NCBI GenBank assembly: GCA_002269645.1
Contig: NIVC01001464.1
Span: 1-64,000 of the forward strand
Direction: 5' to 3'
Source of the DNA: Macrostomum lignano
Lineage: Eukaryota
DNA: 64,000 bases
The position numbers and the translations under genes were made by a program. Below are positions 1 to 64,000 of this stretch, one piece after another. The stretch's first letter is position 1; each line of letters begins with the position of its first letter. The notes under the pieces are model-generated. The model saw nothing but the letters and a program-made list of their open reading frames with translations, had not been told where the DNA came from and searched no databases.

Positions 1-1293
1 GCGCGCCTTGGAAACAGGAAACTGGAGCTGCGGCGCGGCGAGCCCGGCGCACAGTTTCGGTCCCTCAAAGACGAACTGAGCGTTCACGCAGGCCTTCTGC
101 TCCGGGGAAACAGAATCGTGATCCGGCGGAGCTTCAGCAGCTTACGATCAGTTTAGCGCACCAGGGCCACCTCGGACAGAAGAAGACGTGCGACCGACTG
201 CAGCGTAAGGTCTGGTGGCCCGGCATGTCCAAGCAGGTCGAGGCGGTCGTCACTAACTGCCTCCCGTGTCAAGCGGCCCGGACCGACGGCCGTGAAACAC
301 CCGCCGATGCAGCCGACGCCGCTTCCGTCGGGGGCCTGGCAATCGCTCAGCGTCGACGTGTGCGGACCATTCCCAACGGGCGAGAACGTAGTTGTCTTGG
401 TGGACTACTTCAGCCGCTACCCGGACCTCTACGTGGTGCGCAGCCTCACCAGCGCCAGCGTCATCAACTGCGTCATTGCCTCATTCAGCCGCTTCGGTGT
501 GCCGCAGCAGATCACTACGGACAACGCCACCTACTTCACGAGCGAAGAATTCAACGTGTTTCTGGACGGCCTCGGGGTTCGACAGCGCAGGGTCACCCCA
601 CTCTACCCGGCGGCGAACGGCGAGGTGGAGCGCTTCAACCGCAGCCTCAACAAGGCCATCAACGCCGCCACGGCCGAAGGCAACGACTGGCGGCGGGCGA
701 TCCACGAGTGGCTGCTCGGATACCGCAACTCTGTGCACCAAGGCACCGACCGCACGCCCAACGACCTCATGTTCAACCGAGAGACCGGCGACATCCTGCC
801 ATCTGGCCTGACAAAGCAAACCGGCAGCTCCGGACGGCAGCTGCAGCTCCACGACCGCGGCTACAAGCAGGCGATGCGCAAGGCGGCCGACACGCGGCGT
901 TCGGCTGCGCCACACGGCATCCTGGCAGGCGCCCGCGTGCTGCTCAGAAACCGCGGCAAGGCCAAGCTGCGCTGTCCGTTCGACCCGCGGCCTTGGCTTG
1001 TCAAGGCAGTCAGCGGCGGCGCCCTGACTCTGCAACGCGGCACGGCAGTCATTCGGCGGCATGTGACCGAGACGAAGCCGCTTCGTGAGTGCCCCTGGGA
1101 CCTTGACGAGATGGACGGCGATCAGCGGCCGGGGGCGCCTGTGACAGAGGCAAATTCGGCCAACGACGGTCCGATTGCGCAGAGGCCTCATCCCAGGACA
1201 GCAAAGCAGCCGTCTGCTACAAGCAGTGACTTGATTCGAACTGAGCCGGAACGCTGTCAAAGATCGGCATGCTTTAATTGTTTAAGTATTTAA
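1..1293 (+). pseudogene. Retroviral-type integrase (pol C-terminus) with two apparent frameshifts (about 122 and about 290)
   Basis: LLRGNRIVI/PAELQ; HHCC zinc domain HQGH...KVWWPGMSKQVEAVVTNCLPC; DDE core SVDVCGP, TTDNATYF, NGEVERFNRSL. Frameshifts may be real or consensus errors. Confidence 0.88.
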
Positions 1294-1430
1294 TCGTTCG
1301 AAATCAAAAAAATTTGAGACTGTTTTACTAATTAATTTTTTTTAATCCTTCACGTCGTTTCTTGACCAATTTTCGCAATGAAATTTTAAACCCTCTCGTA
1401 TTGGACTTTTCTTTTGCTTTGGGGGAGAGA

Positions 1431-1611
1431 TGTGGTGCGCAGCCTATGCGTGTACAATGCCCTTTCTCTTGCTCTCTAGCCAACGTGCTCAGTACCCCAA
1501 TGTATTGCGTAACTCATAGCTGCACGTCGGCAGCTGCGTGAATATATATCGCAAATATACGGCTCTTAGAGGCCAAGATTCTTACCCGCCAAGCGGACTA
1601 CGAGCACCACA
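1431..1611 (+). repeat. 3' LTR, 181 bp
   Basis: Perfect 8-bp inverted termini TGTGGTGC / GCACCACA; immediately follows the PPT; TATA-like AATATATAT near 1541. Confidence 0.75.
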
Positions 1612-2725
1612 AGCATCAAGTGCAATCAGAGAGCGCCACGACCTCGTCGCAGGGGCGGCGGTCAGAACCTCGAGTCCAGGGTGTCCTCATCGAAGATTTT
1701 CAGCCTCAGGTGCCGGGAGGGCGAGGCAACCCAGCCAGTGTTTTTTGAGGTCTTCAGGGCCCTCCATACAGCGGTGACAGGTGGGGTCAGCGGCTGGGTT
1801 AGCGATGGTGCTGTAGGCGCGGAGAAGGCCAGAAGTTTCCAGAAAGAGGAGCACCTCGCCAGGGCACCTCGCAAGAGCACCTCGCAGGCACCTCGCAAGA
1901 GCACCTCGCCAGGAGCACCTCGCCAAGAGCACCTCGCCAGGAGCACCTCGCCAAGAGCACCTCGCCAGGAGCACCTCGCCAAGAGCATCTCGCCAGGAGC
2001 ACCTCGCCAAGAGCACCTCGCCAGGAGCACCTCGCCAAGAGCACCTCGCCAGTAGCACCTCGCCAAGAGCACCTCGCCAGGAGCACCTCGCCAAGAGCAC
2101 CTCGCCAAGAGCACCTCGCCAGGAGCACCTCGCCAAGAGCACCTCACCAAGAGCACCTCGCCAGGAGCACCTCGCCAAGAGCACCTCGCCAGGACCAACT
2201 CGCCAGGAGCACCTCGCCAGGAGCACCTCGCCAAGAGCACCTCGCCAAGAGCATCTCGCCAGGAGCACCTCGCCAGGAGCACCTCGCCAGGAGCACCTCG
2301 CCAAGAGCACCTCGCCAAGAGCACTTCGCCAAGAGCATCTCGCCAGGAGCACCTCGCCAAGAGCACCTCGCCAGGAGCACCTCGCCAAGAACACCTCGCC
2401 AGGAGCAACTCGCCAGGAGCACCTCGCCAAGAGCACCTCGCCAAGAGCACTGCGTCCTGGCGGATCTGGCAGCTCTTCCCGGTTCAAAGCGCGGTAGACA
2501 GCAGCGGTGCGGGCGTGGGTCGCGGCGGATGTGCCTCGATCGATCGTTGCGTAGATGTTGTCAACGACCAGGGACTTCTTGGTGCCCAGAAAGACACGCA
2601 CGCGACAGATCTCAATCGGCTCTGCTGTGTCAACTGGGATGCGCTTGTATTCAAGGTGGTCTCGGATAAAGCTCAGCGGACCACCCGCCCCATCAGATTG
2701 CTTGCGGTCCACGCGTAAAGTGGCG
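1612..2725 (-). mobile_element. Non-LTR retrotransposon (LINE) remnant: APE endonuclease fragment plus C-terminal CCHC region, RT absent
   Basis: EN-like LRVDRKQSDGAGGPLSFIRDHLEYKRIP...IEICRVRV...LVVDNIY (2450-2720); C-terminal LLRAYSTIANPAADPTCHRCMEGPEDLKKHWLGC, continuing with frameshifts to about 1612. Confidence 0.7.
1849..2450. repeat. 14-bp minisatellite GAGCACCTCGCCA(A/G), about 43 copies
   Basis: Direct reading of the tandem array. Confidence 0.95.
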
Positions 2726-2852
2726 AAAACGGAAATATACATGATGGCGTCGTTCGTGCATCGTGCATTCGTGTGTTCGTGCATTCCTGTACATTATGCA
2801 TCTGCAGACCTTCAGATTAATAAGTATTCGCTGTTGCGCTGTGGGCTCCCTG

Positions 2853-4290
2853 GCACCCCTGTCTCTTGGTGGGTGCCCCTGTCTTTTGGTGGGCGCCCCT
2901 GTCTCTTGGTGGGCACCCCTGTCTGTCTGTCTCTTGGTGGGAGTCCCTGTCTCTTGGTGGGCGCCCCTGTCTCTTGGTGGGCGCCCCTGTCTCTTGGTGG
3001 GCGCCCCTGTCTCTTGGTGGGCGCCCCTGTCTCTTGGTTGGCGCCCCTGTCTCTTGGTGGGCGCCCCTATCTCTTGGTTGGCGCCCCTGTCTCTTGGTTG
3101 GCGCCCCTGTCTCTTGGTGGGCACCCCTGTCTCTTGGTGGGCGCCCCTGTCTCTTGGTGGGCGCCCCTGTCTCTTGGTGGGCACCCCTGTCTCTTGGTTG
3201 GTGCCCCTGTCTCTTGGTGGGCGCCCCTGTTTCTTGGTGGGTGCCCCTGTCTCTTGGTGGGAGTCCCTGTCTCTTGGTGGGCACCCCTGTCTGTCTGTCT
3301 CTTGGTGGACGCCCCTGTCTCTTGGTGGGCGCCCCTGTCTCTTGCTGGGCGCCCCTGTCTCTTGGTGGGCGTCCCTGTCTCTTGGTGGGCGCCCCTGTCT
3401 CTTGGTGGGCGCCCCTGTCTCTTGGTGGGCGCCCCTGTCTCTTGGTGAGCGCCCCTGTTTCTTGGTGGGCGCCCCTGTCTCTTGGTGGGCGCCCCTGTCT
3501 CTTGGTGGGCGCCCCTGTCTCTTGGTGGGCGCCCCTGTCTCTTGGTGGGCGCCCCTGTCTCTTGGTGGGCGCCACTGTCTCTTGGTGGGCGCCCCTGTCT
3601 CTTGGTGGGCGCCCTGTCTCTTGGTTGGCGCCCCTGTCTCTTGGTGGGCACCCCTGTCTCTTGGTGGGCACCCCTGTCTCTTGGTGGGCGCCCCTGTCTC
3701 TTGGTGGGCGCCCCTGTTTCTTGGTTGGCGCCCCTGTCTTTTGGTGGGCGCCCCTGTCTCTTGGTGGGCGCCCCTGTCTCTTGGTGGGCGCCCCTGTCTC
3801 TTGGTGGGTGCCCCTGTCTCTTGGTGGGCGCCCCTGTCTCTTGGTGGGCGCCCCTGTCTGTTGTCTCTTGGTGGGCGCCCCTGTCTCTTGGTGGGTGCCC
3901 CTGTCTCTTGGTGGGCGCCCCAGTCTCTTGGTGGGCGCCCCTGTCTCTTGGTGGGCACCCCTGTCTCTTGGTGGGCACCCCTGTCTCTTGGTGGGCGCCC
4001 CTGTCTCTTGGTGGGCGCCCCTGTTTCTTGGTTGGCGCCCCTGTCTCTTGGTGGGCGCCCCTGTCTCTTGGTGGGCGCCACTGTCTCTTGGTGGGCGCCC
4101 CTGTCTCTTGGTGGGTGCCCTGTCTCTTGGTGGGCGCCCCAGTCTCTTGGTGGGCGCCCCTGTCTGTTGTCTCTTGGTGGGCGCCCCTGTCTCTTGGTGG
4201 GTGCCCCTGTCTCTTGGTGGGCGCCCCAGTCTCTTGGTGGGCGCCCCTGTCTGTTGTCTCTTGGTGGGAGTCCCTGTCTCTTGGTGGGCA
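2853..4290. repeat. 20-bp minisatellite CCCCTGTCTCTTGGTGGGCG, about 70 copies
   Basis: Direct reading; the long ORFs in all frames are repeat artefacts. Confidence 0.97.
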
Positions 4291-4788
4291 CGAGAGAGAC
4301 AGGTAAAAGCATAGGAGAGTCGGGAGAGAGCCAGAGCCCTGTTGCTAAGCAACCGATTCTCTACAACTACTGTACAGTTGAGAAGGCCAGTAGGCAGAGT
4401 GAGAGAGAAAACTGGCCCAGTTTAACAATGCATTTTATGCACATTTGACCGCCTCCTCACACCGAAGCACTGCGAGACTGAGCAGCATTTTACTCTGCTC
4501 AGTAATTAAATGCATTTAAAGATCTCAGACTGCACTGGGGCACAATGGGTCAGCTCAGCCTCATCAAGTACAGCTTGGGGTGGCCGCTGCAGCCGCAGCC
4601 TCTCCGTTGCCATGCTGGGTGCACAGAGGCGAAGGCGGCGGACTCAGCGCTCATGCTCGGGAGAGAAGTTTCGGCTGCTCAGGCCGAGGGGTGGTCGGCC
4701 TCGCCAGAGGCTGCAAAAGGGCGGGCAGCTGAGAGATGAGGCGGTAAAATCTTTCGGGCAACCGGCTGCACAAACCTTTGAAACACCT

Positions 4789-5363
4789 CCACTCTGACAG
4801 CAGCCGTGACTGACATCTGCCTCTCTGACAGCAGCCGTGACTGACATCTGCCTCTCTGACAGCAGCCGTGACTGACATCTGCCACTCTGACAGCAGCCGT
4901 GACTGACATCTGCCTCTCTGACAGCAGCCGTGACTGACATCTGCCACTCTGACAGCAGCCGTGACTGACATCTGCCACTCTGACAGCAGCCGTGACTGAC
5001 ATCTGCCACTCTGACAGCAGCCGTGACTGACATCTGCCACTCTGACAGCAGCCGTGACTGACATCTGCCACTCTGACAGCAGCCGTGACTGACATCTGCC
5101 ACTCTGACAGCAGCCGTGACTGACATCTGCCACTCTGACAGCAGCCGTGACTGACATCTGCCACTCTGACAGCAGCCGTAACTGACATCTGCCACTCTGA
5201 CAGCAGCCGTGACTGACATCTGCCACTCTGACAGCAGCCGTGACTGACATCTGCCACTCTGACAGCAGCCGTGACTGACATCTGCCACTCTGACAGCAGC
5301 CGTGACTGACATCTGCCACTCTGACAGCAGCCGTGACTGACATCTGCCACTCTGACAGCAGCC
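4789..5363. repeat. 31-bp minisatellite GACAGCAGCCGTGACTGACATCTGCCACTCT, about 18 copies
   Basis: Direct reading. Confidence 0.97.
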
Positions 5364-5944
5364 AGACATTACGGACAAGGTTCATAAAGTCTCTTCATAA
5401 TTCATTAAAAACATTTACAGCCGCAAAGCTGCAAACCTCACCTCTACCTCTGTCCCTTCCTCTTTCTTTTTCCCACCCTTCTTTTTCCCTCCCTCCCTCC
5501 TTCTCCCTCCCTCCCCTCTTTCTTTCGTCCTCCTCTCTTTCTCTCTTCTCTCTTTCTTGCACATGTCGTGCCGTAGCCATAAGGAGGACTCTTCGTTATA
5601 AGAGAGCGCTTAGTTGAGCACAAGAAAAAAACGCAACTTCAAGTGACAGTTAAGCGGCCTTTATTATATTGAGAAACAACCGACAAAACGCCTATAATAT
5701 AGCGCAGTCAAACATTTCTAACTTTAGCCTAGGCACAACGTGGCGCGTGAACGCTACGTACATTGGCGATGAGTAAATATTACGTACACAAAGTAAGTCA
5801 GTAAAAATCAGTCAATGAGCTAAGCCAGGCGGCGCCACAGCTCCCTCACTTTCTTCTCCCTCCACTTCATTTTCCCTACATCCCCAACTTTCTCCTATTT
5901 TCCACCACTTTTAACCTTACTAATCCAACACGTTCTAGAGAACA

Positions 5945-8900
5945 ATGAGCCAAAATCAAAGTCAGCATCAGTTCGTCACGACCGAAAACATCCCGCAAAC
6001 TGCTCGACGTGCCCATGGTACGACATCGTCCAGCTTAAGTGATATCGTTCAGGCCACTCACAGTGCTTTAGACAACGGTGACTTTGAAATCATCAAGTTT
6101 CTCGTCCACAAATCAATGACCAATCAAACAGGGACACCTGCTGCATCAATGCTGCCGAAAAAGCTGCAGACAATGGTCACTTTGAAATCGTCAAGTTTCT
6201 CGTCTCACAAATCAATGACCAATCAAACAGGGACACCTGCTGCATCAAAGCTGCCGAAAAAGCTGCAGACAATGGTCACTTTGAAATCGTCAGTTTCTTG
6301 TCCCACAAATCAATGACCAATCAAAACAGGGACACCTGCTGCATCAAAGCTGCCGAAAAAGCTGCAGTCAATGGTCACTTTGAAATCGTCAAGTTTCTCG
6401 TCCACAAATCAATGACCAATCAAACAGGGACACCTGCTGCATCAAAGCTGCCGAAAAAGCTGCAGACAATGGTCACTTTGAAATCGTCAAGTTTCTCGTC
6501 CACAAATCAATGACCAATCAAACAGGGACACCTGCTGCATCAAGCTGCCGAAAAAGCTGCAGACAATGGTCACTTTGAAATCGTCAGTTTCTTGTCCCAC
6601 AAATCAATGACCAATCAAAAGGGACACCTGCTGCATCAAAGCTGCCGAAAAAGCTGCACAATGGTCACTTTGAAATCGTCAAGTTTCTCGTCCACAAATC
6701 AATGACCAATCAAACAGGGACACCTGCTGCATCAAAGCTGCCGAAAAAGCTGCAGACAATGGTCACTTTGAAATCGTCAAGTTTCTCGTCTCACAAATCA
6801 ATGACCAATCAAACAGGGACACCTGCTGCATCAATGCTGCCGAAAAAGCTGCAGACAATGGTCACTTTGAAATCGTCAAGTTTCTTGTCCTCACAAATCA
6901 ATGACCAATCAAAAAGGGACACCTGCTGCATCAAGCTGCCGAAAAGCTGCAGTCAAGGTCACTTTGAAATCGTCAAGTTTCTCGTCCCACAAATCAATGA
7001 CCAATCAAACAGGGACACCTGCTGCATCAAAGCTGCCGAAAAAGCTGCAGACAATGGTCACTTTGAAATCGTCAAGTTTGTCGTCTCACAAATCAATGAC
7101 CAATCAAACAGGGACACCTGCTGCATCAAGCTGCCGAAAAGCTGCAGACAATGGTCACTTTGAAATCGTCGAGTTTCTTGTCCCACAAATCAATGACCAA
7201 TCAAAAAGGGACACCTGCTGCATCAAAGCTGCCGAAAAGCTGCAGACAATGGTCACTTTGAAATCGTCAAGTTTCTCGTCCACAAATCAATGACCAATCA
7301 AAAAGGGACACCTGCTGCATCAATGCTGCCGAAAAAGCTGCAGACAATGGTCACTTTGAAATCGTCAAGTTTCTCGTCCCACAAATCAATGACCAATCAA
7401 AAAGGGACACCTGCTGCATCAAAGCTGCCGATAAAGCTGCAATTTTTGATCACTTTGAAATCGTCAAGTTTCTCGTCCCACAAATCAATGACCAATCAAA
7501 AAGGGACAACTGCTGCATCAAAGCTGCCAAAATAGCTGCAGACCATGGTCACTTTGAAATCGTCAAGTTTCTCGTCTCACAAATCAATGACCAATCAAAA
7601 AGGGACACCTGCTGCACTGCAATGTCACTTTGAAATCGTCAAGTTTCTCGTCTCACAAATCAATGACCAATCAAAAAGGGACACCTGCTGCATCAATGCT
7701 GCCGAAAAAGCTGCAAATTATGGTCACTTTGAAATCGTCAAGTTTTTCGTCTCACAAATCAATGACCAATCAAACAGGGACACTGCTGCATCAAAGCTGC
7801 CAAAAAGCTGCAGTCAAGGGTCACTTTGAAATCGTCAAGTTTCTCGTCTCACAAATCAATGACCAATCAAACAGGGACACCTGCTGCATCAATGCTGCCG
7901 AAAAAGCTGCAGTCAAGGGTCACTTTGAAATCGTCAAGTTTCTCGTCTCACAAATCAATGACCAATCAAACAGGGACACCTGCTGCATCAAAGCTGCCGA
8001 AAATGCTGCAGACAATGGTCACTTTGAAATCGTCAAGTTTCTCGTCCCACAAATCAATGACCAATCAAACAGGGACACCTGCTGCATCAATGCTGCCGAA
8101 AAAGCTGCAAACAATGGTCACTTTGAAATCGTCAAGTTTCTCGTCTCACAAATCAATGACCAATCAAATAGGGACACCTGCTGCATCAATGCTGCCGAAA
8201 GCTGCATTCCCAGGTCACTTTGAAGACGTCAAGCATTTTCTCTCACAAATCAATGACCAATCAAAAAGGGACACCTGCTGCATCAAAGCTGCCGAAAATG
8301 CTGCAATTATGGTCACTTTGAAATCGTCAAGTTTCTCGTCCACAAATCAATGACCAATCAAAAGGGACACCTGCTGCATCAAAGCTGCCGAAAATAGCTG
8401 CAATTTGTCACTTTGAAATCGTCAAGTTTCTCGTCTCACAAATCAATGACCAATCAAACAGGGACACCTGCTGCATCAATGCTGCCGAAAAAGCTGCAGA
8501 CAATGGTCACTTTGAAATCGTCAAGTTTCTGTCCCACAAATCAATGACCAATCAAAAGGGACACCTGCTGCATCAAGCTGCCGAAAAGCTGCAGTCAAGG
8601 TCACTTTGAAATCGTCAAGTTTCTCGTCCACAAATCAATGACCAATCAAAAGGGACACCTGCTGCATCAAAGCTGCCGAAAAAGCTGCAACAATGGTCAC
8701 TTTGAAATCGTCAAGTTTCTCGTCTCACAAATCAATGACCAATCAAACAGGGACACCTGCTGCATCAAAGCTGCCGATAAAGCTGCAATTTTTGATCACT
8801 TTGAAATCGTCAAGTTTCTCATCTCCTGTGTCTCTAGTCTGGATCAGAGAGCGAATCTCCGTTTCCAATGCGCAATCGCGGCTTGCTCTCGTCTTCACGA

Positions 8901-9538
8901 AAATGTCGTTGCCTCCCTCGGTCTCGAGCCCGACTGGCTCTTTCAATACAACACCATCCTCAGCTTCACTGCAGCAATGGCCATCGAAGACAGAAACTCC
9001 GTTCTCAACAAAACCCTCTCTCAGATGCAGACAGCTCAAATCACACAGCTGCTCCGTCTCTCCATCTCTCAAAGACACGTCGCTCTTGCCGCCACACTGC
9101 TCAATCATCAGCGATTCAGCACACAGCATGTCGATCTCCCAGACGACAACACCGGAGCCACCGCTCTCATGCTGGCAGCTGATGCAGGTCATCACGAACT
9201 CATTCACAAACTCATCGATCTCGGCGCCTCACTGCACGCTCAAGACACTCACGGTCGCACCGCTCTCTCACGAGCCTGCCAAGCCGGTTACGTGCAAGCA
9301 GCCAAGATTCTCATCGACAATGGAGCCGATGCCAGCCATCGAGACAGTCAGGGCCTCACCTGTGCGCAGCTCGCAGAGCGATTTGAGCAGCGGCAGGTGC
9401 TGCGGCTGCTGAATCCCACCGAGTCAGTTGCCATTAGTTGCCATTCTACTTGCAATCACTTCGCTACCTTACCTCGCTTTCCTTCACACATTCCAGAAAC
9501 CCTCAGCACCCACAGCCAGCCGCTCAACGCCTTCATCA
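5945..9538 (+). CDS. ANK-cGLR gene copy A, exon 1: ankyrin array (about 29 units, frameshifted as assembled) plus linker and 3 canonical ANK repeats
   Basis: ATG 5945 homologous to ATG 44141; 99-bp units AAEKAADNGHFEIVKFLVSQINDQSNRDTCCIK; TGATALMLAADAGH...GRTALSRACQAG; donor GTGAGT at 9539, phase 1. Many 1-2 nt deletions between about 6.1 and 8.7 kb. Confidence 0.8.
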
Positions 9539-9635
9539 GTGAGTCTGACCGCTTTCACTGCCCTCTCTTGGGTCGAGCTTGGGCCACGCTTCACTCCACT
9601 GACTCCTTTCTCATCATCCCCCCCCAGACTCTCAG

Positions 9636-9992
9636 ACCACTCCGAGCAAGACCACCGTCTCAGCGAGGAGCTGCATCGACTGCTCAGCGATGCGGGATTC
9701 ACCCATCAGAGAGCAAAGTGTCAGCAGAGACTGGCTGACTGGCTGGAAGGAGTCGCTCAAGTCCTCACACAGGATCGCAGGCAGATGACGGGCAGCTACG
9801 CAGAGGGCTGGGCCAACAGTCTGGTGCAAGTGAACGGCAGGACAGCTGCAGACTCGGACATTGACTGGACTGTGCTGGTTGAAGGGCAAGAGTTCCATCT
9901 GGAAGGTGGCTGCAAAGGAAGATCTGGATCCTGCCAAAACGCCACTCGGCTGCAGGTCACGGAGGGCCACGCACAGGTGGCAGTGGGAGCAG
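9636..9992 (+). CDS. ANK-cGLR gene copy A, exon 2: nucleotidyltransferase N-lobe with catalytic motif
   Basis: Acceptor ctctcAG, donor GTGAGT at 9993, phases match; TGSYAEGWANSLVQVNGRTAADSDIDWTVL = GS...DxD NTase signature. Confidence 0.88.
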
Positions 9993-10233
9993 GTGAGTGA
10001 CGCTGGGTTCATCATCAAAATGCTGAGATCCGCATGCAGCAGGATTCGCTGGATTTGCCCATTAATTTGCTCGAATTTTAATTCAGCCTCCAGCAGCTCC
10101 AAGCAGCTTCTCTGCCATGAGGTTTATATCGTCTGGTTTTTATTCACATATTTTCACCCTTTCTCGCACTGTTTGTAATTTTTTTATTTTTTAAGAAGTA
10201 AGGCAGGGGAATCTCAACAGAAACTTAGCATAC

Positions 10234-11142
10234 ATTGTCATTAATTTTTGCCGGCTTAAGCGTCCCTTTTCCGGGCGTCAATGTGGCAATTCGTGCCTTG
10301 AATTGTCTATGGTATTTTCTATCTCAGTAATAGAGCGAAATAGAACAACAGTGTGAAACAGAGGCAAACAAATAACAGCAGAAGTTAATGTTAATGTTAA
10401 TCTCTGGGCGACTGAGACAGAAGAAGCGATGCAGTCCGGCTCTAATGCAGATGAGACTTGCTGGAGCATAGTACCGCTCGTCCTTTGTTCGCAGTGTCGA
10501 ATAGAAGAAACGCAAATAATTAGCCAGAATCGACTTTGGAATTCGCGGCAGATCCGTTGACAGTTTCATTTCTTCCAGAAAAGTCTTGAAGCGGCTCACA
10601 TTGTCCTCCATCTGCCGGGCGAAGGAGTCCGGTATTCCATCTCGTTCAAGCTGATTCAACTCTTGCATCACGTCCTCCGGAATGTCGAGAATCTCTTCTG
10701 ATTCTATCTTGCGCGCAAATTCTTCGCTCAGTTCCTCCAAATACCGGCTGTTCGACTCGGATGATACCCACGCCAGCTCTTCGGCCGACATACCGGAAAC
10801 CATTTCTCCCGGCAGATTAGAATAATTAATTAAATGGTAGATCATTTTCAGAAGTCAAGCACAGCTTAGTCCTGACAGATTTGAAAAATATCAAATAGAT
10901 TTGAAAAAATATACATTTAGCATTTTTCTAGCTCCTTCAGTTTTACTGTCCATCTCTAGACCTGGACCATCAAAACTTCGTCTATGGCCCAGAGCTCGCA
11001 AATCAAAAGAAAGAATGGCCATAGACATTTCAACTGCATTCTGTGTAATAACACAGAGCCCGGAATTTTCGACATTGATGCCCGGAAATCTCTTGCATTA
11101 ATGACAATAATATAAACATTACTTTTTGCGGGGCATCAATGT
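10234..11142 (-). mobile_element. Crypton-like (DUF3504/tyrosine-recombinase-associated) fragment in intron 2 of copy A
   Basis: ORF 10324-10845: FKTFLEEMKLSTDL...LANYLRFFYSTLRTKDERYYAPASLICIRAGLHRFF resembles the Crypton/ZMYM/KCTD1 N-terminal module; bracketed by inverted motifs 10234-10284 / 11072-11108. Confidence 0.65.
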
Positions 11143-11317
11143 AGAATTTTGTGAGGGCGCGTTATATTATACTCATGTCTACAAAACGCGATACGTTAAA
11201 ACCTGAGCTGAGAGAAAGTAGAAGCGTAAAATAATTTTTCTCTTTCTCGGCCCATCATCAGCTCCATAGCGGTGCCCCTGCAAGCATGAAGAGTTTAAGA
11301 GTGGTGATCAGTCACTC

Positions 11318-12219
11318 AAAAACTCCCACTTCTAGACACTGGGGAACAAGTGCCTAGGTATTTACCAGTTCAAATAACTTACTGCAGCGGATCCTCTTGT
11401 GGTTGGTAGGCTTCTGGTTCTTGCGGTGGGTGTGTGACTCTGCCTGACTTGGTTGAACGGTAGTAGCGGCCGATTTGGAGTAGTCTTCTTGAGTCCTTGA
11501 CTTTTATCTGTGGGTCGACCAAAAACGAGAGCGAATCAGAATTTCTTGACGGTCCTCGAGCTCGGAATTAACAGTAGAACGTGCGCCCTTATGAACAATT
11601 GAATCCTCTAACTTTCTGTGATAGGTCCTCCTGAAGGGCGTCTTCTTCGTTACGTCCGAAACGTAACGGATAACTCAATTCAATTCAATAAATCCTCTAC
11701 GAATGTATCCTAGGAAACAAGGAGGCCTTTCTCAAATGTGTCGAGCGATAAGTGGCTCTCGTATACTCAATTAATCAACTTATTAGCGCTATTAACAATT
11801 AACTAAATCGGGTAAACGCTTACCAATTGGACAGGTGTGGTCCCTCTGTGATTGGTCTTCTTATTTCTTCGGAGTCTTCTTAGAGACCGCCCTGAGTCTG
11901 AATTTTTGACTCGAATGTTGACTTATATTTATAGCAAAATTTTGGAGAAAAACCGGTTTGGGATTGGGTATTTACTTAGGTCAAAAATGTTTGATTAAGC
12001 GGTCATGCATGTTTGAGCATTACCATAGAAAAACAAATACAGCTGTTGAAATCCGGTTCCTTGATCAAACAATGTAGGGTTCTAAATCATTCTGTTTGCG
12101 CGTGATTCCTAAAATAGATATGACTCATATTGAAAGAAATTGACTTCCTTAGAATATTACTTTAAGTAGAGCATTACGGTATGGTCTAATAACTCTCTAC
12201 AAGCATTTTAACGAATTTA
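11318..12219. mobile_element. Unclassified 0.9-kb insertion in intron 2 of copy A
   Basis: Flanks (GCGGTGCCCCTGCAAGC...TCACTCA and CAAAGC.ACTCTCC) are nearly contiguous in copy B (about 47275-47340); no clear ORF, TIR or TSD. Confidence 0.45.
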
Positions 12220-12252
12220 ACAAAGCGACTCTCCTCTCACTGCGCTCTGCAG

Positions 12253-13778
12253 GCAGCCAACCTGCAGTGACAGCCACGGCGTGCGGTGTGCGGCCTGCAC
12301 AAGACACGTGCCATGCGATCGAGTGCTGCAGCAGTTTCTGTAAAAACAGAGTGAAACAACTGCTTGGATACAGCGATCTTGTTCACCTCGTGCGAGCGAC
12401 CAGACCGAGTAAGACCAACGAGCTCAGAGTGAGCTTCAGCTTCCAAGAGAAACACATCATGAGAGACCTGAGCACAGTCCAGGGCCAGCTGTTCACACTC
12501 ACCAAGTTCATCTTCAAGAGACACTTGCCGCTCACTCTGGACACACCTGGACTCAAGACCTACCATGCAAAGACTCTGCTATTCTTCATGCTGGAGAAGC
12601 ATGGCACAGATCCGAAAGCTGAAGCATGGTGGATCCCGCTTGGAATTCATGGCGCTACTAAAGCTGAAGCTTGGCAGCCCCACAATCTGATCACTCTACT
12701 CAAAGAGTCTCTCGACATGATGCTGAGCTTTATCGACTCGAGCAGCTCGCCCGATGAGTGCATGCCGCACTTCTTCATGCCCGACGCTCCGCTCTACTTC
12801 AAGAACGCTGGAATCGGCGGCGACTTCGACAACACGAAGGCGAGGGTTCGAGACCGACTTTGTGAGCTGAGAAGCGACATCGGCGGAGTGGTCGAGCAGC
12901 TGAGGAGACTCGTGAGACCTCTGAAGTCAGAGAAGTTCTACTTTCACCCGTTCACTCTGCTGCCTCTGACAGCGCCGCCTGCTGTCACGGAGATCAGGGA
13001 AGGAAGTGGTCACTATGAGTTTTACTACAAGTTCGCAGACGTGTACAGTGTGGTGCACCAGTGTGTGAGCGAGCTGCAGTCAGAATCGAGTGACAGAGAC
13101 ACCCTGATGAGGCAGCTCAGTCTCCTGAATCATCTGCAGTGGTGCAAGTGCGCCGCCCTGTGCATGACCGCCATGGCGCATTTGAAGTTCGGAGAATCTG
13201 AGGAGGCTAAGAGACTCGCGATGGAGCTTCAGAGACATCAGGTTGAGTCAGGGTTGGAGCCACAGGATATTTATGAAGAGGGTATTTTGCTAAAAAGTAT
13301 AAGACTGCCAAAAGTTTTAGACTGGGCATGGAGGTTCTGCCTCCCCTGCGACTGTCCACCTCGCTTCCCATTCCTTCCCGAGTTCACGCAGACTCTGTTC
13401 ACAGCCAGACTGTCGCAGCCTCTCTCCTCCCACCTGTACGTGAACTTCCGCTGCCTGAGCTGGAGTCTCCAAGCTGAGCTGCTCCGCAATCGCGCACCTG
13501 CAATCGCATTCGATCATTGGATTGAACAGCTGCTTGGAGACCCGGACTTGGAGGAGCTGCTCACTCTGGCTCACTACAGCGACTGCCGCGAGCACGTGGA
13601 GCTCAGCCTGCAGCAGATGGAGATGATCGAGAAAGAGAGACGCGTCGCCATGGAGACGCAGGACGAGGAGAAGATCGGCTGGGTCAGGCAGAAGCTGGAG
13701 GGACTTGATGCAGCATCCGGAGTCCTCAAAGTCGAGTCGCAAAGTCGAGGTCGTAAAAGGAAGGCCGAGTCAGACTGA
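12253..13778 (+). CDS. ANK-cGLR gene copy A, exon 3: Mab-21 core and C-lobe plus helical C-terminal region
   Basis: Acceptor ctctgcAG, phase 1; QDTCHAI (putative third acidic residue), VHLVRA, ELRVSFSFQEK, GLKTYHAKTLLFFMLE, WQPHNL, MPHFFMP match Mab-21 family motifs; open to TGA 13778. Confidence 0.9.
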
Positions 13779-14324
13779 CTGCCTGGTGCTCTTTTCGTTG
13801 CGAATACAATTTACTCTGGAAATGGAATGGAGTGCGAGCAGCCCTCATGCTATGAACTGCAGTTTTGTACATTTTTGCTGCGATTCAATTCACACTGCAT
13901 GCTGAATAGCTTTTTCCCTTCAAACTGCGTGTCTGCTTTGATGCGGGCTTTTCTCTGCGATTTTGTTTTGCGGACTTCAATACCCAATTGCCACTGCTGT
14001 TTAATGAAATATTCAAGCCAAATGCACAGGTAGCAGTTATCTGCATGAACCTGGAAAATTCAAAGGTCTGTTGGGTCAGGGAGAAGCTGGAGAGACTTGA
14101 TGCAGCAGCTTGAGTTGAACTCGTAATTTTTAAAGGTTTTCTGGATTTGGGGGCTTTTCGAGAAACTTTTACTGCATATGTTACTGATAAATATTTTAGA
14201 TGTTCTTTGATAGCTTAAAATGCTGTGTGTACATGCTCCCTGATTATTTAAGTACCTGCTCATGAATTCAGCTCAATCAGTCTGCAAATTAATTTTATGT
14301 ACTTTCATCAGGTACTCATGTACC

Positions 14325-14730
14325 CTTCAGTGACTGACAGCCTGACAGGGGGCGCTTTCTAAGGCTTAGATTTCACAATGCCTAAAGCACATGACTTCAC
14401 AACGCCTAAATTTCATATCGCCTAAATTTCAAAACATTAAAATTTTTAATTAGCAAAAATTTTAGGCGTTTTGAGATTTAGGCGATGTGAAGGACGCTGC
14501 ATTTTTGGGTTTAGGCGTTATTAAATTTAGGCGTTGTGAAATTTATGTTTTATGAAAGCGTCCCCCTGACAGCTTCTCATGAACATTCAGTGACTGACAG
14601 CCTGACAGCTCCCTAATGAACATTCACTGACTGACAGCCTGACAGCTCCCTCATAAACATTCAGTGACTGACAGCCTGACAGCTCCCTCATGAACACTCA
14701 GTGACTGACAGCCTGACAGCTCCCTCATGA
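14325..14730. repeat. 37-bp minisatellite CAGTGACTGACAGCCTGACAGCTCCCTCATGAACATT (interrupted by the MITE)
   Basis: Direct reading. Confidence 0.9.
14349..14564. mobile_element. MITE, 216 bp, with 8-bp target-site duplication
   Basis: TIR GGGGCGCTTTC / GAAAGCGTCCC (1 mismatch); TSD CCTGACAG at 14341-14348 and 14565-14572; internal inverted TTCACAACGCCTAAATTT; not seen in copy B. Confidence 0.8.
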
Positions 14731-15359
14731 AATCCCTCCCTCAGCTCGTCAGATATCGACGAAATGATAAAATTCCCCAATTTGCAATTCATCATTTTGT
14801 TACTTTGCTAAAATACATTTGTAGTCTGTTTGCTTGCTTTTTTCAGTTAACATACAAATTTGAAAATAATGGAAGAGTTCGTGCCTCAGTTCTCGAACTT
14901 ACCCTCTGTGCTTTCTGCCCCTCAATGCTGCCTTCAAACTGCCGCGTGCTAAGAGCTTTCATGATTTTGAGTTAACAAAAGTAAATTCCTAAATACAAAA
15001 TGAGAATCCTACAGTGAATCACCTGCAAAATCCCTGAAGACAAGAATAAAAGTACATAAAAGGCTGCAAGGTCACAATAGCATCAAAGGTCAGCCGGCAC
15101 CTCCTCAGCCAGCAGCCAGCTGGAGAGACTTGATGCAGCAGCTTGAGTTGAACTCGGAATTTTGTAAGCCTCTCCGCCTTTTTAATAAATTTTGTTTTTA
15201 AATCAAAAATGTTCATTTTAAATATTTACATGTTTAACTTTTTAAACTTAACTGGCTTTTGCGCGAGCTGTTTGAGAAATTTTACTGTACTGTACATGTT
15301 CCTAATGAATATACTGTGTTAAATGTACTTTTATGATTTAAAATATTGCATACTCCGGC

Positions 15360-15558
15360 AATGACTGACAGCCTGACAGCTCCCTCATGAACATTCAGTG
15401 ACTGACAGCCTGACAGCTCCCTCATGAACATTCAGTGACTGACAGCTCCCTCATGAACATTCAGTGACTGACAGCTCCCTCATGAACATTCAGTGACTGA
15501 CAGCTCCTTCATGAACATTCAGTGACTGACAGCTCCCTCATGAACATTCAGGGACTGA
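15360..15558. repeat. 37-bp minisatellite family, second array (shortened units)
   Basis: Direct reading. Confidence 0.9.
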
Positions 15559-16374
15559 AATGAGTTCTACAATGAGACGCAGTGCTACTCCGAAACCAAA
15601 TTCGTAATCATGGGAAGCCGCTCAGTTGTGGCAAAGCCAGTCGCTACTCAAACAGCTCATAATCATTGTCTCACGCTGTTGGCTAATTAATCTACGGTTG
15701 TGCTTGTGCATGTGGTTTTTGTTGTGGCGTGTGTCACGAGTGTCTTGGGTGTTGGTGCTGTGTTGGGTTGTGTGTTTTCGGGTTGCGCTGCTCTGGCTAT
15801 TTTATCTCCTCTCTGTACTTTCGCTTGTGCGTACACTGTCGCGTACTCATACTCATCACTTCTACAATTGTTACTTTGCGTTTTTAGTCCCTTTTATCTT
15901 TATAATATCGTGTCAAAATATATAGGTCGCTGCCGTAGAAGTTTCCATGCAACGGCGTTGTCATTTCACTAGATCTTCGTATTCACTAGAGCTTCGCCAC
16001 TGTAAATAATTAATGATTGTCTACCTCAAAAATCATATACACTGTACACAATCTACCACTGATTAAAAAAGGCGCTGCACTCATAATACGAGCCGTAGAA
16101 GCTCGCCAACGTCTGGCTGCAAGACTTGCTGGTATTTAGACCAGAATTATTACGAAAACGTGAAATCCGATCTGCTAAGCTTGTCAACCGATAGCCCCTG
16201 CGTGACACGTGGGAGCGTATTTTCCCACGGGACATTTCGCAGACCAGAGACACGGATCCTTGCTCGCATGTTTTGCCTGATATTTTTCAAACACAAAGCT
16301 TTGCGGTCACTTTAATAAATTCTCTGCCAACCTTGAGTAAAATTCGACACACTGAAGACTCTTTCACCAGACTG

Positions 16375-17312
16375 AATCTGGCCTCAGCTCACAGTCACCT
16401 ATGAGTGAGTCACCAATCTGGCCTCAGCTCACAGTCACCAATGAGTAAGTCACCAATGTGGCCTCAGCTCAGTCACCAATGAGTGAGTCACCAATCTGGC
16501 CTCAGCTCACATTCACCAATGAGTGAGTCACCAATGTGGCCTCAGCTCACATTCACCAATGAGTAAGTCACCAATGTGGCTCCAGCTCACAGTTACCAAT
16601 GAGTGAGTCACCAATATGGCCTCAGCTCACAGTCACCAATGAGTGAGTCACCAATCTAGCCTCAGCTCACAGTCACCAATGAGTGAGTCACCAATCTGGC
16701 CTCAGCTCACAGTCACCAATGAGTAAGTCACCAATGTGGCTCCAGCTCACAGTTACCAATGAGTGAGTCACCAATCTGGCCTCAGCTCACAGTCACCAAT
16801 GAGTGAGTCACCAATCTGGCCTCAGCTCACAGTCACCAATGAGTGAGTCACCAATCTGGCCTCAGCTCACAGTCACCAATGAGTGAGTCACCAATGTGGC
16901 TCCAGCTCACATTCACCAATGAGTGAGTCACCAATATGGCCTCAGCTCACAGTCATCAATGAGTGAGTCACCAATCTAGCCTCAGCTCACAGTCACCAAT
17001 GAGTGAGTCACCAATCTGGCCTCAGCTCACAGTCACCAATGAGTGAGTCACCAATGTGGCTCCAGCTCACATTCACCAATGAGTGAGTCACCAATCCGGC
17101 CTCAGCTCACAGTCACCAATGAGTGAGTCACCAATCTGGCCTCAGCTCAGTCACCAATGAGTGAGTCACCAATCTGGCCTCAGTTCACAGTCACCAATGA
17201 GTGAGTCACCAATCTAGCCTCAGCTCACAGTCACCAATGAGTGAGTCACCAATCTGGCCTCAGCTCAGTCACCAATGAGTGAGTCACCAATCCGGCCTCA
17301 GCTCACAGTCAC
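16375..17312. repeat. 40-bp minisatellite GTCACCAATGAGTGAGTCACCAATCTGGCCTCAGCTCACA, about 23 copies
   Basis: Direct reading. Confidence 0.95.
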
Positions 17313-17338
17313 TTCAAAAGCAGGTAACAAAGCCGCAG

Positions 17339-17352
17339 GTTGCCATGGCAAC
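17339..17352. promoter_or_regulatory. Perfect palindromic RFX X-box-like motif GTTGCCATGGCAAC
   Basis: Exact match to the X-box consensus within a GC-rich segment; function not shown. Confidence 0.35.
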
Positions 17353-18033
17353 AAAGCATTTTATCTCCAAACTCGCGCCCCAGAGGAGCCGCGAGCGCCG
17401 CAGGTGCGCAGCCGCGGTGTTTCTTAGAAATTGTATTTCCGCTCTGACGCCAGTTAGAAAAAAGCACAGGGAAGGTCAGAAGCCGCCGCTGCCGCTGCCT
17501 GACTCAAAATTGTCCATGCAGCTGGGACGGCGGCGGAGGGACTCGAACTCGGGACCTCAGCAACAACAGAACAGCTGCGGGCGGGCCTGGGCGGGGGCGG
17601 CGGGTTTGCAAGGCGGGCAGGGAGGGCAAAGCGGGCAAATTATCAATATGGGGCCGGATGATTAGCAGAGGCTGACTGACCAGCTCGCATTCCTACAGAT
17701 AACTGATAACCCAATTAACTGTTTAAATTGGTGCCACTGGAAACAACAGCGATTATAACAAAGGAAAATAATAATTAGAGACACGCAGACGATATACTAC
17801 TCCCAGTAGGGTGGGGCGTCACTTTGAACAGCCGGTCAGGTCGCTTATAAATATGAATAAAAAACAGAGCTGGCAGTGGGAGAAGCCCCGGACCGGTGCG
17901 GCCGGCTTTGAGACTCGCCGCGTTTCTAACAAAGCGGTGCACCGCGCCACAGGCGGCTGGGCTGTCAGAGGAGAGACAGTCGGCTGCTCAGCACCGCCCG
18001 GCCCAGCCGAAACCCGCAGCTGCTCAGCCGGCC

Positions 18034-19376
18034 TCAAATGCCGCGGCCGCGACCTCCTCGGTAGCCGCCGCCGCCGCCGCCTCGCTGCCAGCCGCCTGCG
18101 TACGGCACCCCCCGCCAGCCGCCGCGCCCGATTTGCGGCCCGTAGCCGCCGCCGTAGCCGCCGCCGTAGCCTCCAGCGAAGCCGCCGTAGCCTCCAGCTT
18201 CCTGCTGCTGGTACGGGTAGCCGTAGGGCTGCTGGAACTGCTGCTGCTGCTGCTGCTGGCGCATGCGGACCCGCTGCATCTCCTCGCGGCTGAGACCCTT
18301 GCGCACATCCACACCGCAGTTCTTCACTCGGTGCGGCCGGTGCAGCACCGCCTTGTCAACGGAGTCGTAGTCGGAGAAGGTCACGAAGCCGAAGCCGCGA
18401 CTGTCGCCCGTCTCCTTGACGCGGGCGATTTCAACGGACTCGATGTCACCGAACTGGCCGAACTGCTCGCGGATCTCGTCCTCGGTGGCGTCCTTCGGCA
18501 GCGAGCCAACGAACAGCTTCGGGGTGGTGACGCGGAACTCCGGGCGGTCGCCCTCGTCACGGGGCATCGCGCGCTTCACCTCCACCTGGGAGAGGGCGGG
18601 GAGCAGCCGTGAGTGAGGCGTTTGAGGCTTCATCTGGGAGGCTGGAAGCAGCCGTGAGTGAGGCATTTGAGGCTTCATCTGGGAGGCTGGGAGCAGCCGT
18701 GAGTGAGGCATTTGGCGCTTCATCTAGAAGGCTGAAAGCAGCCGTGAGTGAGGCATTTGGCGCTTCATCTGGGAGGCTGGAAGCAGCCGTGAGTGAGGCA
18801 TTTGGCGCTTCATCTGGGAGGCTGGGAGCAGCCGTGATGAGGCATTTGAGGCTTCATCTGGGAGGCTGGGAGCAGCCGTCAGTGAGGCATTTGGCGCTTC
18901 ATCTGGGAGGCTGGGAGCAGCTGTGAGTGAGGCATTTGAGGCTTCATCTGGGAGGCTGGGAGCAGCCGTGAGTGAGGCATTTGAGGCTTCATCTGGGAGG
19001 CTGGGAGCAGCCGTGAGTGAGGCATTTGAGGCTTCATCTGGGAGGCTGGGAGCAGCTGAGGCATTTCTGGGCTACTCAGAGCTCCGCTCACCTCCTTATC
19101 CTGAATGGTGTGGGGCCGCTTGGCCTGCACCGCATTCACGGTCTCGGCGTCTTTGAAGGTGACGAAGCCGAAGCCCTTGGACCGCTGAGTGGCCGGGTTC
19201 CTGACCGCCACGCAGTCGGTGACTTCGCCGAACTTGGCAAAGTACTCGCGCAGGCCGTCGGTGCTCACGTCGGGACTGAGGCCGCCGACGAAGATTTTGC
19301 GGAACGCCTCGTCGCTCGGATCGCGCGGCGCCAGCGCCGACTGCCTGCTGCCACCGGAAGCTCCGCCGAATACCAT
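18034..19376 (-). CDS. hnRNP A/B-family double-RRM protein, paralog 1, copy A; exons 19376-19092 and 18585-18034; 278 aa
   Basis: RNP2/RNP1 KIFVGGL/KGFGFVTF and KLFVGSL/RGFGFVTF; phase-0 GT-AG intron joins RPHTIQDKE|VEVKRAMPRDE; Q/G/Y/RGG tail with PY-NLS-like RGVPY. Confidence 0.93.
18600..19065. repeat. 45-bp minisatellite filling the intron of hnRNP paralog 1 (copy A)
   Basis: Unit GAGCAGCCGTGAGTGAGGCATTTGAGGCTTCATCTGGGAGGCTGG. Confidence 0.93.
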
Positions 19377-19440
19377 GATGAAGCAGTTGGGATGCTGGGC
19401 TCAGCGCTGCAATGAGGCCGCGGGGCTGGTTGGCTGGCTG

Positions 19441-19980
19441 GGGAACCGGAAGCTGAGTAGCTGATGGGGAACCGGAAGCTGAGTAGCGGATGGTAAACCG
19501 CGGAAGCTGAGTAGGGGATGGGGAACCAGAGGTTGAGTAGCGGATGGGGAACCGGAAGCTGAGTAGCGGATGGGGAACCGGAAGCTGAGTAGCGGATGGG
19601 GAATCGCAGAAGCTGAGTAGGGGATGGGGAACCGGACGCTGAGTAGCGGATGGGGAACCGGAAGCTGAGTAGGGGATGGGGAACCGGACGCTGAATAGGA
19701 GATGGGGAACCGGAAGCTGAGTAGCGGATGGTAAACCACGAAAGCTGAGTAGCGGATGGGGAACCGGAAGCTGAGTAGGGGATGGGGAACCGGAAGCTGA
19801 GTAGCGGATGGGGAACCGGAAGCTGAGTAGCGGATGGTAAACCACGAAAGCTGAGTAGGGGATGGGGAACCGGAAGCTGAGTAGAGGATGGGGAACCGGA
19901 AGCTGAGTAGCGGATGGGGAACCGGAAGCTGAGTAGCGGATGGGGAACCGGAAGCTGAGTAGAGGATGGGAGATGGGGAA
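19441..19980. repeat. 26-bp minisatellite GGGGAACCGGAAGCTGAGTAGCGGAT
   Basis: Direct reading. Confidence 0.93.
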
Positions 19981-20637
19981 ACGCAGCATAAGTCTAAACC
20001 TGAATTTCAGCCATTGGCAGGTGCAATTGTCATACACTGCAATAATTCTCAATATTACTGGGAAGTATGATATATATGAGTAAGCTAAGTCCTCAAGTAC
20101 ATATGTACTGAATAAGTAGTATTACATAACAGAAGTAATTTATTAATCAATAACTATTGTAGAACTCCAGAGTAACATTAAGTATAGTTTTAGTTTTACA
20201 CCACAGAATTCAATATAATTTCAGTAGGTAACGCAATTTGAAGTGGGCAGTCGGTGGCTGAATAAAGTAGTACAGTCGCAGTTTACACTACTTTTTTGAG
20301 GAAAAATGTAATAAATAAAGGTACTTTAATAGCGTAAATATTAAGCATGCTGGAGGCAGCACACCGATGCACACAGTAAAAGTACAAACAGATCAAGGTA
20401 AAAGTGCATCAAAGTGCACTCAGTACTGTATGGTTACAGTGAGATGTACGATACAACAGTCAGTACAGTTGGGTCTGCGAGTGCCTGTCAGTGTGACTTC
20501 ACACTGGGAGGCACTCATCATTGTAACGATGATGGTACAGTAGAATATGGTGCAGTATTTTGGTAACCTGCGGTATGCAGCTTTGATATTGTTGAGTAAC
20601 TGCCTGTGGCACCGTGTATTGGGGTGTTGGACTGCGA

Positions 20638-21215
20638 GTGTAACACCCTGTGTCTAACAGGCACTCACTGTAACACTTTTTGTCTAACAGGCACTCACTG
20701 TAACACCCTGTGTCTAACAGCCACAAACACACTGTAACACCCTGTCTCTAACAGTCAACAACACACTGTAACACCCTGTGTCTAACAGGCACACACTGTA
20801 AAACCCTGTGTCTAACAGGCACAAACACACTGTAACACCCTGTGTCTAACAGGCACTCACTGTAACACCCTGTGTCTAACAGGCACTCACTGTAACACCC
20901 TGTGTCTAACAGGCACTCACTGTAACACCCTGTGTCTAACAGGCACTCATTGTAACACCCTGTGTCTAACAGGCACCAACACACTGTAACACCCTTTGTC
21001 TAACAGGCACTCACTGTAACACCCTGTGTCTAACAGCCACAAACACACTGTAACACCCTGTCTCTAACAGTCAACAACACACTGTAACACCCTGTGTCTA
21101 ACAGGCACACACTGTAAAACCCTGTGTCTAACAGGTACCAACACACTGTAACACCCTGTGTCTAACAGGCACTCACTGTAACACCCTGTGTCTAACAGGC
21201 ACTCACTGTAACACC
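20638..21215. repeat. 30-bp minisatellite CACTCACTGTAACACCCTGTGTCTAACAGG
   Basis: Direct reading. Confidence 0.93.
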
Positions 21216-21451
21216 TGTTCTGAAGCCCGCAGCCCAAGACAAAGCAAGTCAAACGCAGCCGTCGCCCAGTAAAACAAAAAGTTTCAAATTTATTAAAAAT
21301 CGAACAGATAAAAACTGCCGGCCTCGAGAATGCAAAAAGTCAGCAAAAACGCATTGGAAAAAACGGCGCTGACGGAGCAGCGTCGGGAAAAGCGCGGGAG
21401 CAGAAAATCTGGGAGCTGCCTGCGGCCCGGGAATTGAGGGATTTGGACTGC

Positions 21452-21637
21452 GGACACAGACAGACAGCAGACACACGGACAGACACACAGACAGACAGCA
21501 GACACACGGACAAACACACAGACAGACAGCAGACACACGGACAGACACACAGACAGACAGCAGACACACGGACAGACACACAGACAGACAGCAGACACAC
21601 AAACACACACACACAGACAGACAGACAGACAGACACA
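21452..21637. repeat. (CAGA/CA)-rich compound repeat
   Basis: Direct reading. Confidence 0.9.
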
Positions 21638-21683
21638 AAGAACCACAGACGCAGGACAATAAAATGAATGCAGTTGGTTTGGA

Positions 21684-22161
21684 AGGCGGATGTCAGGGTG
21701 TCAGGCGGAGGTCAGGGTGTCAGGCGGACGTCAGGGTGTCAGGCGGATGTCAGGGTGTCATGGAGATGTCAGGGTGTCAGGCGGATGTCAGGGTGTCATG
21801 GGGATGTCAGGGTGTCAGGCGGATGTCAGGGTGTCAGGCGGAGGTCAGGGTGTCAGGCGGATGTCAGGGTGTCATGGGGATGTCAGGGTGTCAGGCGGAT
21901 GTCAGGGTGTCATGGGGATGTCAGGGTGTCAGGCGGATGTCAGGATGTCATGGGGATGTCAGGGTGACAGGCGGATGTCAGGGTGTCAGGCGGATGTCAG
22001 GGTGTCAGGCGGATGTCAGGGTGTCAGGCGGATGCCAGGGTGTCATGGGGATGTCAGGGTGTCAGGCAGATGTCAGGGTGTCAGGCGGATGCCAGGGTGT
22101 CAGGCGGATGTCAGGGTGTCAGGCGGATGCCAGGGTGTCAGGCGGATGTCAGGGTGTCAGG
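21684..22161. repeat. 19-bp minisatellite GGCGGATGTCAGGGTGTCA
   Basis: Direct reading. Confidence 0.93.
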
Positions 22162-22502
22162 CTCTGATTCGAGCCCATAGCAACCGCTCTGCTCACATGA
22201 GCAGCCCAACCCACATAGACTTGAGCACAGGGCACCAAGACACGCTGAATTTACAAAACAGACTTGATAAGAATGATTGCGCATAGCATGCAGCTTCTGA
22301 TTGGATGAATCTGGCAATGCATTCTGCAGCACAATGCGGCACTCAATGTAAACCAATATGAACAAAATCAGTCAGAGATGCGCACGAGTGGCCCTGTGAG
22401 TTCATCTGCACTGATGGCCGAATTGTGGCACCTGAAATTGAAGGTGTGCAGTGGGGGTCTTTGAAGTGACTTTGGTGGGCGATTTTAATGGCTATGGAGG
22501 CG

Positions 22503-23058
22503 ATTCCCAGCGAGATTAGAGGTCATTCCAAGTGAGATTGGAAGCGATTCCCAGTGAGATTAGAGGCGATTTCCAGTGAGATTGGGGGTCATTCCCAGTG
22601 AGATTAGAGGCAATTCCCAGTGAGATTGGAGGCGATTTCCAGTGAGATTGGAGGCGATTCCCAGTGAGATTGGAGGCGATTCCAAGTGAGATTGGAGGCG
22701 ATTCCCAGTGAGATTGGAGATCATTCCAAGTGAGATTGGAAGCGATTCCCAGTGAGATTGGAGGCGATTTCCAGTGAGATTGGGGGTAATTCCCAGTGAG
22801 ATTAGAGGCGATTCCTAGTGAGATTGGAGGCGATTTCCAGTGAGATTAGAGGCGATTCCAAGTGAGATTGGAGGCGATTCCCAGTGAGATTGGAGATCAT
22901 TCCAAGTGAGATTGGAGGCGATTTCCAGTGAGATTGGAGGCGATTCCAAGTAAGATTGGAGGCGATTTCCAGTGAGTTTGGAGGCGATCCCTAGTGAGAT
23001 TGGAGGTCATTTCAAGTGAGATTGGAGGCGATTTCCAGTGAGATTGGAGGCGATTTCC
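22503..23058. repeat. 22-bp minisatellite CCAGTGAGATTGGAGGCGATTC
   Basis: Direct reading. Confidence 0.93.
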
Positions 23059-23120
23059 TGAGACCACGCAGCCGGAGTCTCAAGCCACTCACCGGACGGT
23101 CAGCGGGCGGCTCTCAAGCC

Positions 23121-24849
23121 TCAGGTGGAGTTGCTGCGGGTTCTGTGCGGCGGCATCATTGAATAGGGCGAGCTGCGGAATCCGCCCCAGCCTCCGCGCC
23201 CCATCGGTCCGTAGCCACCGCACTGGTTCGGATAGAACCCGAAGCCAGGTCCCATCATGCCCATCGGGCCCATGGGACCTGGTCCCATCATGCCCATTGG
23301 ACCCATAGGACCTGGTCCCATCATGCCCATTGGGCCCATAGGACCCGGTCCCATCATGCCCATTGGACCCATAGGACCTGGTCCCATCATGCCCATAGGA
23401 CCCATGGGACCGGGTCCCATCATGCCCATCATGCCCATGGGTCCGTAGGGTCCCATCGAGCCGCCAGGGCCGCCCATGCCGTTGGGTCCTGGGCCGCCGC
23501 CAGCCCCAGCGGGACTCTTGGAGGGCTTTGAAGACGCGGCCTGCGGCTGCTTTCCGTGCTGCTGCTGCTGCGGCTTCGGTCCGCTGCCGCCGCCCATCAT
23601 GGGTCCCATCATGGGACCCCAGGGCCCCATGGCACCGCCTGACATCATCATAGCGCCGGGAGGGCCGCCCATCTTGGCCTGCATGCTGCTGCCGCTGCCG
23701 CCCCCGCTGATGCCGCCGCCGCGAGACTGCTGCTGCTCCCGAAGGTGCGCGCTGGCCAGCTCCTCCTTGGTGAGGCCTTTCTTCACGTCCGTGATGCTGA
23801 CTGAGCCTCCAGCGCGCAGCAGGTGAGGCTTGTACAGCATCACTTTGTCCACGGGGTCATAGTCATCGAACACGACGAAGCCGAAGCCGCGACTGTCTCC
23901 CGTGGCGTTGTCCCTGACGATGTACGCGTCGACAATGGTGCCGTAGGCTGAGAAATAGTCCCGCAGCAGCTGGTCGGTGACGTCCTTGCGAAGGGCGCCG
24001 ACAAACAGCTTCTTGGTGGTGATGTGCGCCTCCGGGTTGTTGGCTTCTTCGCGGGGCATCGCGCGCTTCGTCTCGACCTGGGGCGATTTGGGGCGATTTT
24101 GGGGGCGACTTAGGGCGATTTTGGTGAGCGATTTCCACTGCCAGTTCAGGCGACTCAGTTAACCAGCTCTGCTCAGCAGGCAGTTGAGCAGCAGATTCTG
24201 AGCCAGTTAACCAGCTGTGCTCAGCAGGCAGTTGAGCAGCTGATTCTGAGCCAGTTAACCAGCTCTGCTCAGCAGGCAGTTGAGCAGCAGATTCTGAGCC
24301 AGTTAACCAGCTCTGCTCAGCAGGCAGTTGAGCAGCAGATTCTGAGCCAGTTAACCAGCTCTGCTCAGCAGCAGTTGAGCAGCTGATTCTGAGCCAGTTA
24401 ACCAGCTCTGCTCAGCAGGCAGTTGAGCAGCTGATTCTGAGCCAGTTAACCAGCTCTGCTCAGCAGCAGTTGAGCAGCTGATTCTGAGCCAGTTAACCAG
24501 CTCTGCTCAGCAGCAGTTGAGCAGCAGATTCTGAGCCAGTGCAACTCCAAGGCTACTCAAAAGCCTCCCACACAACTCAGCCTCGCACCTGGCGACCATC
24601 CAGCACGTGAGGCCGGTGCAGCTGGGCGGAGTCCACACTCTCGCGGTCCTTGTACGTCAGAAAGCCGTAGCCCTTGGATCTCTGAGTCTTGGGGTCCTTG
24701 GGCACATTGCAGTGCTGCACAGTGCCGTACTGGCTGAAGTACTTGTGCAGGCTGTCAGAGGTCACTGACGGGGACAGGCCTCCGATGAACAGCCGGCAGC
24801 AGATGTCCTCCCTGCTGTGCGATTCTTTGTGGTTGCCGCTGTCGTACAT
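23121..24849 (-). CDS. hnRNP A/B-family double-RRM protein, paralog 2, copy A; exons 24849-24589 and 24077-23121; about 405 aa (start uncertain)
   Basis: RLFIGGL/KGYGFLTY and KLFVGAL/RGFGFVVF; phase-0 intron joins RPHVLDGRQ|VETKRAMPREEANNPEAHITTKKLFVG (hnRNP A1-like linker); G/P/M-rich tail ending in M9-like GFRSSPY. First ATG is 24849; the ORF-track start at 24885 is GTG. Confidence 0.9.
24158..24540. repeat. 48-bp minisatellite in the intron of hnRNP paralog 2 (copy A)
   Basis: Unit CCAGTTAACCAGCTCTGCTCAGCAGGCAGTTGAGCAGCTGATTCTGAG. Confidence 0.93.
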
Positions 24850-24956
24850 TGTGTACTTTCTGTGCCGCTTCCTGCCGGCTGACACCCGCTACTGCAAGTA
24901 GTGAGCGGCCGCGACAGTGCGGTTTGGGGCGAGCTGAACAGCTGACAGCCTGACGC

Positions 24957-25620
24957 CCAGCTTCTGATATCCTGACCCAGCTTCTGACATCCTGACCCAG
25001 CTTCTGAAATCCTGACATAGCTTCTGACATCCTGACCCAGCTTCTGACATCCTGACTCAGCTTCTGATATCCTGACCCAGCTTCTGACATCCTGACCCAG
25101 CTTCTGGCATCCTGACCCAGCTTCTGACATCCTGACTCAGCTTCTGACATCCTGACCAAGCTTCTGACATCCTGACCCAGCTTCTGAAATCCTGACATAG
25201 CTTCTGGCATCCTGACCCAGCTTCTGACATCCTGACCCAGCTTCTGAAATCCTGACATAGCTTTTGGCATCCTGACCCAGCTTCTGAAATCCTGACCCAG
25301 CTTCTGACATCCTGACCCAGCTTCTGAAATCCTGACATAGCTTCTGGCATCCTGACCCAGCTTCTGACATCCTGACCCAGCTTCTGAAATCCTGACATAG
25401 CTTCTGGCATCCTGACCCAGCTTCTGAAATCCTGACCCAGCTTCTGACATCCTGACCCAGCTTCTGACATCCTGACCCAGCTTCTGAAATCCTGACCTAG
25501 CCTCTGACATCTGACCTAGCTTCTGACATCCTGACCCAGCTTCTGACATCCTGACACAGCTTCTGACATCCTGACCCAGCTTCTGACATCCTGACCCAGC
25601 TTCTGACATCCTGATCCAGC
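24957..25620. repeat. 20-bp minisatellite CCTGACCCAGCTTCTGACAT
   Basis: Direct reading. Confidence 0.93.
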
Positions 25621-25921
25621 TCAGGCACCCTGATACTATAACTGGCCTCTGACACTACTAACAAGCAGCCTTAGGCATCCTACTCAAAACGCCTTATACT
25701 ACTAACTATAGATCCGTTAGTAGTATGTAAGAGCGTATGCCCTAAGATCTAACGTCATAATAGCCATGGGGAACGCTAGCTTTTTTACGAGAATCGCGCC
25801 AATTGCAGCACATTTTCTCTGCTCATAGTTCAGGTACACCACTGATGAAATAGGAAGTAGATAGTAAGGAATTTGTAACTTCGTAGATTAATTTTTTGTG
25901 GATTAAATATAGCAACCATAG

Positions 25922-26155
25922 AGGATCTGGGCAGATCGGTGATGGAGCTGAAGATCTGGGCAGCTGGGTGATGGAGCTGAGGATCTGGACAGGTGGGTGA
26001 TGGAGCTGAAGATCTGGGCAGCTGGGTGATGGAGCTGAGGACCTGGGCAGCTGGGTGATGGAGCTGAAGATCTGGGCAGCTGGGTGATGGAGCTGAGGAT
26101 CTGGCTAGCTGGGTGATGGAGCTGGGGATCTGGGCAGCTGGGTGATGGAGCTGAG
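25922..26155. repeat. 29-bp minisatellite CTGGGCAGCTGGGTGATGGAGCTGAAGAT
   Basis: Direct reading. Confidence 0.9.
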
Positions 26156-27597
26156 ACCTCAGTATTGAAAGCGAAACCAACACGGAGACAGTCAACTGAC
26201 GAATCGCGTCAGATCTGAGTAAATATCGGGCTTATATTTGCAAACCAAAAGCTACATGGAGCGGCTGCAGAGCTCAGCTGCAAGGTGACGCAAGCACGCA
26301 TTGTGGGGCAAACACGAGAACCACAGTAAAACAAATTAAAAATATATTTTCGTAAAGCTCTTGAGAAAGCTGAAAAAATTGGTGTGTGACCACTGCAGAT
26401 ACCTCTGTGCACCTCTGTCGGGGACAATAAAGTAAACATTGCACATCAGACACACCGATGCAAATGATACAAAAGTATTTACACAAATCAGATTAGCAAT
26501 CCAGAGCGGTGCAGTAAAAGCCGCTTCAATATCCGCTTGTTCCCAGCCAAGCAAGAGCCTGAAAATTCTGCAGCCTGCAGGACCAGAGCACATTCTGAGC
26601 AAAACTGTGGGAGATCAAAAGGGCAGAGCAGAGATGAACAAAAATGATGGAGAGCGGCCTCAGCTAAAACTGAGCCCACAGCAACAGGAAATGACTGGCT
26701 GCTTGATTTGACTTCTGTGCGCCAAATTCAATCGGGATAAGCAGATAAATTTAAACTGGGACTGAGTGAGCAGGAGACCGTGCTGTGTACAGCTGCTGGG
26801 GATAAAGTGCATTGGCTGGTAGCGCTTATTGGGAATTCCACTGGCAGCTCAAGTTGATGGCGTGACAAAATGACAAGATGGAACTGGGCGCTTAGGGCCT
26901 CGCATTCACAGGCAAAATACACCAATAAATAATATTTTAAGAATGACGCGATAAAACAAAAATTGAGCATCATAAAATGATCACCTCCATCATCCCCATG
27001 CTTTGCAGTCTTTTTTGTTGCCAGCACTTGGCAAAAGCTGGAACGCTACAAAAATACGCAATATTTGAGTGAGCTCAGGACAAAGAAATGTAACGAGCAC
27101 CGCAGAGAAAGTAGCTCTGAAGCCCAGAAGACTCGGAAGACTCGGTTCCTTGATAGTAAGGAAGTCTTGGTAGTAAGGTAGTAAAACTTTTTAGCAATAG
27201 CCCTGATCAAGCTATTGTTACGTAACGAAGGAGCGTCTTCATTAGTTTAGAGTTAGCACTGTTCGATTTTCGTACTTTCAAACTTGAGTAATATTTGGCT
27301 TACAGGCATTGACACCTGTCAAATTTGAGTGGAAAAAAATTTGGGCGGACATGGTAATTTTATCCTTTTAACGAGCTCGAGCAAGTGTATTTCAAAGAAA
27401 AAACAAAACCGAAAATTAATTAAAACTTCGTCGGTACACGTTAAAACAAAACCGAAATTAATCGTCAAAAAAGAAAAAAAACTAACAAAAATACTAAAGA
27501 AAAGGCCTCAAAGAAAGAGAAAACACCTACACGTCGACACCACGCCGCAAAAGTGCGAAATCGGCAGGCAAACAGAACAACTTCGTTCGAGGTCAGC

Positions 27598-28551
27598 GAT
27601 CCTTTCTTCTCCCTCACTCCCTTTCTTCTCCCCCTCCCTTTCTTCTCCCCCTCCCTTTCTTCTCCCTCACTCCCTTTCTTCTCCCCCTCCTTTTCTTCTC
27701 CCCCTCCCTTTCTTCTCCCCCTCCCTTTCTTCTCCCCTCCCTTTCTTCTCCCCCTCCCTTTCTTATCCCTCCCTCCCTTTCTTCTCCCTCCCTTTCTTAT
27801 CCTCCCTCCCTTTCTTCTCCCCTCCCTTTCTTCTCCCCCTCCCTTTCTTCTCCCTCCCTCCCTTTCTTCTCCCCTCCCTTTCTTCTCCCCCTCCCTTTCT
27901 TCTCCCCCTCCCTTTCTTCTCCCCCTCCCTTTCTTCTCCCCTCCCTTTCTTCTCCCCTCCCTTTCTTCTCCCCCTCCCTTTCTTCCCCCTCCCTCCCTTT
28001 CTTCCCCTCCTTCCCTTTCTTATCCCTCCCTCCCTTTCTTCTCCCCCTCCCTTTCTTCTCCCCCTACCTTTCTTCTCCCCCCCTTTCTTATCCCTCCCTC
28101 CCTTTCTTCTCCCTCCCTTTCTTATCCCTCCCTCCCTTTCTTCTCCCCCTCCCTTTCTTCTCCCCTCCCTTTCTTCTCCCTCCCTCCCTTTCTTCTCCCC
28201 CTCCCTTTCTTCTCCCCCTCCCTTTCTTCTCCCCTCCCTTTCTTCCCCTCCCTTTCTTTCTTCCCCCTCCCTCCCTTTCTTATCCCTCCCTCCCTTTCTT
28301 CTCCCCTCCCTTTCTTCTCCCCCTCCCTTTCTTCTCCCCCTCCCTTTCTTATCCCTCCCTCCCTTTCTTCTCCCTCCCTTTCTTATCCCCCTCCCTTTCT
28401 TCTCCCTCCCTCCCTTTCTTCTCCCTCCCTCCCTTTCTTCTCCCTCCCTCCCTCTCTTCTCCACCTCCCTTTCTTCTCCCTCCCTCCCTTTCTTCCCCCT
28501 CCCTTTCTTCTCCCTCCATCCCTCTCTTCTCCACCTCCCTTTCTTCTCCCT
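27598..28551. repeat. Polypyrimidine low-complexity tract (CCCCTCCCTTTCTTCT)n, about 950 bp
   Basis: Almost purine-free on the + strand. Confidence 0.95.
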
Positions 28552-28735
28552 CATGAACATTCAGTGACTGACAGCCTGACAGCTCCCTCATGAACATTCA
28601 GTGACTGACAGCCTGACAGCTACCTCATGAACATTCAGTGACTGACAGCCTGACAGCTCCCTCATGAACATTCAGTGACTGACAGCCTGACAGCTCCCTC
28701 ATGAACATTCAGTGACTGACAGCCTGACAGCTCCC
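28552..28735. repeat. 37-bp minisatellite family, orphan array
   Basis: Same unit as 14.3, 15.4 and 50.2 kb. Confidence 0.9.
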
Positions 28736-29379
28736 TCTCCCGCCGCCCTCTTCCGCCTCTCCTTCTCCCGCCTCTCCCTCTCCCGCCTCTCCCTCTCCCG
28801 CCTCTCCCTCTCCCGCCTCTCCCTCTCCCGCCTCTCCCTCTCCCTCTCCCACCTCTCTCTCTCCCGCCTCTATGGCTATGGTCATTGATCGTATGCCATT
28901 ACTGGCTGAATTGGCGGGAAGGTTTTCGGACCTTTCTCGAAAATAAGTGAATTTATAGCTCGTACATACATGCATAGTTATTTATTCTGAAATTTTTAAC
29001 AATATCTTGAATTGCCTTGTTTGATTGCGAAGCTATCTGTTGCTCTTCTTCCATTCTTTTCTTTGCTTCTTTTTCTCTTTTTAATGTAAGAAATGTATAA
29101 TTTCTCTTTTTTCTTTTTAATGTATTCCAGTTCCTCACCTGCTTTAGACATGTCACTGTAGGATTTCTTTGCATTGCATATATCTTTTAGCTGCTGTTGC
29201 TGTTTTACCTATGGCATCAGCTCCACTCACAATTTTACTTCCATGATTTGATAAAAGGTTTGTGACACCACTGATCATATCACCAATTCCTTCACCCATT
29301 TTATCAGCTAGTAGTTGTGAATCAGACGTTTCAATCTGACCCTTTGCTCGTTTGCAGTTTGTTCCATAGGCGCTCATTT

Positions 29380-31411
29380 TTAGGGGAAAATTTGCTGGTA
29401 GAAGCTGGGATTTGTAAAATGATCCAATAATTTATTCTCCAGTCTCATCCTCAATAATGTAAGTTATGGGATTTGAGTAAACTATTTTCTTGATCCTAAA
29501 CACTTCTGAAATTTTCCAATAACCTCTTCGACCCTTTTCAAAGTGCTCCTTATATCTATAGATATGAACTTTGTCACCTACTTTGAAGTTTGGTTTCTCA
29601 TTTGAATACTCAAAGGAAGGCTTTGGTACTCGCTCAGGATGTTAAGATGCTTCTCAAGGAGTTTTGAGAATCTTAGAATGGATTGTGTTGTTGTATTTTT
29701 CAACAATAGCTGGCAATGTGTGGAGCCACTTCTGATTACCCTGTAGATCGAATTCAAACCAGAGTTTATTTGTGAGAGTACGATTGAACCTCTCAATCAT
29801 TGCATTCTTGGACTCACCATAAATTGAGAACATCTTGTTTACATATTCACCCTTTTCATTCTTCTTTCTAACATTGTCTTTTGAAAACGAGTATAGCTTG
29901 TACAGATGCTGATTATAAAACTCCTTGCCTTCATCAACGCAAAGTCTCTCTGATCGTCTTCCTGACTCTTTAAAGATTTTCTGGAATGCTTCTGCAACTT
30001 CCGCTCCTGTCTTTGTTTTCAAAGGAACTGCCCAAGCGAAACATGTGAAACCATCTACAACAGTGAGAGCATATTTGTAACCTCTTTCAGGTGGTAGGAC
30101 AATAATATCTGCATGCCAAATGGTGTCTTTTGCATAGTGAATCATTTTTCTAAACAGTTTTGCTTTTCTGTATTCCCTATGCAATTTCACTGCATCTTCA
30201 TAGCTTAGACCATTGCCGTATATGGTTAGAAAATCTATGCAATTGTTGGGGTTGTGAGTATAAATGCCTAATCCAAATCGAACTTTTGCCTTTATAATAC
30301 GTTTTACTAGATTTCGAATAAGTATTTCTTTCGCAGACAAGTCGCTGGTTGGAATAGCATCTAAATCAGTTATCATTTTTTCATCAGCTATGTGCTTCTT
30401 TCTTAGAGCTTCTTCTGGATTTGAAGATGTTTTTTCAGCATCTCTATAATTTTTGTCATGGTAATAAGCAGTCCAATCTATTGGGGTGATTGGTAGACTG
30501 TCATACCGAGGCCAGTCTGTAATTGGATTGAGTCTCTTGTCTAGATTTGTATTAGGCAGTTGTTCTGAACCTTCTCCATATCCCTGTCAACTACGTTTGG
30601 ACGTACTTATGGTACTCGAACTGCGTTTTTCGGACGTACCAGAGGTACTCAATCAAAGATCGGACGTACCAGAGGTACTCGATCAAAGATCGGACGTACC
30701 AGAGGTACTCGAACAAAGATCGGACGTACCAGAGGTACTCTATCAAAGATCGGACGAACCAGAGGTACTCGAACAAAGATCGGACGAACCAGAGGTACTC
30801 AAACAAAGATCGGACGAACCAGAGGTACTCGATCAAAGATCGGACGAACCAGAGGTACTCTATCAAAGATCGGACGTACCAGAGGTACTCGAACAAAGAT
30901 CGGACGTACCAGAGGTACTCGATCAAAGATCGAACGTACCAGAGGTACTCAATCAAAGATCGGACGTACCAGAGGTACTCGAACAAAGATCGGACGAACC
31001 AGAGGTACTCGATCAAAGATCGGACGAACCAGAGGTACTCGATCAAAGATCGGACGTACCAGAGGTACTCGAACAAAGTTCGGACTTAGGAGCTTGGCTA
31101 CGGATTTTCACCATGTCCTCAAGCTTGTTACCATTGGGAACAGGAATTACCCGTGTTCCTTCAGAAGATTTCTCAACTGAAGTGGTTTTTGAGGCTGTCC
31201 GCCGGAGTTCTCGCAATTTGAAGGTGTCGCTACTAACTTCAAGCAAGGACATTGAATTCCTCACTCAGGCCACAGGGTAACCTGCGAAATTATATGGTGG
31301 AATGTGAAATTCCCCAGGATATTTTCCAGTCGAGAAAATAGGGGGAGCCCTCGAGATTGCACTTTGGATGTCTATTGAATTGCCAAAGTAAATTGTTTTT
31401 CGAAAAGCCAT
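29380..31411 (-). pseudogene. Polinton-type PLA2-integrase fusion ORF, split by a 723-bp insertion (30557-31279) and three in-frame stops
   Basis: ATG 31411: ...KYPGEFHIPPYNFAG | PNTNLDKRL...TAYYHDKNY...HIADEKM (parvovirus-type PLA2), same frame into IWHAD...GYKYALTVVDGF...CVDEGKEFYN...MIERFNRTL (DDE), then past stops FKVGDKVHI...GSFY (Polinton INT C-terminus). Confidence 0.82.
30630..31080. repeat. 30-bp minisatellite CGGACGTACCAGAGGTACTCGATCAAAGAT, about 15 copies
   Basis: Direct reading; lies inside the insertion that splits the PLA2 domain. Confidence 0.95.
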
Positions 31412-32431
31412 TTTTACTGTGATAATTTTGGTAAAATTATTGCCAAGGAGCTAAAAAGATCGGTGAAGCCTCCACCATGTACATCACCAATTCCAGAATG
31501 TGCTCGTAATTCATTCTCATGTCTATAGCTTATTCTCACAGTCAAAAGCTCACTAGTCAAAAGCTTATTCTCACACATTCATATTCGCAAATATTGTTTT
31601 CGGAAAAAGTTTTTTATTAGGTCTTCTTGCATCTTAAGTTTTCTCGTGCATTCCCTGTAGCAGCGTCGAAGCTCGTTATCTGACGGCATGTTTTGTATTT
31701 TCTCAGAATCAGGTGGGGCTAAAAGAAACTACAACGTTGATTAGTGTGGTGTTGAAGGAGAGCTCAGTAATTGGCTGCCATAAATGCAACCTTTTTGGTC
31801 GGGAGGTTTGGCAAATTTTTGGTCGGGAGGTTTGGCATCCAATGAGGGCTGTGTTGTCAATAGCAACTGGGTTGGGGGAGAAATTTTAGGCAGGAGAGAG
31901 TAATATACCATTGTATTGAGATAGACTAGAGTGCTCTGAGCATGGCAAGTTCCCTTTCCGAAACGAAGGGCTGTGGAGAGAATGAAATAGTTGTCAATAG
32001 CAACTAGATTGGGTAAGAGATTTTGAGTACTATTGGATCCACGTATAGGCAAACGTAGTTCCCCGTTCCTGAGTACAATAGAAGCTGCTGGAAAGTTCCC
32101 CTTTTTTGAGAACAATGGATGCTGTACGGAGGATTGTAAGTTCTCACTTCATCCAAAATGTACTATTACTGATGTTGGATCCACGTATAAGCAGCGCAGT
32201 TCCTCCTTTAGAGTACAATAGACTCTTTAGGAGAGTACTAACTTGAAATGAGTTTTCCAAAATCCTAAAAAACCGCCGGACGGACGCCCCCTGCAGCAAA
32301 GTCAAGTAAGTCAACACGGGAGATATGGAAGCTGCCAGAACAAAAAAGTGTTCTGCATCACAAATTTTCATGTTTGAGTTTTATAGCATGATGAAATAGT
32401 TTAATTTCTTTGAAATTTCCCTTAACACAAA

Positions 32432-35173
32432 CACTGAACTCGTGCTCAGATTCCACTGAACTCGTGCTCAGATTCCACTGAAACTCGAGCTCAGATTCCA
32501 CTGAACTCGTGCTCAGATTCCACTGAACTCGTGCTCAGATTCCACTGAAACTCGTGCTCAGATTCCACTGAACTCGTGCTCAGATTCCACTGAACTCGTG
32601 CTCAGATTCCACTGAACTCGTGCTCAGATTCCACTGAACTCGTGCTCAGATTCCACTGAACTCGTGCTCAGATTCCACTGAACTCGAGCTCAGATTCCAC
32701 TGAAACTCGTGCTCAGATTCCACTGAACTCGTGCTCAGATTCCACTGAACTCGTGCTCAGATTCCACTGAACTCGTGCTCAGATTCCACTGAACTCGTGC
32801 TCAGATTCCACTGAACTCGTGCTCAGATTCCACTGAACTCGTGCTCAGATTCCACTGAACTCGTGCTCAGATTCCACTGAACTCGTGCTCAGATTCCACT
32901 GAACTCGTGCTCAGATTCCACTGAAACTCGTGCTCAGATTCCACTGAACTCGTGCTCAGATTCCACTGAACTCGTGCTCAGATTCCACTGAACTCATGCT
33001 CAGATTCCACTGAACTCGTGCTCAGATTCCACTGAACTCGTGCTCAGATTCCACTGAACTCGTGCTCAGATTCCACTGAACTCGTGCTCAGATTCCACTG
33101 AACTCGTGCTCAGATTCCACTGAACTCGTGCTCAGATTCCACTGAACTCGTGCTCAGATTCCACTGAACTCGTGCTCAGATTCCACTGAAACTCGAGCTC
33201 AGATTCCACTGAACTCGTGCTCAGATTCCACTGAACTCGTGCTCAGATTCCACTGAAACTCGAGCTCAGATTCCACTGAACTCGTGCTCAGATTCCACTG
33301 AAACTCGTGCTCAGATTCCACTGAACTCGTGCTCAGATTCCACTGAACTCGTGCTCAGATTCCACTGAACTCGTGCTCAGATTCCAGTGAACTCGTGCTC
33401 AGATTCCACTGAAACTCGTGCTCAGATTCCACTGAACTCGTGCTCAGATTCCAGTGAACTCGTGCTCAGATTCCACTGAACTCGTGCTCAGGTTCCACTG
33501 AACTCGTGCTCAGATTCCACTGAAACTCGAGCTCAGATTCCACTGAACTCGTGCTCAGATTCCAGTGAACTCGTGCTCAGATTCCACTGAACTCGTGCTC
33601 AGATTCCACTGAACTCGTGCTCAGATTCCACTGAAACTCGAGCTCAGATTCCACTGATCTCGTGCTCAGATTCCACTGAAACTCGTGCTCAGATTCCACT
33701 GAACTCGTGCTCAGATTCCACTGAACTCGTGCTCAGATTCCACTGAACTCGTGCTCAGATTCCACTGAACTCGTGCTCAGATTCCACTGAACTCGTGCTC
33801 AGATTCCACTGAACTCGTGCTCAGATTCCACTGAACTCGTGCTCAGATTCCACTGAACTCGTGCTCAGATTCCACTGAACTCGTGCTCAGATTCCACTGA
33901 ACTCGTGCTCAGATTCCACTGAACTCGTGCTCAGATTCCACTGAAACTCGTGCTCAGATTCCACTGAACTCGTGCTCAGATTCCACTGAACTCGTGCTCA
34001 GATTCCACTGAACTCATGCTCAGATTCCACTGAACTCGTGCTCAGATTCCACTGAACTCGTGCTCAGATTCCACTGAACTCGTGCTCAGATTCCACTGAA
34101 CTCGTGCTCAGATTCCACTGAACTCGTGCTCAGATTCCACTGAACTCGTGCTCAGATTCCACTGAAACTCGAGCTCAGATTCCACTGAACTCGTGCTCAG
34201 ATTCCACTGAACTCGTGCTCAGATTCCACTGAAACTCGAGCTCAGATTCCACTGAACTCGTGCTCAGATTCCACTGAAACTCGTGCTCAGATTCCACTGA
34301 ACTCGTGCTCAGATTCCACTGAACTCGTGCTCAGATTCCACTGAACTCGTGCTCAGATTCCAGTGAACTCGTGCTCAGATTCCACTGAAACTCGTGCTCA
34401 GATTCCACTGAACTCGTGCTCAGATTCCAGTGAACTCGTGCTCAGATTCCACTGAACTCGTGCTCAGATTCCACTGAACTCGTGCTCAGATTCCACTGAA
34501 ACTCGAGCTCAGATTCCACTGAACTCGTGCTCAGATTCCAGTGAACTCGTGCTCAGATTCCACTGAACTCGTGCTCAGATTCCACTGAACTCGTGCTCAG
34601 ATTCCACTGAAACTCGAGCTCAGATTCCACTGATCTCGTGCTCAGATTCCACTGAAACTCGTGCTCAGATTCCACTGAACTCGTGCTCAGATTCCACTGA
34701 ACTCGTGCTCAGATTCCACTGAACTCGTGCTCAGATTCCACTGAACTCGTGCTCAGATTCCACTGAACTCGTGCTCAGATTCCACTGAACTCGTGCTCAG
34801 ATTCCACTGAAACTCGAGCTCAGATTCCACTGAACTCGTGCTCAGATTCCACTGAAACTCGTGCTCAGATTCCACTGAACTCGTGCTCAGATTCCACTGA
34901 ACTCGTGCTCAGATTCCACTGAAACTCGAGCTCAGATTCCACTGAACTCGTGCTCAGATTCCACTGAACTCGTGCTCAGATTCCACTGAACTCGTGCTCA
35001 GATTCCACTGAACTCGTGCTCAGATTCCACTGAACTCGTGCTCAGATTCCACTGAACTCGTGCTCAGATTCCACTGAACTCGTGCTCAGATTCCACAGAA
35101 CTCATGCTCAGATTCCACTGAACTTGTGCTCAGATTCCACTGAACTCGTGCTCAGATTCCACTGAAACTCGAG
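32432..35173. repeat. 22-bp satellite GAACTCGTGCTCAGATTCCACT, about 120 copies, with a roughly 1-kb higher-order duplication
   Basis: Direct reading; rare variants recur at 976-1020 bp spacing. Confidence 0.98.
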
Positions 35174-35235
35174 AAGGTTGTGGAGTTGTCAGTTGCCAAA
35201 ATCAGTTTTTGCTATTCTGAAATCATGCCAATTTT

Positions 35236-35470
35236 GAGCAGACATTTTGTGAGCAGACATTTTGTAAGCAGACATTTTGTGAGCAGACATTTTGTGAGCA
35301 GACATTTTGTGAGCAGACATTTTGTGAGCAGACATTTTGTGAGCAGACATTTTGTGAGCAGACATTTTGTGAGCAGACATTTTGTGAGCAGACATTTTGT
35401 GAGCAGACATTTTGTGAGCAGACATTTTGTGAGCAGATATTTTGTGAGCAGATATTTTGTGAGCAGACAT
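35236..35470. repeat. 15-bp minisatellite GACATTTTGTGAGCA
   Basis: Direct reading. Confidence 0.95.
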
Positions 35471-36127
35471 TGCCTTCGCCAATCTTCACAAGCTGCTCTT
35501 TGGAAACGAACTGGTCCGCCAGTGTCTTCAACGCCTCCTGCGCTCCCCGGCCAGCCCATCCGTTGCTTTGTGGTTGGACAGAAGTTCCGTTTTCCAATGT
35601 GTACTTCGGCCCCACTTCTCCTGTCCATGTGCAGTCTATTGTTTTCTTTTTTTCTGCTGGTAGGCATTTCTACCCAGTTTTCTGCGCTTGCTCTGTCAGC
35701 CCCTCCGATGTACGGGAATGACTTTCTGTGACGGCTGGGTACGCTTGCTTTTCTCTCGCTGCCTTCCCTCCAACCAGCCTTGGAAATTCTGTTGCGGGTC
35801 TTTCTGCCCCTCTGCCCCTCTGCTGTCTCTTCCTTTTAACTCAAGTACCGCGTTTGCTTGCTGCACAGCCTCCTGCCTGCTTTTGCTAGTTCCGCCTGTG
35901 AGTCTCTGCCTGCCGCTTCATCAGCAGACTGGCGAGTTCAAAATCATAACTGGCGATTGGTGAGTCCTGCTCTGCCCTGCTGCAGTCGGCTGGGCTGGCA
36001 TTGGAGTGAGCTGTCAATTAGGCTTGCGATTGCTCAACGACCAAATCCTTTACTCTGAGTTGATAAACTGCCTTTTGCTCGCCTCTCCCTCCTTCCCTTC
36101 CTTGCCTTCGAGTTCCGTTTAAACTGT

Positions 36128-36376
36128 GATCTGTCACTCTGGGCTGGAAACTGAGCACTGTGATCTGTCACTCTGGGCTGGGACCTGAGCACTGTGATCT
36201 GTCACTCTGGGCTGGGACCTGAGCACTGTGATCTGTCACTCTGGGCTGGGACCTGAGCACTGTGATCTGTCACTCTGGACTGGGACCTGAGCACTGTGAT
36301 CTGTCACTTTGGTCTGGGACCTGAGCACTGTGACCTGTCACTCTGAGCTGGGACCTGAGCACTGTGATCTGTCACT
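36128..36376. repeat. 34-bp minisatellite GAGCACTGTGATCTGTCACTCTGGGCTGGGACCT
   Basis: Direct reading. Confidence 0.92.
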
Positions 36377-36384
36377 GAATGGAT

Positions 36385-36560
36385 TGATGAATGAGTGAAC
36401 CGGTAACTGAGAAAGTAAATGCATTGCTGAATGAGTGAACAGGTGATCGGGAGAGTGAGTGCATTGCTGAATGAGTGAACAGGTGATCGGGAGAGTGAGT
36501 GCATTGCTGAATGAGTGAACAGGTGATCGAGAAAGTGAATGCATTGCTAAATGAGTGAAG
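36385..36560. repeat. 40-bp short array GCATTGCTGAATGAGTGAACAGGTGATCGGGAGAGTGAGT
   Basis: About 4 copies. Confidence 0.85.
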
Positions 36561-36809
36561 AGGCGACAAAGAATACTAAATAAATATGGAGGAAATTTGC
36601 ATATTGAATCGATACGCTGCTCACTTTTTCACGAGCGTCCTGTCGGATGAGTTCGTTGAAGGTTGCCGATCCCGCCGCGTCCATCACGCGGACTAAGTTT
36701 AACTAAAATACTAAAATGAAATTTATAGTATATTACTGATTGAGAAACAAGCGATTTAAAACGATTTTCATGACATTTGCACTATTCGATCAATTTTTTC
36801 TCCGACCAT

Positions 36810-37185
36810 TCATATCTCCTGGTGGGTCGCCATAACTCCGAAAACTAAAATAGCATTGGACATTGCTAGAACTTTCGTTGTTATGAAATTTCGGGTTTGG
36901 GATGCCCCAGGCTCCGACTTCTGAACCTCAGGCTCCGGCTTCTGAACCTCAGGCTCCGGCCTCTGAACCTCAGGCTCCGGCTTCTGAACCTCAGGCTCCG
37001 GCCTCTGAACCTCAGGCTCCGGCTTCTGAACCTCAGGCTCCGGCCTCTGAACCTCAGGCTCCGGCCTCTGAACCTCAGGCTCCGGCTTCTTATGGTGGCG
37101 CGCCTTGTGTTTTCGCAGGCTGTCCTTTCCGCCTTTCACGCGCTTGCTGCACTCAGGGCAGACGACTGAATTCCTGTACCCATTG
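36810..37185 (-). CDS. Possible exon/ORF: C2H2 zinc finger followed by (PEPEVQ[R/K])n
   Basis: Frame upstream of the ORF-track start reads VVCPECSKRVKGGKDSLRKHKARHH; in-frame 21-bp repeat 36918-37088. Confidence 0.4.
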
Positions 37186-37763
37186 AGGTGATAAAGTTAA
37201 GACGATTTAGTTAACTATAAACTATCTAATGAAGTCACTAGACACTCTCTAATAATGTCAATTCACAGCACAACTTGTAATCTCCCGTAAACCTAGAATA
37301 TCATAGGGCCTAGCAGCTGACTCATGGCACATCGCCTCACACCCACTTGCTGAAGCATTCAATAGGCCCGACCTTGCGGACTCCTCTATATCAATTTCCA
37401 ATACTTAGCTTTCTGCCTCCTCTTCTGGAGCAAGTTATAAAGCTCAATAACTTTCAGTGAATACAATTTTCAGCAGAGAAGCAACTAATGTCCAGAGAAG
37501 ATTAAGAAAACTTTTTTGACAAACTTAACATGAAATAATTTGTGATTTGAATTGGCCTAGTAAGTATAGTGTACTACTAATCCTAAAAAACGATTTATCC
37601 TAATCAAGTGATCACTAATTTCTTTTCAAAGTTTCAAAGCTTGCTTAGGAAGAGACATCATCAGACACATGAAAAAACTCGTCAAACAGATAATTAGTAT
37701 AGACGGGAAAGACTTGGATTTTTTATCTAAAAGCAGAAATAAGATAAATTAATAAAGATGCAC

Positions 37764-38579
37764 TCACTCATCATTTAACTGGCTTGAAGAGATGGCGTTC
37801 ATCTGAGAAACCACAACCTCCTGGGACTCCTGATACTTTCCCATCAGGAATTTTATCTCGCTTTGGTGGCTCTGTTGGATGTGCTGCGTCGCGAGTTTCG
37901 AATCACGCACGCACTTGGTGCTGAACGCACAGAACAGCGTTCGACCAGCCGATGTTGCTGCTGCTGCCGCTGGTGGTGCTGCTGATGTTGCTGCTGCTGC
38001 CGCTGGTGGTGCTGCTGATGTTGCTGCTGCTGCCGCTGGTGGTGGTGCTGATGTTGCTGCTGCTGCCGCTGGCGGTGCTGCTAATGTTGCTGCTGCTGCC
38101 GCTGGTGGTGCTGCTGATGTTGCTGCTGCTGCCGCTGGTGGTGCTGCTGATGTTGCTGCTGCTGCCGCTGGTGGAGGTGCTGATGTTGCTGCTGCTGCCG
38201 CTGGCGGTGCTGCTAATGTTGCTGCTGCTGCCGCTGGTGGTGGTGCTGATGTTGCTGCTGCTGCCGCTGGTGGTGCTGCTGATGTTGCTGCTGCTGCCGC
38301 TGGTGGTGCTGCTGATGTTGCTGCTGCTGCCGCTGGTGGTGGTGCTGATGTTGCTGCTGCTGCCGCTGGCGGTGCTGCTAATGTTGCTGCTGCTGCCGCT
38401 GGTGGTGCTGCTGATGTTGCTGCTGCTGCCGCTGGTGGTGCTGCTGATGTTGCTGCTGCTGCCGCTGGTGGTGCTGCTGATGTTGCTGCTGCTGCCGCTG
38501 GTGGTGCTGCTGCTGCTGTCATTGTTGATGCTGCTGCTTGGCACTCAACAGCGATCAATTTCAAATTTTCCGAAGCCAC
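37764..38579 (-). CDS. Possible ORF: Ala/Pro repeat (33-bp minisatellite, 37951-38512) followed by a degenerate C2H2-like motif
   Basis: (TSAAPPAAAAA)n then FCAFSTKCVRDSKLATQHIQQSH; the coding status is weak. Confidence 0.25.
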   Translation of the reverse strand: MASENLKLIAVECQAAASTMTAAAAPPAAAAATSAAPPAAAAATSAAPPAAAAATSAAPPAAAAATLAAPPAAAAATSAPPPAAAAATSAAPPAAAAATSAAPPAAAAATSAPPPAAAAATLAAPPAAAAATSAPPPAAAAATSAAPPAAAAATSAAPPAAAAATLAAPPAAAAATSAPPPAAAAATSAAPPAAAAATSAAPPAAAAATSAGRTLFCAFSTKCVRDSKLATQHIQQSHQSEIKFLMGKYQESQEVVVSQMNAISSSQLNDE

Positions 38580-40432
38580 TAGCGAGCTGCTTTGAGTAAG
38601 CTTCTAATCGATAGCCGTTGGCGAAAAACTGCTGCTTTGCTGTTGGGAGCCAGCTACAATCGAACTGTTTTCCACTGGCAATTCACTGCCACTAAGTAAA
38701 TCCTCAAGAAAACTATATTCTGTATCACCCATGCTTAAGGTAATAAATCGCGACTTACGAGGTAGAAATAGAAAACTAGCTCATGAAACACTTCTGTCAG
38801 CCCAAACAGCCCTGCTTTTATCTGTGCAAAATACACTGCTTTGATCCTATTGGAGCTCCTATTGGCTGGCGCCGCAAGGGTGGGTAATGCATCGCTTCAA
38901 ACTGAAAGGGAATTCTGAGAACGAGGCCCCTTAAGCCAGCTCCCATTGGCTGGAGCGGAAGGGTCAAACTGAGGAGAAAGGAAGAAGAAACTCCCCACCC
39001 CAACCCACACGCAGCCGAATGACTCTGCCCAAAATCCTACTCTAAATCGCTAAAAAATCTCCTCTACAAGTTCAGCAGCGCATTTGTTTGCAATATTTCT
39101 GACAACATTTCACCTATCATAGCTCGTATATCCTATGCATTCTTCTTATCACAAATTTTGCTCTTGCACTCCTTTAGGTGGTAGATAGGTATTAGAAAGT
39201 GGGGGTCACAGCAATGTATACAAAAAATCACAGATGTAAAAAATATAAAAAGAGACTCACCCGCCTCAGCTTATCCCAGCAGCTAAGACTATCGGTATAG
39301 AGCCTGGCATGAAATAACTCTGCATATTCACTCAAACATACAGGAAAGGTCTTGGAGCCGTTATAATCCCTTCATCTAACTGATTCAGCTGCCTCTGTAA
39401 ATCTCGGCAGCTCAGACTCTCCTATACTTAGAACAGAGTCAGGTCTGGATTAATGAGGTATAAGGTTGAGTAGCTATAAGCATAACAAAGGCGGTCACTT
39501 GTTGCGTAACAGTCAGGATTTTTATGAGGGTTAGGGTCACTGATCAGAGCGCCAAAATTTTGACCTGCAAAAAGTGAGTTACAGTACATTTCCCAGCAAC
39601 TGTTAGTCTAGATATTGACTGCCTTGCGGCGCCAAAATGAGAACCTGTGGCGCTAAAATGAGTGCGTGTGATGCCAAAATGAGTGCTAACAACACCGATT
39701 CTCGAAATAATGTAGGTTTTTATTCAGGTAGATTTCTTTGCTTTGTCCCTCCCCACTTTTAATTCCTTGGCGATGCCCCTGCACTCCTTTCTGTACTTCT
39801 CAGTTATCCTTTAGCTATATTTGGAATGAGATGGATGCCTGGTCTCACTGCAGCATTTTCAGCCAAAAACACAGAAATTGAGGTACTTGAGAGTCGTTAA
39901 CATCTCTTCATCAAACAGGATTTCTGAATGCGCACCTGTCTTTCACTGCCATTGAATTTGATTCTTATTTATTAAGATGGGGTCCGCTAAGTGGGAGTTT
40001 TGTATCAAATGAACAGAAAACCGTTTATTTTGATAAGATTGAAATGGTTTGCAAATAAAAGTATGAGTATTTTCAACGCAATTCTTTGATACTGCGCAAA
40101 CAAAGATAAAGGTGAATTCGATAGGCTTGTTATCTTGCAGATATTACAAAAAGATTCTTTAAATACCTGCAACACATTTTTTCGGCGTGATGGTTCTTGT
40201 ACCGCCTTCTCAGAGTTGTGTTACATAATTTCAATAGGTTAGTTGACGATAAAAAAAAAGCAATAAAAATGTTAATGTCATCGCAAAATGGAATATTGCA
40301 TATACAATTGAGAGCTAAAATATGTAAGTTTTTATAACTTTTAACAAATTCGAAAAACAAAATACATTTTTTCAACAGAAAGTACATTTTTCATAACGAC
40401 AGTTTAAAACTGCTTTGAGTTTGAAACGCCTC

Positions 40433-41637
40433 CTAATCAGACAGCCAAGGAAACTCAGCTTCCAGCTCTGAATTGGACTGGCCGTCAAGGTAGTCAAATC
40501 TGAGCTCTTGGCCTGCCGCTTCGAATTGAGTTGTCGTAAAGTAAATAGCTGGTCGAGATTTGTCTGGCAAAATAATTAGTCGCTGCTTGCAGTTGGGTGC
40601 CGAATGCGAATGATTTAAATAGCGTCCATTGGAGGAGCTGAATGTCGCATCAACGCAGTACTTTCTGCCGAATGCCTTTTTTCCAGCGTTTGCTACTGTT
40701 ATGGCGCATTCATCACGTAGTTGCAGGCGGCGAATGATATCCTGGTGACTAGTGCATGGTCGATAATTGACATTGCTGCGCAATGCCCTTTCTGGCAGCC
40801 GTCGAAACTCCCTGATGGATACAGCAGAAACCGGCAGACCGGCTTCTGGCGGACCGGCTTCTGGCAGATTGTCTTCTGGCGGACCGGCTTCTGGCAGATT
40901 GTCTTCTGGCAGACCGGCTTCTGGCAGACCGGCTTCTGGCAGACCGGCTTCTGGCAGACCGGCTTCTGGCAGACCGGCTTCTGGCAGACCGGCTTCTGGC
41001 AGACCGGCTTCTGGCAGACCGGCTTCTGGCAGACCGGCTTCTGGCAGACCGGCTTCTGGCAGACCGGCTTCTGGCAGACCGGCTTCTGGCAGACCGGCTT
41101 CTGGCAGACCGGCTTCTGGCAGACCGGCTTCTGGCAGACCGGCTTCCGGCAGAGTGACATCAGGCCGAACGACCTCAGCCAGAGCGCCTTGAGTAGTATC
41201 GTTCTGAACGTCAGACACAGTAGTGACATTGACAGTGACGGAAGTTGAAATTTCTGTTGAAGCTAATCGCTGCTCCAGACGGGGTAAAAAGTCAGTATCC
41301 GGATGTAACGGCTTCGCTGCATTTGTTGGATTCAAGATATAAGTTTTCAGCGCGGTCAAATAGCTTGTTGCAAATTGACGACCCAGGGCTTCAGCCTTGG
41401 CGCCTGACACTCTTTTTTATAAACTTTATATTCACGGCTATGGGCGGACTTGTAGTGCCGCAACATATCCTTCTCAAAATGGGTACAAAGAAGCTGCACG
41501 TCTTTTTTGCGTAACAACTTAGCGAATTCTAGTATTGGTCCAGACTCTCGACCATGAATATTCCTGACGTGTCGTGCAACATTGTCTTTACGACAGTTAT
41601 CGGCACTTGTGCAAAGTGGACAGCTAATTGAAGCCAT
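40433..41637 (-). pseudogene. C2H2 ZnF plus partial SETD8/PR-Set7-like SET domain gene, frameshifted near 41400
   Basis: ATG 41637 CPLC...RKDNVARHVRNIH; second frame carries (PEAGL)n and YCVDAT...GRYLNHS...NC...AGQELRFDY.D...FPWL, matching the KMT5A C-terminal half; the N-terminal SET segment appears deleted. Confidence 0.65.
40829..41150. repeat. 15-bp minisatellite GGCAGACCGGCTTCT (in-frame PEAGL on -)
   Basis: Direct reading. Confidence 0.95.
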
Positions 41638-42125
41638 TGGCGAATTGTTTAGACTCCTTTTGTTAGTAGCTCGATAAAAAAGTCGAATTTGTTATTGGAA
41701 AATAATTATTTATGAAAGCAGAACATAGGATATACGAGTAATCCATATATAAATGATTTCTAATAGGTCGATCTGAATTGCGTCATTGGCATACATGCAA
41801 TTGTATTCTAGCATCTCATAAAACCACCCTGGCTATGTAAATAGAAGTGATTCGATTTGGTGTTTAGGGTTTTAAAGGGGGTGATAGAGTCAAGAAGCGC
41901 GGAACCAACCATACTGACAATGGATGAGTTGTCACTGAAAAAGGGTGAGCCATATTTTAATCATAACACAGCACCACGCGATCGATTGTTTCATAATATA
42001 CCAGGGTATAAAACCAAATCGCCTACTTGCGAAAACTTGAAAGTTCGCACATTCACGGTCAGTGTGAAAGCTTGGCACGGCACTATAGGAATTCATAGCC
42101 GAGAATTTCCTCTCTAAACTGAAAA

Positions 42126-42538
42126 GGCCGTATGCAGAAAGCTTAGTCCAGACTAGCTAGTCCGGACTTGGGTAGTTCAGTCTATAGTCTATGGTCTAGC
42201 TACCTTAGTTCTGTCTATAGTAGACCGGTCTAAGTTTATGTTTCTGCATACCAAATCCAAGTCCAGACTAGCTTTTCAAGACCGGACTACCCTAGACAGA
42301 GCTTTCTGCATACGGCCCAAAATCTCACTATGGGCCGTATGCAGAAAGCCTAGTCCAGACTAGCTAGTCCGGACTTGGGTAGTTCAGTCTATAGTCTATG
42401 GTCTAGCTAGCCTAGTTCTGCTATAGTAGACTGGTCTAACTTTGTGTTTCTGCATACCAAATCCAAGTCCAGACTAGCTTTTCAAGACCGGACTACCCTA
42501 GACAGAGCTTTCTGCATACGGCCCAAAATCTCACTATG
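42126..42538. mobile_element. Tandem dimer of a roughly 192-bp MITE with 17-bp TIR
   Basis: GGCCGTATGCAGAAAGC...GCTTTCTGCATACGGCC twice (42126-42317, 42333-42523), each followed by CAAAATCTCACTATG. Confidence 0.8.
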
Positions 42539-43357
42539 TATCAATAAATGAAAGTTTTTTCACACAGCGTGGCACCTAGCTCCGTGCAAGAAAGTTTAGT
42601 CCGAAATGCGCTATGTATGAGCAATAATCAATCAACAGATTGAATCTATAAAATTAGTGGAGTAAAAACTAAAAAGGAAACCGCGAGACTCGCAAGAACT
42701 CCTTTCCCTCAAATCCATAGCTGAATCCCATGACCCGCGAATCCCATCTTCCGAATCCTCTACAAATCTTTTAAATTTGAACTCATTTTCAAACAAAAGC
42801 AGGTTAATAGTTAGGATAGAAGAATTAGAAGAATAGAAAGATGAATAGAAGAATGGGTTACAAACGTTGGGGTCAGTCAGGACTGACCTTTCATCATCTA
42901 ACTGATTCAGCCGCCTCTGTTGATCTCGGCAGCTCAGACTCTCCTATACTTAGAACAGAGTCAGCTCTAAGTCTGCTTTTTCACTCAAACACACAGGGAA
43001 AGTCTTGGGGCCGCTCTAACCCCTTCACCTATGACGAGAGCTGAGGTCTTAGTCTTTTTTCCGGCCTTACTCTACAGAATTAAAGGTTTCACGTTTTAGA
43101 AATATGAAATGAGAAGTTTGAGTCGTGCCACCTTGTCGATCCGTACGTTGCCTTTTTCTGTTGCTTTCTTTTGCTTATCTAGCAACAAGTCATATTTAAT
43201 ATATTACTTTCTCTTTATTCAAGTAGTAGCCTGGCTAGATAATTCATTCGAAATTCTCGAAGTCGTAGGAAATTGGATGAAGATGTTTGGTGCCATAACA
43301 TAGGTTATTTTGTCCGCCAGAGCCACATGCAATTTTGTACGAGCTCATGTGATTGCC

Positions 43358-44100
43358 TTCCCCCTCCCTCCCCTCTTTCTCCCTCCCCTCCTTCCCCCTC
43401 CCTCTTTCTCCCCTCTCTCTCCCTCCCTCCTCCCTCCCTCCTCTCTCTCTCTCCCTCCCTCGCCTCTTTCTCCCTCTCCTCCTTCCCCTCCCTCTTTCTC
43501 CCGCCTCCTTCCCCCTCCCTCCTTCCCTCCCTCTTTCTCCCTCCCCTCCTTCTCCCTCCCCTCTTCTCCCGCCTCTTTCTCCCTCCCCTCTTTCTCCCTC
43601 CCTCCCTCCCCTCTCTCTCTCTCCCTCCCTCCCTCTTTCTCCCTCCCTTCCCTCTTTCTCCCTCCCTTCTCTCTTTCTTCCCCTCTTTCTCCCTCCCTCC
43701 CCTCTCTCTCTCTCCCTTCCCCCTCTTTCAGGCTCTCTCTTTCTTCCTCCCCTCCTTCCCCCTCCCTCTTTCTCCCTCCCCTCCTTCTCCCTCCCTCCCT
43801 CCCTCCCTCCTCTCTCTCTCTCTTCCTCCCTCCCCTCCTTCCCCCTCCCTCTTTCCCCCTCCTTCTCCCTCCACTCTTTCTCTCTTCTTCCCTCCTTCTC
43901 CCTCCCTCCCCTCTTTCTCCCTCCCCTCTTTCTCCCTCCCTCCCTCCTCTCTCTCTCCCTCCCTTCCCTCTTTCTCCCTCCCTCTCTCTTTTTTTTCCTC
44001 CCTTCAATCTTTATCCCTCCCCTCTTTCTCCCCCTCTTTCTTCCTTCCTCTCTCTTCCTCCCCTCTTTCTGACTTTCTTCTTAGTGCCTTTCTCTTTCTT
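43358..44100. repeat. Polypyrimidine low-complexity tract upstream of ANK-cGLR copy B
   Basis: About 740 bp of C/T; the ORF-track extension 43310-44140 is an artefact. Confidence 0.95.
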
Positions 44101-44140
44101 TCCCACTTTATTTTTTCATCCAATACCGCTCTCCAGAACA

Positions 44141-45545
44141 ATGGACCAAAAACAAAGCCGACTTCAGCAACAGACCACCGAAAACATTATTGCTGCTGCA
44201 CGCAATGGTCGCTTTGAAGACGTCGAGCTTCTCGTCCCACTAATCAATGACCAATCAAACAGGGACACCTGCTGCATCAATGCTGCCGAAAAAGCGGCAA
44301 ACAATGATCACTTTGAAATCGTCGAGTTTCTCCTCTCAAAAATCAATGACCAATCAAACAGGGACACCTGCTGCATCAAAGCTGCCGAAACTGCTGCAGT
44401 TTGTGGTCACTTTGAAGACGTCAAGCATTTTCTCTCACAAATCAATGACGAATCAAACAGGGACACCTGCTGCATCAATGCTGCCGAATGGGCTGCATTC
44501 CCAGGTCACTTTGAAGACGTCAAGCATTTTCTCTCACAAATCAATGACCAATCAAAAAGGGACACCTGCCGCATCAAAGCTGCCAAAAATGCTGCAAATT
44601 ATGGTCACTTAAAAATCGTCGAGTTTCTCCTCTCACAAATCAATGACGAATCAAACAGGGACACCTGCTGCATCAAAGCTGCCGAATCTGCTGCAGACAA
44701 TGGTCACTTTGAAATCGTCGAGTTTCTCCTCTCACAAATCAATGGCCAATCAAACAGGGACACCTGCTGCATCAAAGCTGCCGAATCTGCTGCAGACAAT
44801 GGTCACTTTAAAATCGTCAAGTCTCTCATATCTCGTCTCTCAAGTGACGATCTAAAAGCGAAGCTCCGTTTCCAATGCGCAGTCAAGTCTTGCTCTCGTC
44901 TTCACGAAAATGTCGTTGCCTTTCTCGGCCTCGAGCCCCAATGGCTCTTTCAATCCAACACCATCCTCAGCTTCACTGCTGCTATGGCCATCGAACGCAG
45001 GAACTCCGTTCTCACCGACACCCTCTCTCAAATGCAGCCAGCTCAAATCACGCACCTCCTCCGTCTCTCCATCTCTCAAAGACACGTCGCTCTTGCCGCA
45101 ACACTGCTCAATCATCAGCGATTCAGCACACAGCATGTCAATCTCCCAGACGACAACACCGGAGCCACCGCTCTCATGCTCGCAGCTGATGCTGGTCATC
45201 ACGAGCTCATTCACAAACTCATCGATCTCGGCGCCTCACTGCACACTCAAGACACTCACGGTCGCACTGCTCTGTCACGAGCCTGCCAAGCCGGTCACGT
45301 GCGAGCAGCCAAGACTCTCATCGACAATGGAGCCGATGCCAGCCATCGAGACAGTCAGGGCCTCACGTGTGCGCAGCTCGCACAGCGATTTGAGCAGCGG
45401 CAGGTGCTGCGGCTGCTGAATCCCACTCAGTCAGTTGCAGTTAGTTGCCATTCCACTTGCAATCACTTCGCTACCTTACCTCGCTTTGCTTCACACATTC
45501 CAGAAACCCTCAGCACCCACAGCCAGCCGCTCAACGCCTCCATCA
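44141..45545 (+). CDS. ANK-cGLR gene copy B, exon 1: 7 divergent-type ANK units plus 3 canonical ANK repeats
   Basis: MDQKQSRLQQQTTENIIAAARNGRFEDV...; fully open; donor GTGAGT at 45546, phase 1. Confidence 0.9.
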
Positions 45546-45647
45546 GTGAGTCTGACTGTCTTCCTCCCTTGGGTTAAGCTTGGGCCACTGCAATTTTTCA
45601 ATCCGCCTCCACTGACTCCACTCTCACCTCTCCAACCAGACTCTCAG

Positions 45648-46010
45648 ACCACTACGAGCAAGACCGCCGTCTCAGCGAGGAGCTGCATCGACTGCTCAGC
45701 GATGCGGGATTCACTGAGCAGAGAGCAAAGTGTCAGCATAGACTGGCTGACTTGCTGGAAGAAGTCGCTCGAGACCTCACACAGGATTACAGGCAGATGA
45801 CGGGCAGCTACGCAGAGGGCTGGGCCAACAGTCTGGTGCAAGTGAACGGCAGGACAGCTGCAGACTCGGACATTGACTGGACGGTGCTGGTTGCTGGGCA
45901 AAATCAAAAGTTCCATCTGGAAGGTGGCTGCGAAGGAATAAGGGACTTCTGCAGAGACGCCACTCGACTGCAGGTCAAGGAGGGCCACGCACAGGTGTCA
46001 GTGGGAGCAG
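45648..46010 (+). CDS. ANK-cGLR gene copy B, exon 2: NTase catalytic motif
   Basis: ctctcAG acceptor; TGSYAEGW...DSDIDW; donor GTGAGT at 46011; phases consistent. Confidence 0.9.
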
Positions 46011-46329
46011 GTGAGTGAGGCAGGTTTATCATCAGAATGCTGAGATCCGCATGAAACAGGATTTGCTGGATTTGCCCATTAATCATTCATTTTGATTCGA
46101 TACCGAGTGGCCGAATTTCTGAGTTCACAACTTCAACCTGAGTTCAAAACCTTGCTGAAATACCACCCAGCACTCATTTCGCTTTAAATACAAATTGTGG
46201 CAACCAATTACTCCGATCGCACCTCTCTCATAGAAACAATTATTATGCAATGCCATGCACACACATTATAAGCATGCCTACAATACGCAATACGTGAAAA
46301 CCTGATCTGACAGAAAGTAAAATTCATTT

Positions 46330-47238
46330 GTAGTGCATGCGTCCTTGTCAGTTGGCAGGGCGCGTTGCACTTTGGGGCTGGTGTGGGGGGTTGGCGGGCG
46401 TGGCAGGGTCTGGCTGCCGGCCGGGCTTTGCGCGTGCCCCTCCCCAGCCGTGCCCCTGCCCCGTGCTCAGGGCTGGTTGGCTGCGGCCGGGCCAGCTTTG
46501 GCGCGGGTGCAGCCCCTCCCCCCCCCCCTAGGCGGGGTTTTGATTGGCTGGGCCGGCGTGATTTGTTTTTGTGGGCTTAGCCGGTGGGGCCATCGGCCCC
46601 AGGGTTTGGTTATTAATTGCGGCTCTAGGCCTTGCTCACGCCCTTCGCGCTGTTTCGCTTTTTCTCTGTTTCTCTGTTTGTTCTGTTCGTTCTGTTTCGT
46701 GCTTTGGAATTGGTGTGCTCGGAGAGTACAAGTTCTAGCCTAGACGGTTAAACAGCAACTCCAGCTATAGAATACGAGAAAAGAAACGCAAAAGCCTTAA
46801 GAAGGATCTCGGAGGGTAGAACCTGCACTGTACGAGCTACAACGAGCGAATCAATAAACGAAACGGCGATTTGGCCACTGGTAAGCCGCCTGCTGTTTGA
46901 GTTCTTTCTTTTCTGGGAGATTGTTAGGCTGAGTTCTTGCCAGAGCGTCATAACGCCGGGAGATCATATAGCTTTTGTAGTACTGTACCGTCTACTCTAT
47001 ATAGTGTGTACAACCTACAGTATTGAGACTAGAAGCACTCGAGAGTGTCACCACACCTCGAGCCGCAGCGTGAACTCTGAGTGTCACAAAACCAGAGCGA
47101 TCGGACTATTATCGCAGAGCGTCGTTACGCCTGCTCGTATTCATAAAAGTACAGACAGAGCGTCACAACGCCTGTTACATCACGTATAATATATATTGTA
47201 CTCGGGACTGGGCACCCAAACCGACCCGGGTTACGACA
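46330..47238 (-). mobile_element. Unclassified insertion(s) in intron 2 of copy B, one end LTR-like
   Basis: Not present in copy A; ends in GTTACGACA (TGTCGTAAC on -), a typical LTR terminus; the other end was not found. Confidence 0.35.
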
Positions 47239-47355
47239 CATTTCCTCTTTCTCTGCCCACCATCAACTCTATAGCGGTGCCCCTGCAAGCAGTTTCAAAC
47301 CAAGCCATCTTTTTCACTCACCACAAAGCCACTCTCCGCTCACTGTGCTCTGCAG

Positions 47356-49460
47356 GCAGCCAACCTGCAGTGACAGCCACGGCGTGCGGTGTGCGGCCTG
47401 CACAAGACACGTGCCATGCGATCTGGTGCTGCAGCAGTTTCTGTGAGGACAGAATTAGAGAACTGCTTGATACAAGTGACAATGACAATGCAGTTCATCT
47501 CGTGCGGGCGACCAGACCGAGCTCGACCAACGAGCTCAGAGTGAGCTTCAGCTTCCAGGAGAAACGCATCATGAGAGACCTGAGCACAGTCCAGGGCCAG
47601 CTGTTCACACTCATCAAGTTCATCTTCAAGAGACACTTGCCGCTCAATCTGGACACACCTGGACTCAAGACCTACCATGCGAAGACTCTGCTATTCTTCA
47701 TGCTGGAAAAGCATGGCAAAGACCCTGAAACTGAGGCTTGGCAGCCCCACAATCTGATCGCTCTGCTCAAGGAGTCTCTCGACATGATGCTGAACTTCAT
47801 CGACTCGAGCAGCTCGCCCGATGAGTGCATGCCGCACTTCTTCATGCCCGACGCTCCGCTCTACTTCAAGAACGCTGGAATCGGCGGCGACTTCGACAAC
47901 ACGAAGGCGAGGGTTCGAGACCGACTTTGTGAGCTGAGAAGCGACATCGGCGGAGTGGTCGAGCAGCTGAGGAGACTCGTGAAACCTCTGCAGTCAGAGA
48001 AGTTCTACTTTCACCCGTTCACTCTGCTGCCTCTGACAGCGCCGCCTGCTGTCACGGAGATCAGCGAAGGAAGTTATAAAACTATTTTCGCAGACGTGTA
48101 CATTGCGGTGCACCACTGTGTGAGCGAGCTGCAGTCGGAATCGAGCGACAGAGACACCCTGATGAGGCAGCTCAGTCTGCTGCATGAGCTGCAGCGTTGC
48201 GAGTGCGCCGCCCTGTGCATGACCGCCATGGCGCATTTGAAGTTCGGAGAATCTGAGGAGGCTGAGAGACTCGCAATGGAGCTGCAGAGACATCAGGTTG
48301 AGTCAGGGTTGAGGCCACAGGAAATTCAAAGAGATGAAGACTATGACCAAACTGAATTGCCAGATGACTCAGACTTGGCGTGGAGGTTCTGCCTCCCCTG
48401 CGACTCTCCGCCTCGCTTCCCATTCCTTCCCGAGTTCACGCAGACTCTGTTCACAGCCAGACTGTCGCAGCCTCTCTCCTCCCACCTGTACGTGAACTTC
48501 CGCTGCCTGAGCTGGAGTCTCCAAGCTGAGCTGCTCCGCAATCGCGCAACTGCAATCGCATTCGATCATTGGATTGAACAGCTGCTTGGAGACTCGGACT
48601 CGGAAGAGCTGCTTGGAGACCCGGACTCGGAAGAGCTGCTTGGAGACTCGGACTCGGAAGAGCTGCTTGGAGACCCGGACTTGGAAGAGCTGCTTGGAGA
48701 TTCGGACTCGGAAGAGCTGCTTGGAGACCCGGACTCAGAAGAGCTGCTTGGAGACTCGGACTCAGAAGAGCTGCTTGGAGACTCGGACTTGGAAGAGCTG
48801 CTTGGAGACCCGGACTTGGAAGAGCTGCTTGGAGATTCGGACTCGGAAGAGCTGCTTGGAGACCCGGACTCAGAAGAGCTGCTTGGAGACTCGGACTCAG
48901 AAGAGCTGCTTGGAGACTCGGACTTGGAAGAGCTGCTTGGAGACTCGGACTCGGAAGAGATGCTTGGAGACCCGGACTCGAAAGAGATGCTTGGAGACTC
49001 GGACTCGGAAGAGATGCTTGGAGACCCGGACTTGGAGGAGCTGCTCACTCTGGCTCACTACAGCGACTGCCTCGAGCACGTGGAGCTCAGCCTGCAGCAG
49101 ATGGAGATGATCGAGAAAAAGAGACGCGTCGTCATGGAGACGCAGGACGAGGAGAAGATCGGCTGGGTCAGGGAGAAGCGGTGGCGAGTTTCGAACCGCA
49201 GCGGCAGCGACAGCGGCGCTCACCGCAGCAGGGAAGATGAGGAGCGGAGGCTGTGGGCGAGGGCAAGGCTGCGTCGAGACGGGGCCGACTTGGGGCGCCT
49301 GGTTGCCATGGAAACGGCAGCGGAGCAGAGAGACAGCTGGACTCACGCCAAGCTCAGTCGAATGAGACTGATGAAGTTCGACAGACTTGATGCAGCAGCC
49401 GGAGTCCTCAAAGTCGAGTCACAACGTCGAGACCGGAAAAGGAAGGCTGAGTCAGACTGA
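47356..49460 (+). CDS. ANK-cGLR gene copy B, exon 3: Mab-21 domain plus C-terminal region; spliced CDS 3873 nt = 1290 aa
   Basis: ctctgcAG acceptor; same Mab-21 motifs as copy A; contains a 17x LLGDSDSEE expansion and a net 66-aa insert. Confidence 0.9.
48582..49040 (+). repeat. Coding 27-bp minisatellite, 17 x (L/M)LGD(S/P)D(S/L)EE
   Basis: 459 bp in frame; a single unit in copy A. Confidence 0.95.
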
Positions 49461-50156
49461 CTACCCGGTGAGGTGTTCAATGCTGACACAATTTTCATGT
49501 ACTTTTGGTTTGTACTTTGGGTAGTCGGACTTCGTTGCCCAGATAACTATGATCTGCATTGTTGCTGAAATAAGCACATCGAGAGTCATCGAGTGTGAGC
49601 AGCCCTCCTGCTGTGAACTGCAGTTTCGCACATTTGTGCTGCAATTCAATTCCCACTGCACGCTAAATTGCTTTTTCCCTTCAAACTGCGTGTCTGCTTT
49701 GATGCGGGCTTTTCTCTGCGATTTTGTTCTGCGGACTTCAATACCCAATTGCCACTGCTATTAATGAAATATTCAAGCCAAATGCACAGGCAGCAGTTGT
49801 CTGCGTGAACCTGAAAATTCAAAATTCAGCTGTGTCAGGGAGAAGCTGGAGAGACTTGATGCAGCAGCTTGAGTTGAACTCGTAATTTTGTAAGCCACTC
49901 CGCCTTTTTAATAAATTTTGTTTTTAAATCAAAAATGTTCATTTTAAATATTTACATGTTTAACTTTTTAAACTTAACTGGCTTTTGCGCGAGCTGTTTG
50001 AGAAATTTTACTGTACTGTACATGTTCCTAATGAATATACTGTATTAAATGTACTTTTATGATTTAAAATATTGCATACTCGGGCACTATTTAAGCACCT
50101 GTTCTAGCTCATAGTGAACTCAACCAGTCTGCAAATTGATTTCATCCTGTACCCTG

Positions 50157-51125
50157 CAGTGACTGACAGCCTGACAGCTCCCTCATGAACATTCAGTGAC
50201 TGACAGCCTGACAGCTCCCTCATGAACATTCAGTGACTGACAGCCTGACAGCTCCCTCATGAACATTCAGTGACTGACAGCCTGACAGCTCCCTCATGAA
50301 CATTCTGTGACTGACAGCCTGACAGCTCCCTCATGAACATTCACTGACTGACAGCCTGACAGCTCCCTCATGAGCATTCAGTGACCGACAGCCTGACAGC
50401 TCCCTCATGAACATTCAGTGACTGACAGCTGACAGCTCCCTCATGAACATTCAGTGACTGACAGCCTGACAGCTCCCTCATGAACATTCAGTGACTGACA
50501 GCCTGACAGCTCCCTCGTGAACATTCACTGACTGACAGCCTGACAGCTCCCTCATGAACATTCAGTGACTGACAGCCTGACAGCTCCCTCATGAACATTC
50601 AGTGACTGACAGCCTGACAGCTCCCTCATGAACATTCAGTGACTGACAGCCTGACAGCTCCCTCATGAACATTCAGTGACTGACAGCCTGACAGCTCCCT
50701 CATGAACATTCAGTGACTGACAGCCTGACAGCTCCCTCATGAACATTCAGTGACTGACAGCCTGACAGCTCCCTCATGAACATTCAGTGACTGACAGCCT
50801 GACAGCTCCCTCATGAGCATTCAGTGACTGACAGCCTGACAAGCTCCCTCATGAACATTCAGTGACTGACAGCCTGACAGCTCCCTCATGAACATTCAGT
50901 GACTGACAGCCTGACAGCTCCCTCATGAACATTCAGTGACTGACAGCCTGACAGCTCCCTCATGAACATTCAGTGACTGACAGCCTGACAGCTCCCTCAT
51001 GAACATTCAGTGACTGACAGCCTGACAGCTCCCTCATGAGCATTCAGTGACTGACAGCCTGACAGCTCCCTCACGAGCATTCAGTGACTGACAGCCTGAC
51101 AGCTCCCTCATGAACATTCAGTGAC
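50157..51125. repeat. 37-bp minisatellite family, about 26 copies
   Basis: Direct reading. Confidence 0.96.
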
Positions 51126-51344
51126 CGGACAGGCAGGTCGCAGCCCCCGTCTCAGAGCCAAGAAGACTGCCCTTGATCCTAAGAGTCGAGAGACTCAGAC
51201 TGAGAGACTTGACTCTTTGCCGCACGAGGGTTAATGACATTTGGCAGTTTGAATATTTCTATTTCAAACTCTCACGATTGTTATAAATTCAATTTTTGTA
51301 AATCCTTAAAATTGTAATGTTGTAACTTCTTGCTCTCGTCACTT

Positions 51345-51955
51345 ATAATCACACCCTCGCTCTGTTTTGCCTTTGCTGTGTCTTACTCTCGCTGTGTCTT
51401 AGTGTCTTACCCTCGCTCTGTAAGTGCTCTCGTCACTTATAATCACACCCTCGCTCTGTTTTGCCTTTGCTGTGTCTTACTCTCGCTGTGTCTTAGTGTC
51501 TTACCCTCGCTCTGTTTTGCCTTTGCTGTGTCTTACCCTCGCTGTGTCTTAGTGTCTTACCCTCGCTCTGTTTTGCCTTTGCTGTGTCTTACCCTCGCTG
51601 TGTCTTAGTGTCTTACCCTCGCTCTGTTTTGCCTTTGCTGTGTCTTACCCTCGCTGTGTCTTAGTGTCTTACCCTCGCTCTGTTTTGCCTTTGCTGTGTC
51701 TTACCCTCGCTGTGTCTTAGTGTCTTACCCTCGCTCTGTTTTGCCTTTGCTGTGTCTTACTCTCGCTGTGTCTTAGTGTCTTACCCTCGCTCTGTTTTGC
51801 CTTTGCTGTGTCTTACCCTCGCTGTGTCTTAGTGTCTTACCCTCGCTCTGTTTTGCCTTTGCTGTGTCTTACCCTCGCTGTGTCTTAGTGTCTTACCCTC
51901 GCTCTGTTTTGCCTTTGCTGTGTCTTACTCTCGCTGTGTCTCACCCTCGCTCTGT
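51345..51955. repeat. 56-bp minisatellite (CTCGCTCTGTTTTGCCTTTGCTGTGTCTTACC...)
   Basis: Period 56 (e.g. 51541/51597); copy B only. Confidence 0.92.
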
Positions 51956-52785
51956 CTTGATGTCAGATCCACATAAACTGACAAAAATCGTATCAATTCC
52001 TATATACTACTTGTATTTTTGCGTTTAGTTGCCCCTAATTGGGCCGTTTTACTTTCCTCTTGTGTGCACGATCTATCTAGAGTGTATAATAATTGTACGA
52101 TCGATAAATATTTAGGCCTCTCCATGCTCGTGGCTCACGAAGAGGTCCAGTTTATTACTTTAAATACACAGCCTGGCTCTCGCCTCCGTTTATTACTTTC
52201 GATTCCCTTTCTCTCTACCCCCGACTGCGTGTTTCTAAATATAGCTTCTTCAGTGTTGGTTCATTCTTAGCTATTTGTCCCACCAGCAATTGGACACTCG
52301 CCCGCTCTCTTTCTCGCAGTTTTGGCAAATCCAGTCGCTACTCAGACAGCTCAAAAGCACTGATTGAATGAGAAGCGCTGCACCCATCGGGATGTCGCTC
52401 AGGTGAAGCCGAGAGGAGCAGGGGAGACTCAGTCACAAAATCGATGTCGAAAGGGGTGACGGCTGACGTCTTGGGGATTTCCAGCTGCTATAGTTTGTTA
52501 TTTCAAGCGACGGGCTTTTTGATTGGACGAGATGACCAGCTCGACTCTGATTGGCTCCGAGGGACCTGAGAGGGTCAGAAATCATAAAAATGGGGCAATC
52601 TAGTCAACAAGACGATCCTTCAAAAGACAGACTGGCGCCAAGAGTGACACGTAGGAGCGTAGGAGACCAGACGCCTGTTTATTGCCATTCCGAGAGTGCA
52701 GCAACAGAGACTGACGCAGTTCACCATGCAGAAGTGGCAGACGCCACTGACTCCGCTTCCATCTCCGCTCCCACTTCAGCTGGAG

Positions 52786-53035
52786 CCCATTGACCTCAGC
52801 TGGAGTCCATTGACCCCATTGACCTCAGCTGGAGTCCATTGACCCCATTGACCTCAGCTGGAGTCCATTGACCCCATTGACCTCAGCTGGAGTCCATTGA
52901 CCCCATTGACATCAGCTGGAGTCCATTGACCCCATTAACATCAGCTGGAGTCCATTGACCCCATTGACCTCAGCTGGAGTCCATTGACCCCCATTGACAT
53001 CAGCTTGAGTCCATTGACCCCATTGGCCTCAGCTA
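52786..53035. repeat. 29-bp minisatellite GACCTCAGCTGGAGTCCATTGACCCCATT
   Basis: Direct reading; copy B only. Confidence 0.92.
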
Positions 53036-53127
53036 GAGAAAACAATGACAGTCTGAGGTCGCCTTCCAGTTATCGATTTTCAAAGTGATCAATCAATTTC
53101 CTTTACAGGTGCCAGAAGCTTTGAATT

Positions 53128-53398
53128 GCTCACCAATCTGGCCTCAGCTCACAGTCACCAATGAGTGAGTCACCAATCTGGCCTCAGCTCACAGTCACCA
53201 ACGAGTGAGTCACCAATCTGGCCTCAGCTCACAGTCACCAATGAGTGAGTCACCAATCTGGTCTCAGCTCACAGTCACCAATGAGTGAGTCACCAATCTG
53301 GCCTCAGCTCACAGTCACCAATGAGTGAATCACCAATGTGGCCTCAGCTCACAGTCACCAATGAGTGAGTCACCAATGTGGCCTCAGCTCACAGTCAC
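53128..53398. repeat. 40-bp minisatellite, about 7 copies (partner of 16375-17312)
   Basis: Direct reading. Confidence 0.93.
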
Positions 53399-54117
53399 TT
53401 CAAAAGCAGGTAACAAAGCCGCAGGTCGCCATGGCAACAAAGCATTTATCTCCAAACTCGCGCCCCAGAGGAGCCGCGAGCGCCGCAGGTGCGCAGCCGC
53501 GGTGTTTCTTAGAAATTTTATTTCCGCTCTGACGCCAGTTAGAAAAAAGCACAGGGAAGGTCAGAAGCCGCCGCTGCCGCTGCCTGACTCAAAATTGTCC
53601 ATGCAGCTGGGACGGCGGCGGAGGGACTCGAACTCGGGACCTCAGCAACAACAGAACAGCTGCGGGCGGGCCTGGGCGGGGCGGCGGGTTTGCAAGGCGG
53701 GCAGGGAGGGCAAAGCGGGCAAATTATCAATATGGGGCCGGATGATTAGCAGAGGCTGACTGACCAGCCCGCATTCCTACAGATAACTGATAACCCAATT
53801 AACTGTTTAAATTGGTGCCACTTGAAACAACAGCGATTATAACAAAGGAAAATAATAATTAGAGACACGCAGACGATATACTACTCCCAGTAGGGTGGGG
53901 CGTCACTTTGAACAGCCGGTCAGGTCGCTTATAAATATGAATAAAAAACAGAGCTGGCAGTGGGAGAAGCCCCGGACCGGTGCGGCCGGCTTTGAGACTC
54001 GCCGCGTTTCTAACAAAGCGGTGCACCGCGCCACAGGCGGCTGGGCTGTCAGAGGAGAGACAGTCGGCTGCTCAGCACCGCCCGGCCCAGCCGAAACCCG
54101 CAGCTGCTCAGCCGACC

Positions 54118-55436
54118 TCAAATGCCGCGGCCGCGACCTCCTCGGTAGCCGCCGCCGCCGCCGCCTCGCTGCCAGCCGCCTGCGTACGGCACCCCCCGCC
54201 AGCCGCCGCGCCCGATTTGCGGCCCGTAGCCGCCGCCGTAGCCGCCGCCGTAGCCTCCAGCGAAGCCGCCGTAGCCTCCAGCTTCCTGCTGCTGGTACGG
54301 GTAGCCGTAGGGCTGCTGGAACTGCTGCTGCTGCTGCTGCTGGCGCATGCGGACCCGCTGCATCTCCTCGCGGCTGAGACCCTTGCGCACATCCACACCG
54401 CAGTTCTTCACTCGGTGCGGCCGGTGCAGCACCGCCTTGTCAACGGAGTCGTAGTCGGAGAAGGTCACGAAGCCGAAGCCGCGACTGTCGCCCGTCTCCT
54501 TGACGCGGGCGATTTCAACGGACTCGATGTCACCGAACTGGCCGAACTGCTCGCGGATCTCGTCCTCGGTGGCGTCCTTCGGCAGCGAGCCAACGAACAG
54601 CTTCGGGGTGGTGACGCGGAACTCCGGGCGGTCGCCCTCGTCACGGGGCATCGCGCGCTTCACCTCCACCTGGGAGAGGGCGGGGAGCAGCCGTGAGTGA
54701 GGCATTTGGGGCTTCATCTGGGAGGCTGGAAGCAGCCGTGAGTGAGGCATTTGGCGCTTCATCTGGGAGGCTGGAAGCAGCCGTGAGTGAGGCATTTGAG
54801 GCTTCATCTGGGAGGCTGGGAGCAGCCGTGAGTGAGGCATTTGGCGCTTCATCTGGGAGGCTGGAAGCAGCCGTGAGTGAGGCATTTGGCGCTTCATCTG
54901 GGAGGCTGGGAGCAGCCGTGATGAGGCATTTGAGGCTTCATCTGGGAGGCTGGGAGCAGCTGAGGCATTTGAGGCTTCATCTGGGAGGCTGAGAGCAGCT
55001 GAGGCATTTGAGGCTTCATCTAGGAGGCTGGGAGCAGCTGAGGCATTTGAGGCTTCATCTAGGAGGCTGGGAGCAGCTAAGGCATTTGAGGCTTCATCTA
55101 GGAGGCTGGGAGCAGCTGAGGCATTTCTGGGCTACTCAGAGCTCCGCTCACCTCCTTATCCTGAATGGTGTGGGGCCGCTTGGCCTGCACCGCATTCACG
55201 GTCTCGGCGTCCTTGAAGGTGACGAAGCCGAAGCCCTTGGACCGCTGAGTGGCCGGGTTCCTGACCGCCACGCAGTCGGTGACTTCGCCGAACTTGGCAA
55301 AGTACTCGCGCAGGCCGTCGGTGCTCACGTCGGGACTGAGGCCGCCGACGAAGATTTTGCGGAACGCCTCGTCGCTCGGATCGCGCGGCGCCAGCGCCGA
55401 CTGCCTGCTGCCACCGGAAGCTCCGCCGAATACCAT
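54118..55436 (-). CDS. hnRNP A/B-family paralog 1, copy B; exons 55436-55152 and 54669-54118; 278 aa
   Basis: Protein appears identical to copy A; the intron is filled by the same 45-bp repeat family. Confidence 0.93.
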
Positions 55437-55503
55437 GATGAAGCAGTTGGGATGCTGGGCTCAGCGCTGCAATGAGGCCGCGGGGCTGGCTGGCTGGCTG
55501 GCT

Positions 55504-56120
55504 GGGGAACCGGAAGCTGAGTAGCTGATGGGGAACCGGAAGCTGAGTAGCTGATGGGGAACCGGAAGCTGAGTAGCGGATGGTAAACCGCGGAAGCTGA
55601 GTAGGGGATGGGGTAACGGATGCTGGGTAGGGGATGGGAAACCAGAGATTGAGTAGCGGATGGGGAACCGGAAGCTGAGTAGCGGATGGGGAACCGCGGA
55701 AGCTGAGTAGGGGATGGGGTAACGGATGCTGAGTAGAGGATGGGGTAACGGATGCTGAGTAGGGGATGGGAAACCAGAGATTGAGTAGCGGATGGGGAAC
55801 CGGAAGCTGAGTAGCGGATGGGGAACCGGAAGCTGAGTAGCGGATGGTAAACCGCGGAAGCTGAGTAGGGGATGGGGTAACGGATGCTGAGTAGAGGATG
55901 GGGTAACGGATGCTGAGTAGGGGATGGGGAACCAGAGGTTGAGTAGCGGATGGGGAACCGGAAGCTGAGTAGCGGATGGGGAATCGCAGAAGCTGAGTAG
56001 GGGATGGGGAACCGGACGCTGAGTAGGGGATGGGGAACCGGAAGCTGAGTAGCGGATGGTAAACCACGAAAGCTGAGTAGCGGATGGGGAACCGGAAGCT
56101 AAGTAGAGGATGGGAGACGG
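55504..56120. repeat. 26-bp minisatellite (partner of 19441-19980)
   Basis: Direct reading. Confidence 0.9.
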
Positions 56121-56785
56121 GGAAACGCAGCATAAGTCTAAATCTGAATTTCAGCCATTGGCAGGTGCAATTGTCATACACTGCAATAATTCTTAATATT
56201 ACTGGGAAGTATGATATATATGAGTAAGCTAAGTCCTCAAGTACATATGTACTGAATAAGTAGTATTACATAACAGTAGTAATTTATTAATCAATAACTA
56301 TTGTAGAACTCCAGAGTAACATTAATTATAGTTTTTGTTTTACACAACAGAATTCAATATTATTTCAGTAGGTAACGCAATTTGAAGTGGGCAGTCGGTG
56401 GCTGAATAAAGTAGTACAGTCGCAGTTTACACTACTTTTTTGAGGAAAAATGTAATAAATAAAGGTACTTTAATAGCGTAAATATTAAGCATGCTGGAGA
56501 CAGCACACCGATGCACACAGTAAAAGTACAAACAGATCAAGGTAAAAGTGCATCAAAGTGCACTCAGTACTGTATGGTTACAGTGAGATGTACGATACAA
56601 CAGTCAGTACAGTTGGGTCTGCGAGTGCCTGTCAGTGTGACTTCACACTGGGAGGCACTCATCATTGTAACGATGATTGTACAGTAGAATATGGTGCAGT
56701 ACTTTGGTAACCTGCGGTATGCAGCCTTGATATTGTTGAGTAACTGCCTGTGGCACTGTGTATTGGGGTGTTAGACTGCGATTGT

Positions 56786-57887
56786 AATACCCTGTGTCTA
56801 ACAGGCACCAACACACTGTAACACCCTGCGTCTAACAGGCACTCACTGAAACACCCTGTGTCTAACAGTCACCAAGACACTGTAACACCCTGTGTCTAAC
56901 AGGCACACACTGTAACACCCTGTGTCTAACAGGCACTCACTGTAACACCCTGTGTCTAACAGGCACTCACTGTAACACCCTGTGTCTAACAGGCACTCAC
57001 TGTAACACCTGTTCTGAAGCCCGCAGCCCAAGACAAAGCAAGTCAAACGCAGCCGTCGCCCAGTAAAACAAAAAGTTTCAAATTTATTAAAAATCGAACA
57101 GATAAAAACTTCTGGCCTCGAGAATGCAAAGTCAGCAAAAACGCATTGGAAAAACGGCGCTGACGGAGCAGCGTCGGGAAAAGCGCGGGAGCAGAAAATC
57201 TGGGAGCTGCCTGCGGCCCGGGAATTGGGGGATTTGGACTGCGGACACAGACAGACAGACAGCAGACACACGGACAGACACACAGACAAATAGCAGACAC
57301 ACGGACAGACACAAAGACAAATAGCAGACACACGGACAAACACACAGACAGACAGCAGACACACGGACAGACAGACAGACAGGCACACAAACACACACAC
57401 AGACAGACAGCAGACACACAAACATACACACAGACAGACAGACAGACAGACAGACACAAAGAGCCACAGACGCAGGACAATAAAATGAATGCAGTTGGTT
57501 TGGAAGGCGGATGTCAGGGTGTCAGGCGGATGTCAGGGTGTCAGGCGGAGGTCAGGGTGTCAGGCGGATGTCAGGGTGTCATGGGGATGTCAGAGTGTCA
57601 GGCGGATGTCAGGGTGTCAGGCGGAGGTCAGGGTGTCAGGCGGATGTCAGGGTGTCATGGGGATGTCAGGGTGACAGGCGGATGTCAGGATGTCATGGGG
57701 ATGTCAGGGTGACAGGCGGATGTCAGGGTGTCAGGCGGATGTCAGGGTGTCATAGGGATGTCAGGGTGTCAGGCGGATGCCAGGGTGTCATGGGGATGTC
57801 AGGGTGTCAGGCGGATGTCAGGGTGTCATAGGGATGTCAGGGTGTCAGGCGGATGCCAGGGTGTCAGGCGGATGTCAGGGTGTCAGG
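56786..57887. repeat. 30-bp (56786-57010), CAGA-rich (57243-57457) and 19-bp (57505-57887) arrays, partners of 20.6-22.2 kb
   Basis: Direct reading. Confidence 0.9.
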
Positions 57888-58227
57888 CTCCGATTCGAGC
57901 CCATAGCAACCGCTCTGCTCACATGAGCAGCCCAACCCACATAGACTTGAGCACAGGCCACCAAGACACCCTGAATTTACAAAACAGACTTGATAAGAAT
58001 GATTGCGCATAGCATGCAGCTTCTGATTGGATGAATCTGGCAATGCATTCTGCAGCACAATGCGGCACTCAATGTAAACCAATATGAACAAAATCAGTCA
58101 GAGATGCGCACGAGTGGCCCTGTGAGTTCATCTGCACTGATGGCCGAATTGTGGCACCTGAAATTGAAGGTGTGCAGTGGGGGTCTTTGAAGTGACTTTG
58201 GTGGGCGATTTTAATGGCTATGGAGGC

Positions 58228-59048
58228 GATTCCCAGCGAGATTAGAGGTCATTTCCAGTGAGATTGGGGGTCATTCCCAGTGAGATTAGAGGCGATTCCC
58301 AGTGAGATTGGATGCGATTCCCAGTGAGATTGGAGGCGATTTCCAGTGAGATTGGGGGTCATTCCCAGTGAGATTGGAGGCGATTCCCAGTGAGATTGGA
58401 TGCGATTTCCAGTGAGATTGGAGGCGATTCCAAGTGAGATTGGAGGCGATTGCCAGTGAGATTGGAGATCATTCCAAGTGAGATTGGAAGCGATTCCCAG
58501 TGAGATTGGAGGCGATTTCCAGTGAGATTGGGGGTCATTCCCAGTGAGATTAGAGGCGATTCCCAGTGAGATTGGAGGCGATTTCCAGTGAGATTGGAGG
58601 CGATTCCAAGTGAGATTGGAGGCGATTCCCAGTGAGATTGGAGATCATTCCAAGTGAGATTGGAAGCGATTCCCAGTGAGATTGGAGGCGATTTCCAGTG
58701 AGATTGGAGGCGATTTCCAGTGAGATTGGACGCGATTTCCAGTGAGTTTGGAGGCGTTTCTCAGTGAGATTGGAGGTCATTTCCAGTGAGATTGGAGGCG
58801 ATTCCCAGTGAGATTGGAGATCATTCCAAGTGAGATTGGAAGCGATTCCCAGTGAGATTGGAGGCGATTTCCAGTGAGATTGGAGGCGATTTCCAGTGAG
58901 ATTGGACGCGATTTCCAGTGAGTTTGGAGGCGTTTCTCAGTGAGATTGGAGGTCATTTCCAGTGAGATTGGAGGCGATCCCTAGTGAGATTGGAGGTCAT
59001 TTTAAGTGAGATTGGAGGCGATTCCCAGTGAGATTGGAGGCGATTTCC
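58228..59048. repeat. 22-bp minisatellite (partner of 22503-23058)
   Basis: Direct reading. Confidence 0.93.
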
Positions 59049-59110
59049 TGAGACCACGCAGCCGGAGTCTCAAGCCACTCACCGGACGGTCAGCGGGCGG
59101 CTCTCAAGCC

Positions 59111-60613
59111 TCAGGTGGAGTTGCTGCGGGTTCTGTGCGGCGGCATCATTGAATAGGGCGAGCTGCGGAATCCGCCCCAGCCTCCGCGCCCCATCGGTCC
59201 GTAGCCACCGCACTGGTTCGGATAGAACCCGAAGCCAGGTCCCATCATGCCCATCGGGCCCATAGGACCTGGTCCCATCATGCCCATTGGACCCATAGGA
59301 CCTGGTCCCATCATACCCATTGGGCCCATAGGACCCGGTCCCATCATGCCCATTGGACCCATAGGACCTGGTCCCATCATCCCCATAGGACCCGGTCCCA
59401 TCATGCCCATCATGCCCATGGGTCCGTAGGGTCCCATCGAGCCGCCAGGGCCGCCCATGCCGTTGGGTCCTGGGCCGCCGCCGCCGCCAGCCCCAGCGGG
59501 ACTCTTGGAGGGCTTTGAAGACGCGGCCTGCGGCTGCTTTCCGTGCTGCTGCTGCTGCGGCTTCGGTCCGCTGGCGCCGCCCATCATGGGTCCCATCATG
59601 GGACCCCAGGGCCCCATGGCACCGCCTGACATCATCATAGCGCCGGGAGGGCCGCCCATGTTGGCCTGCATGCCGCTGCCGCTGCCGCCCCCGCTGCTGC
59701 CGCCGCCGCGAGACTGCTGCTGCTCCCGAAGGTGCGCGCTGGCCAGCTCCTCCTTGGTGAGGCCTTTCTTCACGTCCGTGATGCTGACTGAGCCTCCAGC
59801 GCGCAGCAGGTGAGGCTTGTACAGCATCACTTTGTCCACGGGGTCATAGTCATCGAACACGACGAAGCCGAAGCCGCGACTGTCTCCCGTGGCGTTGTCC
59901 CTGACGATGTACGCGTCGACAATGGTGCCGTAGGCTGAGAAATAGTCCCGCAGCAGCTGGTCGGTGACGTCCTTGCGAAGGGCGCCGACAAACAGCTTCT
60001 TGGTGGTGATGTGCGCCTCCGGGTTGTTGGCTTCTTCGCGGGGCATCGCGCGCTTCGTCTCGACCTGGGGCGATTTGGGGGAGATTTTGGGGCGATTTTT
60101 GTGAGCGATTTCTAGTGACTTTTCAGGCGACTCTTCAGGCGCAGCTGATTCTGAGCCAGTTAACCAGCTCTGCTCAGCAGGCAGTTGAGCAGCTGATTCT
60201 GAGCCAGTTAACCAGCTCTGCTCAGCAGGCAGTTGAGCAGCTGATTCTGAGCCAGTTAACCAGCTCTGCTCAGCAGGCAGTTGAGCAGCTGATTCTGAGC
60301 CAGTGCAACTCCAAGGCTACTCAAAAGCCTCCCACACAACTCAGCCTCGCACCTGGCGACCATCCAGCACGTGAGGCCGGTGCAGCTGGGCGGAGTCCAC
60401 ACTCTCCCGGTCCTTGTACGTCAGAAAGCCGTAGCCCTTGGATCTCTGAGTCTTGGGGTCCTTGGGCACATTGCAGTGCTGCACAGTGCCGTACTGGCTA
60501 AAGTACTTGTGCAGGCTGTCAGAGGTCACTGACGGGGACAGGCCTCCGATGAACAGCCGGCAGCAGATGTCCTCCCTGCTGTGCGATTCTTTGTGGTTGC
60601 TGCTGTCGTACAT
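59111..60613 (-). CDS. hnRNP A/B-family paralog 2, copy B; exons 60613-60353 and 60064-59111; about 404 aa
   Basis: Same motifs as copy A, with a few substitutions and indels in the G/P/M tail. Confidence 0.9.
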
Positions 60614-60719
60614 TGTGTACTTTCTGTGCCGCTTCCTGCCGGCTGACACCCGCTACAGCAAGTAGTGAGTGGCCGCGACAGTGCGGTTTGGGGCGAGCTG
60701 AACAGCTGACAGCCTGACG

Positions 60720-61477
60720 CCCAGCTTCTGATATCCTGACCCAGCTTCTGACATCCTGACCCAGCTTCTGAAATCCTGACATAGCTTCTGGCATCCTGAC
60801 CCAGCTTCTGAAATCCTGACACAGCTTCTGACATCCTGACCCAGCTTCTGACATCCTGACCCAGCTTCTGACATCCTGACCCAGCTTCTGAAATCCTGAC
60901 ACAGCTTCTGACATCCTGACCCAGCTTCTGACATCCTGATCCAGCTCAGGCACCCTGATACTATAACTGGCCTCTGACACTACTAACAAGCAGCCTTAGG
61001 CATCCTATCAAAACGCCTTATACTACTAAGTATAGATCAGTTGGTAGTATGTACGAGCGTATGCTCAAAGATTTAACATCATAATAGCCATGGGGAACTC
61101 TGCTTTTTTACGAGAATCGCGCCAATTGCAGCACATTTTCTCTGCTCATAGTTCAGGTACACTAATGATTAAATAGGAAGTAGATAGTAAGAAATTTTGC
61201 AACTTTGTAGATTAATTTTTTGTGGATTAGATATAGCAACCATAGAGGATCTGGGCAGATGGATGATGGAGCTGAAGATCTGGGCAGCTGGGTGATGGAG
61301 CTGAAGATCTGGGCAGCTGGGTGATGGAGCTGGGGATCTGGGCAGCTGGGTGATGCTGAGGATCTGGGCAGCTGGTTGATGGAGCTGAAGATCTGGGCAG
61401 CTGGGTGATGGAGCTGAAGATCTGGGCAGCTGGGTGATGGAGCTGGGGATCTGGGCAGCTGGGTGATGGAGCTGAGA
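60720..61477. repeat. 20-bp (60720-60945) and 29-bp (61246-61477) arrays, partners of 24.96-26.16 kb
   Basis: Direct reading. Confidence 0.9.
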
Positions 61478-62692
61478 CCTCAGTATTGAAAGCGAAACCA
61501 ACACGGAGACAGTCAACTGACGAATCGCGTCAGATCTGAGTAAATATCGGGCTTATATTTGCAAACCAAAAGCTACATGGAGCGGCTGCAGAGCTCAGCT
61601 GCAAGGTGACGCAAGCACGCATTGTGGGGCAAAGACGAGAGCCACAGTAAAACAAATGAAAAAATATATTTTCCTAAAGCTCTTGAGAAAGCTGAAAAAT
61701 TTGGTGTGTGACCACTGCAGATACCTCTGTGCACCTCTGTCGGGGACAATAAAGTAAATATTGCACATTAGACACACCGATGCAAATGATACAAAAGTAT
61801 TTACACAAATCAGATTAGCAATCCAGAGCGGTGCAGTAAAAGCCGCTTCAATATCCGCTTGTTCCCAGCCAAGCAAGAGCATGAAAATTCTGCAGCTTGC
61901 AGGACCAGAGCACATTCTGAGCAAAACTGTGGGAGATCAAAAGGGCAGAGCAGAGATGAGCAAAAATGATGGAGAGCGGCCTCAGCTGAAACTGAGCCCA
62001 CAGCAACAGGAAATGACTGGCTGCTTGATTTGACTTTCTGTGCGCCAAATTCAATCGGGATAAGCAGATAAATTTAAACTGGGACTGAGTGAGCAGGAGG
62101 CCGTGCTGTGTACAGCTGCTGGGGATAAAGTGCATTGGCTGGTAGCGCTTATTGAGAATTTCACTGGCAGCTCAAGTTGATGGCGTGACAAAATGACAAG
62201 ATGGAACTGGGCGCTTAGGGCCTCGCATTCACAGGCAAAATACACCAATAAATAATATTTTAAGAATGATGCAATGAAACAAAAATTGAGCATCATAAAC
62301 GATCACCTCCATTATCCCCATGCTTTGCAGTCTTTTTTGTTGCCAGCACTTGGCAAAAGCTGGAACGCTACAAAAATACGCAATATTTGAGTGAGCTCAG
62401 GACAACAGAAATGTAACGAGCACCGCACATTTGTGCAATCAAAGTCCATAGAGTCATCGAATTCTACAGCAAAGCATTTTACTGGAAACACAGCAAGATG
62501 CAGTGCAGCAAAGATTCTGCAGTATTTTCTGAGTAGATCGGTAATTCTGCCATGGATTCACAGCTTCAGTTGGACTTCATTTAAACAGCAAAGTCTATGC
62601 AGAATCTTTGCTACACTGCAATTAATGCTGACAAACCATCATGCGAGTCTGTTTGACAGAAGCCAGTTTGGATGAATTTTAGCAGCAAGCGG

Positions 62693-64000
62693 TTAAACAT
62701 AGCTCAAATTTGGATCTTCCTCAGAGTGACTTCCCACCGAGGTGCTTTGGGACGCCTGCAACTGCAGAGGATGCACCAGAGGCGGCGGCGGCTGTGGTGC
62801 TGGAGGTGACGGCAGCGGAGGCGGTGGCGGCGGCGGAAGCTGTGGAAACGCATCATCAGCTTCTTCGCCCTGATTCGCCGGGGGTAATTCTGTCGCAATG
62901 TTGTGATACTGACGACGGCTGGCGTTAAAAAAGTACTCTGGATTTTGCACAGTCGATGTGTTGTGCGGCACTGTATTCGACTGCGTCTCCGGTGATCTGA
63001 GGGCTTCGTCCTGACTGCTGCTGGAATTCGCTCGAATCGGTCTCAAGTAGTCGTCATCAGATGTAGCAGCAGATGGCTGGTCATTCAGCTGAGAGAGCGG
63101 CTGTCCCTCTGCAGAGGCTTTGCATGGATCCGATGTATACTTGTTGTCAGAGTGCGAAGATAGTCGAGACTTTGCGACATTTACGTAGAACTGAGGGTCT
63201 TTCGGTTGAGCTCGAGGCTGCCTAGAAGCGATGCCACTAGCCCCGGCAGCAGCGGCGGCTGTTGAAACGGGTGGAGCTGTGGCGTAACCACTGTCACTGC
63301 CGATAGTCGGATGCGGCTGGGAAGTTGACGGCATTGATGTCTGCAGAAGACTTGGTTCGCCCCGAAACACGTCATTGTCCATGTCAGCTGTATCTAAAGC
63401 AGAGTAATTGCAGTCTTCAACTTCACCAGTTGGATTGAGCTCTGTTGAGTGAAGATGATTGATTGACGGCGATTTAGAACTCTCCGATCTGTGCTCAGTT
63501 GATCCGCTCTCATTTGATGGATTGCGAGCGTACTTGTCGCCTCTGATATAAACGTAGCGGCCAGGATCGTGATACATCTTCTTAAAGCTAGACTCAAGAT
63601 CATCAAATGTTGGTCTTTGCGACTCGTTGAGCATCCAGCATTTGATCATCAAAATGTATACATCAAGAGTACATATAGGCGGTTGAGGAAGACGCTCTCC
63701 TTTTTCTAAGTAGTCAGCAAGATCAGTTGGCTTAACGTTAACGTAAGGCGTATCACCAAACATGAAGATCTCCCACAATGTTACGCCATAAGCCCAAACA
63801 TCAGACTTATGAGAGAACTTCCGGCTAACTAAGCACTCAAGTGCAAGCCATTTTACAGGCAGTTTGCCTCCGGATGCCCTGTACTCTTCGTTTGGGTTAT
63901 CAAGCAACTTGGCTAATCCAAAATCTGTGATTTTGACGCACTTATTCGATGCGACAAGTACATTTCGACAAGCTAGATCGCGATGAATAATATTGCGTTG
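62693..64000 (-). CDS. EGFR: EGFR/ErbB-family receptor tyrosine kinase, kinase C-lobe and cytoplasmic tail (5' part outside the window)
   Basis: Frame open from 64000: IIHRDLACRNVLV...KITDFGLAKLLD...GGKLPVKWLALE...HKSDVWAYGVTLWEIFMFG...GERLPQPPICTLDVYILMIKCW...DPGRYVYI; tail YVNV, DDDYLRP, VQNPEYF; C-terminal SYV. Confidence 0.93.
   Translation of the reverse strand, partial: QRNIIHRDLACRNVLVASNKCVKITDFGLAKLLDNPNEEYRASGGKLPVKWLALECLVSRKFSHKSDVWAYGVTLWEIFMFGDTPYVNVKPTDLADYLEKGERLPQPPICTLDVYILMIKCWMLNESQRPTFDDLESSFKKMYHDPGRYVYIRGDKYARNPSNESGSTEHRSESSKSPSINHLHSTELNPTGEVEDCNYSALDTADMDNDVFRGEPSLLQTSMPSTSQPHPTIGSDSGYATAPPVSTAAAAAGASGIASRQPRAQPKDPQFYVNVAKSRLSSHSDNKYTSDPCKASAEGQPLSQLNDQPSAATSDDDYLRPIRANSSSSQDEALRSPETQSNTVPHNTSTVQNPEYFFNASRRQYHNIATELPPANQGEEADDAFPQLPPPPPPPLPSPPAPQPPPPLVHPLQLQASQSTSVGSHSEEDPNLSYV

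What the first reader, a model, noticed from the sequence alone, without database searches (positions are those of the whole stretch)
44141..49460. Ankyrin-array / cGAS-like nucleotidyltransferase (ANK-cGLR) fusion genes: candidate repeat-programmed innate immune receptor family
Seen: three GT-AG exons with matching phases give a 1290-aa ORF: N-terminal ANK array, GS...DxD motif (GSYAEGW...DSDID), a putative third acidic residue (QDTCHAI), Mab-21 C-lobe motifs, and a helical tail. A second paralog lies at 5945-13778. Established: animal cGLRs of the Mab-21 fold synthesise nucleotide second messengers on ligand binding. Inference: the long ANK array could act as a sensor or autoinhibitory module, giving an NLR-like 'variable repeat + signalling enzyme' design. 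I cannot tell whether this architecture has been functionally described.
Basis: partly seen in the sequence, partly recalled or inferred. Interest (0 to 1): 0.85.

Follow-up and report, generated by a model that had tools for sequence, protein, structure and literature searches.

The report
Flatworm ankyrin-repeat cGAS-like enzyme gene
This is a real, intact gene of the flatworm Macrostomum lignano that joins an ankyrin-repeat array to a cGAS-like nucleotidyltransferase; it belongs to a large species-specific family that a 2023 survey of cGAS-like receptors already catalogued, so it is interesting but not new.

Summary
Window 44141-49460 (+) encodes GenBank protein BOX15_Mlig025919g1 of Macrostomum lignano. 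The deposited model has 4 exons and 1268 aa, not 3 exons and 1290 aa. It has six near-identical 33-aa ankyrin units, canonical ankyrin repeats, a Mab21/cGAS-fold domain, a family-specific C-terminal domain and an acidic 9-aa repeat tail. An AlphaFold model (pLDDT 81) matches only cGAS, MAB21L1 and MB21D2 in the PDB. The cGLR motif is present (TGS, X20, DID, X59, D) and intact in 32 of 38 paralogs. A few paralogs have lost several active-site residues together. The family has at least about 50 members, and every named relative is from M. lignano. The window holds two copies inside a 36-38 kb tandem duplication. Variation among ankyrin units sits in codons 17, 20 and 21, on the usual ankyrin binding face. 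ANK-cGLR fusions, including this family, were catalogued by Li et al. 2023. They screened ANK-less constructs of five M. lignano ANK-fused cGLRs (two are close paralogs), and none is among their 15 actives. Immune function, product and receptor remain inferred.

The parts
44141..49460 (+). Whole coding span of the ANK-cGLR gene (BOX15_Mlig025919g1, 1268 aa), start codon to stop codon
Evidence: The four-exon join translates exactly to P0001.
44141..45429 (+). Exon 1: N-terminus, 33-aa ANK-unit array, helical linker, canonical ANK repeats
   Evidence: Ank_2 1.9e-32, Ank 1.2e-22, Ank_3, Ank_4 and Ank_5. The donor is GTCAGT at 45430.
44243..44836 (+). Six tandem 99-nt (33-aa) ankyrin-like units, consensus INDQSNRDTCCIKAAExAAxxGHFEIVEFLLSQ, with variable codons 17, 20 and 21 (also 6 and 13)
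   Evidence: TRF gives period 99, 6.4 copies, 84% matches, no indels. Units are listed. Per-codon pN is 0.36 at codons 17/20/21 against 0.055 elsewhere.
45158..45429 (+). Canonical ankyrin repeats (about aa 340-430)
   Evidence: Best Ank, Ank_3, Ank_4 and Ank_5 stretches fall at aa 347-414.
45430..45503 (+).
45504..45545 (+). 42-nt micro-exon encoding the linker NPQHPQPAAQRLHQ
   Evidence: It is needed to reproduce P0001. The same linker is present in paralog models P0018 and P0002.
45546..45639 (+). Intron 2 (94 nt, GTGAGT..AG)
45640..46010 (+). Exon 3: NTase spine helices and N-lobe with T-G499-S500 (45800-45808) and D519-S-D521-I-D523 (45863-45877)
   Evidence: Sequence. The AF2 model shows helices, then strand, GS, loop, then a strand starting at D-I-D. 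G and S are invariant, D521 is kept in 34/38 and D523 in 36/38 paralogs. This exon alone has no Pfam hit.
46011..47355 (+). Intron 3 (1345 nt, GTGAGT..CAG). It is not alignable to the 2.2-kb intron of the paralog apart from its ends.
47356..49460 (+). Exon 4: rest of the NTase core (D585 at 47406-47408, R-V-S-F-S and T-Y-H-A-K-T motifs), Mab-21_C, C-terminal extension, acidic repeat, basic tail, stop codon
47646..47861 (+). Mab-21_C (PF20266) match, containing the TYHAKT motif that aligns to SYHVKT of cGAS
   Evidence: Pfam 29.2-30.1 bits against cut-off 24.1.
48012..48593 (+). Family-specific C-terminal extension (aa 787-980): four TPR-like helices plus a small beta-sheet. It holds the family's most conserved block, DWAWRFC..FPFLPEFT..LYVNFRCLSWSLQAELL.
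   Evidence: AF2 pLDDT 81.5, pTM 0.83. There is no significant PDB fold match; the best is E 0.5 to TPR proteins over about 70 columns.
48576..49045 (+). In-frame 27-nt minisatellite, 17.4 copies, encoding LLGD(S/P)D(S/L)EE. The paralog and other family members have one copy.
   Evidence: TRF 92% matches, no indels. Protein comparison.
5945..13778 (+). Tandem paralog (BOX15_Mlig009614g1, partial model P0018): about 28 ANK units (6070-8820), then the same linker, NTase and extension
   Evidence: The frame changes in its array are almost all 1-nt deletions in A-runs.

Best explanation
The gene encodes a cytosolic ankyrin-repeat cGAS-like receptor (ANK-cGLR). It is one member of a large, tandemly duplicating family that so far has been found only in Macrostomum lignano.

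Shown:
- An intact spliced ORF.
- An ANK array followed by a cGAS/Mab21-fold nucleotidyltransferase that keeps the activation-loop GS, the D-x-D pair, the third Asp, and the RxSxS and [ST]YHxK nucleotide-contact motifs.
- These residues are kept in most paralogs and lost together in a few.
- Repeat units that are almost identical except at codons 17, 20 and 21.
- An acidic NTase core (pI about 6).

Inferred mechanism: the ANK solenoid presents its variable helix-1 face to a ligand, more likely a protein or other non-nucleic-acid molecule than dsDNA or dsRNA. Binding relieves inhibition or drives assembly of the NTase. The NTase then makes a nucleotide second messenger that is read by a receptor not yet identified in this animal. 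Unit number and the variable residues would set specificity, and gene duplication spreads the repertoire.
For: Identity and integrity: P0001 is 100% identical and is rebuilt exactly from four exons.

Fold: the AF2 model of the core has pLDDT 81 and pTM 0.85. All top-50 Foldseek PDB hits are cGAS, MAB21L1 or MB21D2, with best E 7.8e-8, probability 1.0 and target TM 0.5-0.56. Mab-21_C scores above its Pfam cut-off.

Motif: it fits the published cGLR definition h[QT]GS X8-20 [DE]h[DE]h X50-90 [DE] as M-T-G-S, X20, D-I-D-W, X59, D. The R-V-S-F-S block aligns to FRLSFS of coral cGLRs. TYHAKT aligns to SYHVKT of cGAS.

Constraint: 32 of 38 paralogs keep G, S, D, D and D. P0040, P0037 and P0041 lose D521 and D585; three paralogs - apparently the same three - also carry the R629->Q and Y674->H substitutions. 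P0010 loses D523 and D585. dN/dS between the two window copies is 0.39 for the Mab21 core.

Immune-like evolution: at least about 50 paralogs at 30-86% identity, and 88 clusters at 50% identity with E<1e-30. All 10 sampled strong hits are M. lignano. The window copies sit in a tandem duplication. Unit number ranges from 1 to 15 in gene models and about 28 in paralog A.

Variable face: pN is 0.36 at codons 17/20/21 against 0.055 elsewhere, and the same positions have the highest entropy family-wide. Positions 20-21 are the 'AAxxGH' pair, which by my knowledge of designed ankyrin repeat proteins corresponds to randomised binding positions 13/14.

Ligand type: the NTase core pI is 5.97, whereas Li et al. 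report a high pI for nucleic-acid-sensing cGLRs.

Context: some family members are annotated with a C-terminal ANK + caspase module.
Against: - No activity is shown. ANK-less constructs of five ANK-fused M. lignano cGLRs (two of them close paralogs of this gene), one 83% identical to this gene, were in the Li et al. screen, and none is marked active. This could mean a missing ligand or missing ANK domain, poor expression, or a dead enzyme.
- The N-lobe is too diverged for Pfam PF03281, for PDB sequence profiles or for hhalign to align it. The placement of D521, D523 and D585 in the active site therefore rests on motif spacing and the secondary-structure order of the model, not on a residue-level superposition, because no coordinates were available.
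- The GS-to-DxD spacing is at the upper limit (20), and the third Asp is flanked by Q and T, not hydrophobic residues.
- dN/dS in the N-lobe exon is about 1.5 over 121 codons, untested for significance.
- Surface positions vary under neutral drift too. pS at the three variable codons is also high, so diversifying selection is not demonstrated.
- cGAS and STING are reported lost in flatworms generally (PMC4117786) and absent from Schmidtea (PMC13563047). Whether M. lignano has STING was not tested.
- No expression data were available here.
Confidence: 0.5

Rival explanations
1. It is a pseudo-enzyme scaffold. The Mab21-fold domain binds a nucleotide or nothing, as MAB21L1/2 or MiD51 do, and the protein acts through ANK-mediated protein interactions with no second messenger.
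For: There is no PF03281 hit and the N-lobe is very diverged. None of the five M. lignano constructs is listed as active in Li et al.. The protein is acidic. N-lobe dN/dS is relaxed. STING is reported absent from other flatworms. Some paralogs clearly are dead.
Against: The full set of catalytic and nucleotide-contact residues is kept in 32 of 38 paralogs and decays as a block only in a minority. That pattern is what is expected if the set is functional in the rest. MAB21L1-type proteins lack the acidic triad (Li et al.).
Confidence: 0.25
2. It is an active nucleotidyltransferase with a different chemistry or read-out, for example linear 2'-5' oligonucleotides as in OAS, or nucleotidylylation of a bound protein target held by the ANK array. 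It would act without STING.
For: The fold superfamily includes OAS-type enzymes. ANK arrays typically hold proteins. No STING is known in flatworms. A conserved extra C-terminal domain of unknown fold could be a partner or effector module. Caspase-fused relatives exist.
Against: There is no direct evidence for it. The closest structural matches are cGAS itself, and the motif fits the cGLR definition.
Confidence: 0.15
3. It is an annotation or assembly artefact: the ANK gene and the NTase gene are separate, or the locus is a decaying pseudogene in a repeat-rich region.
For: The window is dense with minisatellites and mobile-element fragments. Paralog A's array is frame-broken in this assembly. 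Several family gene models are obvious chimeras, with ABC-transporter, RT, Ig or kinase domains attached.
Against: Gene B is open over all 1268 codons. Only 74- and 94-nt introns separate the ANK exon from the NTase exon. The first Met of the NTase exon lies just before the GS loop, so the domain could not be made on its own with its spine helices. More than 40 models from two independent annotations share the ANK + Mab21 core. dN/dS is below 1 on the core. Paralog A's indels are 1-nt losses in A-homopolymers, which is typical of long-read consensus error.
Confidence: 0.05

Closest known systems
cGAS-like receptors (cGLRs) of animals, Mab21 / CD-NTase superfamily (Li et al. 2023; Drosophila cGLR1; human cGAS, MB21D2)
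   Same: Same fold, a Mab-21_C hit, the GS activation loop, the [DE]h[DE]...[DE] triad, and the RxSFS and [ST]YHxK motifs. Lineage-specific gene radiation also occurs in corals, bivalves and insects.
   Different: The N-lobe is very diverged, with no PF03281 hit. The core is acidic rather than basic. It has an N-terminal ANK array and an extra conserved C-terminal domain of about 190 aa. No product, ligand or receptor is known. It occurs in a phylum otherwise reported to lack cGLRs and STING.
ANK-cGLR fusion architecture catalogued by Li et al. 2023 (Fig 1C, S2A, Table S2; e.g. Stylophora pistillata ANK and death-domain fusions; M. lignano PAA68676.1, PAA86972.1, PAA45980.1)
   Same: Exactly this architecture, and for the M. 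lignano entries this same family. PAA68676.1 is P0014, which is 83% identical over the core.
   Different: This particular locus (Mlig025919g1) was not singled out. The paper does not describe the near-identical tandem units with variable residues, the C-terminal extension or the caspase-fused relatives. It assayed only ANK-less constructs.
MAB21L1/MAB21L2 (developmental Mab-21 proteins)
   Same: Same fold; 5eog/5eom are among the sequence and fold hits.
   Different: Those proteins lack a predicted functional active site (Li et al.). This family keeps one in most members.
Repeat-array recognition proteins with position-specific variable residues (designed ankyrin repeat proteins; by analogy TALE repeat-variable di-residues, lamprey VLRs, NLR LRRs)
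   Same: Tandem near-identical units in which variation is focused on a few surface positions. Positions 20-21 match the ANK 'AAxxGH' binding positions (plus my knowledge of ankyrin repeat design).
   Different: No ligand is known and no selection test was done. Helix 1 is one turn longer and the hairpin loop shorter than in canonical ANK. The link to the enzyme's activation is hypothetical.

Membership tests
cGLR (cGAS-like receptor) | cGAS/Mab21 bilobed nucleotidyltransferase fold | tested here: met
   AF2 pLDDT 81, pTM 0.85. The Foldseek PDB top 50 are all cGAS, MAB21L1 or MB21D2, with E down to 7.8e-8 and probability 1.0.
cGLR (cGAS-like receptor) | Pfam Mab-21 domains (PF03281 NTase lobe, PF20266 C-lobe) | tested here: inconclusive
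   PF20266 is met at 29-30 bits against cut-off 24.1. PF03281 gives no hit, even on the spliced NTase region.
cGLR (cGAS-like receptor) | h[QT]GS activation-loop motif | tested here: met
   M-T-G499-S500. G and S are invariant in 38 paralogs. The definition comes from Li et al..
cGLR (cGAS-like receptor) | [DE]h[DE]h 8-20 residues after GS, at the start of the next strand | tested here: met
   D521-I-D523-W comes 20 residues after S500, at the upper limit. The model has a strand starting there.
cGLR (cGAS-like receptor) | Third acidic residue 50-90 residues later, on a strand (h[DE]h) | tested here: inconclusive
   D585 is 59 residues after W524, lies in a predicted strand and is kept in 32/38 paralogs. 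It is lost together with N-lobe acids in P0010 and P0040/37/41. Its flanks are Q and T, not hydrophobic. No residue-level superposition was possible.
cGLR (cGAS-like receptor) | Ligand-dependent synthesis of a cyclic nucleotide second messenger | not testable with these tools
   Published screen: ANK-less constructs of five ANK-fused M. lignano cGLRs (two close paralogs of this gene), including one 83% identical to it, are not marked among the 15 active enzymes with poly I:C + dsDNA.
cGLR (cGAS-like receptor) | A cognate receptor (STING or other) in the same genome | not tested
   No M. lignano proteome was searchable by family. The literature reports STING absent from other flatworms. M. lignano is not in Li et al. 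Table S5.
Ankyrin-repeat proteins | Tandem ~33-aa helix-turn-helix repeats matching the Ank profiles | tested here: met
   Ank_2 1.9e-32, with its best stretch at aa 117-199 inside the 33-aa array. Ank, Ank_3, Ank_4 and Ank_5 hit the canonical repeats. The period is 99 nt.
MAB21L1/2-type inactive Mab-21 proteins | Absence of the catalytic acidic triad | tested here: not met
   The triad is present in this gene and in 32/38 paralogs.

The most novel reading that the evidence does not exclude
The near-identical 33-aa ankyrin units, with repeat-variable residues at positions 17, 20 and 21 and widely varying unit number, form a programmable recognition array. That array gates a cGAS-like enzyme, so M. 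lignano would have evolved an NLR- or VLR-like diversified receptor repertoire built on cGLRs. It would signal through a non-STING route, and some members may be wired directly to caspases.
Probability: 0.2. Interest if true: 0.8.

Novelty: new member of a known kind. Interest (0 to 1): 0.4.

Why it matters
cGLRs are now seen as a major animal family of pattern-recognition receptors, yet most have no known ligand. Flatworms are usually described as lacking the pathway. M. lignano is a transgenic, RNAi-tractable flatworm with dozens of ANK-fused cGLRs. It could show what non-nucleic-acid ligands cGLRs sense, how an appended repeat array controls the enzyme, and what reads the signal when STING may be missing. 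The focused variability in the repeat units gives a concrete, testable handle on specificity. For the scan itself the main message is sobering: the gene and its architecture are already in GenBank and in a published catalogue.

Tried and rejected
- Pfam on the GS/DxD exon alone, and on the spliced NTase region, gave no PF03281 hit.
- PDB sequence searches with the single sequence and with a 14-paralog profile aligned only the C-lobe.
- hhalign of the family profile against four coral cGLRs taken from Li et al. Table S3 aligned only 50 columns around RVSFS (probability 24%), so it could not confirm N-lobe residue equivalence.
- Model coordinates are not exposed, so no residue-level superposition or ANK/NTase contact analysis was possible.
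- A fold search of the C-terminal extension alone gave nothing significant; the best hit was E 0.5, TPR-like.
- Rfam and tRNA scans of the window found nothing.
- STING in M. lignano: I began collecting invertebrate STING sequences from the PDB, but only vertebrate entries ranked. The word-indexed protein search would be swamped by vertebrate STINGs, so I did not spend it. The question stays open.
- Literature searches for Macrostomum plus Mab-21, cGAS or STING found no study of this family other than Li et al..
- Pseudogene reading of paralog A: not adopted, because its indels are 1-nt deletions in A-runs. It is not excluded either.
- Gene-merger artefact: rejected (see the rival explanations).

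Full report
**What is there.** The window is genomic DNA of the free-living flatworm Macrostomum lignano. A protein search with the spliced product returned BOX15_Mlig025919g1 (P0001, 1268 aa) at 100% identity. The deposited protein, however, is reproduced exactly by four exons: 44141-45429, 45504-45545, 45640-46010 and 47356-49460. The difference is 39 versus 17 linker residues between the ANK and NTase parts. The start, the stop and the 1345-nt intron are as stated.

**Domains.**
- Exon 1 hits all the Pfam ankyrin families (Ank_2 E 1.9e-32). The best Ank_2 stretch lies inside the array of 33-aa units, and the best single-repeat hits fall on canonical repeats at aa 347-414.
- The last exon hits Mab-21_C (PF20266) at 29-30 bits against a cut-off of 24.1.
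- The exon carrying GS...DSDID has no Pfam hit, and PF03281 is never hit.
- PDB sequence searches align only the C-lobe (TYHAKT to SYHVKT of cGAS; E 0.03 for the single sequence, 8e-5 for the profile).

**Fold.** I modelled the 538-residue core with an alignment of 14 paralog cores (A1). AlphaFold2 gave pLDDT 81.1 and pTM 0.85. In Foldseek against the PDB, all 50 best hits are cGAS, MAB21L1 or MB21D2. The best E is 7.8e-8, probability is 1.0, and target-normalised TM is about 0.5-0.56.

**Active site.** Li et al. define cGLRs by h[QT]GS X8-20 [DE]h[DE]h X50-90 h[DE]h. The protein has M-T-G499-S500, then 20 residues, D521-I-D523-W, then 59 residues, Q-D585-T.
- In the model, GS follows the first strand, D-I-D opens the next strand, and D585 sits in a long strand.
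- The block ELRVSFSFQEK aligns to FRLSFS of coral cGLRs.
- Across 38 full-length paralogs, G and S are invariant. D521 is kept in 34/38, D523 in 36/38 and D585 in 32/38. R629, S631, Y674 and K677 are kept in 34-37/38.
- The exceptions are correlated. P0040, P0037 and P0041 lose D521 and D585, and three paralogs - apparently the same three - carry the R629->Q and Y674->H substitutions. P0010 loses D523 and D585.
- This joint decay in a minority argues that the set is functional in the majority.
- I could not obtain coordinates, so residue placement is inferred from motif spacing and topology, not from superposition.

**Family and genomic context.**
- The word-indexed search found about 50 M. 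lignano proteins at 30-86% identity, nearly all with Ank plus Mab-21_C.
- A full HMMER scan of 1.84 billion representatives found 88 clusters with E<1e-30 and 179 with E<1e-10.
- All 10 strong hits I looked up are from M. lignano.
- The next tier, at E about 1e-14, is ordinary Mab-21 proteins (PF03281 + PF20266). They come from unnamed eukaryote assemblies and an annelid.
- One 55%-identical relative sits on a metagenome contig.
- The window holds two copies, and they lie in a 36-38 kb tandem segmental duplication (about 6.0-27.1 kb versus 44.2-62.4 kb). The duplication also carries an RRM-protein ORF and many minisatellites.
- dN/dS between the two copies is 0.48 (linker plus canonical ANK), 0.39 (Mab21 core), 0.72 (extension) and about 1.5 (N-lobe exon, 121 codons, with the catalytic block unchanged).

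**The ANK array.**
- Gene B has six 99-nt units. Paralog A has about 28. Family gene models have 1-15.
- Units are nearly identical (pS 0.03 and pN 0.055 outside three codons). Codons 17, 20 and 21 have pN 0.36, with recurrent multi-nucleotide alternatives such as GACAAT, GTCAAG, ATTTTT, AATTAT and TTCCCA.
- Family-wide, the same positions, plus 9 and 13, have the highest entropy.
- Positions 20-21 are the xx of AAxxGH. From my knowledge of designed ankyrin repeat proteins, these are binding-surface positions 13/14. Positions 13, 17 and 20/21 follow helical periodicity.
- This fits a recognition surface, but it is not a selection test.
- Paralog A's frame changes are almost all 1-nt deletions in A-runs. 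I read these as probable long-read assembly error.

**Other parts.**
- The roughly 190 residues after the Mab21 core hold the family's most conserved block. They model confidently (pLDDT 81.5) as four TPR-like helices plus a small sheet, but no PDB fold matches significantly.
- A 27-nt in-frame minisatellite (17.4 copies) adds an acidic LLGDSDSEE tail that is unique to this copy.
- The NTase core has pI 5.97 and the whole protein 4.87. Li et al. associate nucleic-acid sensing with a high pI.

**What is already known.**
- Li et al. 2023 (bioRxiv 10.1101/2023.02.22.529553 / PMC9980059) list ANK-fused cGLRs as a domain architecture (Fig 1C, S2A, Table S2).
- They state that most platyhelminths have no cGLRs beyond Mab21-like proteins.
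- Their Table S2 includes M. lignano entries with Ank_2.
- Their Table S3 includes five M. lignano constructs, #89-93, cut to start at or just before the NTase core so that they lack the ANK array. Among them are PAA68676.1 (my P0014) and PAA93208.1, both close paralogs of this gene.
- The 'Note' column that names the 15 active enzymes is blank for all five.
- cGAS and STING are reported lost in flatworms (PMC4117786) and absent from Schmidtea (PMC13563047).
- I found no paper on this family's function.

**Verdict.** The architecture is real and likely catalytically competent. The immune-receptor reading is reasonable but unproven. The architecture is already catalogued for this very family. 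The focused repeat variability, the unmatched C-terminal domain and the caspase-fused relatives are not described in the preprint text I read, and my literature searches found no other study of this family.

Noticed in passing
window ~6000-27100 vs ~44200-62400: A tandem segmental duplication of about 36-38 kb at 84-98% identity. It carries the ANK-cGLR gene, an RRM-domain ORF (23121-24059 and 59111-60046, minus strand) and a shared series of minisatellites in the same order.
   Followed up: partly
window 6070-8820: Paralog A's ANK array has about 28 units. Its many frame changes are almost all single-base deletions in A-homopolymers, plus one 24-nt deletion at 7583-7657. That pattern looks like long-read consensus error, not decay.
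   Followed up: partly
window 48576-49045: An in-frame 27-nt minisatellite (17.4 copies) encodes LLGD(S/P)D(S/L)EE repeats. Paralog A and other family members have a single copy. This copy also has an extra basic insert of about 65 aa near the C-terminus.
   Followed up: partly
L002 6001-9651 (NIVC01002235.1); proteins P0064, P0195, P0066: Some family members are annotated as Mab21-like NTase + ANK + caspase (Peptidase_C14, E about 1e-25). In L002 one uninterrupted ORF (6430-8430) holds Mab-21_C plus ANK, and the caspase domain lies in the next ORF 290 nt downstream. The caspase join is by annotation only.
   Followed up: partly
window 48012-48593 (P0001 aa 787-980): The family-specific C-terminal domain contains the most conserved sequence block of the family. 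It models confidently but has no significant structural match in the PDB.
   Followed up: yes
window 1849-5363, 14565-43988, 50157-61475: Minisatellites are exceptionally dense, with periods of 14-48 nt and up to 123 copies (for example 32432-35171, 22 nt x 123.5). A CT-rich low-complexity tract (43358-44070) ends about 70 nt before the start codon.
   Followed up: no
window 292-1293 (+), 29654-30376 (-), 62693-63907 (-), 40433-41410 (-): There are two retroelement integrase (rve) fragments, a tyrosine/Ser-Thr kinase C-lobe ORF and a SET-domain fragment with GLTT repeats. The nearby kinase may explain family gene models that carry a fused kinase domain (for example P0010).
   Followed up: no
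window 10324-10845 (-): A 173-aa ORF lies on the opposite strand inside the large intron of paralog A. It has no Pfam hit. The intron is 2.2 kb here against 1.3 kb in gene B, and the two are not alignable apart from their ends.
   Followed up: no
L001 (JGI metagenome 3300040801, contig Ga0450804_0621447): A 467-aa protein 55% identical to the NTase core sits on a 3.2-kb environmental contig. It is the only strong relative found without an M. lignano label, and it suggests the family also exists in a related worm.
   Followed up: partly
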